Below the pieces are notes generated by a model, which worked only from the letters and a program-made list of their open reading frames with translations, ran no database searches and was not told the origin of the DNA. Positions 1 through 64,000 of a stretch of DNA of 64,000 nt are shown piece after piece. Both the position numbers and the translations under genes were made by a program. Each line of letters opens with the position of its first letter. The stretch's first letter is position 1. The stretch spans positions 5,828,001 through 5,892,000 of the forward strand of contig CM102284.1 of the NCBI GenBank assembly GCA_046563655.1, read 5' to 3'. This DNA comes from Yuukianura sp. NJ FZ-2021. Lineage: Eukaryota.

Positions 1-38
1 GTGAAACTGAAACTGAATTGAACTGATTTTGATTTCAG

Positions 39-1888
39 CGAGCTTGGTAACAGTTGGAATGTTCATCGGAACGCTAGTCGGGGGTGTCGTGGGAGATGTA
101 CTGGGTCGACGCAGAACAATTATGATGAGTTCAATCCTCTTCTGCGGTGGTTGGATTATAATTGCTTTTGCATCGGACGTTTGGCACATTCTTATGGGAC
201 GACTTATGACCGGAGCTGCTAGTGGAATCTACTCAACAACTGTTCAAGTAAGAGGATTAAACGATTAAACTTAAACCCAAACAGAAGTTGACCTGTGACC
301 TCGTAAGATTAGTAAGAAGAATACTTGAGGTCAAAGTGTAACGCGTTCCGTGTTTGGGTGAAAGTCGGACCCGAAATGTTGACGTTCACTTCATGCAACT
401 TCTAAAACTTTCTTTTTCAGTTTATAATTTTCGAAATTCTAATTTTGATTTTTTTTAACAGTGTTACATTTGCGAAGTTGTGGACAAGAGTATTCGTGGT
501 GTTAGCGGGTCAATTCCAACGTTGATGGTGTCACTCGGGGTCATTTGTATGTACACCTTCGGAAGTTTTTTCAACTGGAGAATGCTGGCTCTCGGATCAA
601 GTATTTTCCCACTCTTCGTTTGCTTCTACACTTTCTTCCTTCCGGATTCACCATCTTGGCTGATTAGTAAAGGCAAGTATGCCGAAGCAGTACGATCTTT
701 GACATGGCTCACAAATGACGCCGAAGAAGCTGAGGAAGAAGTTGCCAAGTTGACGCGAATCCGAGAACGTCGTCAATCTCTTTCGCATTGTGCACCACCT
801 TCGCAATTTCAAAAATTCAATCTACGCACATTCATTAGCCGATTTTCGGAACGTTCTGTACTTCATCCACTTGGAATCGGTGTGGCGCTGTTCTTCTTCC
901 AGAAATTTTGTGGCGTTTCGTCAATCACTTTTTACGCAACACTGATTTTCAAGGTAAGTTCACCAAACAAAGAGAATTTCCGAGCGACATACTTTCTTTC
1001 TGGAAAAAAAAATTTATGCAGGTTGACTAATCCTCAGAATTGACCGATTTTTTTTTAATTTCCGCAGTACGCTGACAGTGAAATCAATGACTACGTTCAA
1101 ACAATTGTAATTGGTTTCGTACGACTCATCGCAACGTTAGTAAGCGTTTTTCTAATCAAATTTTACCGCCGACGTGTTCTGCTCATCACTTCCGGTTTGA
1201 TGATGTTCGCATCCAATGGAATTCTTGGAGGCTACTTTTACCTTAAAGCGAACTATGCGCATGTCGTATTTGCCAACGGTACTGGCACTGATGCTGCTGG
1301 AAACGAAACGATATCGATCATCCACAGTGCTCTAAGGTCACACAGTCTGGATTGTCTACCCCTCATCTGTGTCACAGTTTTCATGATCTTTTCATCAATT
1401 GGATTTGGAATTATTCCATTTTTCTTAGGTAAAGACAGAAAACTTTGAAATTTCGAAATATTTGAGACAAATTTTAAACTTTTCTTGCTTTCTTTTCAGT
1501 TGTGGAACTTTTGCCAACTGATGTCCGAAGTATCTCTACTTCGTTTGCCTACGGATTCTGTCAACTGTGTCAATTCATTGCTGTAAAAACGTTTCTGAAC
1601 ATGCTGGATACACTGAATACTTACGGAACATTTTGGTTCTACGCTGCAGTTGCTTTCTGTGGAGCCTTGTTCGTGGCTCTCTGTGTTCCGGAAACATCTA
1701 ACCTCAATTCAGCCCAAATTGAAAAACTTTTTGAACCTAAAGACAGCGGACTTTCTTCTGGAGAAAGTAGCAACACAAGCAGCGATTTTGAAGATGATGA
1801 GGAAGATGATAAAGTCCCGAGTTCCAAAACACCGCTAATCAAATCCAAGGGAATTGAAGTTGAGTACGGGTCAAGTTCCAAAGTATAA
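39..1888 (+). CDS. MFS sugar porter, facilitated trehalose transporter Tret1-like (5' part outside window)
   Basis: Exons ~39-247, 462-953, 1068-1428, 1500-1888 with GT-AG ends. Sugar-porter motifs GDVLGRRR, ILMGRLMTG, YICEV..SIRG, PDSPSWL, QKFCG, ELLPTDVR, VPET; many hydrophobic TM segments. Confidence 0.9.
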
Positions 1889-2697
1889 TTCCAAACGTAC
1901 GGAAACAGTACGAAGCGAATAGCGGTACGAAAGTTTCGACATCGTGATCATAGCATAATGAAAAGTTGAACAAATTGCCAAACCTAGCTCCTAAGTGACA
2001 ATGACTGACTAATGTTTAATTCAAAATGTAATTGTTTATGTCAAAGGTCAAAGGATATGCTTTCGGTCTCTGGTATTATTGGTGTATTTGTTACAACCAT
2101 AACATTTTAATCACATAACGACAAAGTCTTCACAAACCAACGAAATCTATAGCTACTTTTGTAATAATCGCTTACGTTCTAGGTTAAGTTATAAGTAATA
2201 ATTTCTATAATCATTCTAAGAAACTTAATTAATTGTAACTAAATATAGTTCTATTGTGTTCAACAAAATTAAAAATAAATTACAGTCTACTAAAAATTGT
2301 TCATCTGTTTACTAGATTTTGGAACCAAAAGAAAACTACGAAGAAAAGTTAATTGCGTGTGAAATGAACCGGTACAGGATTTCTGCATTAGTCGGAATCA
2401 CATTTCAATTGACAATTCAAAAGTTATCAGTTGTTTACCACGTGCAGAATCAACTTTCAAAGCAACTTGCAAAAAATATTTCTCCATGATTTTACAACAT
2501 TTTAAGACTTTGCCAAACCAACTGCTATGTTACTAAAAAAAGTGACTGGAAAATCTTGAACTTTTAGCATCGTAAACTTATAGAATCAGTACCTGCCTGC
2601 CTTGCTGCCTTTGGACATTGCAAATTCAAACGTTATCCCAAAGCACGACACTTTTTAGTAGTAGAACTTTAGTTGAATTTCGACTTTCGTTTTGGAA

Positions 2698-4377
2698 ATG
2701 TCAATTCCCGCTGCAGTTTTGAATAGCTCAGACGTTGTGATCAGGATGACGCTTCCAGAAATTCCGGAAGTGCTTCCAAGTGTCAAAAAATTGACGCATG
2801 ACCAACCTAAAAACATTGCAGAAATTGACGCTGTGAAACTTGTAAGTATTCCGATGAAGAAACTGAAGTCAATCAATTAAAAAAATTTCTATAAAATATA
2901 AATTTTTATAAAATTTTATAGTCCAAATTCAATAGTTCTACTGGCAAATCACTTAAGAATTTCAAAATTTTACATATTTATGGGTGTTTAGCTCAAAAGA
3001 GAAGTCAGGAGTTGGAAATGTTTGGAAGAAGATATAGATGATTATATTTTTCTCAAATTTCTTAGAGGTAAAAACAACATACACAAAAAACTAGAACAAG
3101 AATTTGCAATTTGTATAAGTGTGGTTAGTGGAATTCCTTGATTTTATTGCTTGTTTTTTAGCTCGAGGGCTGGACATAGACAAAGCCAAGGTCATGTTAG
3201 CAAAGGTAAGGACCATGAGAATGCTTGAAAAAAAATTTGATGTGCCAAAAAAAATAATACAATTTCTGACTGCGACTTCTTTCTCATACGTTTTTTTTTC
3301 TTTTTAGTATTTCGAATTTCGCAAAACAAACAAATATTTTATTGAAATTAGCACAAAGCCTTATACCCCACCGCCATTTATTGCGGCTATTAAGGTGCCG
3401 TTTGTGAAGGTTCTTGACAGTGAGTCAAGGGCAGGTCAGTTTCTAGCCTAACTTAACTTAAAGTTAACTCAAGTGTACTGTGTGAATTTATGGTTGATGA
3501 GGAATGCTTTTTCAGCATTTATTATTGGAGTTGGCCACATCAATTTGAAAGAAATTTTCAACGAGGTGAGCCATTTCTGTAAAATAAATTTACATTGCAC
3601 TGTAACAAGTTTATTACTGACACAGCTTTAAGTAATTAATTCCATTGACTCAATACAGGTTGGAATGGATGATATTCTTCGACTGGTTCACTATGCTACG
3701 GAATTGGTTTATGCTATTGCAGAAAAGCAAAGGAAGAAATTCGGCTGCACTAAAGTAGTGATAGTTGCTGATCTGGAAGGCGTCTCTCTTCGAAATGTAC
3801 TTTTTCCTAAGAGTAAGTTATTATTAATCAAATATATTAATAAAATTATTATAAATTACTACACTCTACGCTTGGTTTTCAAATAAAACATGATTTTCAA
3901 ATGTCATTTTGAATTTCTGAAGGTGTGTCAGCGTCAATCTACGGGGCTCGATTTTTTGAGGCCTTTTATCCAGGTAAATCGGTTTTTAGTACATTGTTCA
4001 AAAAAGTATAAAATTAAAGTAATTCTTTCCCTTCGCAAAATTACTTACAGAACTCGTTCATGCTGGAATCGCCATCAACAGTAAACCACTTTTTTTAAAT
4101 TAAAGCTTTTATACTCAATTTCACTTCATATTTTACTCAAATTCACTTTTCAGCTAATTGGATATGTCACTACGCCTACAAAGTTCTTAAGCCATTCTTT
4201 AGTAGCGACACTTTGCGTAGAATTCAGATTTACGACCATGATGCTACAAAGTGGAAAACGGCTTTGAAAAATTATCTTCCAGAAGATGCAATCCCTACTG
4301 AATACGGTGGAACTGCTCCACCCCTGCAACTAACCATGGCTAAAGATATTTTTGAATCTCTTCTACAAGAAACTTAA
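2698..4377 (+). CDS. CRAL-TRIO/SEC14-like lipid-binding protein (copy 1)
   Basis: Many short exons splice to DDYIFLKFLR|ARGLDIDKAKVML, VIVADLEGVSL, final exon YKVLKPFFSSDTLRRIQI...LPEDAIPTEYGGT, typical CRAL-TRIO motifs; stop 4375-4377. Confidence 0.85.
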
Positions 4378-4883
4378 ACACTTAAATTTTAACTAATTAC
4401 AAAGTAAATTAATTGTGATACTGCGTCGTCTGATCTTTCTGAACTTGAATTTCTGTTTCTTCTGCTTGACGTGGCTTCAAAATGAAAATCTGTTCATTTT
4501 TTGCTCCCCCTGCTCAAACTTATATGTTGGTTTTGAACTTTGGAAATTGTGATGAGTTTGCATGAAGTAATCTTGATGAATTGTGGTTTCTGAAACGTCT
4601 GAATGTATAATCAGACACATATTAAGATTTTTTTAATAAATGCAGCGATGTAAACTGTTAGCTTTACAATGGGGCATCAAAAGCTTACAGTTCGTATTTT
4701 GCTGCTGATCGTTGTTCTTGAGTTTTTTCAAATCATCAAATCGGCACGTTCTGTCTGTTTAACACGGGTTTTGTAAAGTTTTAGAATTTCAGTTTGTCAT
4801 TTCTTTGCACAAGAAGTGGAAACTTAAAGTGAGTTCTGAAAGGTGAAGCAAAGTGCTGGGATTCTTTGTAAGTTTATGAGATC

Positions 4884-5953
4884 ATGAGTTCCAGCAGTTT
4901 TAGTGCCCCGAGGGGAAAGCCAATATTTGTGGTAGTCATGGGCGTGTCTGGAAGTGGTAAGAAACATTTAATCACGAGTTTCCAAAATTTACATTGAAAC
5001 AAAACTGAAAGCACGATCGAAATATACGTGACATAATTCAAAGATGAGGTCACGGAACGGGAACATTCAAAATTTCCAAAATTCCAACGTCCCAAAATTT
5101 CGAAAACTTAAATAACTTCAACGTCAAATAAAAATTTTTCCGTGCAACCTGCTCTAAACAAACCTTGTCCGCGAAAATAAATTTTTTGTTTGGATAAAAA
5201 GTTTATTTTTTCAACTTTTAATTTTGATGAAGGATGAACTAAAGCGTCTAAGCATTTTTTTTAAATACAGGAAAAACTACCGTGGGAATTGCTTTGTCTG
5301 AGAAATTGAATTTGCCCTTCCTGGATGCTGATCAACTTCACCCTACTTCAAATATTGATAAAATGAAAGCAGGTTGGACACAGAAACAAACCATGCAGCA
5401 ACTTACATCAAACATAAAACATAATCTACATAACAAACCTAATTTAAAAACTAGTTTAACTTACTCTTTTGAAGGAACACCTCTGAACGATGACGACAGA
5501 CTCGAATGGCTTCGGATTATAAGTTTGAAAATGGGCATGATCGAAGCCAACGAAGGTCAAGGTTTGGTCATCGGTTGTTCTGCACTCAAGGTCAAGTACC
5601 GTCGCATCCTACGTGGATTCTGCACAGGCTATTCTCCAGAATCCATAACAGAAAATGAGCGTCAAGTGCACTTCCTGTACCTTAAGGGTACTTTTGAACA
5701 GTTAAGTAGCAGAATCCAGGAACGCAAAGACCACTTCATGCCAGCCAGTTTACTTGAAAGTCAATTTGACGCTTTAGAAGAACCCACCGAAGCTGAAGGA
5801 GTTGACAGCGCAGGTCAAGTTAGAGGGATACTAGTGACTTCGACAATAGACTTCAGCGCTGAAGAAATCGCTTCGAAATTTGCACAAGCGGTTTGTGCCT
5901 TTCACGAAGTCACTAACGCCAAGCGATGTTACCTTTCACCTCCAACATTCTGA
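4884..5953 (+). CDS. IDNK: Gluconokinase
   Basis: Exons ~4884-4957, 5271-5372, 5475-5953. P-loop MGVSGS|GKTT, FLDADQLHP..NIDKMKA|GTPLNDDDR, CSALK..YR, HFMPASLLESQFDALEEP. Confidence 0.92.
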
Positions 5954-6762
5954 CCGAGTAGAACACCAAAAAAACTAAAATCATAAGATCATTTTTGACA
6001 TGAAGACTAGAAAACCAATAAAAACTGTAGTGACTCGTATGCATCGATTCGAAATTTTAAGTGCCCGGCCTTTCTAAGTATAGAAGTTCAAGGTTTTTGA
6101 TTTTAAAGCAAAGCTTTTCAAGATAATCTTGTTCAAAGAATCCTGCGTGACTTGTTTTTTTCTCGATTTTTGTTGAAGATCAAAAACCTTGCTTTTCCTT
6201 TCGTGCAAAATTCTCACACTTTTGGATTTTTTCTTTGAAAATCATGATTGAGGAAGCCGAGTGTTTAACACCTCATTTTTTTTATGAAAATGAAATAAAA
6301 CGGGCAAAAACAACAAGAGTACAATAATTTTGGAAATGAATTTTTTTTGCTTACAATTGACTAAGAATGCGCTTTTCGTTTCTCCTTCCAGTGATGATAT
6401 TTGGAATTCATGCTGTCATTATGAAAATGTAAACAGAAGATTATCTTCGCGAAAATGAGCCCCTAATGTTGGTTTTACCTTGAAAGTGAAATGAAACATG
6501 ACACTAAAGTTTGTTGGACATTTTGTTTGAGGAAGCCTAGTTAAAAGATCAATAGAAATTGCTTCATTATTTACCAGCACAAGTTGGATAGCAACAATTG
6601 CTGGGTTTAAAAATTGTTCTGTGATGGACTTAGGATAAGAGAGACCTTCCAAAATTTACTTTTTCTCACATTCAATTCTTCCTTGGAAGCGTTCAGTTGA
6701 CAAACCAGCTTCTGTGTTACAACAACTTCAAAAGTTCGTCCTACTTTAACAGTAGAACAGGA

Positions 6763-7986
6763 ATGATTAACACTATTGAGGAAAAATCGGCACTTGTTGA
6801 GGTAAAACTTCTTCCTGGAAATGCAATTTAAAAAAATTAACATTCTTCTGAATTTGAGCAATTTCATTTCTGATTTTTTAAAGTTTCGAAACGTGCTGCG
6901 TGATTTCGTACAAGACAGGAATTTCGACGATTTCGACGATCACTACCTCCTGAGATGGCTGAAAGGTAAACAAACCAGTTTGTTTTTCAAAATTTTCTGA
7001 AAAACTAGAAATTTCAAATTTTGACTTGTAGCTAGAGAACTGAATTTGGAAAAAGCTAAGGAAATGCTGCTTCACAATCTGGAATGGAGAAGGAACAATC
7101 CGCAATTGGAAACAATTCGAAACTGGAATCCGCCAAGTGATGTGTCCCAGGACATAGCTTATTCCTTTACTGGATATGATTATGTTGGACATCCAGGTAA
7201 ACTTTTAAAATTTGAAAATTTGATAGAAATCAAGAAAAAGTTTTAAAAATTTGTATGATGATTAGTGATATTCATGCCTTGTGGAGCTTGGAATATGCGG
7301 AAACTGATTGAAGATGGATTCAAGGAAGAAATGTTTCAGTATCTTTACAAAATTATGGAAGAGATTCTTGCTAGAATTGAAAAAGCCAAAGAAAGTAAAG
7401 GCGTTACAAACGTCGTCGCAATATTTGACGTTACGGGCTTGACGTTATGGAAAATTGCATCAATTGAAAGTGAGCTGAAATGCTTTTCGAAAAAATATTT
7501 TCAAAAAAATTCATAATTTGTCATTTTTCAAACAGCTATGCAAGCCGTCAAGCGATTCTTCCAGGAATTTGAAAGTTTCTACCCAGAAATTCTGTAAGTA
7601 AAAAGTTCAACTCAAAAATTTTGCTGAAAATTCTGAAAAAAATTTAGTTGATATATTTTTTGACTAGGTCAAAGGTTTATGTCATAAATGGTAAGCATTT
7701 GTTCAGACGATTTAGAAATGAGGATTTGGTCTTAACTCTGACCTTTGACCTTGATAATGTTATTTGCTTTTTAAAAACAGCTCACTGGGTATTCTACTAT
7801 GGATTCAAATTGGTCAAGCCCCTCATGTCTCCAAACACTGTGTCCAAGATAGAAGTGTTGACAAACAAAGCTACTTGGAAGGAAGTTCTGGAAACTACAA
7901 TGCCTTCAGATTGCATCCCTCCGGAATGTAAAGGACCAGTGCCGATTACGAAGCAATTGACGACACATAACTCAAGTCCACCTTGA
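6763..7986 (+). CDS. CRAL-TRIO/SEC14-like lipid-binding protein (copy 2)
   Basis: Spliced DDHYLLRWLK|ARELNLEKAKEML, GYDYVGHP, AIFDVTGL, FESFYPEIL|SKVYVIN|AHWVF..LVKPLMSPNTVSKI, IPPECKG. Confidence 0.88.
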
Positions 7987-8142
7987 CGATGACTCAAGAG
8001 CACTTAGAATCAATTCCATTTTAGTAGAATTTACTAAAACTGTTATATTTATAAGAATATTGTAATAGTTTAGAGAACAATCCTCGTCAAATATCGTAAA
8101 CTTACGATACGTCTTGAGACATAAAATACTACACGCCAATCT

Positions 8143-9100
8143 CTAACGCCTCTGGCTATTGTTTCTCATAATGTTGTTCAATGTTGTAAATCCAGCAGCC
8201 ATTAGATCTGGAAGTGGAAGTCCAGTGGATAAGTTTCCACTTCCAAATTGTTGGAACTCCTTCACACGCCGGCTCAAGAAATCGAAAGACTCTTTGTAAT
8301 TTTCAGATTTGTCTTGGACGAAGCAAAGTTCAGTAGCGGCGTAAATAGAAGCAATTCCCATCCTCCTTGTGTACCAACTCACCTATAAAATAAAATTACA
8401 GTCAGTTATGAACTGAACTCTGAATATGATTAAAACATGACTTACATCGGTTGACCTGTCTTTGAGTGAATGATGTGCAACTGAATCTGAAAGGTTCAGA
8501 AGAAGTCGTAGTGATTCTCCAAGGTGCTCTGGTTTCGTAGCCAAGGCCAAGGCTTGTTGGAATTTCGGAGCAAAGGGCACCACCCTATCGAGACGATACT
8601 CCAAAGCCTCTAGTAAATTCGGCACTGGCTGGGACGTAGACAAGTGCTGTTCCAGATCGTTATTGCAGTTGGTAAAGAAGAATTTCACAAGGTCGTACTC
8701 CCGAAATATTCCACTGATTTCTTCTGCCATAAACACATCTCTGGCACCTAAATTCGAATGGAAAACACATTACATTATGTAAACGTTAAACGTACTAGTG
8801 CATTGAATTATGCTTACCTGCACGAATTGCTTCCTCATTCCAACCGATTGAATTGACATGATTTAGAGCAGCGGTCAATATTTCGGTGGCAACGACATCA
8901 TCGTTCTTTTCTCCATGCGGCACCCTCTCATACTCAACTGATCCGGCTTGTCCTCGCTTCGCTTTCTTTGAAGTGGCAGTTGATGAGGCATGGACATTGT
9001 TCGTTTCAGTTGTATAATTTCTAGTGAATAGTCGATTCCCCAGTCGGAAGATGGATGGACTACTGGGACCTGTAAGCAAATACAAAAATCTCTTAAACAT
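8143..9100 (-). CDS. COQ9: Ubiquinone biosynthesis protein COQ9, mitochondrial
   Basis: Basic/Ser-rich N-terminal targeting-like peptide; ILTAALNHVNSIGWNEEAI..GA; DRSTD|VSWYTRR..IYAATELCFVQDKSENYKESFDFLSRRV; 3 exons. Confidence 0.9.
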
Positions 9101-9569
9101 TTCCTTAAGAAACTTAAATTAACTTAATTAAAAAAAATCTTACAAAATTTAGTAAACATTTTCAATCAGCCAGAACGTAATGTCACCGGTGCGGTCGGTG
9201 TTGTTACTTCCTCTAACCGAACCAACAAATTAAAATGAAATTAAATTCTGATTATTTTTGTTTTTTGATTACTAATTTTATTAGTATACATTAGTAAATT
9301 CTAAATTGTGTAAATTTTTTTGGTTGTTTTTGTTTATATTTTTAAATTCACAAAATTCGTGCCTTTCATGACATTTAGCGGTCATGTGAGCAATTGCGAA
9401 AACAGAAACAGATGACTTTCGGTTTTACTTTTTGAGTTCACACTACGACTACACGTAGGATTAATCGTCTTTTATTTAATTAACGGCTAATTAATCAGAG
9501 ATACGTGTCATCAGCAACCAACACAGATCAACGTTCATCCCAGCTGAGTACAGATCTGGACGTGGCATC

Positions 9570-11065
9570 ATGGACACACCTACACCTTCCCTTCAAAATA
9601 TTCTGGACCAGAAGACGTTACGTTGGATTTTCGTTGGTGGAAAAGGTTAGATCTTTTTAGAATCAAGATGTCACCGGTTTTTGTCAGCAAAGCGCCTCAG
9701 GCGTTGAGCTTGTGCTAGTGATACATTGTTGTTATCGATGTCTTAACGATTTGGTTCGTTTTAACTTTGAATTTAGGAGGAGTAGGGAAAACTACATGCA
9801 GGTAAGCTAAAAGAATGCGATACACCGTATGACATGTACTTTGAGATTCGTATTTGAACACTTCAATGCTTGCTTTGATTACAATGATATCTTTGGCTTA
9901 TTTAGTTGCAGTTTGGCCGTTCAGTTGGCGAAAGTTAGGGAGTCTGTTCTGATTATTTCCACCGATCCGGCTCACAACATCTCCGATGCCTTTGATCAAA
10001 AGTTTTCCAAAGTACCAGTCAAAGTCAAGGGATTCGAAAACTTGTTTGCAATGGAAATTGATCCTAACATTGGATACAATGAACTCCCTGACGAATTCTT
10101 CGGAGAATCGGAGGGGATGGCCAGAGTTACAAAAAGTATTATGCAGGAACTTGTCAACGCGTTTCCAGGAATCGATGAAGCGATGAGTTATGCAGAAGTA
10201 ATGAAGTAAGTACCCTCCCTCTGTTCAGTCTAATAAATCATGTTATTTACTGCTTAAGCTGATGTAAACATAAACTGTCGATCTAGGTTGGTCAAATCGA
10301 TGAATTTTTCCGTCGTTGTGTTCGACACTGCTCCTACCGGTCACACGTTACGTCTCCTATCTTTTCCAAAAGTAGTAGAAAAAGGACTTGGGAAGATCTT
10401 GGAACTGAAGAATTCGTTTGGTCCATTTATTCAACAAATGTCGTCTTTGCTAGGAGTAGGGGACTTTAATACTGAAAGTTTTGCTTCCAAATTGGACGAG
10501 ATGCTGCCAATTATCCGCAGCGTCAACGCTCAGTTTCGGGATCCGGTAAAAATAAAACATATTCCTTATAATCTGATTACATCTTAAGGTTATTCCCAAT
10601 TTACACCTTCCATTCTCTTTCTCTTGCCAGGACCAAACAACTTTTGTGTGTGTTTGCATCGCAGAATTTCTTTCCGTCTTCGAAACAGAGAGACTTGTTC
10701 AGGAATTGACCAAGTTCAACATCGATGTTCATAATATCATCGTCAATCAACTGCTATTTCCACCAAAAACTACCGCTGGAGGTGACGCTCCTTGTCGGAT
10801 GTGTGCAGCCAGATGTAAAGTTCAAGCCAAGTATTTGGATCAGGTCAGTCAGAAACTTTTGTTTTTGAAAGAACATGTTCTTGGTGTTGACATTCGAAAA
10901 GTTTCGTTTCACGTGCAGATTGCTGATCTTTATGAGGATTTCAATGTCACCAAACTTCCACTTTTGGAAAAGGAAGTCCGTGGAGCAGATTCCATTCGAG
11001 AATTCTCAAAAATGCTCATTGTTCCATACACTGGCAACGAATGTCAATCAGGAGGAACTTGTTAA
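9570..11065 (+). CDS. ASNA1: ATPase GET3/ASNA1 (TRC40)
   Basis: [68 protein letters not shown]; exons ~9570-9645, 9777-9801, 9906-10205, 10288-10545, 10631-10843, 10919-11065. Confidence 0.96.
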
Positions 11066-12065
11066 AGGTCAAATCTGCTTTCTGCTGCTACATATTCTGA
11101 TCCTCTGAAAATCTAAAAAGCTTTAATTTTTACCGCAATCAGTTTCTCTGTGGCTTGAACATTTCAAATTAAACTTTCTTGTTATGACAACATCAGCTAG
11201 ATAGAAAGACATCTCTCTCGTGTAGTCATTCTTTTGCTGCACTTTGTTGTAAACTTTGCTAAAATTAGTTTATTTACAAATTGCGACATGTCTGCAAGTA
11301 GTGCAACCAATAATTGGCAAATATTGGCAAAGTGAGCACCGTATAAGCACTAAAACTACACGTGCAGCAAGGAGTGACGCAAGTTCTTGTCCAAGTAAGA
11401 ACATTTTTTGCAAACTTAAATTCGCAAACTCCATTCCCTTCCCTATCCCAATCCAAACCCTTTTGTTCTTTCCCTGTTGAGAGATTCACTTTTCAATCTC
11501 TCTTTGTCTCCCACTATGTACTTACTGCTTTTGCCACTTTGTTTATCTTTACCCTGAGAGCTTAGTATATTCATTAATTGTTTTCTTTTGTTCTTGCTAC
11601 ACAGATACACATGAACCAACTTTTGCCAGGTAGACAACAAGGAGAGCAATTAAGGTCATAGAAGGTGAACGGAAGAATAACAACTAATCTGTGACTACTC
11701 AGTCAACTATTTTCCAACAAGAAACAGCTGATCGTCGAATCCAATCGTTCTCATCAATCAGTGACGACTGTGATAATTTCTCTGCTAAAATCTACACAAT
11801 TTTTGGCAGCTAACGAACTTGTACTTTGATATTTTTTTAGTTTCAGTATAACGATTTTTTTTCCACGTTCGTTCGTGAAATGGACTCTAAAGTATTCCGT
11901 TAAATTGCAAAAGCGGATGACATTGTCACTTGTGAGAGTCATATGAGGTTAAGTAGTTTTGCTCACGCCGTTTGCACAAGTTGACAAGTTGGCCAAGTTT
12001 TAACATTTAATTGAGCTTTTAAAGCTCAACCTTTTGTCCTGATTTCTTTTTAAACTGGGACAATA

Positions 12066-13226
12066 ATGCTCGACCGACAGAATTCAATGATTTCAGTACT
12101 TTCTTCAGGAAGCGAATTTTGCAGGTACGTTGCATTGAATTTTTTTTTAAAACTATCCTATGCATTATACTATGACATTAACATCTTTTAGCTGAGAGAT
12201 TCAAGGATGCTGTGTAGTGTAGCGTCATTTAACCTTTAAACTCTCTTTAGGATCAAACTTTGATAACCTTAGGCAGAAGTTAATGTTTGTCATTTGTTTT
12301 TGCAGAATTTGTCACTGTGACTCGTCTTGCGGAGAGTTGATTTCACCGTGCTACTGCTCCGGATCGCTTCGTTGGGTACATCAGATTTGTCTTCAACATT
12401 GGATACGTGCATCAAATAGCAAATCTTGTGAACTATGTCGCTATCCATTTTCGATGAGAACCAAGCTACGTCCCGTTTGTCAATGGGAACTGGTGCGTGG
12501 ATTATATCAGACCAATTGATGTAACTTTTAATTCATGTTGTAATTAGTAATGTATTTCTTGTCATTAGCTACCAATGTCCACATCTGAGAAGCGACGACT
12601 GTTTTGCTCTGCTGTATTCCATTCAGTAGCCCTCGGCTGCGTTATATGGTCGCTTTACGTTTTAATTGGTAACTTTTGCGCTTAAATTAACGCTAAACTA
12701 ATCTATGTTGATTACTCAAAGGAATTTGATCAGTGTTGTGTTTACTTTTTAGATCGAACAATCGATGAGCTGTATCAGTCCGAACTGGAGTGGCAGTTCT
12801 GGACTAAAATTGTTGTGGAGGCCATTGGGTGTCTTGGGTAAGTCAATTTACAGAACTTTTAAAAACTACAATGTTTTTGTGCTGAATTTTCACTTTTTTT
12901 TTCTTAGTGCTGGGATCCTGTTCTACGTTTGGGGAAAAATTTACTTCTGCCTCATCCGAAAATGGATTTCGTTCAATCGAACGTTTGTCATTATCGACTC
13001 TGCTCCAGTTCCAATTAAACAGAAACCTCCTAGCGTCACCAATCTGCATTTAGTAACAACCACGACTCCTTCCTGTCAAGGTGGCGGTGGTGGTGGGGCA
13101 GCTACAGATACAGAATCACTTGGTGGCGGAGGTGGCAGAGAAAAGGCAAATCTGGAAGCCAGAGCGCTGCTCCTTCCTCCAGCATACCCACCGCCTCCTG
13201 ATAATCCACAACTTCCGGCAACTTGA
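12066..13226 (+). CDS. MARCH1/8-type membrane RING-CH E3 ubiquitin ligase
   Basis: [35 protein letters not shown]...CELC, then [27 protein letters not shown] and [11 protein letters not shown] (two TM helices), as in MARCH1/8; Pro-rich tail. Confidence 0.9.
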
Positions 13227-14507
13227 ACTTAATTTGTGCATCTTCATACTTTACTTGACCTGAATTCAAGCGGATCGCCCGGGTACAACTTTTTTTAGCA
13301 AGTATCAAGTATTATTAGCCTCACTTTAGGATTTTTAAGAAGCAGGAGCAGGAAAAGAAGAAGGTGAAGACATGTCAATTAGCTATGACCTCGCGTGTTA
13401 GAATAACTCGAAAACATCATGTCAGTGTCACTAAATGACAAATCACAATCGTTGTAACGTTTCCTCTTCTTGCATGTACATTTACACTGTTAGATTTAAA
13501 TTGTTAAGTTAGTTTTTGTAATTAATGTGATAATATGACTAGGTTTGGTGCTTATATGAGTCAGCCAGAACGAGTCATTCTTCTTAACTTGAGTACTTAA
13601 ATTTCCAGAATGAAATCATGTTAGAACGTTAGTTAGTAGCAGGATGACTAATCCCAACTTTTGTTTTTTAAATTTTATTTTCATGTGAAAGTTCGTTTAA
13701 GTTTTTTCAGCAGAAGCACAATTTCGTCACGTTTTGAGAAAAATTCACACGTTACAAGACTCTGGTATTTCAAAAAGTGCATTTATGTCTAACGTTACAC
13801 CAAATTTTGAAAAAGCAACCTTCGACTCTCACTAAAAAGTGAGTCCAAAAAGTGTTACTAAAATTAAAATTACTAACAATGTTGTTTCAGTATTGGCATA
13901 CAACTACTCCTTGATAAATAAATTTCGAAAAATTTACAGCAAAACTGATGTTTTCTTCTGAATTAGACTTGAAATTCTGTTTAAAAACTTATTAATTGTG
14001 TTAGTAATTAACTAATTAACTAAAATTTTAACGGAGTCAGTTGGTCATTCTGCTATCCGTTGCAGATTTCATGCAAAGGCAAGATTGACCGATTCATCAC
14101 TCTCCGTTAAGAACCGAAGGTCATTACCGAAGGTACTCGTTTTTACTATGCTTCAAGTGTAGAAAAGCAACAGAAAGGGAAACGTAACCATAGATGGATA
14201 TTTGCAATTAGTTTTGTTAAATAATATTTAATTGAGAAAGTAATTAAATGTCTGTGTTCATTTGAATTTCATATAACTTATTTTAATTTCAACACACTTT
14301 ATCCATTTGAACTGGGTTGTAGAAAATTCATTTTTGTCGAAAACAATTGCCAAAGTTGTTTTATTTTTAAAATCTCTTTTTACGTGCCATCTCACTTCTC
14401 ACACGCAAAATACATACAAGCGAAAGTAAGATTGACTAAACTTCCAACAGGAATCGCTGCAATTTCGCTTGCTTTTTAGCAAAAAAAAAATAGCGTTGGA
14501 AGTTGCA

Positions 14508-15800
14508 AACTTATAGCAACAAAAAACAGGTTTTTATTGCTATAAGTTAGACGCCGTATGAAAATCAATTATTTTCTTTCATGGTGTTTAAATAGGAATT
14601 CCTTACACAAAAACAATAAGGATTTTTAGCGGCGTGAAAGAATAGCATTAATAAAAAAGATAATTTTCAAGAAAATTTTCATGCTCAGCGACAAAATGAA
14701 AGGAGGAGAATGATAAGGAGTTCCTCACTTGTTGAATTTCAAATTCGTTTTATCCAATGCCTTAAACCTTAGAAGCAATGAATTCCATGAATTTTTTCAA
14801 AACAAATACTGAAAATGTACTTTTTGCAAAATTTTTGCACTAAAGTATGCGAAATATTGTTTCGCAACTTCAACTGGTCGATGGAGTTGCAGAAATTGTA
14901 AGAAAGTTGGAATTTTTTGAATTTTGTAATTTGGGAAATTGGAAAGTGTCCGGAGTGAATTTGGTCGATTTGAGATAGGGTATTGTACGGAGCAAAGGGG
15001 CAGGTAGCCCTTCTCTGCTTTTGGGATTTTTGTATAGGAAGGCCGCCAGCGGGAAAAAAGTCGAGAAAGGAGAGGAGCCTTTGTGACTCGCCTAATCTCC
15101 GCATAGCTCCGGACAGTTTCGAAGCAGAGCCTACCCCTCTGCAATGTTAAATCTCTTTCCAAAATTTCAGAAAATTCAAAAACTTTTAAAATTTATATCT
15201 CTTGAACAGAATGCGTTAGAGAGTTAATCTCTCCACTCCTGTATTCAGAATGATCTCTAGAATAGTTTAAGTCCAAAAACCCGAAATCGAAATTTCTACT
15301 AATTTTTAATAAAATTCTTGAACTATCATAGTCTATGGATTTTTTCAAATTTCATCAAAATTTTGAAGGTGCGTTTTTTTTGCGAAATTTTGCACCAAAT
15401 TACATGAAATGCTATTTTGGAACAATGAGCTGAGCGCTCAATCCACTGAAATCGCTGTAAAGTAGAAATTCAAAATTTTGTTCAACCTTTCTTCTCATTT
15501 GGTTTAGGCGCTAGTTATTTAAAATAATTCAGTCTAGCGTTATTAGCTTGTTTCAAATGAAAAAAATTTTTATGCCACTGTGAGGAGCTCTCTGAAAATT
15601 CGATTTCCCATTTTTCAAAACTTGACAAAATGTTGAAAATGTGTTTGGAAATGTTGTGTACCGAATTAAGCGAAATGTTGTTTTGCAATTTTACCCGGCT
15701 GAGGCCGATGGGCTACGGCATTGGAAAGAGTTGCAAGCTTCTGCAAAACCGCTGAATTTTTTAAAACGAGCATATTCTAAATGTGCGTTTCTTTGGAATA
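14508..15800. repeat. Dispersed non-coding repeat, copy A (unclassified, probably non-autonomous TE)
   Basis: Co-linear with 17240-18470 (offset ~2739 bp); shared core GGCCGCCAGCGGGA...TCGCCTAATCTCCGCATAGCTCCGG; left edge has a perfect 12-bp inverted repeat (14508-14519/14537-14548). Confidence 0.8.
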
Positions 15801-16047
15801 AAAAAAAAACATTACAATTATTTGTAAAATTGGATTTCTGAATTTTGCATAAGTTGGATGCCGTTCGTTAGAAAAACTCAGAATTTCTATGCTTTCCACG
15901 TAAGTTAAATAAAATAAAATTACAACTGGAGGATTTGTATTTCAATTTCGAAAATTTTAATTTCTTTGACTATTTTTAATTATTAAAATTCGAGTCATCA
16001 TTTCAACAATTTTAAAATCAACTAACTATCATAACAATTTACAAAAT

Positions 16048-16980
16048 TCACACAAATCGCTTGTGATTCAGAAATTCCACTTGCAGATCGTGGTTATGCG
16101 GTTCTGCAAAGTAAAATGTTAAATATTTAAAAAGTTGTATTTTAACTTCTTTGAAACGAGACTGTTGAACTTACTGAGGCAAGGAACAGTGTCGCTGCAT
16201 TGGTGACTGACGGGGTCAAAGTTGGTTCCTGTTGGACACTGGAAGTGGTAGGGATGTCCGTAGAAGCAATTGTAGTATTTAGTACAATCAACAGGGTCAG
16301 GCATCATTCCGTTTTGGCGACAATGAACTTTACGACATACCCGAACAAAACGTTCCGAAACGCAAATCTCAGCTTCTGGAAGGTAGCCCATCCCATCGCG
16401 ACAAGTCTAGCAACATTTTTAAAGGGAAGTTATAGACTAAATTTAATGTTTTGACTAAATTCAATGATGAGTTAGGTCAAAGGTCACTCGTAGAGGTCCT
16501 TACATGGAGACTGCTTACTCCTTCGACACAGATGTAGTACCTGCAAAGTGTAAAAAGAATGCTAATTGTACTGGTATCGGCAAATTTTGAAAACAATGCT
16601 CGCGCAATTTCAATATTTTCCTTTTAGGTTTTGCAAATTTTTGCGAAAGGTCACCTGTGACAATCCGTTGGATCCGGATGGAAGCTTGTTTCATTTGATG
16701 GACAAATGAAACTCGGATTCTCAGGAACTGGTTCATCATTTACGCTGGAATGTTATTAATTGCTTTTTAAGTAACTAAGTTTTATTAAAAAATTTCACTT
16801 TTTATGATTCCAAAAAATTAATTATATTGCAGCTTACGATTCCCCACTGGGTGTTTCAGCCTGACAACCAGGACCGATACAGTAACTGATTGATGGTTCA
16901 TCTGGGGCCAGGTCAAGTCTAGCACTGGTTCCCCATAACAAACTGACAATCAGTAACACTGTAAAAAACAAACGGACCAT
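16048..16980 (-). CDS. Secreted peritrophin-A (CBM14) chitin-binding protein with two domains
   Basis: Signal peptide MVRLFFTVLLIVSLLWGTSA; domain 1 CPSNETSFHPDPTDCHRYYICVEG..TCRDGMGY...IC...C; domain 2 CRQNGMMPDPVDCTKYYNCFYG...QCPTGTNFDPVSHQC...C; 5 exons with GT-AG. Confidence 0.88.
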
Positions 16981-17239
16981 TTTGCTTTGATTGTCGCTTA
17001 TTCATGTCAACTACTTCTAAAAAAAGTCGCAATTTTTATATAAATTATTACATAGTTAATGATTTTTTAACGACTGCATAGTATTTTGAAAATTCTGCTT
17101 TTGTATCCAACTTGACCTGCATGGAACCGGACGAACTGATTTATCGTGGGTCATCCACCCTGAAATGTTAATTAACCAATCAGAAAGCGATAGTGCTTGT
17201 TAGAACTTATGGTTATAAAATTTTCAAATTATATAAATT

Positions 17240-18950
17240 TTCAAAATTAAATCAAAAACTGAGGTTTTCATTACTAAAACTTTTACGCCGCGTAAAAATT
17301 AATTTATTTCTACCATGGTGCATAAACAGAAATTCAATACCCAAGCATAAAAATAGTTTTCAAACGGCGTGAGGCTATAGCAAGAAAAAAAAAGAATAAA
17401 TCAAGAAAATTTTCAATGTTCAGCAACAAAATGGATGCTGAAACGAAAATATAAATAGTTCCTCATTTGCTGAATTTCAAATATCTGTTTATCCGCTGAT
17501 TTAAACTTCAAAAGCACTGAATTCCATGAATTTTCTCAAAACAAATGTTGAAAATGCACTTTTTGCAAAATTTTTGCACTAAAGTATGCGAAATGTTGTT
17601 TTGCAACTTCAACTGGTCGATGGAGTTGCAGAAATCGTAAGAAAGTTGGAATTTTTTGAATTTTGTAATTTGAGAAATTGGAAAGTGTCCGGAGTGAATT
17701 TGGTCGATTTGAGATAGGGGATTATACAGAGCAAAGAGGCAGATAGCTCCTCTCTGCTTTTGGGGTTTTTGTATGGAAAGGCCGCCAGCGGGAAAAAAGT
17801 TGAGGAAGGAGAGGAGCCTTTCTGACTCGCCTAATCTCCGCATAGCTCCGGACAGTTTCCAAGCAGAGGCTACCCTTCTGCAATGTTAAATCTCTTTTCA
17901 AAATTTCAGAAAATTAAAAAACTTTAAAAATTCATAGCTTTTGAACGGATTGCGTTAGAGAGCTAATCTCTTCACGCCTAAATTCACAATGATCTTTAGA
18001 ATAATTTAAGCACAAAAAACCGAAATCGACATTTTTACTAATTTTTAACAAAATCCCTGATTTTTTGCAAATTTCATCAAAATTTTGAAGGTGCGTTTTT
18101 TGCGAAATTTTTGCACCAAATTACATGAAATAGTATTTTGGATCAATGAGCTGAGCGCTTGATCCACAGAAATCGCTGTAAAGTTGAAAATTTAAATTTT
18201 TTCTTCATAAGTGAAAGTTTTTTCTTATTTGATTTAGGCGCTAATTAAAATTTAAAGTAATTCTGTCTATGGTTTACCTAGCCTGAAATTATTAATTTTT
18301 TATGCAACGTTGACGACCTTTGTGAAAATTGGATTTCTCATTTTTCAAAATTTGATAAAATTTTAAAAATGAGTTTGGAAAAGTTTTGTACCAAATTAAA
18401 GCGAAATGTCGTTTTGCAATTTGACTGCTGAATTTTTTAAAACGAGCATATTTTGAATTTGAATGTGCGTTTTTTTTGCGAAAATTTTGCATTAAAATAT
18501 GCGAAAAGATGTTTTGCAACTTGAATCGAGCGATGGATTCACAGAAATCACTGCAAGTTTGAAATTTTTTAGAATTTTTTAAATGAGGAATTATGCATGT
18601 TTTTTTGGAAGTTTTTGAAAGAGTCTTTTACATGGGAGGCCTTCGGGAGAGCAGAAAAGTAGATCGGAGATTGTACGAAGCGAAGAGGCGAGATAGGTCT
18701 TTTGCTCTTGTGTGCTTTTTGTATGGGGAGGCCGCCAGCGGGAGAAAAGTTGAGGAAGGAGAGGAGCCTTTTTGAGTCGCCTAATCTCCGCATAGCTCCG
18801 GTCAGTTTTTCAGAGGAGCCTTCAATCTCGCTGTGTAAAATCTCTTTCCACAAAAAAACTCAAAAACTTTAAAAATTCATATCTTAGGGACGAAATGCAA
18901 TAAATTGTCAATTCCTTCGCCAATGGAACCTCAAAAATCTTCTTTTCAAA
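17240..18950. repeat. Dispersed non-coding repeat, copy B plus a more diverged partial unit
   Basis: Same orientation and sequence as copy A; core motif recurs at 17781 and 18731 (950-bp period). Edges approximate. Confidence 0.8.
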
Positions 18951-19164
18951 AACTGTTCAAACTTGTTATAAAGTTTTTATGTGCTATTAAAATATTGCTG
19001 ATTCCTTCTATCGCTGATTCCTACGCCAAGAAACTCAAAACGAATAACACGAATGAACTTCTTTACTTTTATTTTACACAAGTTTTTATTTATGGAATGC
19101 TTAAAAAAGCGGACGGTTTGATGAATGATTGGTCTTTATCGGTGTTGAGTGCTCAAACGTTGAG

Positions 19165-20933
19165 CTAAATCACGTTCAGTTTCTTCCCAACTTTTATAAA
19201 GGCTTCAATCGTTGCTTGGATTTCATTTGGCTCGTGAGCTGCGGAGATTTGGACACGAATACGAGCTTTGCCTTTTGGAACAACCGGGTAGCTGAAGCCA
19301 ATGACATAAATGCCCTCATCTAAAACAAATGAAAACAAAAAATCAATTTCAATTTATTATCGTTTCCATAAACTGGTTTCTTTGGCAAGATAAACTTGAC
19401 TCACGGAGCATTTCATCTGCAAACTTTGAAGCAAGCGACGCATCTCCTAGGAATACTGGACAAATGGGATGATTTTCTCCAAGAATTTTAAAACCAGCCT
19501 TGGTCATTCCGTCTCGAAATTGTTTTGTGTTCTGAGCTACCTTTTGGCACAAGCTAGAACTGTTGAGAAGCAGGTCAAAGACTTTGTTTGCACAGCCGAC
19601 GACCGGCGGCGGCAAAGAGTTGGAGAAGAGATACGGACGTCCTCGTCTATTGAAAGATTGAAACACAAAACAATTAAAAAATGTCCAAAAATCTGTGGAA
19701 AGCAATTATATTGCTGGCAAAGGTGACTGAATTGCCTACTTACTGACGCAAAAGGTCAATCAGTTCCTTTGGTCCCGTGGTGTACCCGCCGCTGGCTCCA
19801 CCTAACGCTTTTCCAAGCGTTGAATTTATGATGTCCACTCGAACGTTTTGGCCTGTCGTTTCTTTGATGAATTCCTCTGTACCGCGTCCCGTCGATCCAA
19901 AGAATCCGGTTGCATGACACTCGTCAACGAAAACCATTGCGTTGTACTTTTGAGCCAGAGAACAAATTTCGTGCAAGGGAGCGACATTTCCATCCTGGAA
20001 AAATAAATCAATAGTTTCCTGGACGTTTACGCAACGCAAATTTGGTCGCCTGATGTAGAAGTGAGGCTTACCATACTAAAAACACCATCCGTAGCAATTA
20101 GACACCTTCTGGCTTTCTTGTTATTGGCTTCGATTAATTTAGCTTCCAAATCAGCCATGTTTCGATGAGAGTAGCGCAGTCTCTGGGCTTTGCAGAGTCG
20201 AATACCGTCGATTATTGAAGCATGGTTGAGTTCATCCGAAATGACGGTGTCTTCCACTGACAGGATTTGCTCAAATAGACCAGCATTCGCGTCGAAACAA
20301 CTCGGGTACAAGATGGCATCTTCTCTCCCATGGAATTTTGCAATTTGCCGTTCCAATGCCTGCAAAAATACCATTTTCAGCTTTCAATACTTCCGCGGTT
20401 TTAAAATTGAAATAGTATCGTTTCAGACAAAACTAACCTTGTGAATGTCTTGAGTTCCGCAAATGAATCGGACAGAGCTTAGCCCAGCTCCATATTTCGT
20501 CAAAGCAGCTTGTCCAGCAGCAATTACTTCTGGATGGCTCTAAACAAGAAACTTCACATCAATTCATCACTCTATTATTGACAATTTGAAAATTGAAATT
20601 ATCTGTGCTAAAAACTTACCGACAAGCCCAAGTAATTGTTGGCACAGAAATTGAGGAGAGTTTGTTTAGTGCCTTCAACTCCTACGCGAGTGCCTTGTTT
20701 TGTTGTGATTACTCTTTCGGTTTTCCATGTTCCAGCACTTTGGATTTCCTGTAAAGTTACCAAAATATCAATTTTTCGAAGAAAAACCGAAAGTCAAATA
20801 CCAGAATATTTTAAAATCATACCTGCAATTCTTTTTTTAGTTGCTCATTGAATGTTTGCAAAGCAGTACTGTATCGCCGTCTAATAAAAACCTTAGCGTT
20901 CGGAACAATTACATGCCGAGAAGCCCACATCAT
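19165..20933 (-). CDS. GCAT: 2-amino-3-ketobutyrate CoA ligase (glycine C-acetyltransferase), mitochondrial
   Basis: [77 protein letters not shown] (PLP lysine), [32 protein letters not shown]. Confidence 0.95.
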
Positions 20934-21444
20934 GGAATTACTAGTGAAAGTTTTTGTAAAATTATAAAATGTACAACGAATTATTACAAGTTGTCAAATT
21001 GATCTGATTTTGTGTAATGAAAAAAGCTCTCTGGAAGTGGTTACTGCTCTTAACGTCTATCTTTTACATATAAACTCAGTCACTAGGCTATGCATGTAAG
21101 TATATAAGTTTATCCGCAGAAATTTTTTTAGCCTTGGGTTCTTCCAAGTCCTCAACACTGCACTTTAACACTTCAAATCTACTTTCAGAAATGAGATGAG
21201 AAACAAAAAAAAAACTGTCATATAAGCAAACAGAATGTGATATTCAGCTTTCGGAAACAAAATTATTTATGAGTTGCTAATCGATACTACCCGCGTCTCT
21301 CCTTGATCAATCCACGCCAACTTTTGGAGAGAGACTGAGACATGCAAAATCCAATAGATTGGCTCTACATTTTGATATTTAATGGGAAGCGTTAACTTGT
21401 TACTTCGTCTGATAATCTTAACCTTTTAAATTACCAACTTGAAT

Positions 21445-22533
21445 TTATGTATCCTGATTCAATTGTACTTGACGGACCAACACCAAGATCTCCTTTCGAA
21501 ATTCAAATTCATCCCCTGGAGAAGATGTCACTTGCATTTCGCCAGATCGAAGCCCTTGAAGTACCGCTGACTTTTTTTCTTGAAGTTGCTTCCCTTTAGA
21601 TTTCAGTTCTTGACGAGCAGTTCCAAAGGAAATTAAGGCCAATTCGGTATGAATCCATTTCCGCAGAATCAGATCTGCCTGATGGACTTCGTTTTCGGCA
21701 CAAATTCTTCTGTCTCTGTTTGATGCTTCGACGGAACCATTCAGAGGAGTACTTCGAACTGGATTTGCAAGAGTGTAAATTAGGGTATCGTAGATCAGTT
21801 TATGTGTAGAAGAATCAAGGACATCGGAAATCTGAAGACACAGAGCATCAGCAGCATTTTGCAGAGGATTTGGTTCTTCTAACTTCTTGTTCATTTCGTC
21901 GATTACTCCACTTGGAACTCGATTGTCTTCATGTCGCTGTAAATTCCGTTCTTGGCAGACCGCAACGGTAGTTTTAGGGTAAAGAACACAAAAACCAATG
22001 CTATTTGATTTCGAAATTTGGTAGATGTCGTACCGCATGCTTTTGTAGTAGTTGTTGTCGTCGATAAGTAGAATGTAGTCTTGTGAACTGCTTTTAGAGC
22101 TAGTGGAGTTGTCAATTGTTTGTGTGGTACGGAAGACTTGAGATAGAAAAGCAGCAACAAGGGCTGCTTTTGGCAGTAGTTCTTCGTTCGTGTCCAGTAG
22201 GTCTGCTTCCTCTTCCAGGACTTTACTGAATCGATCTGGTTCTTGGTGTTCTACTCTTCCGTCTTGCAACGTCTTTACGAATTGGTCAATCAGTTTAAGA
22301 AAGTTGGTGCGTAAGGTTTTCGCCAATGTAGTATGTTGTACAAAGTGGGACTGGATGTGGATTGGAACAAGAGCATCAAACTCTAGAAGAATGATAGATG
22401 GAACTTCGTTCGCAGATTCCGATTTACACAACAGTGATGTCGTTAGTTTGATAAGTTCTTGGCACAAAGTTGTTTTACCAGAACCCGGGAGCCCCATCAG
22501 TGTCACTAGTGAAATCCTTTTCGAATTTTCCAT
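21445..22533 (-). CDS. PSTK: L-seryl-tRNA(Sec) kinase, single exon
   Basis: 362-aa ORF; N-terminal P-loop LMGLPGSGKTT, LLIDDNNYYKSMRYDIYQI, CQERNLQR, MNKKLEEPN, and C-terminal HQADLILRK, characteristic of eukaryotic PSTK rather than KTI12. Confidence 0.88.
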   Translation of the reverse strand: MENSKRISLVTLMGLPGSGKTTLCQELIKLTTSLLCKSESANEVPSIILLEFDALVPIHIQSHFVQHTTLAKTLRTNFLKLIDQFVKTLQDGRVEHQEPDRFSKVLEEEADLLDTNEELLPKAALVAAFLSQVFRTTQTIDNSTSSKSSSQDYILLIDDNNYYKSMRYDIYQISKSNSIGFCVLYPKTTVAVCQERNLQRHEDNRVPSGVIDEMNKKLEEPNPLQNAADALCLQISDVLDSSTHKLIYDTLIYTLANPVRSTPLNGSVEASNRDRRICAENEVHQADLILRKWIHTELALISFGTARQELKSKGKQLQEKKSAVLQGLRSGEMQVTSSPGDEFEFRKEILVLVRQVQLNQDT

Positions 22534-22582
22534 TTTTGAAACCGTATTGTTCAGCTAACTGGCACTACGAAAGGCTATTAGG

Positions 22583-22970
22583 TTATTTTGCACTTGGGGG
22601 ATCTTGCTTCGCTGCTTCTTGAGACTTGGCAGTTTCTTCGTATTCTTTCATTTTTCTTTCTTGAAATTCCGGATTAATTTCTACGTAGCACTGCATCAAG
22701 CGTTGATTGGCGTTAACACGTTTTCTAACACAAGTGTCCACACAACTAAGTTCGTCATTTTGAAGTTTCAGTTGCCCCATGTCGTAAACGCAATGCTTGA
22801 AACAACTTTCGCTCAATTTGTTGAAAAGATACAGGAAATCTTTTAGCTACAAAAACAAACAAAACCACAATTATTAAGAACCATGACCTATCTAATCCGC
22901 TAAAGGTAAAGCAAAAACGAGATGTGAATGTCGCAATGTCCCTTACGTTCCTCAGTTCCATAGAATCCAT
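22583..22970 (-). CDS. Small Tim chaperone, Tim9b/TIMM10B(FXC1)-like
   Basis: Exon 1 MDSMELRN (22970-22947) + exon 2 LKDFLYLFNKLSESCFKHCV...ELSCVDTCVRKRVNANQRLM; twin CX3C motif; C-terminal extension as in TIMM10B. Confidence 0.88.
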
Positions 22971-25304
22971 TACAAGGACGAGATATTAGTCCGTAGGATC
23001 AGTAAGACTGAATGTCACGAGGATTTGATTGGATTGACTTCCCTAAAAACAGTCCAGTTAAACCAGTCATAAACTGTAACAGTTTGAGCGGTAGAAACGT
23101 GATTAATCTTACCTTTTAAATTAAGCGATTCGGTGTATCGTCCTTCGACATTGTAATAACCAGGATAGGCGAAAACAAAGAGACGAGATTCAGACGATGG
23201 AAACCAATTGACATCCAAATCCAATGTACGAAGTATCGTAAATTTGAAGCTGACTCGATTCTTCCAGCGTTATCTACAAAGTAGCGTGAATTAGGAAAAT
23301 CTTATTAAACAAATGGAATACATTTGTGTAATACTGTATTTAGTGTAACAATTGAAAGCGAACGATTAATGAACAAACGAATTAATGAAAGAAAAACGAT
23401 TACTCACTCACCTTTCAATCGTTGCACGTTGTTGTGATTTTGATTGACAAAACACAAAAACAAATTTTGAATTCCCAGTCGGTAAATTTTTTCAAAAAAT
23501 TTCCCGCGTCCATGTCTCACCTTGCCCCATATTTGTTTTCGCGTTCCTGAAAATTGTAGAGCCAATTAGTTCCCTTCAACAAATGAATCACTATTTAAAC
23601 TACAACTACAATTAACATTTTAACGTTATTTATGCCTGTAAAACATATGCTAAGATTGTCGATTACCTTAATTTATAATTGGTAATACGTTACGTTAATA
23701 GTTCCATTGAGGAGAACGCTGAGTACAAAAATGGCTTACAAACATGAATTTCAAAAAATTAAGTTTACGAAAGTGAATTCTTTCAAATTTATTTCTTCAA
23801 CAGTTTCTCTTTTTTTAAACTTCTAAACCTGAAAGTGATCAGAGAAGTTGTTCAAATTTCTTTTTCTCTTTTTTGAAATTCCATTTTGTGTAAGTTTTAC
23901 AGAGTAACTTTAAAATTTTCTCAAAAACCAATAATTCCCCTTTACATTTAATTATTATTTCTCATTCGGGGTGAATTTGTGTAAGGTTACGAGTTTAGTT
24001 ATTAAATTTATAGAGACAACCACCATAAAATGAAGATCAAGAAAATAAAATCTTAGGAATATACATACTAAATGGTGATCTACTTTTACGCCTTCCTTGT
24101 ACTGGGTGGGAATTATTCACGAAAAGACCTCTACTTCCTCCCATTAACTTATTACCAAAAACAGATTTTAGGAATTGAATCATTCAAAATAACAACAACT
24201 CTTCCCTTTCTTCCCTCAATTAGTAACTGTGATTAACTTAATTAGTAAAGCTTACACAAATAAAACTAAAAAATTTCAACACTTAGAGTTAGTCCATTTA
24301 GTAGGCAGCATTACCATCATGATTTAGCTAGAGAGGCAAGACACAACTATTTGTCTACACTACAAATTACTAAAGAAAGATTAAACATTGAAAAATAGAA
24401 AGGAAAATGCAGCTAAAAGTGGTACGTAAACTAAAGTCTAAACTTTACGACTTTCTAAACAATCTACAACTGTTAAAAACGACTTGTACACACCATTTAA
24501 AACTGAGGAGCTAACTATAAACTAGCTAAGGTTAAAACTAAACACAACTAAACTTAGCTACACAAGTTAAAACTAAAGACAGACAAGAAAGCAGTACTAA
24601 ACATTTATCTGTCTCCCATTTTAAAATATTCATAGATTTTTAAACCCCTCTGAAACACTTAAGACATTTCGATTGTAATTTGTAACACTACTTTCTACTT
24701 TACATTTTCAAGTTTCTGCTTTTCTAACTAAACATTTAATTAGTATTACTTAAAAGTAACTTCCATACTTTTTTCTGAAATCCTACACCAATATTTATGT
24801 ATTTCACAAATATTATACCATATTATACCTTTCCTTGTGAATATAACTGGATTTGTAATTAATTTTTACCAACAAGTTAATTACAAACAACAAACAGAAA
24901 AATGCGTTAAAAAAGAATTTGTACTCGTCTCCTGAATATCTCCAACCTCTTGCACCATCATCATCTTTGACCCTCCATTTCTTCACTTCGATCAGAAACT
25001 GTGACTTGACGTTTACTGCATGACGGCATTTCGTTTGTAGATTTCAACACAATTGGCAGCAAGTTGAGGTTGTCTTCTGAATTCCTCTGGATTTTCTGAT
25101 CTTCCCGTCGCCTCTTGCTTGACTAAACGATTCACACTAAAACATTTGACATTCTAAATGCTAAGTTCTAAACTTTACGTGTAAACAGTGCTCTTTGGAA
25201 AGTAAGTACAAGAATTCGGGAGGTTATTCCTATTGCACACGTTGGTTGGTGATGATGAGATCTTAGATCGTCCTTTCCTTCTGCGCTTGTGTGACATCAG
25301 CTTC

Positions 25305-28300
25305 TTAGTGATAGAAGCCTTTGTTTGGAAAGTATCTGTAGGGTTGACCTTGCTGGGGCGTGGAGCCATTGGAAGCGATTGATCCAGGGGCAGGAGGTGG
25401 CGGAATCATGTGTCCCGGTAGACCACCGATTATGATCGGTCCTGGAGCAATGTTGGCATTCGCGGCTGATGAAACCGGGCGTGTGAGGCGAACAGTGTTA
25501 TTGGGCCGAATGCTGTTTGAGTACTGGGTAGATGCAATCCCAGCGTAGCTTCCAACGCCATTCGTCGAGGCGGGTTTCCCGTTGACAGCCACGGGAGGGC
25601 CAGTTGATGTTGAAAGAAGATGCTGGGGCAATGGTGGCATTCCTGATTGTTTCAATGCCCCCAACGTGGGGACTGAGAGACGATGACCAGGGTTTACTTG
25701 GAAGGGCGGCACTGGACTCTGGCGTGTAGCCGTTCCCCAGTGATTTGATGCATCACCTATTCAAAATCGACCGTCACGTGTTTTTTTGGATTGAAAAAAG
25801 ATTCCCTGCAAATTCACACTACTGAATAGGACGTACCATTCAATCTTGGAGATTCCGCAGTAGTTGTAGCCGGTGGTTGTGATGTTGCTGCCGTTGGCTT
25901 CGATAGAATTCCTTTTTGAATTGCAGTGGTTGGGGAAATTGAATCTGCGCGGCGGAGGATTCCCTGCATCCGTTCAGCCATTTCCTCTCGCTTCTTTTCG
26001 GCTGCAGTAGGTGCTGAACTCCAAGAGGGCAAAGCATCTTCAAACCCTGAAATCAAGTTTATAGATTTTGTTATTCAAAATTTTTTAACACAATTTAGCC
26101 ACACTCTTTTAAAAAAGTATAGATCAACTCACCTTTGTTTTCAGATTGCATAGTTTCTTCCACTCTTCCTTGAAAGGAAGGGCTATTGGCAGAGTCGATT
26201 GAATCCGAACCAGAGAGCGCAGTTTGTGAGTTTTCAGCCGAAGCCTGTTCGGAGTTTGGTGAACTGTCTTTCCCTCCGTCTTGCTGCTTTCGGTTTCGAT
26301 ATTCCAAAATAGACAACTGCAAAGTACAGGAATAAAAGTTAATTTAAAAAAAAATCATTCCAAACAACTAAAAAAAAACATTCCTAGTGAATCCAAACGA
26401 TTCCTCACCTTTCGTTTCAGTGGAGCTTCATTGTAATCTTGCTTGTCTTTCTGCTCCGATGATGGTGTAGGAGGAGCGTCTTCACAAAGCTCTTCCGGTT
26501 CAGCCGGGGAGGTTCGTGTAAAAGCAAGTGCAGTGCTGAAACCATACTTGTCAATACGAGAAATCCCGCTGTCGTTCTTTTCAGCAACAAGTATTGGGAT
26601 GAACGAGTTTTCCTCAGTATTTGGCAAATTGAAGCCCAAAGGCTTGGATTTGACAGGGCTCCGTTCAGTTTGATCCCATCGAGAGACGTAACTTTGTCTT
26701 CGTGGTGATGATTGACTTTGACTCTGATCGGGGTCTTCCGGAGTTGTGGCTCTGTACGAATGTTCCTGAGCCATCAAATTCTTTTCTGGAGAATGATCAA
26801 TTCTTACTCCTGTTGCAGTGTTTGAGTTGATATTGGTGGCATTATCTTCAGGTTCGTCATCTGAAATGTCGTCAAACGACATGTATCCAACTGCCTTCAC
26901 TTCTGGATTAGGAGTTGCAAGCCCAAGAATTAGTCCTGCCTGTTGGGGAATATCATAGTTCCTGGCTGGTGGAAGTGGATTACTCGCCATCTTCTGAGTG
27001 AGCTCCAGCATTTGTGATTGAAGGGAGACCAAGTCGCTGAGTTGTTGATCGACAGAGTCTCGCTCATCATAATCTTGATCCATTCCTGTTCCATTTCCGT
27101 AGGGGTAAGTTGGTGTTGGAGTTGAAGGTGGAGTATTTGACACTTCAGATGACATTGAGGCTCTTGCGAGACGCCTCTTCTTCAGAGGAGCAGCGCATTC
27201 AACAGCAGGAGAGTTCGGTCTTGAACTGTTTGGACTGGGATGGTTCATCACCAGTGGATCCGTTTCTTCGCTTATTGCTTGTCTCAACCATCGCTTCTTT
27301 GCTGAGCCGGAATCTGTCCCCGGATTAGCTAATTGAGACACCGATGAAGGGCTCGGCTGACCAGCAGGTCCCGGGGCAGCATTCGGCATGGTATGAATGT
27401 ATGTTGGGCGCCTGATGTACTGAGAAGGAAGAATGGGCTCAGCTGAAGAATTTCCATTTCCGTAAGCGCCATAACGTGAATCAGGGCTCCAATCATTCAC
27501 CTAAAAATCAAACAAAAGTTTACATTGCATTCAATTAAAAAAAAAGGCCAGCATTCAAAAATAATTTTTGTTCGTTCATGAATCAATCTTACTTTTTTGG
27601 TTTTCGGGAACCTAAAGTTCGGTCCTCCCGCTTCTCTTCCACTCAACATGCCCAGTCGTCCACTTTCATCTCCGGAATTGACATCGGACTCTGCTGAGGT
27701 TGTGCGTAAATCACCAGTACTTCCAGAGTTTCTCTGTGACACAGGTTGTAACTTCATCGCTCCTTTTGTTGGAACTTTGCTCCGCTTTTTCCTTAAAAAT
27801 TAGTACAAAACCAAGTTCAAACATTGAATTCAATGATTGAATCATTCAAACATAAACATTGAAGTTGTTGAAACAGGGAAAATGACAAGTCTGCTTACCC
27901 TTTCCTTTTGCCTGTGTAACTCTTGAACGGAGCTCGATGTGGCTTTGGTTTGGGTTGAGCAGCTACGACTGCCACTTCCTTTGGATTTTCTTTCGACGTT
28001 TCTTCCAGAAATTCGACACTTTGTGTTGGCAAGTCGTCTTTTCGCATTGGAGGGTCCTTCTTCAAACTCGTACGATTCTCTCTTCTCTTTTGCGTATTTT
28101 CCATTTTCTGAATCAATCGCAGAACTTGTTGCAATTTCTTCTCCTCGCGAGTCTGTTTCATTCAAGAATTTTGTTTATTACCTTAACCTTGCAAACACCT
28201 TCCCAAATATATTTTTTTTAGTACAACTTACCAAAACTTTTGTTTCCTTGACAGACTCAGCCCTTTGGCTTGAAACAGCATTTGACTGCACACTTTCCGT

Positions 28301-31300
28301 GTGTGAATGTTGCTCCTGATCGTGGTCACGATTCGTCGCTGCAGACTTACGGCGTTGTCGCGTTGTAGGGTTCACAGATTCTGGTTTCTTGCGACTAATT
28401 GGCGGACTGTACTCATCGTCACTAGATGAACCAGCTGTCGTCTCCACCACAGAATGTTGCTTGGTTGCTCTGCTCAATCGCTCGCGAGTATTGCCTGAAA
28501 CAGTAAATAAATTATACTAGACACGTTTCGCAACAGTACTTTCATTGTTGCTACTGCTAAGGCTTTTCTTGTCCCTTACCTTGAGGAGCCGCTGCCGTAA
28601 TTCCACCAAGCTTGGATTGTCTAACCTCACTTTCCGTCTGCTTCTCCTCAGGTTGATGCATTGGAGCCAATGGTTCCATTTCCTGAGTTGCAGTTGACGC
28701 AGCAGCTACTGCAGCCGCGGCAGCATCTTTGTCAACTGATGATGTACGCCTGGAGCTCATTCGCCTTCTTCTGGATTTCCTAGAGTAAGAAAAAAATTCC
28801 ATGAAATAAGTTTCAAAACCAAACAGCAGATAGCGTAACAATAAAGAATTAGCTTACTCTTCTGGTTCAACTGGAGTCCCATCGAGTGTTGGCGTGGTGT
28901 TCGAACTTGAAACTCCACTTGATATCTGCGCTGTATCCAACGTCTTAGTAAGATTCGACTGTTGTGCCAAAGTTGGACTTGCCAGGGGAGTGACCTTCCG
29001 AACTTTGCAAGTTGTTGGATCTCCGCATCCACAAGGTAGAGGAGACGGAATTACTAGGGGCTGTTGATGGGCAGCTGATGTTGCAGCACACGGAATTGAA
29101 TGACACTCGTGAGGGATGGTGATTTCCTCATTTTCCTAAAACAAATTAGCCAAATATAAATTACAGATACCACAAATAACATTTTTTGGAAGTCCAGAAG
29201 TCCTTATGGAATGGATTTAACAGCACAAACGTCTAAATTAACACATTTTTACCTTGATTGGCTGCGAGCTGACGATGTAGAGATGAACAGTTCCTTTACC
29301 GACAACAACGTGACGAATTTCCGAATTGGGTGTGCACGATCGTCGTACGAATCGAGCGGAATTTCCATAAGCTCGACAGTCAATGCTGATACAAACTCCG
29401 TTGCTTGGGATTTGATAGAAAAATGCAAACGGCTCAGGATTAATCCAGTTTGGATTCCAGATTCCGCCCTTCCTCCTATAAGACAAAAAAAAAACATTCA
29501 TGAAACAGTTACAGACAATTGTGAAATTATTTATATTGAAAACTGTTCTTTTTGTGACTTACATTCTTCCAGGTTCGAATTGGGAAAGTGTCTTAAATTT
29601 CCCCATGAACTCAATAATGGCAACATTTTCGTCAATGTCGCCGGCTGAAACTAACGTCTTCATCATAAGACCTCCCTCTAGCGCAACTGAGCCAAACGTA
29701 AATTTGGGAGGCCCGTCAAGGTTCCTTTGGAAGTCAGGTACGAGGGACTCGGGTCCCAGGCCAGTACTTTTCGGTAACTTTGCTCTAAGTTCCTGGGAGT
29801 AATGCGAGGCAACGGCGTCTTCATATTTTTCAAGGTATGGAGAGTTTGTGTATGGGCAGAAGAGACCAAGAGTAGGAGATAGCGACTGGAGTCCAGGATA
29901 GCCCCATGATTGGGTGGGTTGAAGTGTCGTAGGAGAGAGAGTTGTACTAGAGAGATTATTTGGTGTGAGGCCGCCATCAGACGAAGAAGATCGCAGGTCC
30001 TTCGTGACATTTGGATTCGGTAGCTCTCCTGTTGATGATGGTCCAGCGGAGATCAATTCTGGAGGACTCAAGTGTCCGTTTGTGATGATTCGGAGTTGCT
30101 AAACCAGAAAAAGCAAAATTTTAAGGTTTGTTTGAAAAAACATTTCACATTAAAATTTAATGAAATTACCTGCTTCCTGGGTGCCTTGAGTTTACGAACT
30201 TCGCCTGTTGATGTTGTGTAAAATCCGTTACCCGTTCCATCATTCGAGTCTGCTCCAGGCGTTCCCCTGCCGCTATGAATATCCGCTTCATCTGTTGAAG
30301 CTGACACATTCGTACTTCCGCTCGTTCCTCCAGAAAATCCAGAATCCCCAGTGTTTGACTCCTGATGTAACTGCCCTCCTTGACCGTTGATATTCCAATG
30401 CAAACCAGAAGGTGCTGAGAATTCTGTTCGTGATTCCCCAATATCCCTGGCAGGATTTCCCAATTCTCGAAACCGGGCAGCCGAATTCAGATTTCTTCTT
30501 TTAGCTTTTCCTCTTCCTGCCCGTTCTCGCATCAAACTTCGATGATACTTGGCATATTTGTGTCCACGAAACGGTCTTTTGGATTTTCTTGAACGCTGGT
30601 ACACTGGAGGAGGAGATTCAATGTCGCTGTCATCGGTAAGATCTCCGTTAGGAATCGGACGAGTCTTGCGTCTGTAACTAGGGCGATGAATAGATGTTGT
30701 CTTTCTCGGGAGAGTTTGAACGGTAAGATTAAGCTGACGATCTGTCGGAGCTTTTTCATCCATTGACGTTCTTCGGAAAAACTCTTCATCAGGATCCTGG
30801 TCAAGGTCAGTCGTCCCCAAACTTCCAAGTTGTCGACTCGTATCATCAGGAAGGGCGTTTGAATTCAGTTGCATTTTTCTTGTTTGGAGAATCCGTGCTC
30901 TTGATCTTGAGACTAAACGCGGGTTACAGATTTCACAGTAGTACTTGTCAGGGATATTCGTTCTGTCAATCCCCATACAATCCACATGCTGCCAAACGAA
31001 GCATTTATCACAACAAATCATGTAACCATCGTCATATAACAAATCACAAATGCAACGAGTAACTCCTTCGTCACAAGTTGGGCGTGGCGGAGACGGAGAT
31101 GGAGATCGTGACGGGATTCGCGTAAGGGCTGGAGGACTTCGACTTCTGTCACGGAAAGAATTCAGGGCTTGAACGGCATCGTCCACTTCTTCTGCCGAAT
31201 CCGTCACTTCGTCATCCAGAAGAGAATCCGGACCATTGAATGGGCTTTCCTCATGAAGATCACGTTCGGGATAATTTTCAAATTTTTGAAAATTTTCTTC

Positions 31301-32935
31301 CTGCTCTTCAAAATCATTGTCACCAGGCATTACCAACGGTTCAATAACTGGAGAATGCTCTGCCTTTCGCCTCCTCTGCCTCGGTTTGACAAGTACTTGT
31401 TGAGCAGGTTCAAGTGAACTTTCATACCGTTGAAGGTGTTGCAGAATTGGTTTCGGCCCGCCCAGTGTTGTCTTCCTGACGTACTTTCTCTTGGGCTTTG
31501 GAACAGCATTAGCATCTGATTCAGTATTCCTTCGTTGACGCGTAGTGCTCTTGGGTAGTCCACTTGAAGCAGAATTTGGTTGGCGTGGTTTCCTTCCCTT
31601 CTTGACTTGTGGCACAGGAGCTGACTGGGTTGTCAATGGCGGGTAAGGACCTAGAAGTGTTGGAGAATGCGTTACCATGGGTACGCTGTTATTGAAGGGG
31701 GAGTTGGGACGAGGCTGCAGGTTGTAACTCGGAGTATTCGACCCGCCTGGGGATGCGAGGAAATTGTTGAGTGGGGGAATGGAAAATGGCGGTGCGTGAG
31801 AGTCCTTGAAGGCCGACGGTAATGAACTTGGCTGCTGGGCAACGTAGTTGTGATCTTGGAGCACTACACCGATTGGCACCACAGGAGACACGCTTGGTGT
31901 CTGAATGTTTGTTGGACCGACCACGATATTTGGTCGAGGAACAGGTTGTTCCATTGTTATTTGGGAATGGAGTTCGGGAAGACGAACCGAATCCGATTCA
32001 ATCCTGATTTCACACTCAGGCGCTGTTACGGCTGTCACCGCTGCTGGACTTGAGTTATTTTCAACGTCGATATCCTTTGTAGCTTCTTCAGAAACTTCTT
32101 GGGACACTTCCGGTTCTTGCACAACTTCGGTACTGCTGCTCTCCAAACTCTCAACTGCAAGTTCATTCGCAGCGTCTTGTTCCGGTTGTTGATTGTTGAC
32201 GATTGGGAGAGGTTCAGCGGAACTTTCAGTTAGTTGGCATAGAAACACAGGCGGGGGAGCAAATGTTTTTTCCTGTTGCGATGACGACGGTACGGGGCTA
32301 CTCACAGTTGTTGTTGTTGACGACGGCACTCGAATTACATTAAAAATTGTCGACAACGGCATTCCATCGCTGTTGCGTAGCAACGGCGGAAACACACGCA
32401 ACCCGTTCAGAGTAGGTAACTGCGGATTTCCAACACTCACAGTGGACCCGGATGTCGGGGTTTGGGCCGCTTTGAACTGATGTACGGACAAAGAAGTCAA
32501 TGGAAAGCGACGAAAACTGGGCGGCGGTGTTGAACTTTGGTTAGATTCTACGGAAATGAATGTTCTCGGATCTGGTTGACCTATTCGTAGAACTGGAGGA
32601 GCACCTAGAAAAAATACGAAATTAATTTTTGTAAATGTTAAATTACAATGTTGAAAACTTTGTTTATAATTTCAAGTTCACTCACTACTCGTCAGAGGAA
32701 GGCCAACTTGGAATGATGTACTACAGGGATTGGAATTGTCAGCATTTGACTGGTTTGTCTGTCCGTTCATTTCCAGAAACTTGAAACTGGGGGTACTTAA
32801 ATGTTGAAGGGAACTAGAATCTGTCGATGACGAAATCAAGTCCCCGTTTAATTTTTCTCTGTCTCGCATTCCCTGTGCTGAGTTAATTGCTGCGTTGACC
32901 GCAGAAGCAAGGTGTACCATCAGCAGTTGACTCAT
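25305..32935 (-). CDS. PHD + SET domain protein, UpSET/KMT2E(MLL5)/SETD5 family
   Basis: [93 protein letters not shown] and PLKKR motifs; multi-exon. Start codon and some internal exon edges uncertain. Confidence 0.88.
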
Positions 32936-35900
32936 GACGCTGGTCACGGTGCTGGAATCGGGAGTGTCGGGACTGATGCGTCCACTCAACGTAAATCTTG
33001 GACATTGGAAAGTTGAATAAACATCAAATAAGAATGCACAGCCACAAGGAGAAAGGGCACACAGATTCTGTTGTGCATGCTAAAACTACTATTTAAAAAA
33101 GAGGACATACACCGGGGACTACGGCTTAACTGAATAAGTCATATCGATTGGAGGGACAGAATTCACTATTTAAAAATCTAGTCCAGTGGAATTGTGTCCG
33201 TTGTCACAAGGGAAACCACACTTTTTTCCCGCACGTATTCACCACCGCCTCGCAGAACACTTTTCAGTTGAGCCAGACGAGCAGTATTACGTAAAGGATC
33301 TTTCGGGAACTTGGAGCTGTCCATTATTCCTGTCTTTTCTCCTGGTCAAACCTGAAACCAAAAATACAAATGTCAAAATCAAAGAATTTCAGTTTTTTCC
33401 CAATCTTCTCAATTTAGCCTAGAAAAACAAGAAAATCACACTAGTTCGATGTTTTCTTTTTCGATTTTAAAAATATTCATCTTTTAAAGCAATTTTAATT
33501 TTAACAAAGATCATCGTTTTTTCTCCACTTCCATATAAGTCTGCATCCAATTTTTCTTGCAGATTGGACGGTGTAAATATAAAATCATGCTCGATTTGGA
33601 GCTCACAATGTTCGAATCTTCCGCTTCTCTATTTTTATGCACACTATACATATACAGAAGCGTTTCTTACATAGTTTCATTATGGTTTAACCATTTTGAT
33701 TGGGTACTATGAAAGCGAAACTTCCACTTCCACTTATCAAAGTTCACCCACCGCACTTCTTTCAGAAGTTTAGTGGAAGTCTGCAACGCATTCTATGACT
33801 TCCCCAGTACAAATCTTCCGTGCCTGGTTCAGCTTATAGCCAACTTATAGTCAAAACCCAGCCAGCCCCAGGAGGAAGTTAGCTCACAGCTTTGCTCAAA
33901 ATTTTCCCTCGTCGATGTAAAAGTAAACCCTGCTACTTCCCTCGAAGTTTTATTTGGATTCACAGGGAAAAAATCTATTCCGTCATATAGCGTCGATGCA
34001 GAAAAACAGAGAAGAGACTCCAAGACGCAAGAGTGGTTTTAGGTTTAAGAAAAACCCCTATAAATGCCTAAACCATGTACTACATATCTTCCTGTAGTAC
34101 AAAACGAAAGCATTCAAATCTAACTTTATCTCAGGACGCTTTTATAACTTTACATGTGCGCATTTCCTAAAAAAAATACACAATCACCTAATTCCTAATG
34201 TTATAAAACCTGTCTCATCTATTGCAAAAAATGAACTAAAGTTACACCTTCGTTCCAGTTGAAATTTTCGTTTAAATTTATTGCCTACCAAGCTTATTTC
34301 GTACCTCGAAATTGCATTCAAAATTAAAAATGGCAAATAAATTGAACATACAAAAAGACTTCTCAACAAAATTTTGAAACAAAGATGAACGCCGAATATT
34401 TAGCCTAATGAGATCCGTAATAACAAAAATCCAAACTATTAACTTGAAGAGGTCGTTGAAGTTGAGTATTCCAAAAGCATTTGCTTAAAAAAACATTTCC
34501 AATCCTCTACATAACTTTATTGTTCGACTTGTTCTTTCGCTCCTTTACTACATCCCATAAAATCTTCCTTTCAACAGATTACTCATTGCAGCAGCACACC
34601 TTTGAAGCTTAAAACTAAAAGCCAACAACAAATTCCATAAATAGATTTTACGGATTCCCGTATTCTAAACAAAAGCCGAAACAAAAACATTCAAAAAGTC
34701 ATTTCAAAATTCCAGCAACTTGAAAGTTCCAACTCAAAACTTGAATAATTTACACATGTTATTAACAAGATTTTTTTTATCTCATTTACTCCAGTGAACT
34801 AGTAATAAAAACCAGATTTTGATTTTGAATTGGCACTTTTCAATCAAGCTAAAAACAAATGAACATCAGTTGATGATGGTCGATAGACACACAATACAAC
34901 TCATCAAATCAACCAACTAAACTAAAATGAAGGGGAATGAAACGCATTCGCAAGGTTATTTCAAATTAGGATGCTTTTGTGTTTTACTTAAGCAAGAGGG
35001 GTGAATGGGAGCCCCAGCACTCGAAATTTATTAAACGCAGGAGACAGGAATGAGATGGCATTGTGCTAGGTTAGGGTCGTTCGTTAGAATCAAAAGAGGC
35101 ACATGAAATTTGAATTCCTAAGAGCACAATGCCTGTCTAAAATTCTCATCCTTTCACTCTACATTTTTGACAATTCGGAATTGGCAGAATCTGTCAAGAA
35201 AATTTCATTTTTACATCCCTAGCGTCCCCAGTTCCAACTGAAATTTCAAAGTCTAGAAAGAAAAAAATATTACAATGGAGAGTCAAAAGAGGCATGTCAG
35301 AAGAACTGTTGAGTTCTCGAGGGGATATTGATTTTTTCCCATTTTGTTACTTTTCCCCCCAAAAAAGAGAAAAGTAAGAGAGGGAACTTTCTCCCTTTAT
35401 ATTACATTTACTATAACATTCACAAAATTCTGATTCATTCTCCCGGGATGGCTTCCCTATGGTTTCAATTCAAAAGGTCACCAATCAACGACACCCTGTG
35501 ATTTTGCTGCCTGTCATAAACAATCGGACATCGGGACATGACAAGTCTAGAAATCAAATTGGACGAAGTCAGAAAAATCGAAATCATATTCAAAATTTAA
35601 CGAATCACGCATTTCTAAAGAACCTGATCAAATAATGCATCAACCAAGAGATCTGTCTAACTTGCATCCTCCTCTTAACAGATCTAATTGCCTCCTTCAC
35701 TTGACCTTGACTTTCTGAAAACTCGTACTACACCGAATTCCAAATTCCAAATTCGCCCAGTGAATTTCTAAGCTTGACCAATGATCTGTAAAATATATGT
35801 AGTAAAATGCTGCCTACGAATTTAACGATAAACAATGACATCCAAGTCCCCTTGACTATGCTGAATACCAGGGCGGTGTTCGATCACTCTAACGCCGTTG

Positions 35901-38051
35901 CTTTGTAGTAACATACAAAATGTCAGCGGTAATACCTATCTACTGAACCACTTTTCCAACGAATCTGTGTAAATCACAAATGTACAATTAGACAAAGAAT
36001 TTCGCTCCGCAGATAGATATTAAATTAACAGATGAGTCGCTACACTGACTCTAAACTTTTAACAGATCACAATGTACTCTCCCTGTCCCTACTAAACTTC
36101 CTGCTTCCTTTGTTCTCTTTCAATTTATCTTTAAACTGAAACAGACAAACAGTCTAGCTATTATCTTTCCAACAATCTCAAACAAAGAGATGCTGAATTG
36201 ATAAACTCCGGAATTTCAATTTAGATTCCCTTCGCCAATCTCAAATTCATGGCGAAAGATTCTCGAATTTAAAAAAAATCCAAAGTCGAAAATCTCCGGA
36301 ATGTTCGGCTCCAGTGTAGTAGCTACCAAATCGTTATTCGTTACCAAATCGTTACCTTTGACTTCAAACTATGATGCTAATGCTAAGGTACTTCACCGAA
36401 CACCAGTCTGTCAAAGTTCACAAGGATCCCTGTCCTTTGTTTTCGTTCAAGATGACCCTAACACAAGTTCCATGGCAACCAAAATGTAACGTTACTATCC
36501 CGCACTCGCTAAGTGCTAAAATACGGTTGACAACAAAAATTAATTGATACGTACCTTGTAATCTTGGATTTTGTGATGGAAATTATGTTGCTGTTCCGCA
36601 TCTTCTTCTTTTCAAAAATGTTTGTTCAGAAGATGAGAATTTTTGAGAAAGAATTAACCATCTCTCTAAACTTGCTTCTGTGGTTGGTTCAATTCTTGTG
36701 TGTGGTTAATTTCGCCTCAAGGCATAGACTTAAAAATTCTCCTGTAAGTATGTGGGGGTCTTCCGTCTATGGTGGTATATCGTCACACTCTCCATCGATA
36801 AGAAGTATGCGCCGCAATACAGAATTTAACTGCCAATCTTCCGAAATCTCACTAAAAACACAAGAAAACACAAAAATTATTAAGAATTTATACTCACTCC
36901 TTAATTTTTTCACCATAATCAGAATGACAATGGTACGATTCGACGCCATTGTTTCAAATACATTGTTTCTAACGAAGAAGTTTCTAAAAATTACTTCTAA
37001 CAAACCTATCCCTTAACACTATTCTATTACAAACAAATTTTTTAGAAGCAATTCTCCTTTAGAAGAAATTGAAATTCATTCTAGAACCAATGGCATGGCC
37101 TGCTTCCAATGGTACATTTGTCTTGAATACTTGAATTATTTAGTATTTTCTAAGTTACGTTATCTCAGCGGTGCAAAACTCTGTCATAGTATAGCTCTCA
37201 AATGTGGTGGGTGGATGGGTGGTGGGAGGGTGACGCCAAGAGGAGTCTCCTATGAAAAACAACATGGTTGATTCCGAATACTTTTTCGTGTACTTTCGAT
37301 TTCAACCACTTTGCGCCGGCGCCACCATCGGCAGCACCCTCCTTCCTCCCCTTCCTTTCACTTTTTTTTCAATCAAATTAAACAAATTACGCAACTCGTC
37401 AAAGGGGGGCTACGAAGGTATGCGTGTATAGCTACAGTAAGGAGCTTTCCGGCCCTAAACCCCCCTTATCAGTAGTGTTAAGGGCGCTTTAGGAGGTGGT
37501 AAGTGCTTTTGGGTGTAGTGCAAAACCACTTACCGTGAGTGGACCACCCACACGTCTATATTACGCTCCAAACTTTTTAGAGGGCATTATATATCGGTTT
37601 AGGGTATAAATGATATAACTGCGGAGCATACTTACGTATTGTGGTTTCTCCGGAATAGCGTTTCATCCCTCCATGGCTCCCTAGTCAGTCACCCTAATCA
37701 GCACGATTTGTTTGAAGTTTAGTAGGGACAAATTATCTGAAAACTAAAAAGTTAAATTGAACCTTGTTTAAGCTCAGCTCAGCTGTCAATTTTAACAATC
37801 TGAAAAATATTTTTTTTAAAAACCTTGGCAAATATCAAGCCGTGAGCTTATTTAGAGGCCTAGTGGACGGACATCTCGGAGTCGGAGTCAGTTGAACTTC
37901 AACCGGTGAAGACGCCGAGCGCAGTACTTCTTGAATGCTTCTGGAACGATTTGTGATGTCGTCGAGGAACAGCTGATGTCGCTTGTCGGTTTAATGAAGG
38001 ACTGGAACGTTGAGGCGTACTAAAATAAGGAACAAAACGTTTAAATTCAAA

Positions 38052-38394
38052 ATGATACAAGAAAATATAGTTGACATGTTGATACGTTACGGACTGTTCA
38101 TCGGAGCCATTTTCCAACTCGTTTGTATTGGGGCTGTCATTCTAATGCCAGATTCAAAGTCCGATTACTTCCAGGTTACAGCAAAAGCTAATATTACTAA
38201 ATCTGAAAAGAAAAATGTTAAATCAAAGTTTAATTTCCTTTCTCCTTCTCCAGGAAAACGAATCATGGAGCGACGATGAATGTGCTGGAGTCGGCGGTGG
38301 TTCAGATTCTGGCGGAAGTCCAGCACACAGTACATCTCCGAATCATAGCAGGGGAGGTGTCAAGGTCAAAAGAGACAAGAAGAAACGACGATGA
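38052..38394 (+). CDS. MANBAL-like (UPF0239) small membrane protein
   Basis: Exon 38052-38174 with LIRYGLFIGAIFQLVCIGAVIL, exon 38254-38394 ending in basic KRDKKKRR; matches the UPF0239 pattern. Confidence 0.85.
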
Positions 38395-39386
38395 TCATCT
38401 CAGTCCTGGTCCTACTAGGCAAAAACATCACAAAATCAGACAAAGATCTCAAACTTGAAGCAGCAGTATTTGTATAATTTTACAAGTCGCGATGGCGAAA
38501 ACTCTGGAATACTTGGAAACATTCTTGATTTGAATAAGAATAGAAACCAATAAAACGGTGTTCGTCATCCACCCAGAACCTTTATTCCGAACAAGAATCA
38601 GTTTATGGTACAGAGCCATGTCATGAGAGTTTTAAACCGATAGTAAGCTGTATAATGCCTGGTTCTTTCAACATGTAAATCTTATGAAACGGGAAGAGGA
38701 ATTACAATTACTTCCTTTAGGAGACAGATTGTATCTGCTTTTAACATTTTCAAAGTTCACCAAGTGAACTTATAAGCATAAGAGCCATTCTAAAGCGCTC
38801 AGAGCGCTAAAACTGTATTAATTATTTGATTCTGCATGATCTAGTTATATCAATTCAATTTAAATAAGACAAAGCTAACCTCACTACTACTGAACATTGG
38901 CTCTACTGCATTTCGTTTTGTCAAGCAACTGTAATATTGTAATTTTTAAGTTACAACGGATACTAAAACAAGGGATTTACGTTTATCCGTAAAACACTGT
39001 CCAAATTCAACTTTGCTTTTCATGATTTTCAATTCAAGGGATATTTGAAATGTACATTTTTAGAATTCAACGTGTGATACATAATTGAATGATAATTTAA
39101 CTTGATTTGAAGGAAAAAATGGATGCTTTTTCTTTGATTTTTCTAACAAATTTATAACAAAAACTAAAGAGATGGGATTTCTGAATGGAGAGCAGCACTC
39201 CTGAATAAACTTTCGGACTTTTATATGTGCAATTAACTTTACAGGGAACAAGGAAAAGAGAATTTCTTCACTTACTAAACATCCTGACGGTTGAGAAAGG
39301 ACAAAGGTTAGGTTTGACCTCGACATTTTTAAAGACGACATCGACAGTATATTAGCAAGACTAGATGATTCAAGCGGCTGATCTCT

Positions 39387-42300
39387 TCATTCAGGCATGC
39401 CGTCATTTTCGGCTTCATTTCTAGGAAAAATGAAAGTAAAATCAAAACGTATTCTCAATTTGGTCAATCAATTAAAGTTATTCCATACTAACCTGGCGGA
39501 ATCCAAAAGAATACTGTGCGATGGTTCTTCGTCCACAAACGAAACGGCCTTGGTTTTGGAACTGTTCCCAGCGACAGCAGCATCACCAGTCGTTTCAGTT
39601 CGGGCTCCGGCAGTAGCAGCATTCTCGTTGTTCTTCATAATCGACTTTTTCTTATCAAAAACGTTCAAAAAATTGCTCAATATTTAGCATTCAGGTTTTT
39701 GTATTATTTCAGAGTCGTTTCCTGACCTGTTGTTTGTTAGATTGTCCTTTGCCTCCTCGTGCATTTCCGCTGCCAGACGAAGTGGAATGACCTTTATTTG
39801 GCACTTTGATTCCTGGAGAGATTCGCATTTGTCGAAAAGTCGATTCCAACTACAGTTGATAAACATAGTTCATCAAAGTTTCACTTAATTTCTTTGAATA
39901 TTGGAAATTCATAAAGTCAACTCACCAAAGTGGAACCACGTGCATGAGCATTTCCGAGTGGATTCCGTCTAACGTAATCTCCTGAAGTTTGCAATCCATA
40001 GAATCCTTGCGGATGGTAGCGTGAATTGGACGGTTGACTATAATTAGCACCCCATGATCCTACTACCGTACCTGCCACTTGCAGTTGAGCATCACGTCCT
40101 GATCCTCTTCGATCCACTCTCATGTAATCTTCCATGAAATTGGGTTGTCTGGCGACCCGTGCAACTTCTGGGTTACAACCGAACTGTGACAACCCACGAC
40201 TCATGCCGCTCATAGGGCCAAGGTAACCAGTGTTCCGTAGCACACCAGGATTTGCTGCCAGACCGCCGGCATTTCTGCGAACAGGGCCAGGAACAGTTGA
40301 ACTTCTAGTAATCATTCCATTAGGAATGTATCCCTGAGTGAGTTGAGCCGGCATTCGACCAAATTGGTCATGAATCATTGCATTCAGCAAGGAAGCTGCG
40401 AACAATCAAAATTCATCGATTAGCGAACAATGTCAAAACGTTTCATTTCGTTTTCGCTTACCATTTGCGTTTGATGCGTAAGGATTTGGAGCAAAATGTG
40501 CATTGATCCCATCCAAAATGGCAGTTTTGATTCGTTCCATGTCCAGCACAATGTCCATCTTGAATCCACAGATCTCAGCAATCGTTTTCCCGACTGCTTG
40601 CTCTTCCAAAATGAAATTGAAGATTTTTCCATTGAAAAAGAGCCAAGGAGCAAACAGCATGTAAGGAATAGGTGAACCGCAAGCATCGTTCACCAAGAGA
40701 GCCATTTCAACTCCTTCCATGAACATATGAGAAATATGGATTCCACGCATTGTCAGATTGGAAACCTACCGAAAACAAACACTTTCTTATTTCCATTTTT
40801 AATTGAAACTTAACACGGTTTAGTGTGGACTAATAGATCCATAACTAAGGAAATTAGAATTGAGTACCTCAATATCCTGTGCCACATTGACGTCTGTCAT
40901 TCGTTGAATGAGTGCCTGAGCAATGAGTCCATCCAACTCACTTTCACGAAGAATTTTCCTGTCGTGAAGAAGGTAGCGGAGCACACAACATAGAACCAAA
41001 AAGTGTTGAGGAACAATAGAATCATCCAGCAAAATCTGGTTATCAGATTTCAAAGTAGAAAGGAATGCCCGAACTCTCTTGCGCTTACATTCGTCTCCGT
41101 CTCTGCACATTCAAAAAAAATCGTCTTATACTGAACCTCAAACTGTACGACATTTTAAAACAAAGCATCTCACCCAAGCCAAAGACGTTCCACTGTAGGT
41201 ACACCCCAGCCAACTTCAATTGCACGAATAACATCCGTTTTCGCCTTTTTGATCGCTGGATCGTAGTAGGTTTCCTTCACTTCAATTTTCGGTACTGGCT
41301 CTCCACGCTCTTTGGCTAGGAAATGGAGGTGGTGAAGATTGAAGAGAATTGCATACACCCGTTGTCGCAATGGACGGAATACAAGATGCGTTTGAGGCAG
41401 GTCATTTACATCATTGATGTCTTCGATAACAACTGGTAACTTGATTTCTTTCTGTAAAGCAGAAGTAAAGAAATGAGTAATGTTCCTTCAACATTTTGTC
41501 AACTATTGGAATTATTACGTGTTTCAAAATTTGACAAATGTATGGCGACATGAGACCCGCACGGTGACGATTTGTGGCCACATTATCGATTTGGGGAGCA
41601 ACCCGATACAAAAGCTTCGTAAGTGATGATCCATCTGAGATATAACAATAAGAGAAACAATAAGAGACTGAGAGTATAAAATTTTCATGAATTTGAAAAT
41701 AAAATTACTATAATTGTAAAACGGAAATTAAAATATACCTTTTGATTTGTCTGCAAGCCCGGAAGGCGCATCACCACTTCCATTTCCATTGATTACTGGT
41801 TGAACTTTTGCAGCATTTGTACCAGTGTTGATTGTGTTGGTCTCAGTAGCACCACTACCAACTTTATCTCCATCTCCAAATCCATTGGCACCGCTCGTAA
41901 ATGATACTTCCAAAGTTTGGTCATCAGATGGGAGGGCGGATGCTGTAGCACTAGATTCCGTTTCCAATTGGGAAGGTTTACTACAATTAGTAATTCCTAC
42001 TTCTACTTCGGTCGTTTTCGCTGACTTTTTCACTTGAAGATTCTTGGAGTTGCTGCGAGTATTCGTTGAATTTTTTCCCGCAATGCTCGCATAGTATTTT
42101 AGACTACGGGTCAGATTTAGTCGTAAGTCTTCAAACATATCATAAGTAGCAGATTCCGAGCATGACTTTGCCAGAACGGCATCCACAACATCTCCGTGCT
42201 CCGTTGATTCCAAAGCTCGTACAAATTGAGATACAGCTTCTATCACAGCACCCTGGAAGAAACCCAAGTCGAGACCAGTCAACATAACGACTATCTCAAT

Positions 42301-43484
42301 AAAATAGTAAATCATTTGGTGAGTAAATCATTACCTTTTGTTGTGAGTCCGGAATATCCAACGCACTATAGAAAGCATTGAGATCAGTTTGTAGTACGAT
42401 ATGGTTCCCCAGAAGCGTTGCGAAGATGTGAAGACGATCCTTAGGTAGGTTCAGAGCTGAGTAGAGTTTGGTCAATTTTGTTTCCACCGTTTCAAGAGAT
42501 CCCTGGAATTATACAAGAATTACGAAATCAAGTAAAAATTTGGAGAAGTGTGAAAAATGTGAGATAGATTTTTACTTTGAATGTCAACTTCAGCTTCTGG
42601 GCAGAGAAATAACGATCAGGCTCGAAAATAAGATATTCTGAGTCATCAGCCATGATACCATTCATGTGGTTCTTCTTCACAAAGCGTAAAATGTCCTTGT
42701 GGTGATCTGAGTTGACAAGAAAATGTTACACATACAAACGTAGCAAGAAGCAATATAAAACAAAGCTCACCTTCCAAAGAGCACATCTGAAAAAAAATAG
42801 TAAACAAGAGTTAGACATGTCATACCAAAAACTAAGAGCGTTAAGATAATAATAAAAAATTAGTAATGATTTTTACAATTCTCATATTGAGACATCGGAA
42901 GGCTAGTCGAATGGCCGAACGGAGAAATGCGGGCGGAACCCACCAAACTTTAGGAGGCGGCTTTCGCTTCAAGCTAACGTGCTGATGAATTTCCTGTACA
43001 AACTTATAGACTGCTTCCTGTCGCTTGCACCAATCTTTCAGTCTCTCGGATTCCAAACTTCCGTTGAGGAAAACGACCAAGTCCAATTTCGAGTTTTGTA
43101 CTGCGGAAGAGAAGTTACATAGAAATTGATCCATTTTGTTCCATTGTCCTCCACAGACCCAGTCTGAAACGAAAATGAAAGATTCAATTACCCAACCCAA
43201 CCAATTGACCATAAAGAAGTTTTCAATAGCGAGCTTGCGAGCTTACCCGGGTAATATCCACCATAAAGGCGATCTAGGCAACATTCTCCGTCAATCACCA
43301 ACTGGAGGGATCCACGACGATCAGGCAACTTGAGGAGATCAACTAATTCCGTCGCTTCCGGAACAGTGCTGGCGATATGCGACTACAACGAAGTACAAGT
43401 TAATGATAACATTCGCGATGGGTGTTGGTAATCTAAATCTTATTCAATTCAACTGTTTCTTACCTCCCAACTGGAAAGACTCAT
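39387..43484 (-). CDS. FAM120 family protein (constitutive coactivator of PPAR-gamma-like, PIN-like domain)
   Basis: LVIDGECCLDRLYGGYYP|DWVCGGQWNKM, PPPKVWWVPP, SLE|DHH, FATLLGNH, RPLRQRVYAILF, LCCVLRY, VNDACGSP..PWLFFNGKIF, QLQVAGTVVGSWG; many exons, last exons less certain. Confidence 0.9.
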
Positions 43485-44456
43485 CACGTTCAGTCCTTCT
43501 TGGAAAATGCTGAGTTAGGTACGGTGATATTTTATTTGTCTTCGTTATAAAATCCTGATATCGATTCCAGGACCCTTAGTTCAGTCTCTCAAGATTCCTT
43601 CGCCGTAATTATAGTTACTGGCAGTTTGGCTTAAAGACAATTGCGGAGTGCGGACGAAGAGCTGACTCCGACGATTGAAGGTGAAATTGAAGTAGATTCG
43701 GATTCTGAAATAAACGAAAAGATTATTCAGTGAGTGATGCAATAAAACCTTCCAGATCCAGATTGTCCCTAGCAGTACTGATTTTTCACAACGCCCTTTC
43801 CGTGCAGTTCTACTAATGTGTAGTTTACGATTTACAGTCAAGCGTAACACTAAAATTCAAGAATGATAATAATGCGCTAGTTGGTCTTTAGTAACAACGT
43901 TTACCTTACGTTTTACAGGTTCAATCTTAGAGACGGGAAAGTTAGTATTTCATAGGGGCGTTTGCCGATGTAGTAGTATAGTAGTGTGTTGTGTAAGTAA
44001 GTAATCTCAAAGGAACAACTGAAGATGTTGGGCACGGATCATTGGATAGGGAATCACAACTGATACCATCCTGGACAACTAATCTGTGATTGAACTTAAT
44101 TGACAATTAAGGGATAGGAATCCAATTCAATTGACAGATTACCAGCTGAGGAGATGTCGAACTAAAAACTCTAGAGGTTTTTTACCGACCGAAAGCCAAC
44201 GAGAGAGCAGCGAACACAGGAGAAAAAAGATAAAAAAAGGGGAAAAAAATCTAAAAAATCCGAAAACAAAAAAAAAGCTCTTTTGATTTTCCCGCATTTT
44301 TTGAATTGTCTCAACTACTCCTCCCGTTTGCAAAATTGTAAGACAATAACAACACAAGGTCAAAAATTTCGCAAAAACGTTTTAACGCCATTGCATAATT
44401 TTGTAGTAAATTATCCCACTATTCCAATTTTGTTTTAGTCTAATTGAATCAAAATA

Positions 44457-45053
44457 CAGTGGATTCTCTAAATAAGGGACAGGAGCTCCTCCTCTTTCTC
44501 ACTTTCACTCGAAGTCGCGGTACCGTAAAGTTTTAATTTTGGAGGGAACGTATGTTTCAGTTTATCGGCTTATTTTTTACGATTGTTTTTTTTGGTTAAT
44601 TTTTTTTTGGTGCGAAACAAAAGTAATTAGATAATTAAATGGAATTAACTAATATTAATATATATATTATATATATACAGTGCTCACTGTATATCTGCGC
44701 ACAACCTGCGCAACAGCGCACAACCTGCGCAACAGCGCACTGTATATAATATATTATATTATATAACCTGTTTAATAAGGGTGACATTCACAGCGTAATT
44801 TGCATATAATATACCATATAATATTGATTAGTATATAGATATCACATATAATTAGCATTAATATATGAATATTATGTATATTAATATTAATTATATACTC
44901 TGAACTTCGAAACAGGAAATTTTCATTAGAATGGTGTTCCTAGCCTTAAATTCCATATAACTGACCGTTTACCAGAAATCTTACGGTACTGAGGGAGGCG
45001 CCTACTACCAATCCTCCAATCGTGATTTTTTCCCTTATTTAGAGAATCCACTG
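44457..45053. mobile_element. MITE, Tc1/mariner-pogo type, ~600 bp
   Basis: Perfect 23-bp TIR CAGTGGATTCTCTAAATAAGGGA (44457-44479 and 45031-45053), TA on both sides, AT-rich interior with no ORF. Confidence 0.88.
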
Positions 45054-48000
45054 TATAAAGTAAAAGTTAAAGCAATTTAAGGCTATGAGATGAGTAGGTT
45101 TTGCGTATCATTGCGTAATTCAAGTAAATTGACAAGATAATTGCGTCAACTAAGCTTGAAATACTCAAAATGAAATTGGAAACTCCGTTTGATGCTTTCC
45201 AAATGGAAGTTTATGCTCCAAAAAGACTTTCTTCGTGTCACAAATTCTCCGTGCTCCTTGAACTTTCTCTTTTGCGGTCAAAGTTCATTTATTCTGATTA
45301 AGTGCTAAGTCCCTGGAGGGAATACCTGTGAAAGGTCAACTGTAATTTGATTAGGTTAGATGTGGTTTTCGTAGTGAGAGCAAAAGTGGTAAAGCTTTCA
45401 ATTTCCATAATTTAAGGACCACCGCCACCTTCACCGTGTGCGGTGGTTTTTAAGCCTCAATTTGATTTACAAAAAGACGGAAGCACGGCAGCAAGGAGTT
45501 TAGAGCAGCCCCGAGGAGCGGTGCGCGGTGAAAGTGCCGCATAGAAGCACAGGCGAAAGCAGCAGGTGAAGTGTGGTGTCTTTTTAAGGGGGTGTAGGCG
45601 GCACGAGCAGAGTTTTCAGTAACAAAAGAAGAGGAAAACTAGGTGAAAGTTCGGCTTTCGAGTGAGAAAGTTATGTAACAAAAATGTACGGATTTTAGGA
45701 ACTTTGGTTTTAAAAAAAATTTGGAACAGCGTTGATGGAATTCCGCTTCACAGGTGAAAGAGATGAAAAAACAGCCGTGAAAGTTTCAAAATGTAACGAT
45801 GCTTTTTTTTTTGTAAACTTTTCGAGGGAAAAACTAATGTCGGGATTTTGTAGTTTTTAGTTGGAGAAAGTTTGTCTTTTGGAAAATTTTTACCGGAAGG
45901 AACGTACGTTATTGTTTTTCGGTATTTTCTAATCCGTCCGGGTTAGTTCTACGACTAGCAGCTTATCGTCGTATCCACACACAGCAAGATCCGTTCCTTG
46001 ACGGCCTAACTTTTTAGAAAACTAGAGCGAGTCTAAAGGGAGTTCTAGTTTGGTGCATGGGACCTTGGGCAGATCGATACGGAAGTTTCCTAGGTAACTA
46101 TGAATGACGTTGAGCAAGACTTCGCTTTCCCCTGGCCTAACTTTCTCCCTACACTTCCAGTTGCCTCTAACCATCACACCATCAACGAATAGTCTAACAT
46201 TATTCCACTAGTAGCACAACTTCAAATTAGAAAAAAAATAGAAAAATTAAAAAAAAAACTAAATACTAAATACTAAACGAAGAAAATAAGGTGACTTGAA
46301 TCTACAAACAGCTAAAGCCAATCCCTAAAGTCAGCTCAATTTAAATCAAGTTGATCCCTACGAAGTCACATGATTTAACTCAAATTCCAAACATTTCAAA
46401 AAATTTACGAAAAAAAAGTTCCATCATCAACGAAATCTGACTTTCACTTTCTTTCACTTTCGTCAAGTGACAAACACGATTTGTTCTTACTAATTCGCTA
46501 ATTCACGAAACATCGACCAACAGTTTTACATCCTTCACAGGAAATCGTTGCGGTAAGAAATATAACCAAAATTCCCTGTTTGGGGATAAATTTAACATAA
46601 AAATTGCAGTTTTGTTGCAAAACGAAGGTCAGTTTTGCACATTCGGTTGTCGTCTACCGTTATGCACGTTTTTTTCTTGGTTTGGGAATAGTACTACCAA
46701 CTACGTACGTGAAACATTTCATATGTACATTGTAATTACAGTATAATGGGATGTGCAGTGGTGCTGTTTAGTTAGTGGTGAAAAACAGTCGAAGAAAGTG
46801 TTTTCTCCTAAATTTTTTTCTGTTTTATAAAGTTTGATAAACAAATGAAGTTAATAATCGATAGAAGATTCAAAAATAGGAGCAGCAGTGGCCAGAAAGC
46901 AGTAAATGTCGAGTTCAAAACTTTGGTGAAAGCAAAAAAAATGTAAGCTGGGCTGGGGTTAGGTTATGTGATTAGGAATAGTTTAGGTTATGTTAGCTGA
47001 AGTTATATAAAGTTAGGCAAGGATCTTTTTAAGGGTTAGGGTTCATGTTTCCCACAATACATAAAAGAATGATGGCGTGAGTATCAATTTCATTTTCGTT
47101 TCTTTTCGTAATTTTCTCCGTTTTATCTTTTCAACTTAAGCCCTCGAGGGATCCGCAACTTCAAACTAAAAATTCAATTTCCTTGTTCTCATCTTCGTAT
47201 TTCTTCATGACAGTGACAAGCAGTAAGTATGGTGGTGGAGAGACGAAGTTTTAAGATCAAGGATTGAATTCATGATCTCAAACAAAATACATTTGAGTAG
47301 GATCAATATTCGTAGACAAAAATACAACTGAAAAAGGCAGAAAAGGGAACCACGAAAATTGGATTGAAAATCCAAGTGCCAATTTCCCCATTTCATTTCA
47401 CTTTTTTAGAATTTGCGTGTTGCAAAGACGGAGTAGAAACAAAACCAATTTTATAAGGCTTTGCAGTCTCATTTGAACACGACAAATACTTTTTTTAGAA
47501 CCGAAACACGCCAATTTTTATGTTTGCAAAAGTTAGGTTTTCTTTGCGCTAAAAGTCTAACCTCCGTGTCACATCAACTTTTTTCTCTTAGTTTCCGCTT
47601 TCACTGACCTTCAAAATTTGCACTCACCCGCATAAAATTTTTGTTCGCGCGCTTTTCTGCAATTCCGGAACCAATGAAGCCTTAACTGATGCAGGTACAG
47701 TCTAGCGTCAGTCAGGAAGAGAAAGCAAGGTCAAGGAAACTACTACAGGTAGGAAGTACAGGAAATGCGGGCTAGACTTCCTGTACCGCATTTTTCAAAA
47801 ACGTGATGAAAAACGTTGCAAAGTTTTTTTTTGTATGGAAAATTTTGCAATATGTTCGTTAATTTCGGTTTCGGTTGACTAATAAGCTGGAGGAATTGGT
47901 TTGAATTTGAAACTTTCTATCTTTTGGGAAGAATTTGTTCTAGTTTTTCTTACCTCTTGAGATTTTGTGGAAGCTCTTGCGTGTAAACTGACTCTTGTTG

Positions 48001-48412
48001 TGTCCAAGTCCAAGGAGAAAGTTAGAGAAAGTGAGGCCTCCCCCTGGAGCGGTGATTGATTAAAGTTCTGGGTCACTCCTTCGCCCACTCCCGTGTCACG
48101 GTAGGATCACTCCATCATCTTGTTAGTTTTAACAACCAGAAAGTGTATCAAGTACAAGGTGAGGTCAAAGATCACGCTCTCCATCAGGCCATGAAAGTAA
48201 CTGAAACGAAAATCAGCAAAAGTTAAAACATTTTCAGCTAACCTAACCATATCTAATACTATCCTGCATAAATGCATTCACAATTTACTAAATCACTACA
48301 TTGTAAATCTGAATGAAAACATAACCTAATCATGTCCATCCAAACTAACTTACTCTAACAGTTCTGTTGTAGTAACACTTTTTTATTTAATTTCAAACTG
48401 ACTAACATAAAC

Positions 48413-48474
48413 AGCCTATTTGCGAATCTACGCAAGTCAACTTAGCCTATTTGCGAATCTACGCAAGTCAACTT
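48413..48474. repeat. Perfect 31-bp tandem duplication
   Basis: AGCCTATTTGCGAATCTACGCAAGTCAACTT twice. Confidence 0.9.
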
Positions 48475-49679
48475 TCCCGAACGTTTTGGTTTCGGATAAA
48501 ATTGACCTTATTTTACAATTTAGAAAAATAGAAAGTTAGTTTCTGCTAGGTTAGGTTTTTTGGCAAGTTCAAAAAAACTTGGCTCAGGGAGGCTCTCAGG
48601 CTGTATCTTTCAATTGGGAAACCACGCGGAAATGTGAAACCATGCAGAGAAAGTAGCCTAGGGCACAGGGGATTAGCAGGATCAAAGAAAGTTAACAATT
48701 CCCTCACTTGGTCACTGGGGATAAAGTTAGGTTTTGCTGATAGATGCTTCTTTGGTTGTCCATTACTTTAGAAGCCCAGGGCATATACAATATAAGGTCA
48801 GACAAGCACACAAACTGAACAAAACCCGCCAATTCCTGGCTTTCTCCGAAAAAAATAGTTCAAATAAAAATCTTAAAAGGTTCAAAAGAAATTGGTTCTT
48901 CAAAATGTACAAACACGCTTTCCTGGAATCTAGAAAATTCCTTTCTTGTTTTGTTTAGTTTCACTTTCCTCTTAACTCGCTACTTGACAATTTTAAGCAC
49001 ATCCGAAGTACTACTTCACTTTCCTTTTTCCAGGATACACGCTCCAGGAATCGATCTTAGATTCTAGGCCACATGCATTTGTACACAGAAAGTGTCCTTC
49101 GTTCATCTTCCTCTGTTTTTCTAACCTAAATTTTTAACTTCAACCGAACTTGTTGCCAGCACTCTAACTTTGTTCTAAAAAGTATCATTTTCAAGACAGT
49201 TCAAAATTAAATTAGAGAAAAGTTTGTCAAAAATTTAACGGATTGTCACACAAGCTGGTGCGCCTCAGCTGAATGACAGGCGGAGGGAGTAACTATACAA
49301 AAACGTTCCAGTAATTTTCCAAAACCGTCCTTCCCGGATCTGTCATAAGGAAAGTAATGAAGCCACACTTTCACTTTCCAATTGAAACTAAAATTAGCAG
49401 AAGCAAGAGAAGCTACAAAAGTAAATTTGAACAAAGTGAAAAATAATTAGCCCAACCTAACTTAAAACGCAAGTTAGGCTAGCTTCCGCTCTGTTCTGCC
49501 TTTAGGGTACTCATATTCCAGTTTCACACTTTAACTGAAAAAACTAACATAAAAGTTACTAATTTTCTTTGAATTGTTTCCAGACAGTTGAACGCATCTT
49601 GTGGCTTTCTTTTCTTTTCATTATTTCATTCATCAAAAACTTTTTCAGTTTTATGAAAGAACTCTGACGGCCGATTGAC

Positions 49680-49944
49680 GTCATTCGGATTTTGGCTAAG
49701 AGAGAGCATCATCTCTAAAAAAAAATTCTGGAGAAAAGTGTCAAAAACGTACTTTGTCTTAGGTTCAGATTTAGAGCGAGGGAGCGGGTGATGCCAAAAC
49801 TGTAAAATATGGGGGTCATTCGGATTTTGGCTAAGAGAGAGCATCATCTCTAAAAAAAATTCTGGAGAAAAGTGTCAAAAACGTACTTTGTCTTAGGTTC
49901 AGATTTAGAACGAGGGAGCGGGTGATGCCAAAACTATAAAATAT
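49680..49944. repeat. ~135-bp tandem duplication
   Basis: Near-identical units starting GTCATTCGGATTTTGGCTAAG at 49680 and 49815. Confidence 0.9.
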
Positions 49945-50591
49945 GAGACACTATAGGTCAGATTAGTTCTGGAGCAAAAGAAAACCGAGTTTGAATTGAC
50001 TTCACAAAGACACCGACTCTACCAAAAGTTCTTACTAAAACCCGGGTTTTTACCCGCAATTTTTGAGACTCATATAGCTTCGATGTCCTTTTTGAATGAC
50101 GGAAATCGTGCGGAAATGCCCGAGAAAGGTTTGATTTTTTTGTTAGGTTAGACTATGCTCTCCCTCGCTCCCGGTTGCTTCCTCACTGTGCGGGTTTTGA
50201 TCCTGGAGCAAATCCAACTTTGACTTCATTCCAGAACTTACTAGTGGTGAGGAAGCAACGAGGACTCCTTGTTTTGGAGAGTTTGAAATTTCGGTTTTTC
50301 TGAAACAAAACCTTGGTGATTTGGGTCTGGTGTTGGAAGATTAGAACCACAAAGGCCACTTTAGCACACAACGTCAACATTAACTTTAGACTTATTACAT
50401 CGAAATTTAAACACGAACTTTCACTTTTGTTTGTTAATTTTACAGAAGAGAAGATGCACAGAAGTAAGTCGGATTGTGGCGAAGAAATGGACATGCTAGT
50501 GGTAGCAAAAAGTGAAAAGTGTTGAGAAACTGGAATTTCCTGAAATTTTGAAAAAGTAGTTTCGATTGTATTGAAAAAGTGATTTTAAAAA

Positions 50592-53500
50592 ATGCCGGAA
50601 CAAAGTAATGACTACAGAGTGGTGGTTTTCGGGGCCGGGGGAGTTGGCAAATCCAGTTTGGTGCTAAGATTTGTCAAGGGCACGTTTCGTGATTCATACA
50701 TTCCAACAATTGAAGATACGTATCGACAGGTACAGTGCTTTCAACAATTTCAAATATCAGTTTTCAAAAATTTTTAAATTTTTTGAAACAAAAAATTTCA
50801 AAATTTTGTAGCTAATTTCTGCACCGGCCAAACGCCGTTCAGAAAATTTTTCAGTTTTATCATGTTACGAAAATGAAAAAATCCAATAGATAGCTCTTGG
50901 CTATTTATGGGAAAAAAAATTACACAAAAAGGAAAATGCTATGTTATTTTTTGTAATTATTCTATTATAGAAAAATATATTTTATATTTTTCCAGGTGAT
51001 TAGTAGTAATAAGAACATTTGTACACTTCAAATCACAGACACAACAGGATCACATCAGTTCCCGGCCATGCAGCGCCTCTCTATAACCAAAGGACATGCC
51101 TTCGTAAGCCTCGCTTTCCAAATTCATTTGCTAACTTTCTTTTTACCACTTTTTCAATTCCAAAATGAACTTAAAAAAAATTCATATCTTAAATTTTGAA
51201 AAAATATCCAATGCTTTTTGGTCAGATCCTTGTCTACTCCGTCACTTCTCGCCAAAGTCTTGAAGAACTCAAACCCATCTGGGAAATGATCCGATCAATC
51301 AAAGGGGATCAAGAAGATCACTCGGTATATAGACACAGTGTTTTCAAAAACCAGAGAAAAATCTATAAAAAGAAAGTTTCAAAAACTTTTTCATAACAAT
51401 CTTTTCAAAATTTTCCAGTTAAAAGACATCCCTATTATCCTAGTGGGCAACAAGTGTGATGAACAAGAAAATCGGGAACTCACACAGGTAAGGATAAGAA
51501 ATTTCTTTAGCCAATAAACTTTACGCAATTTTTTATTGAAAAGTTAGACTTTACTAGGTTTACGTTAAGTTATTTGAAAGTTCGATCCAAAAAAAAGTGA
51601 AAGTCTTTTCTCAAAATTTTGTGAGGTAAAAGCAGAGAACCTGGTTTGAAATGAGATCAATTGTTGAAAAGCCTCAACTTTCCTTCCCTCTAGAATCTCT
51701 TGACCTGGACGTTGTCTCTCCTATTCTTTAATTCATGAACTTCTTTTCACTTTCACAGCACAACTACCCCCTTCCTACGTCTTTTCCCATTCCCTGGTTG
51801 TTCAACTTCTGAAACGCAGGAATTGAATGCTAGAAATTGGGAGAAGAGACTCTGTCAGAAACTACTTTTCGTTCTGAATTATTTAGTAACTTGAAAACCC
51901 CGAATAATCGAACAGATCGTTGGAGGGTTTAGGAAATAGAAAGCAACGTAGAAAAGAATCGGTCCTCCTCGGATTTGAAAACGTAACGCAAAGGCTCGCG
52001 TCAAATTTATCCAAACTAACCATTCAGCAGTTGACTTTCACTTTTCCGCTACCACAAACCAAGCTGACATCTTTCTAAATGTTCAGTACATTTTTTCAAA
52101 AAAAAATCAAACAAATCAATCAAGGGAAATTACGAAATTGAATAAAATTCGGCTTTTCATAAATATACTCTTGAAACTACACATAACCTAGGAGAAACCA
52201 ATGCTTAAGTTCAATGTTTCATCCATTCTTTTGCTTCTGGCATCAAAATTTGACGGATTTTGAAAATTCAATAAAAATAAAACAATAAAAATATTGCTTA
52301 TTTCTCTGAAAGTGAAAGTAAAGGTAATTAAAAATTTTGCAACTTTCGACAAGTAGTGATTTACAAATGTCAAATTTTGAGCTTTTCAATCCGATAAACT
52401 TATCACAGTAGAAAGTCCTGTAAACTTTCACCTCGAAAGAGAAAGCTCCGCGGGATACCGCATTAGTTTCACTTTTTAGCATTTTGTAAAGTCAGGTCAA
52501 GTTTCTCCATCCAACTAGAAGGAATTTGCCCTTATAAAATTCCATTCATGAAAAGGTCAAAGGTCACCGCTTCGCTTCCTCTTTTCAAAGTAAAAGTTTG
52601 AACTGAAGCGCAAAGCCTTTAAATTCTAAAAATAAAACAGAGAGAGAAGGGATTTTTCGAAAATAACAATACTTGAGCTTTGCCACTTTAGAAATTGGTG
52701 GGTAAGCTCTGGTGAAAGTATGGGTGGAAAAAATCAGAAATTATCTTTGTATTAACATTGGAAAATTATTTTTGAACCCATTAGTTGAGGTTTTTCAGAT
52801 TTTTAAAAGTCTGCTGAACAACTATGTAAAAGCAACAAAGGATTTGTGGATTTAGAGATGAACGAAACAGTAATTTATCTGTGTATTTTCCGGTTTTCAT
52901 TTGCGTCATAACGGTTTTTTGGAGATTCGGTTTCACCAATTGTGTTTAGAAACAGAATGGACGAGTAAAAGCAGGAAACAGGATACACTAGTTGTAAGTA
53001 TTTATATACAATATAAATATATAAATACACTATATAAACCCTAGCCTTCATAGCCTCAGCGTAATGACGCTGCTATTCTACAGTGCTGAATTTGATTTTG
53101 AATCGAAACGGATTCGGATCACTTCCCGAAACTATTTGTGGAGCAAAGAGGATATGCATTCTTTTCAATTCAAAGAGAAAGTTTTCCAAAAAGAAAAGTT
53201 CAAAAATTCAAACCGATTTCAATTTGAAACGGAGATGAAAAAGTTTTGCTAATTTTGAAAGTGAAAGAGTTTTTTGTTTCTGAGGAGAAAGTGAGAGCAG
53301 CTTAAGACTCTGTTTAATGAAAGAAAGTTTCTTAGAAAAACAATTTGCGTGGTTTTTAAAAAGGTTCCCCTTAAGCTTCCGAGTGAAATAACGTGTGACT
53401 GTTTGTTGAAGTTGTGGCGGCGCCTAATAAGGAAGTTTGAAAAGTGAAAGTTAAAGGTCAAGGTCCATTGTCTCGGAGTAAAGTGAGACCCTGGCCAAGA

Positions 53501-56500
53501 AACAAGTAGGAAATAACAGTAAAGGATAGGAAGCTGGGGGTTCCATTTCATTCAACACAGACTTTCTCTCGCCTTGGTCCAAATCTTCCAGACTCCTTAC
53601 CATAAGTGGGCATTCTCGCCCTACATCTCCGCAGTATCCTAATATTTACAAAGTAGGTACAATAGACTAGCCGTTTGTTAGAGTTAGGACAGTAATGCAC
53701 GGAAACAATGGACATGCCAGTGGACGGAAACAAATTAACGGAATGTATTACTTGTCAGGGCATGTCCATCGAGTTATACGTTCACAAATATTCGTGTACT
53801 TATTTGTGCCGACATGCCCGTCCATTGATGTATAAACGTTGGCATGTTCGTCTATTATTCATTTCTACTTTTGCAACTCCGTCCATTCGTTTCCGTCCGA
53901 TACTCTTCAGTCATGTGAGATTTCTTTCAACTAGTTACCTAGATTTAACTGGCTTTTCTGTCGAAAGCTAATTTTTTAAAATTCAAAAATTTTGAATCTG
54001 ACCTTCATATTGAAGTTCTTGAGATCGCTTGTTGAAGTTAGTTTTAGATGTAGGATCTTAAGGGAAGTTTGCCCAAGCATGCTCCAATTGGCTCCATTGC
54101 ATTTTTTGGCAAACAGTGAGACTTTTCACCACCATTGAGTGCTCCAACCTTGTCCGACTTTCTCCTCTCTTTTTTGTGTCACTTTTCGTCTTGTTCTATT
54201 TTCTTAAAGTGGTTTAACTCCAGTAACAACAGGACATCACAGTAGGATCGTTTTTCCTGAAAATTGGCAAAGATACGAAACATTAAAGATCAGAAGATGA
54301 AGGTCAAGTTCATTCCAGAGAAGCAGCCACTACAGTAAACCCAATTCCCAATATCATTTCCATAGTTAGCTATCTGTCTCCGTTCAAAGTCAGGACGTCC
54401 ACTTGACGTCCCATGTCCATGTCACCATGTCGCCGTGATGGACTTGACACTTCACTTGTGTACATAACATATTTACATGAGGAGAAAGTTGGAAAGTGAA
54501 AGTAGTGGCGTCATTTGCTCTAACGTACACCGATGACTAAAACGAGTGTATCTTGATTTTCATTCATTGGCACTAACGTCAGCAAGAGTACACTCCCCTC
54601 ATTAGACTTTGATTGTCATTATAGGAAAAGCTTAGAAAACAGAAAGTGTGTGGGTATGATTATGTTAGTTTTAGGTTAGGTTGTCAATTGAAATGACAGC
54701 TTAACTTTCACTGACAAAACCAACAAAACGTTGTCGGTTATGCTGAAACTACAGGCAGGCGTGTCGAACGGAATTTCTATGCAGATCACACCACCGTAGC
54801 GTAGTCGGCTCAAATTTCACCCACGACAGTATTAAATTATGTTTTAGTGGTAGGATTTCATTCATTTTGAAATTAGTCTTCTCAAATCTTTCCTATTTTT
54901 TAGTGTTAAGCAATAAATCTTGACGATCCAATTCCATTAATTCTCTAAAAAAAAAAAGAAAAAGTTTCACATTTCACTTTCACTAACTCCCCAAAATAAC
55001 TTTCTCTTCTTTCAATTCCCGCAACAGGAGAAGAAATGAATGAAAGTTAACTTTTGAATTTTTTTTTTCAAATTTTGAAACCCAAAATCTGCATATCAAA
55101 GCTTCGGCTCTGTTTTTGGTAACGGAACTAGCTTACTAATAGGATTTTAGGAATCCGGAGAAGCTTTCTCCTTTCACTATGACATCAATCCTATTAAAAG
55201 CGAAAGTTTAGTGTGCGGCTGATATTAAACTGGATGTTACTACTAAACTAAAACAGTTCAGTCAACTTTTGAAACTAATACCTTTTATGGCCCAAAATAG
55301 GCTTCAAAGCGTTCCTAAAGTCTTTGAGGGATTACGGATTTCAATTTTTCAGAAGTTTAGCTTAAATGGAAGCGGAAACAATTTTCGTTGGAAAAACAAA
55401 ACGTTTCTGGCAATTCCAAAATTGGATGTGAACTTAACGATGCACAGTGGGGCAGATTCAAAAATAACACGCCACGGTTGTTAGGGGAAACGTTGAGTTA
55501 ATTTTTGCAATTACGTTAAAAATGAATCCACAAATCAGGATTTACTAAAATCGAAATCTCCGAAATTCTCTGGAACGCACAGGTAATCTGGATATTGGAA
55601 TAAAAACTAGACACCATGACGTACCAAGTCCGACCACCACTTGGCACCACTATGCCATTTTACTATTTTTAACCGATTTTTGAATTTGGGCTAAACTTAT
55701 GTCTATGAGGGGTAACCTAGGTCACCACGCATTAAAATTGAAAGCGCGCAATGTTTACAGTTGCTATGTCGACAATTTAGCAACTGTTTGGCCTCCATAA
55801 TTGTGTATTTTGCAAAAATGCCAAAGGCAGGTTGGAGCAAAATTAATTTGTTTCCCCCGAAACACTTGTCGTTGTTTATATGAATCGACCCCACTGTGCG
55901 ATGATGACGACAGTTAGCTTCAATTGAAGACATATGGTTTGAGCCAAAATTAGGTCAAGTGAGGCTACAGCATAAAGTGACGTGACGTGTAGCACTGTGG
56001 TCTTGACATTAATGTTTCGTGTTGTAACGTCATTCTACAACGCAGTTTACCGTTAAAGTCAATTACGGTTAACGTTATTCCGTTAAATTATGTTTATCGA
56101 TTCGGTTGAATCGGGATCTGAACGAATAGAAATGCTCTTACTTCTACTATCGACGAGTCAAATGTTGTTGCCAAGCGACGGAATTTTGAAGTTGTACAGC
56201 GCATTGCATAATGAGTTTTCTTCCAGGAGTGAATTAAATGAACTCCAGCATCCTAAAAATCATAACAAAATAGTTTATAAAGTATCACAATTTGAACTTT
56301 TTTGAAAATAATTGAAAATGTTTTGATTACTTTCTCTTTACTAGGTTGATGGAGAAAATGAAGCGAGGAAGTGGGGTTGTAACTTCATAGAAACTTCTGC
56401 AAAGACTAATCACAACGTGAAGGAATTGTTCCAAGAGTTGCTCACACTCGAGAAGAATCGAAATATGAGTCTTCAGTTGGATACGAAGGGGTCATCTCAT

Positions 56501-56554
56501 GGGTCATCCAAAGTATCTACAAATAAAGTCAAAGAAAAATGCTCCTTAGTCTGA
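50592..56554 (+). CDS. DIRAS: Di-Ras small GTPase
   Basis: Exons 50592-50729, 50996-51103, 51226-51324, 51419-51487, 56345-56554. [46 protein letters not shown] (Di-Ras signature), NKCD, ETSAK, CAAX box CSLV. Confidence 0.95.
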
Positions 56555-58367
56555 AACAGAAAAAATTTCATCCGAAATTTTTCGCAACTCCTTCAAAATT
56601 TCATCAAAAACGAATTTTTTTTTGGATGAAAATGACCCCGGAGAAAGTCAGGAAATGAAAAGTGGAGCATAGCAAAAGTGCAAACTGTCTTCTAAGAAAT
56701 AACCTTCTTAAGATTAGACTTAGCTTTTACTATAAAAGTATACTTGCAAGGGAAAGCGAAAAGAAAAACTTTTACTTTTTTCAAAAAAAAAGTTTCAATT
56801 CTTAAAAAAACTTTTCAAACTTCACTTGTTAATTAACTTTTTTTGAAACTAGTTTTTCTCAAGGTCGCAAAAATTCCCGGAATATCATCTCATCTCTCGC
56901 ATTTCGCTGTATCTTGCATCTCAATTAGCAACTTCAAAAATATCATAAAAAACCTGGTTGTAAAAAGCTGTACCTCTTGTCAAAATTTTGACATTTTTCA
57001 GTAGAATCGGCTGAAATGCTTTTCTAAGAATCCTTTTTTCAAACTAACGGTAGAGTTGAATTTCGAAGAAAAGAATCAAGAAGTACCGGAAATTTGGAAA
57101 AAACGAAATGTAAAAACGGATTTGATTAAAAACAGTGCTTTTGAAAACGAAAAGAGAATTTTTAGACAAATTTGAAAAATCAAGAACGAGTATACCTGAA
57201 TTGTCGAACATTTCAAAATGGAAAGAAAAAAAATCAGCAAGAACGTGTTTTACCTGTGCGCTCATCATCATTTTAACGCTAATTGCAACTAAATTTAATT
57301 AAAAGGTTAGGAAAAAAACAGAGTTTTGAAAACTCTTTTTGAAAAGCTAGAAAGCGTGATTTCCAACTCAATGTAAATATCAACTAAAAATTAAAATGTA
57401 CCTCTAGGTGCTGACCGTTGAGAAGGTCAAAGGTCAAAGCTAAAAAAAAATTAAAATGTAGCCGTCCCCTTCCCCAGACTTCAAAAGTACTAATTAACAT
57501 TACCATTTTGACCAGTTGTGTTAATTAATTTACTAATTACAGTAAATTATTTAGAAAAAACTCATTTCATAGGTAACTAAAATTGCTGTACCAGAAAATA
57601 TGTAAAATATCCGATGCATCGTTAGATTTATACGAAACGTAAAATTCGAATTTGTAAAAACTTTAACTCCGAACACAAAAATCACCCATTCTCAAAACCT
57701 TTTAAATATAGTAAATTTTTTCAAAAAATCGAATGGCGTGACACGACGTAAAATTAAGATTTGCGTACCACTGTAAAGCATTAAAAGGGAACTAAAAATT
57801 TGTACAATTCAAAAAAATTGTCGAAATGTTAATTGCAATTAGTTTTCCAAAAGTGTAACACTTGACTTGACTCATAAGCAAATTCAAAATTGATTAATTT
57901 GAAGGTGCTACTGTAATTCATAATTGTTTTTTCTAAACTTATTAAGCTTGTCCGCTATAACCTAGCTAAAAACTTAAAATTTTTAGGATAAGTTTAAGAA
58001 AATTGTAACTGCACTGTCGCAGATTTCATTTTCAAATGAAAGAAGAGATCTGCTTTAGAAAAAAACGTGGCTAATTGTAAGATTTTTAGACTAATTCCTG
58101 TAATTATCGAAATTGTAATCTCTCGTCGGACTTTTTAGACAAAACTTCAAATCCATTAATATGTCACGAATGAATATGAATCGAATCGTTTCAATGCAAT
58201 AAATTTTATTCCTAAAACTTTACACTGTTTTAGAAAATAATATCTATGCTATGTTTTTATGGTGAAAAACATATTGCATAACATAGATAGATAAAATAAC
58301 CTAATATAGATCAAATCTATACAGATTCGTTTTCTTAAACAGAAAAGTTTGAGCAACAAAACTTAAT

Positions 58368-60205
58368 TTACGGTCTAGGCGTATCAGCAAGGTCAAATTG
58401 CTGAAAGTAATTTGACGCTAAGCATATAAATAGATTCATAGTATTTATAAATTGTTTAAAACGAATATTTTCCTCACTTTCTTCGCCTTTTGCAGTCGAT
58501 GTAGCCGTAAATGACGAATCTCCAGTTCCAGAATCCCGAGTGACTGTGGACGGTTCGGTATCGGTAATCTTGGCATTGACGTCAGTGTTACCGTTCGGTT
58601 CGGAGTTTGGAGTAGCATCATCACTTTTGTGAATTTCATCCTCGACCTTTGACACAGAAGCAGCCAATTTACATTCACAAACTCGTTTCCTCAGAGCGCA
58701 GCAGATCCTGACCAATTTCCGAATGTTGGCGACAACATCACATGAAAGAGGTCGAACAAGACAGCCCAGGAGGGCATAGATCCATTTCCCTTGAAATTCG
58801 TGAAACCAACCGTACTTGTTGAGCCACAAGACATGCATTGCCAGTAAGTCCTCCACGTCTGGAATGGATAAGTTTAAAAGAATGCTCATCAGCGGTGCTT
58901 GCTTTTCACAAAATAGCGGTTCTTCTTCCACTTCAACTTCTGTGTCACTGCTGGCGGAAGATGATTTGTCTTCGACGCCATTGGTGGTTTGAAGATCTTG
59001 AGTGATATTTTGTTCGTTATTGGCGGATGGTGCTACTGCCTCGTCGCTTTTACCGTCCTCTTCGGAAGAAATAACAAGAGTCTTCATAGAATCTTCTGCA
59101 GCAGCAATTTTCTCGGCAGTTGTAAGTACATGTTGGTTCATTGGCACAATAACTTCATCGGAGAAGAATGTCAAAATAACGTGGGCATCCGCTGATGATA
59201 CGGCCTTTCTTTGACGAGGATTAGATTTCAATTGGTTATATAAGTTTGTTCCAAAGCAGTAGAGCAAACATTTATCTTCATCGAGGTCACCTGGTGGCTA
59301 AAGGTTAGAAAAACAACTCAGAAATTTAGTCAAACTTTGCAAAATTATATGACAAATCATTTTATTAACCATTAGAACTCCTTCCGATAGGGTAATTGCT
59401 GATCCCTGTTCCTCCATCATTCCACGCCAGTGTTCCACCTTCATCGATAAATTGGAGAATTGATGGGTAATTATTGACAGCCACGACTGCGTTGGTAAGA
59501 ATTCCTGGAGAGTTGTAGGCATATCCACGCACTTTGGCACCTAAAATAGCAAAAGGAAACAAAACATCAAAACCTCAAGTGACGTTCTTAGCAAAAGGAA
59601 TAGGTTAACGTCACTCTCAAGTTGTCTTACTTTTGTGACCTTGAACGGCTTTCCGTCATCCACTGGCTTCGTCGCGTCAAAATCTTCTACGAGAGCTTTC
59701 GGTGCATTAACGACTTTCGGTATCTGTTTCCTTTCATGCATGACTTTGAGGAGAAACTGTGAGCCATTTTCTGGAAGAGCCGTTACGTCATATCCCTTTA
59801 CTTCCTTCTCGATTAGCGGAAGAGCCGCTTTCAAGAGACCTTCGTTCTCTGGATCTGACGAATCTGAAGACGATTCAACTTCCTCTTCTTCCGTAGACTC
59901 ACCCTCAGCGTCAGCGTCAGGAACTGCTTCGACCGATTCTTCCTCCACTTCGGATGAAAAGAGATCATCGTAACAGATAAGCTCCCTCCTTTCGACAACC
60001 TTAGGAACCTGTATGCAGTAAACAATAAGTAATCTAAGGAAGTGGCGTATGCGATTTCAGCTTTCCTTAACCTTGACCTTACATTATGCAAACGTTAGGC
60101 TAAAAAGAGAGTTAAGTTACGTGAAACACTTACTTCGGCTCGCAGTGCTTGCACTTCAGCAACGATAAATGGTTCATCTCTGTCCACTGCTTCCTCCATT
60201 TGCAT
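58368..60205 (-). CDS. GEMIN2: Gem-associated protein 2 (SMN complex)
   Basis: PENGSQFLLKVMHERKQIPKVV, LPTQSW, PLMSIL, QGKWIYALLGCLVRPL...IRKLVRIC..LR, MNLFICLASNYFQQFDLAD; exons ~60205-60134, 60008-59630, 59540-59369, 59297-58368. Confidence 0.85.
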
Positions 60206-60425
60206 CTGACAATGACTGATTACTAGTTAATTAGTAACAAACAGCAGTTAAGAATAGACAAGAAGAAGAAATTAAGAATAAGATTAAGGACTGAATTACA
60301 AACTTCAAAACAACACAAAACGAGGGAGCGGTTGAAGGAAAAACAATCCTACACAAATGTAACAACAATGTTACAGCACCCCCATTCCTTTTGCAACTAA
60401 CGGAAGCGATTACTACAGAGGCATA

Positions 60426-61949
60426 TGAGGGGAGATCGACTGCTTTTCAATACGATTTGCTGCAGGATTTTTTTAAAAAACACAAGCAAAAATTCCTTGC
60501 AGAAAATAGGGACGAACTTTTTCTGCAAGCTTTTTTCTTGCAGAGAACGGAGGCGTTGTTATAAGAAGTTTGCGCAAAATCGAGCCGTTGTTATAAGAAA
60601 CATGCGGAAAATCCAGATGTTGTTATAAAAAGCTTGCGGAAAATCGATGCGTTGTTATAAAAAGATTGCGGAAAATCGAGACGTTGTTATAAGAAACATG
60701 CGAAAAATTTGAGAAATTGGAATTTTGAAAAATTCAGCTGAAATTCAAGTTTTGGATGTATTTGCCTTGCCGAGGATTCACGCGTACTCTACCGTATTGA
60801 AATGTTGGTCTCGTCAAAAATTGACCTGTTCTCTAACTTTTTGACGTGTCCAAATTTTTAAAAATTCACTTGTACACTTACTTTTTGAGAAATTGGAATT
60901 TTGAAAAATTCAGCTGAAATTCAACTTTTGGATATATTTGCCTTGCCGAGGATTCACGCGTACTCTACCGTATTGAAATGTTGGTCTCGTCAAAAATTGA
61001 CCTGTTCTCTAACTTTTTGACGTGTCCAAATTTTTAAAAATTCACTTGTACACTTACTTTTTGAGAAATTGGAATTTTGAAAAATTCAGCTGAAATTCAA
61101 CTTTTGGATATATTTGCCTTGCCGAGGATTCACGCGTACTCTACCGTATTGAAATGTTGGTCTCGTCAAAAATTGACCTGTTCTCTAACTTTTTGACGTG
61201 TCCAAATTTTTAAAAATTCACTTGTACACTTACTTTTTGAGAAATTGGAATTTTGAAAAATTCAGCTGAAATTCAACTTTTGGATATATTTCCCTTGCCG
61301 AGGATTCACGCGTACTCTACCGTATTGAAATGTTGGTCTCGTCAAAAATTGACCTGTTCTCTAACTTTTTGACGTGTCCAAATTTTTAAAAATTCACTTG
61401 TACACTTACTTTTTGAGAAATTGGAATTTTGAAAAATTCAGCTGAAATTCAACTTTTGGATATATTTGCCTTGCCGAGGATTCACGCGTACTCTACCGTA
61501 TTGAAATGTTGGTCTCGTCAAAAATTGACCTGTTCTCTAACTTTTTGACGTGACAGAATTTTAAAAAATTCACTTGTACAATTACTTTTTGAGCAATTGG
61601 AATTTTGAAAAATTCAGCTGTCGTAAAACCTTAAAAGTGAATTATAATTTATAACAACGTCTCGATTCGCCGCAAGTTTCCTATAACAGCGGCTCGATTC
61701 TTCGCAAGCTTTTTATAACCTCGGCTCGATTCTCCGCAAGCTTCTTATAATAGCGCTTCGATTCTTCGCAAGCTTTTTATAACAGTTCCTCGATTTTCCG
61801 CAAGCTTCTTATAACAACGTCTTGATTTCTGCAAGAAAAAAACTTGCAGAAAATGTTCGTTTTGATTTTCTGCAAGGAAATTTAATTGTTTTTTTTTTTA
61901 AAAAAAAGCTTGCAGCAAATCGCGTTGAAAAGCAGTCGATCTCCCCTCA
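60426..61949. mobile_element. Non-autonomous foldback-like TIR element with internal tandem array
   Basis: Ends TGAGGGG(G)AGATCGACTGCTTTTCAA inverted at both termini, TA on both sides; ~290-bp imperfect TIRs containing 5-6 copies of a 32-bp subrepeat. Confidence 0.88.
60711..61620. repeat. 176-bp tandem array, ~5.2 copies
   Basis: Unit start GAGAAATTGGAATTTTGAAAAATTCAGCTG at 60711, 60887, 61063, 61239, 61415, 61591; units nearly identical. Confidence 0.95.
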
Positions 61950-62089
61950 TAGTGGCAAGGCAAGCAACGGGCAGTGACAAAAATGTCATTTTGTTGTGCC
62001 ATCCTCTTCAATGTTGTAGCCACCCGGTGATGAGATGACCAAACGATTATACTGAAGCCGATGAAAGATGCCTGCTATTTTTAGAAGCT

Positions 62090-62410
62090 GAATAATGATT
62101 ATCAATACGTATTATTAATAAGTGTTAATAATTATTATCAATAACTATTAATAATGATATTATTAATTATTATCAACAGGAATTAATAACTGTATTATTA
62201 ATTATTATCAATGAGTATTTATAACAGTATTATAAATCATTATCAATACGTATTAATAATGGTATTATTAATTAGTATTACCGATAAATATTAATAATAC
62301 TATTACTACTTATTATCCATAAGTATTAATAATGGTATTAATAACTAGTATTATTAATTATTATCAATTAATAATAATAGTGATTTATTAAAGTATTAAC
62401 AATAGAATTA
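62090..62410. repeat. AT-rich degenerate minisatellite / low-complexity tract
   Basis: Recurrent TATTAATTATTATCAA-like words, very little G/C. Confidence 0.7.
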
Positions 62411-62761
62411 CCTAATTCCTTGTATCACTTGCATCGTACAAAAAAGGTGCGGTTACAACTGGTGCAATGTGTCCTTACTCCAATGGAGTCATAACACAAT
62501 TACACAAAGGCTACATAAAAACTGAATTACGTAAAAAAAATACTGTTTTCGAAAAATTTGAAACTTGAATTCCCGCTGCTAACGTTAGAACAAACCTCCG
62601 ATATACACAGACGTTTATTATTCGGAAAATTGTCGAGTAATACGTATTAACTGAGTAGCAATAATTAAGATAATATACTAACCTCACTTCAGTGCATAAT
62701 ACCCATAACAAATTAGTATAAATTAGTATTAGTATATAATTACTACCTTATGGTAAATAAC

Positions 62762-62916
62762 ATTTCTCCTTGTTGAAATCTAGCTAAGTCTCAGGAATAC
62801 CTAAAAATTTCTTCTTCATAAAATCTAGCTAAGTCTCAGGAATACCTAAAATTTCTCCTTGAAGAAATCTAGCTAAGTCTCAGGAATATCTAAAAATTTC
62901 CTCTTGATGAAATCTA
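62762..62916. repeat. ~45-bp tandem repeat, ~3.3 copies
   Basis: AAATCTAGCTAAGTCTCAGGAATA at 62776, 62821 and 62865. Confidence 0.88.
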
Positions 62917-63509
62917 TAATAATTAAATCTGTATTGAGAAATAATTATTTCACTTAATTGATTATGATTATCCTTGCGTACCGTGGCAGAATATTTGTAG
63001 CGGGCACAGACTGTAGTAATTTGAAATTCCCTCTTATTCCTAAGAACAATGCAGCTTGTCATATCTTCTGCTTACACTTTATATTAAGCAACAGAGGAGA
63101 AATTTGTAAAGTAGTTCAACAGACAAGGTTGACGTAAGGATGGACATGTAAAAGCTGCCTCCCAGCGAAGCCACTTCTGCTGTAGCCATGTTTTATGGCT
63201 ACACTTCAATATCAACTTATGTTGCCACTTTAATATAACGGTAACGGAGAAGGTGGCAATATAAGTTACCACAGCGTTGCCGTCTATCGTAGCCGCAGAG
63301 TGAATAAGCTGCGAGATAACTGGGTTGGTCGTTACACCTTAGCGCAACCACAAAAAAGTAAAGTAAAACATACGGCATGGCATTTTATTTCAGCGAGAAA
63401 TACCGGACTTGGATTTTTGGACTCCTCTACTGCTTGGTTTGAATTTAACTTTATATTGTTCAATTAACCAAGGGATTAATCGTTTTAATTAAGGTAAGTC
63501 AGCTAATTA

Positions 63510-63633
63510 TGTACCCTATAAGGTACGCTGCTTGAAGGAGTCCATTGTATTTCGGATACGGGAAGGGGAAATCGGTTGAAGTACCCATTTCGTTTGAGGT
63601 TTGCCGTGTGTACCTTCGATTTTTTACACATGG
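63510..63633 (+). ncRNA. Possible H/ACA-like snoRNA in the RpL32 leader intron
   Basis: Hairpin 63568-63623 (GAAATCG..GAAGTAC / GTACCTTC..CGATTTT) followed by ACA; host is a ribosomal protein gene; no clean H box seen. Confidence 0.3.
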
Positions 63634-63774
63634 TTTCGTTCCATCGGGATCGAGGGATACTGATGAAGATGAATGCTGGAGTTCTCTTCCTTTAGTTGTT
63701 TCAAATCTTGGTGTTTAGTTTATCTATTAATTCTGAAAAAATCACATTGGTTTTTTTTTTACTTTCCAGGAAAA

Positions 63775-63867
63775 ATGGCAATCCGACCCGCACAGAAACC
63801 CCGCATCGTAAAGAAGCGGACGAACAAGTTTATTCGCCATCAAAGCGATCGTTATGTGAAGGTCAAG
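63775..63867 (+). CDS. RpL32: 60S ribosomal protein L32 (eL32), first coding exon; gene continues beyond window
   Basis: [31 protein letters not shown] then GTGAGT donor; leader intron 63494-63769. Confidence 0.95.
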
Positions 63868-64000
63868 GTGAGTGGATACTGGATCACTGATGCGTGCTAT
63901 TTGCTAGTATTACACTTTAGAGATGAACAAGAACACGGATACCTTCGTTGACGGATGACGGACCAGTAGTGGGCAGTCAAACGAATTCAATTATTGTTTG

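Follow-up and report, generated by a model that had tools for sequence, protein, structure and literature searches.

Tim10B and PSTK as a probable dicistronic pair in a springtail, with a counterpart in the Drosophila Tim9b–CG12788 locus

Two open reading frames on the minus strand of the Yuukianura sp. NJ FZ-2021 genome, encoding a small Tim and the kinase PSTK, are separated by 49 nt, as originally predicted: the Tim stop codon ends at 22583 and the PSTK ATG is at 22533 of the 64,000-nucleotide stretch analyzed here (the window). This arrangement raises the question of whether the two frames are expressed from one mRNA and, if so, how the second is translated. We conclude that Tim10B and PSTK very probably share one mRNA in the springtail, and that reinitiation has a somewhat better than even chance of being the main route to PSTK protein. 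To the explanation as a whole, i.e., a shared spliced mRNA from which PSTK is made by reinitiation, we assign a probability of roughly 0.55.

Identity and anatomy of the two genes

The first frame is Tim10B (Tim9b) rather than another small Tim: its second exon matches PF02953 (1e-11), its best PDB match is human Tim10B (7cgp_J, 2.2e-14; Tim9, 1.3e-7), and five other small-Tim loci are found elsewhere in the genome. Coding begins with eight codons at 22947..22970 (minus strand, as for all features below; ATG at 22970, with G at −3 and at +4) and continues past a 100-nt phase-0 GT–AG intron (22847..22946), the only junction yielding an open 95-codon frame and the one also chosen by our splice model, into a second exon that carries the twin CX3C motif and ends in a TAA stop (22583..22846). 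The start codon and the phase-0 intron position are the same in five related loci (L009, L011, L013, L025, and L027). The Tim region had been drawn as reaching 23445, but the start at 22970 makes 22971–23445 leader or promoter and not Tim coding; this segment has no homology to related loci and contains a single ATG-led frame of 32 aa without a Pfam match, and on these grounds we dropped the idea that the leader encodes a third conserved ORF. Within and above it we place a probable 70-nt leader intron (23043..23112; score 14.1 in the splice model, which made 72 picks in real DNA versus 10 in shuffled DNA), a possible short upstream ORF (23116..23214; 32 aa from ATG 23214 or 11 aa from ATG 23151) that could matter only if transcription begins above 23214, and a probable promoter or set of alternative first exons (23404..23523). 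The last of these has donor-like sites at 23520 and 23411, as well as a word at 23507 that we take to be E2F-like, adjoining a presumably CHR-like word at 23496.

PSTK (L-seryl-tRNA(Sec) kinase) occupies 21445..22533 as a single open frame of 1089 nt (362 aa), with an ATG in the context TCAAAA-ATG-G (A at −3, G at +4), and is the single match in the whole genome. It groups with named Folsomia and Orchesella PSTK sequences in a quick tree (clade support 98), and its structure matches are to PSTK only. Assignment to KTI12 was rejected, given its place in the PSTK clade and a separate, intron-bearing KTI12 on contig C5. The TIGR03575 profile returns 131.7 bits (E 3.6e-38) against a curated cut-off of 382 bits; the named Lingula PSTK, at 194.5 bits, does not reach it either, so the cut-off appears ill-suited to invertebrates. 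Compared with the eukaryotic L-seryl-tRNA(Sec) kinase family (TIGR03575) and archaeal structures 3adb and 3a4l, the springtail protein conserves the P-loop, the DDNNYY-SMR block, and the C-terminal HQAD-LRK block, and is a putative kinase phosphorylating Ser-tRNA(Sec). The genome contains corresponding components of the selenocysteine machinery: a tRNA-Sec with a TCA anticodon, SepSecS, and an SPS gene with an in-frame TGA (UGA) at the active-site position.

The 49-nt spacer (22534..22582) lacks ATG, AATAAA/ATTAAA, and stable structure, and contains a single weak candidate 3′ splice site, 31 nt 5′ of the PSTK ATG. The absence of AATAAA, earlier taken to favor a shared transcript, is real but is no evidence, because only 0.03 occurrences are expected by chance in 49 nt of this composition. 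A likely poly(A) signal for the whole unit, ATTAAA, is found at 21378..21383, 61 nt past the PSTK stop; AATAAA follows that stop by 56–114 nt in L009, L011, L025, and L027. No poly(A) hexamer intervenes on the minus strand from 23793 to 21383. Extension of the unit to Gcat was rejected, and Gcat is taken as an ordinary neighbor, because the gap of 473–512 nt carries a poly(A) hexamer in both the window and L009. PSTK was also described as the sole intronless gene in the window, which is true of the recognizable genes but unproved window-wide, with few matches in 44000–58000 and 60300–63600. The multi-piece genes comprise a sugar transporter, CRAL-TRIO, gluconokinase-like, COQ9, ArsA/ASNA1, Gcat-like, PHD, UPF0239, Ras-like, and SIP1/Gemin2 genes.

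The pair in related genomes

Tim10B precedes PSTK in 13 of 30 metagenome loci, drawn from springtail, Daphnia, and copepod clades (12 of the other 17 have no upstream sequence and five have no Tim), and, among the 14 arthropod-clade loci that extend far enough upstream, 13 have Tim10B immediately before PSTK. Neighboring genes vary between loci while the pair stays. Together with a fused Tim–PSTK gene model in a stick insect, this survey upholds the proposal that the linkage is ancient. Fused models among PSTK matches were judged from N-termini and precomputed Pfam columns; a search of longer proteins for further examples found none, a weak negative. The non-arthropod-like PSTK loci differ, with introns in L034, L037, and L038 and no Tim within 4 kb upstream in L028 and L029. 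In humans, TIMM10B and PSTK map to separate chromosomes. The arthropod pair appears to be orthologous to Drosophila Tim9b–CG12788 and to have arisen before hexapods, water fleas, and copepods diverged.

Five of the 13 Tim-linked loci (L012, L016, L026, L014, and L024) resemble spliced cDNA spanning both frames, as judged from their sequences, which lack introns present in genomic relatives. L012 and L016 end on the same base past AATAAA, and L014 and L024 start on the same base. Such contigs can also arise when an assembly joins overlapping, separate transcripts. With the Drosophila and Anopheles precedent, the linkage and these spanning contigs make the single transcription unit of the original prediction likely.

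The suggestion that an intronless second cistron avoids NMD fares less evenly. PSTK is intronless in every springtail and Daphnia-clade locus, and spacer introns begin no more than 50 nt past the preceding stop (+48 in L013; +3 in Tim8A–Pex3), but in the Tim-linked copepod locus L022 the PSTK frame is interrupted by an intron about 420 nt past the Tim stop. A retrocopy origin accounts equally well for the absent introns. The three copepod-clade PSTK introns differ in position from each other and from one common to two non-arthropod-like loci, as would be expected of later gains. It is conceivable, if quite doubtful, that an intronless PSTK retrocopy landed in the Tim10B 3′ UTR early in pancrustacean history and displaced the intron-bearing gene, and that it has stayed there since because PSTK output is metered by translation of Tim10B, so that selenoprotein capacity is coupled to mitochondrial biogenesis; this would date the linkage to roughly 500 million years ago.

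Routes to the second protein

In the favored explanation, a single housekeeping promoter upstream of about 23100–23500 would drive a spliced mRNA with Tim10B first and PSTK second, ending past the ATTAAA at 21383. Most ribosomes would make Tim10B; a minority of small subunits would stay bound past the Tim10B stop, move along the spacer, which is short, unstructured, and free of AUG, and initiate anew at the strong PSTK ATG, giving a low, steady supply of PSTK sufficient for one catalytic step on tRNA-Sec. Spacer lengths in the window and the 13 loci are −4 (an ATGA overlap in L030), 10, 21, 28, 44, 47, 49, 54, 54, 67, 95, 127, 143, and 299 nt. ATGs are depleted in the spacers (5 observed versus 15.1 expected in 13 spacers; P about 0.017 for the 9 of 13 left when near-duplicates are dropped), and a purine occupies −3 of the PSTK ATG in 13 of 14 loci.

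A dicistronic mRNA might instead be read by leaky scanning, in which subunits coming from the cap skip the Tim start and go on to the PSTK ATG. Tim starts are indeed weaker (A at −3 in 4 of 11, versus 10 of 14 PSTK starts), and the window Tim ORF holds one out-of-frame ATG where 3.2 are expected. Summed over eight loci, however, out-of-frame ATGs in Tim ORFs are not depleted (26 versus 28.8 expected, P 0.26), each ORF has one to six internal Met codons, and six ATGs, one in strong context (22780), occur in the window from the Tim start to before PSTK. We favor reinitiation over leaky scanning, which seems very unlikely, because the spacers are ATG-depleted and the Tim ORFs are not.

Several observations count against reinitiation. 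The 95 codons of Tim10B exceed the ORF length of about 34 codons past which reinitiation drops sharply in plant assays; the two shortest spacers, of −4 and 10 nt, leave little room for the ordinary process; and a spacer poor in AUG would be just as likely if it served as 5′ UTR to a separate PSTK mRNA. No TGGGA word (UGGGA, which we take to be the motif of calicivirus- or TURBS-type reinitiation) is found near the stops in any of 14 loci. A check for a structured IRES also found none, the fold of 22500–22700 being weaker than 194 of 200 shuffles (z = +1.8).

A separate mRNA would require no unusual translation if PSTK had its own start site in the 3′ part of Tim exon 2 or in the spacer, with overlapping transcripts in a compact genome (98.7 Mb), a reading that we regard as unlikely. 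In 11 of 14 loci, the nearest ATG ahead of PSTK is 112–199 nt away, and in flies a downstream promoter is the usual source of 3′ monocistronic transcripts (Crosby et al. 2015, PMC4528330). Yet the AUG-free Tim tail largely follows from its codons (2 observed versus 4.4 expected, P 0.10), no poly(A) hexamer is present to end a Tim-only transcript, both frames occur together on the cDNA-like contigs from relatives, and 22946–22533 contains no DRE, TATA, Inr, or E2F-like word, though this is a weak test.

Splicing offers a further route, unlikely in our estimate, in which one shared promoter serves both genes and PSTK comes mainly from a variant whose Tim frame is lost or disrupted, e.g., with a leader donor (23112 or 23411) spliced to the spacer AG that precedes the PSTK ATG by 31 nt, while the two-ORF mRNA yields mostly Tim10B. 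Such variants are on the FlyBase record for CG12788 and Tim10; the best internal AG precedes the PSTK ATG by 31 nt in the window, 32 nt in L009, and 10 nt in L013 (score 5.4); and a retained Tim intron shortens the frame to 9–22 codons in five of six genomic loci. In the window, however, the retained-intron frame is 71 codons, and the spacer AG scores −0.2 versus a typical 6–11, under a weak model that gives the true L009 and L013 acceptors −3.4 and −1.9; with the same weak model, Daphnia locus L025 has no candidate (best −6.5). Splicing of the first Tim codons in frame onto PSTK, with the AG at 22555 as acceptor, was rejected (score −10.5, frame lost in L009 and L013), and none of 155 PSTK-like proteins has a Tim-like N-terminus.

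Comparison with known dicistronic loci

The original statement that Drosophila Tim9b is dicistronic with the PSTK ortholog proved sound: Tim9b (CG17767)–CG12788 is a curated dicistronic locus in Drosophila melanogaster (PMC4528330 File S1; PMC2276209), its frames lie 162 nt apart with Tim9b classed as "di/polycistronic only" (PMC4528330 File S1), and the Anopheles pair is found together on one EST. By eye and unaligned, CG12788 (supplement of PMC4528330) displays the PSTK P-loop and DDN-YY-SMRY motifs. Genes, order, and strand are identical in fly and springtail; the spacer is short (49 nt here, 162 nt in Drosophila), and the first ORF is a Tim10B of ~100 codons. The fly pair has cDNA support and also yields a monocistronic CG12788 mRNA through a splice variant (FlyBase), whereas the springtail pair is described here from DNA sequence. 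The published range ends at Diptera and the present genome belongs to the springtail clade. Our survey adds springtails, water fleas, and copepods to the known distribution of the pair, with a stick insect as a probable further case, and its second gene can now be named as the kinase for selenocysteine synthesis. In the literature searched, we found no paper with both Tim9b and PSTK. The functional coupling of mitochondrial import to selenocysteine-tRNA synthesis in the original prediction is hypothetical. FlyBase lists Tim9b and CG12788 as "unrelated" by protein similarity; ~82% of fly polycistronic loci are not built of similar genes, and few are known as functionally related (PMC4528330).

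If reinitiation is right, the pair would provide a natural case after a full 95-codon ORF, across spacers of −4 to 299 nt. It also carries a warning for annotation: gene finders fuse both genes (P0267) or may overlook one. The springtail genome keeps a second fly dicistronic pair, CG42497 (DUF4748)–Tim10, in which a small Tim likewise sits in a two-ORF unit but as the second ORF; its partner is a 65-aa protein, and in the springtail the spacer is 93 nt and the second frame intronless. Stop-to-start distances at exclusively polycistronic fly loci run from −34 to 319 nt (PMC4528330), and the two separate, conserved, same-strand ORFs described here fall inside this range at 49 nt, as do the 13 related loci (−4 to 299 nt). 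With 159 pairs of this sort curated in Drosophila (Crosby et al. 2015, PMC4528330), Tim10B–PSTK does not represent a novel type of system and is a further case of a known dicistronic pair whose range now reaches beyond Diptera.

Anatomy and identity of the Tim10B–PSTK pair

The frames for Tim10B (Tim9b), a small mitochondrial import chaperone, and PSTK, the L-seryl-tRNA(Sec) kinase, can be read directly from the sequence, both on the minus strand and 49 nt apart, as first described. Tim10B starts at the ATG at 22970 (−), with eight codons preceding a phase-0 intron of 100 nt (22946–22847, −) whose acceptor is the only one of 12 offsets tried that gives an open 95-codon frame, and stops at 22583 (−); the 362-codon PSTK frame runs unbroken from 22533 to 21445 (−). 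Left unspliced, the Tim intron stays open as a 71-codon frame (22755–22970, −); in five related genomic loci the unspliced frame closes after 9 to 22 codons. The 49-nt spacer contains no ATG and no AATAAA or ATTAAA. The missing AATAAA, originally offered as evidence for a shared unit, carries no weight because only 0.03 is expected there by chance. More telling is that the minus strand is free of both hexamers between 23793 and 21383, where a poly(A) hexamer lies 61 nt past the PSTK stop.

The Tim exon matches PF02953 and, among solved structures, is nearest human Tim10B (2.2e-14), followed by Tim9 (1.3e-7); the same organism's genome (G000) has five further small-Tim loci, all away from this pair. 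TIGR03575 aligns with the second protein at residues 10–334 (E 3.6e-38) with a score under the curated cut-off, which a named Lingula PSTK also fails to reach. Its structure matches are to PSTK only, and it has a single match in G000; the paralogue KTI12 was rejected as its identity, being a separate split gene on contig C5. A quick tree of 107 proteins groups it, with support 98, in a clade of 16 rows that includes the named PSTK proteins of Folsomia candida and Orchesella dallaii; a springtail host is therefore very probable. G000 also carries tRNA-Sec, SepSecS, and an SPS gene (L071; G000:C7:364499-367621) in which the active-site position is encoded by an in-frame TGA.

Recognised neighbouring housekeeping genes are intron-rich (a Gcat-like gene has seven coding pieces), so the 1089-nt intronless PSTK stands out. 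The claim that it is the window's sole intronless gene holds for the recognised genes, all of which are in several pieces, and does not extend to the parts that are unannotated. Elsewhere in the window, at 5363–5474 (+), a gluconokinase-like frame continues through an apparent in-frame, stop-free intron, and two near-identical copies of an element, probably a repeat (14769–15192 and 17508–17885, −), carry a 111-codon frame without a Pfam match.

Linkage and introns in related loci

Metagenome contigs, scanned once using 18 aligned PSTK sequences, gave 30 loci, which are non-independent and represent four or five lineages. Tim10B lies directly upstream of PSTK on the same strand in 13 of the 30: L009, L011, and L013 in the springtail clade; L025, L027, L030, and L031 in the Daphnia clade; L012, L016, L026, and L022 in a clade with a named Eurytemora (support 82–94); and L014 and L024, unplaced. 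The L025 protein groups with named Daphnia pulex and pulicaria proteins; L031, outside the tree, was assigned by likeness to L025, and L026 by 92 to 95% DNA identity. Twelve loci begin within PSTK or no more than ~130 nt from it and are uninformative on Tim. The remaining five extend upstream of PSTK but carry no Tim there: L018 (790–1670) is a broken second PSTK copy close to L009, with frameshifts and stops, that keeps part of the spacer; L028 and L029 (both 3992–4957), from one unplaced organism, have an intronless PSTK whose 4 kb of upstream DNA contains no small Tim, with a good 3′ splice site ~40 nt upstream of the PSTK ATG; and L032 and L036 are apparently not animals. A Timema cristinae gene model that joins PF02953 to PSTK suggests that the two are neighbours in a stick insect as well. 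An ancient, conserved linkage, which the original prediction made conditional on the fly precedent, is borne out by the springtail, Daphnia, and Eurytemora clades, and its range over springtails, Daphnia, and copepods is new. Flanking genes shift while the pair persists: L009 (2741–6262) has the Gcat-like gene downstream of PSTK, as in the window, with the end of a PHD gene beyond it on the opposite strand, a local rearrangement, and L011 has none of the window's flanking genes. In L030 (205–220), the Tim10B stop and PSTK start overlap as ATGA (−4 nt).

PSTK is intronless in every springtail- and Daphnia-clade locus, and the second frame is likewise intronless in two further small-Tim pairs in G000. 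In one (L041:1173-3078; G000:C8:14217769-14220918), a Tim8A-like gene (stop 1707) precedes a Peroxin-3 frame (ATG 1858; PF04882, 4e-29), with a candidate GT–AG intron in the spacer (1710–1775) and no poly(A) hexamer between the Tim8A-like stop and the Pex3 frame; Pex3 and Tim8 are not on the fly polycistronic list in the available text of Crosby et al. (2015, PMC4528330). In the other (L039:895-1818; G000:C3:12297078-12300263), a DUF4748 frame (stop 1374) is followed after 93 nt by Tim10, with AATAAA at 1813. Spacer introns begin 3 nt (Tim8A–Pex3) and 48 nt (L013) past the first stop, both within the 50 to 55 nt limit under which NMD tolerates introns so close to a stop. The proposal that PSTK is intronless to escape NMD agrees with these spacer introns and intronless frames. 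Two points speak against a strict NMD constraint: Tim-linked L022 has a GC–AG intron inside PSTK ~420 nt past the Tim stop, and fly NMD is mostly independent of exon junctions. By eye, the copepod-clade PSTK introns (L019, L021, and L022) lie at mutually different positions, and L034 and L038 share one position unlike those three, a pattern that, in this small sample, would suit an ancestral PSTK copy that was intronless, perhaps retroposed.

Transcripts and translation of PSTK

Five contigs (L012, L016, L026, L014, and L024) contain the Tim10B and PSTK frames together, without the early Tim intron that every one of the six genomic springtail and Daphnia loci has. Also missing from L012 are the two Tim introns and the PSTK intron that interrupt its relative L022 (Tim identity 70% across 33 aa). 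L012 and L016 end on the identical base, right after AATAAA, and L014 and L024 start on the identical base. These contigs, newly added here, look like assembled cDNA, in which overlapping transcripts may have been joined by assembly, and would lend indirect support to a single mRNA.

A splice variant of the fly type may supply a monocistronic PSTK mRNA; in Drosophila, monocistronic mRNA for CG12788, the gene second to Tim9b, arises by alternative splicing that breaks the first CDS (Crosby et al. 2015, PMC4528330). A splice model, with 264 kb of G000 as training DNA, makes 72 picks in real and 10 in shuffled DNA; it predicts a leader intron (23112–23043) and donors at 23411 and 23520. Its best spacer AG is weak (−0.2), but this score is not decisive because in two relatives the true acceptors fall below zero as well.

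Under leaky scanning past the Tim start to the PSTK ATG, the first ORF should contain few ATGs. In eight of the 11 Tim ORFs that are complete, after removal of near-duplicates, 26 ATGs are out of frame versus 28.8 expected under synonymous resampling (P 0.26; for PSTK as control, 90 versus 88.3), and each ORF has one to six internal Met codons; only the window's own Tim ORF is low (1 versus 3.2). These newly added counts argue against leaky scanning. Spacer ATGs are depleted (5 versus 15.1 in 13 spacers, with the L013 intron removed; P 0.017 on nine of the 13), PSTK starts are strong, with a purine at −3 in 13 of 14 loci, and the junction region is unstructured in a fold test. Together with the one ATGA overlap, this pattern would fit best with ribosomes reinitiating at the PSTK ATG after terminating at the Tim stop; against this reading, the efficiency of reinitiation falls after long ORFs in other systems. 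A separate PSTK mRNA with the spacer as its 5′ UTR also fits the ATG-poor spacer and strong start.

Comparison with the dipteran pair

The proposed Drosophila precedent is confirmed, as far as the available text of the sources goes: Tim9b–CG12788 is a dicistronic, conserved uORF–mORF pair with EST support as far as Anopheles (Hayden and Bosco 2008, PMC2276209), and Tim9b is present on the dicistronic mRNA only (Crosby et al. 2015, PMC4528330). The accessible part of the former gives no function for CG12788; its printed sequence carries PSTK motifs, judged by eye. Insects without selenoproteins lack pstk, and D. willistoni has a possible pseudogene still in place, Tim9 being unmentioned in the text available (Chapple and Guigo 2008, PMC2500217). 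The linkage can be undone, because PSTK is lost or decaying whenever selenoproteins are lost. A literature search, thin on subscription papers and preprint supplements, found no description of the pair beyond Diptera or of Tim9b with PSTK, and TIMM10B and PSTK co-mentioned only in a human RNA-seq study, in the text available.

The pairing is real, and its dicistronic state was already known in Diptera. Many fly dicistronic pairs are unrelated genes (Crosby et al. 2015, PMC4528330), and on the plainest reading, by analogy with these, PSTK would be a low-demand enzyme riding on a housekeeping transcript. The DUF4748–Tim10 pair is the counterpart of fly CG42497–Tim10, and the window's 49-nt spacer compares with 162 nt from the Tim9b stop to the CG12788 start in Drosophila (Crosby et al. 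2015, PMC4528330).
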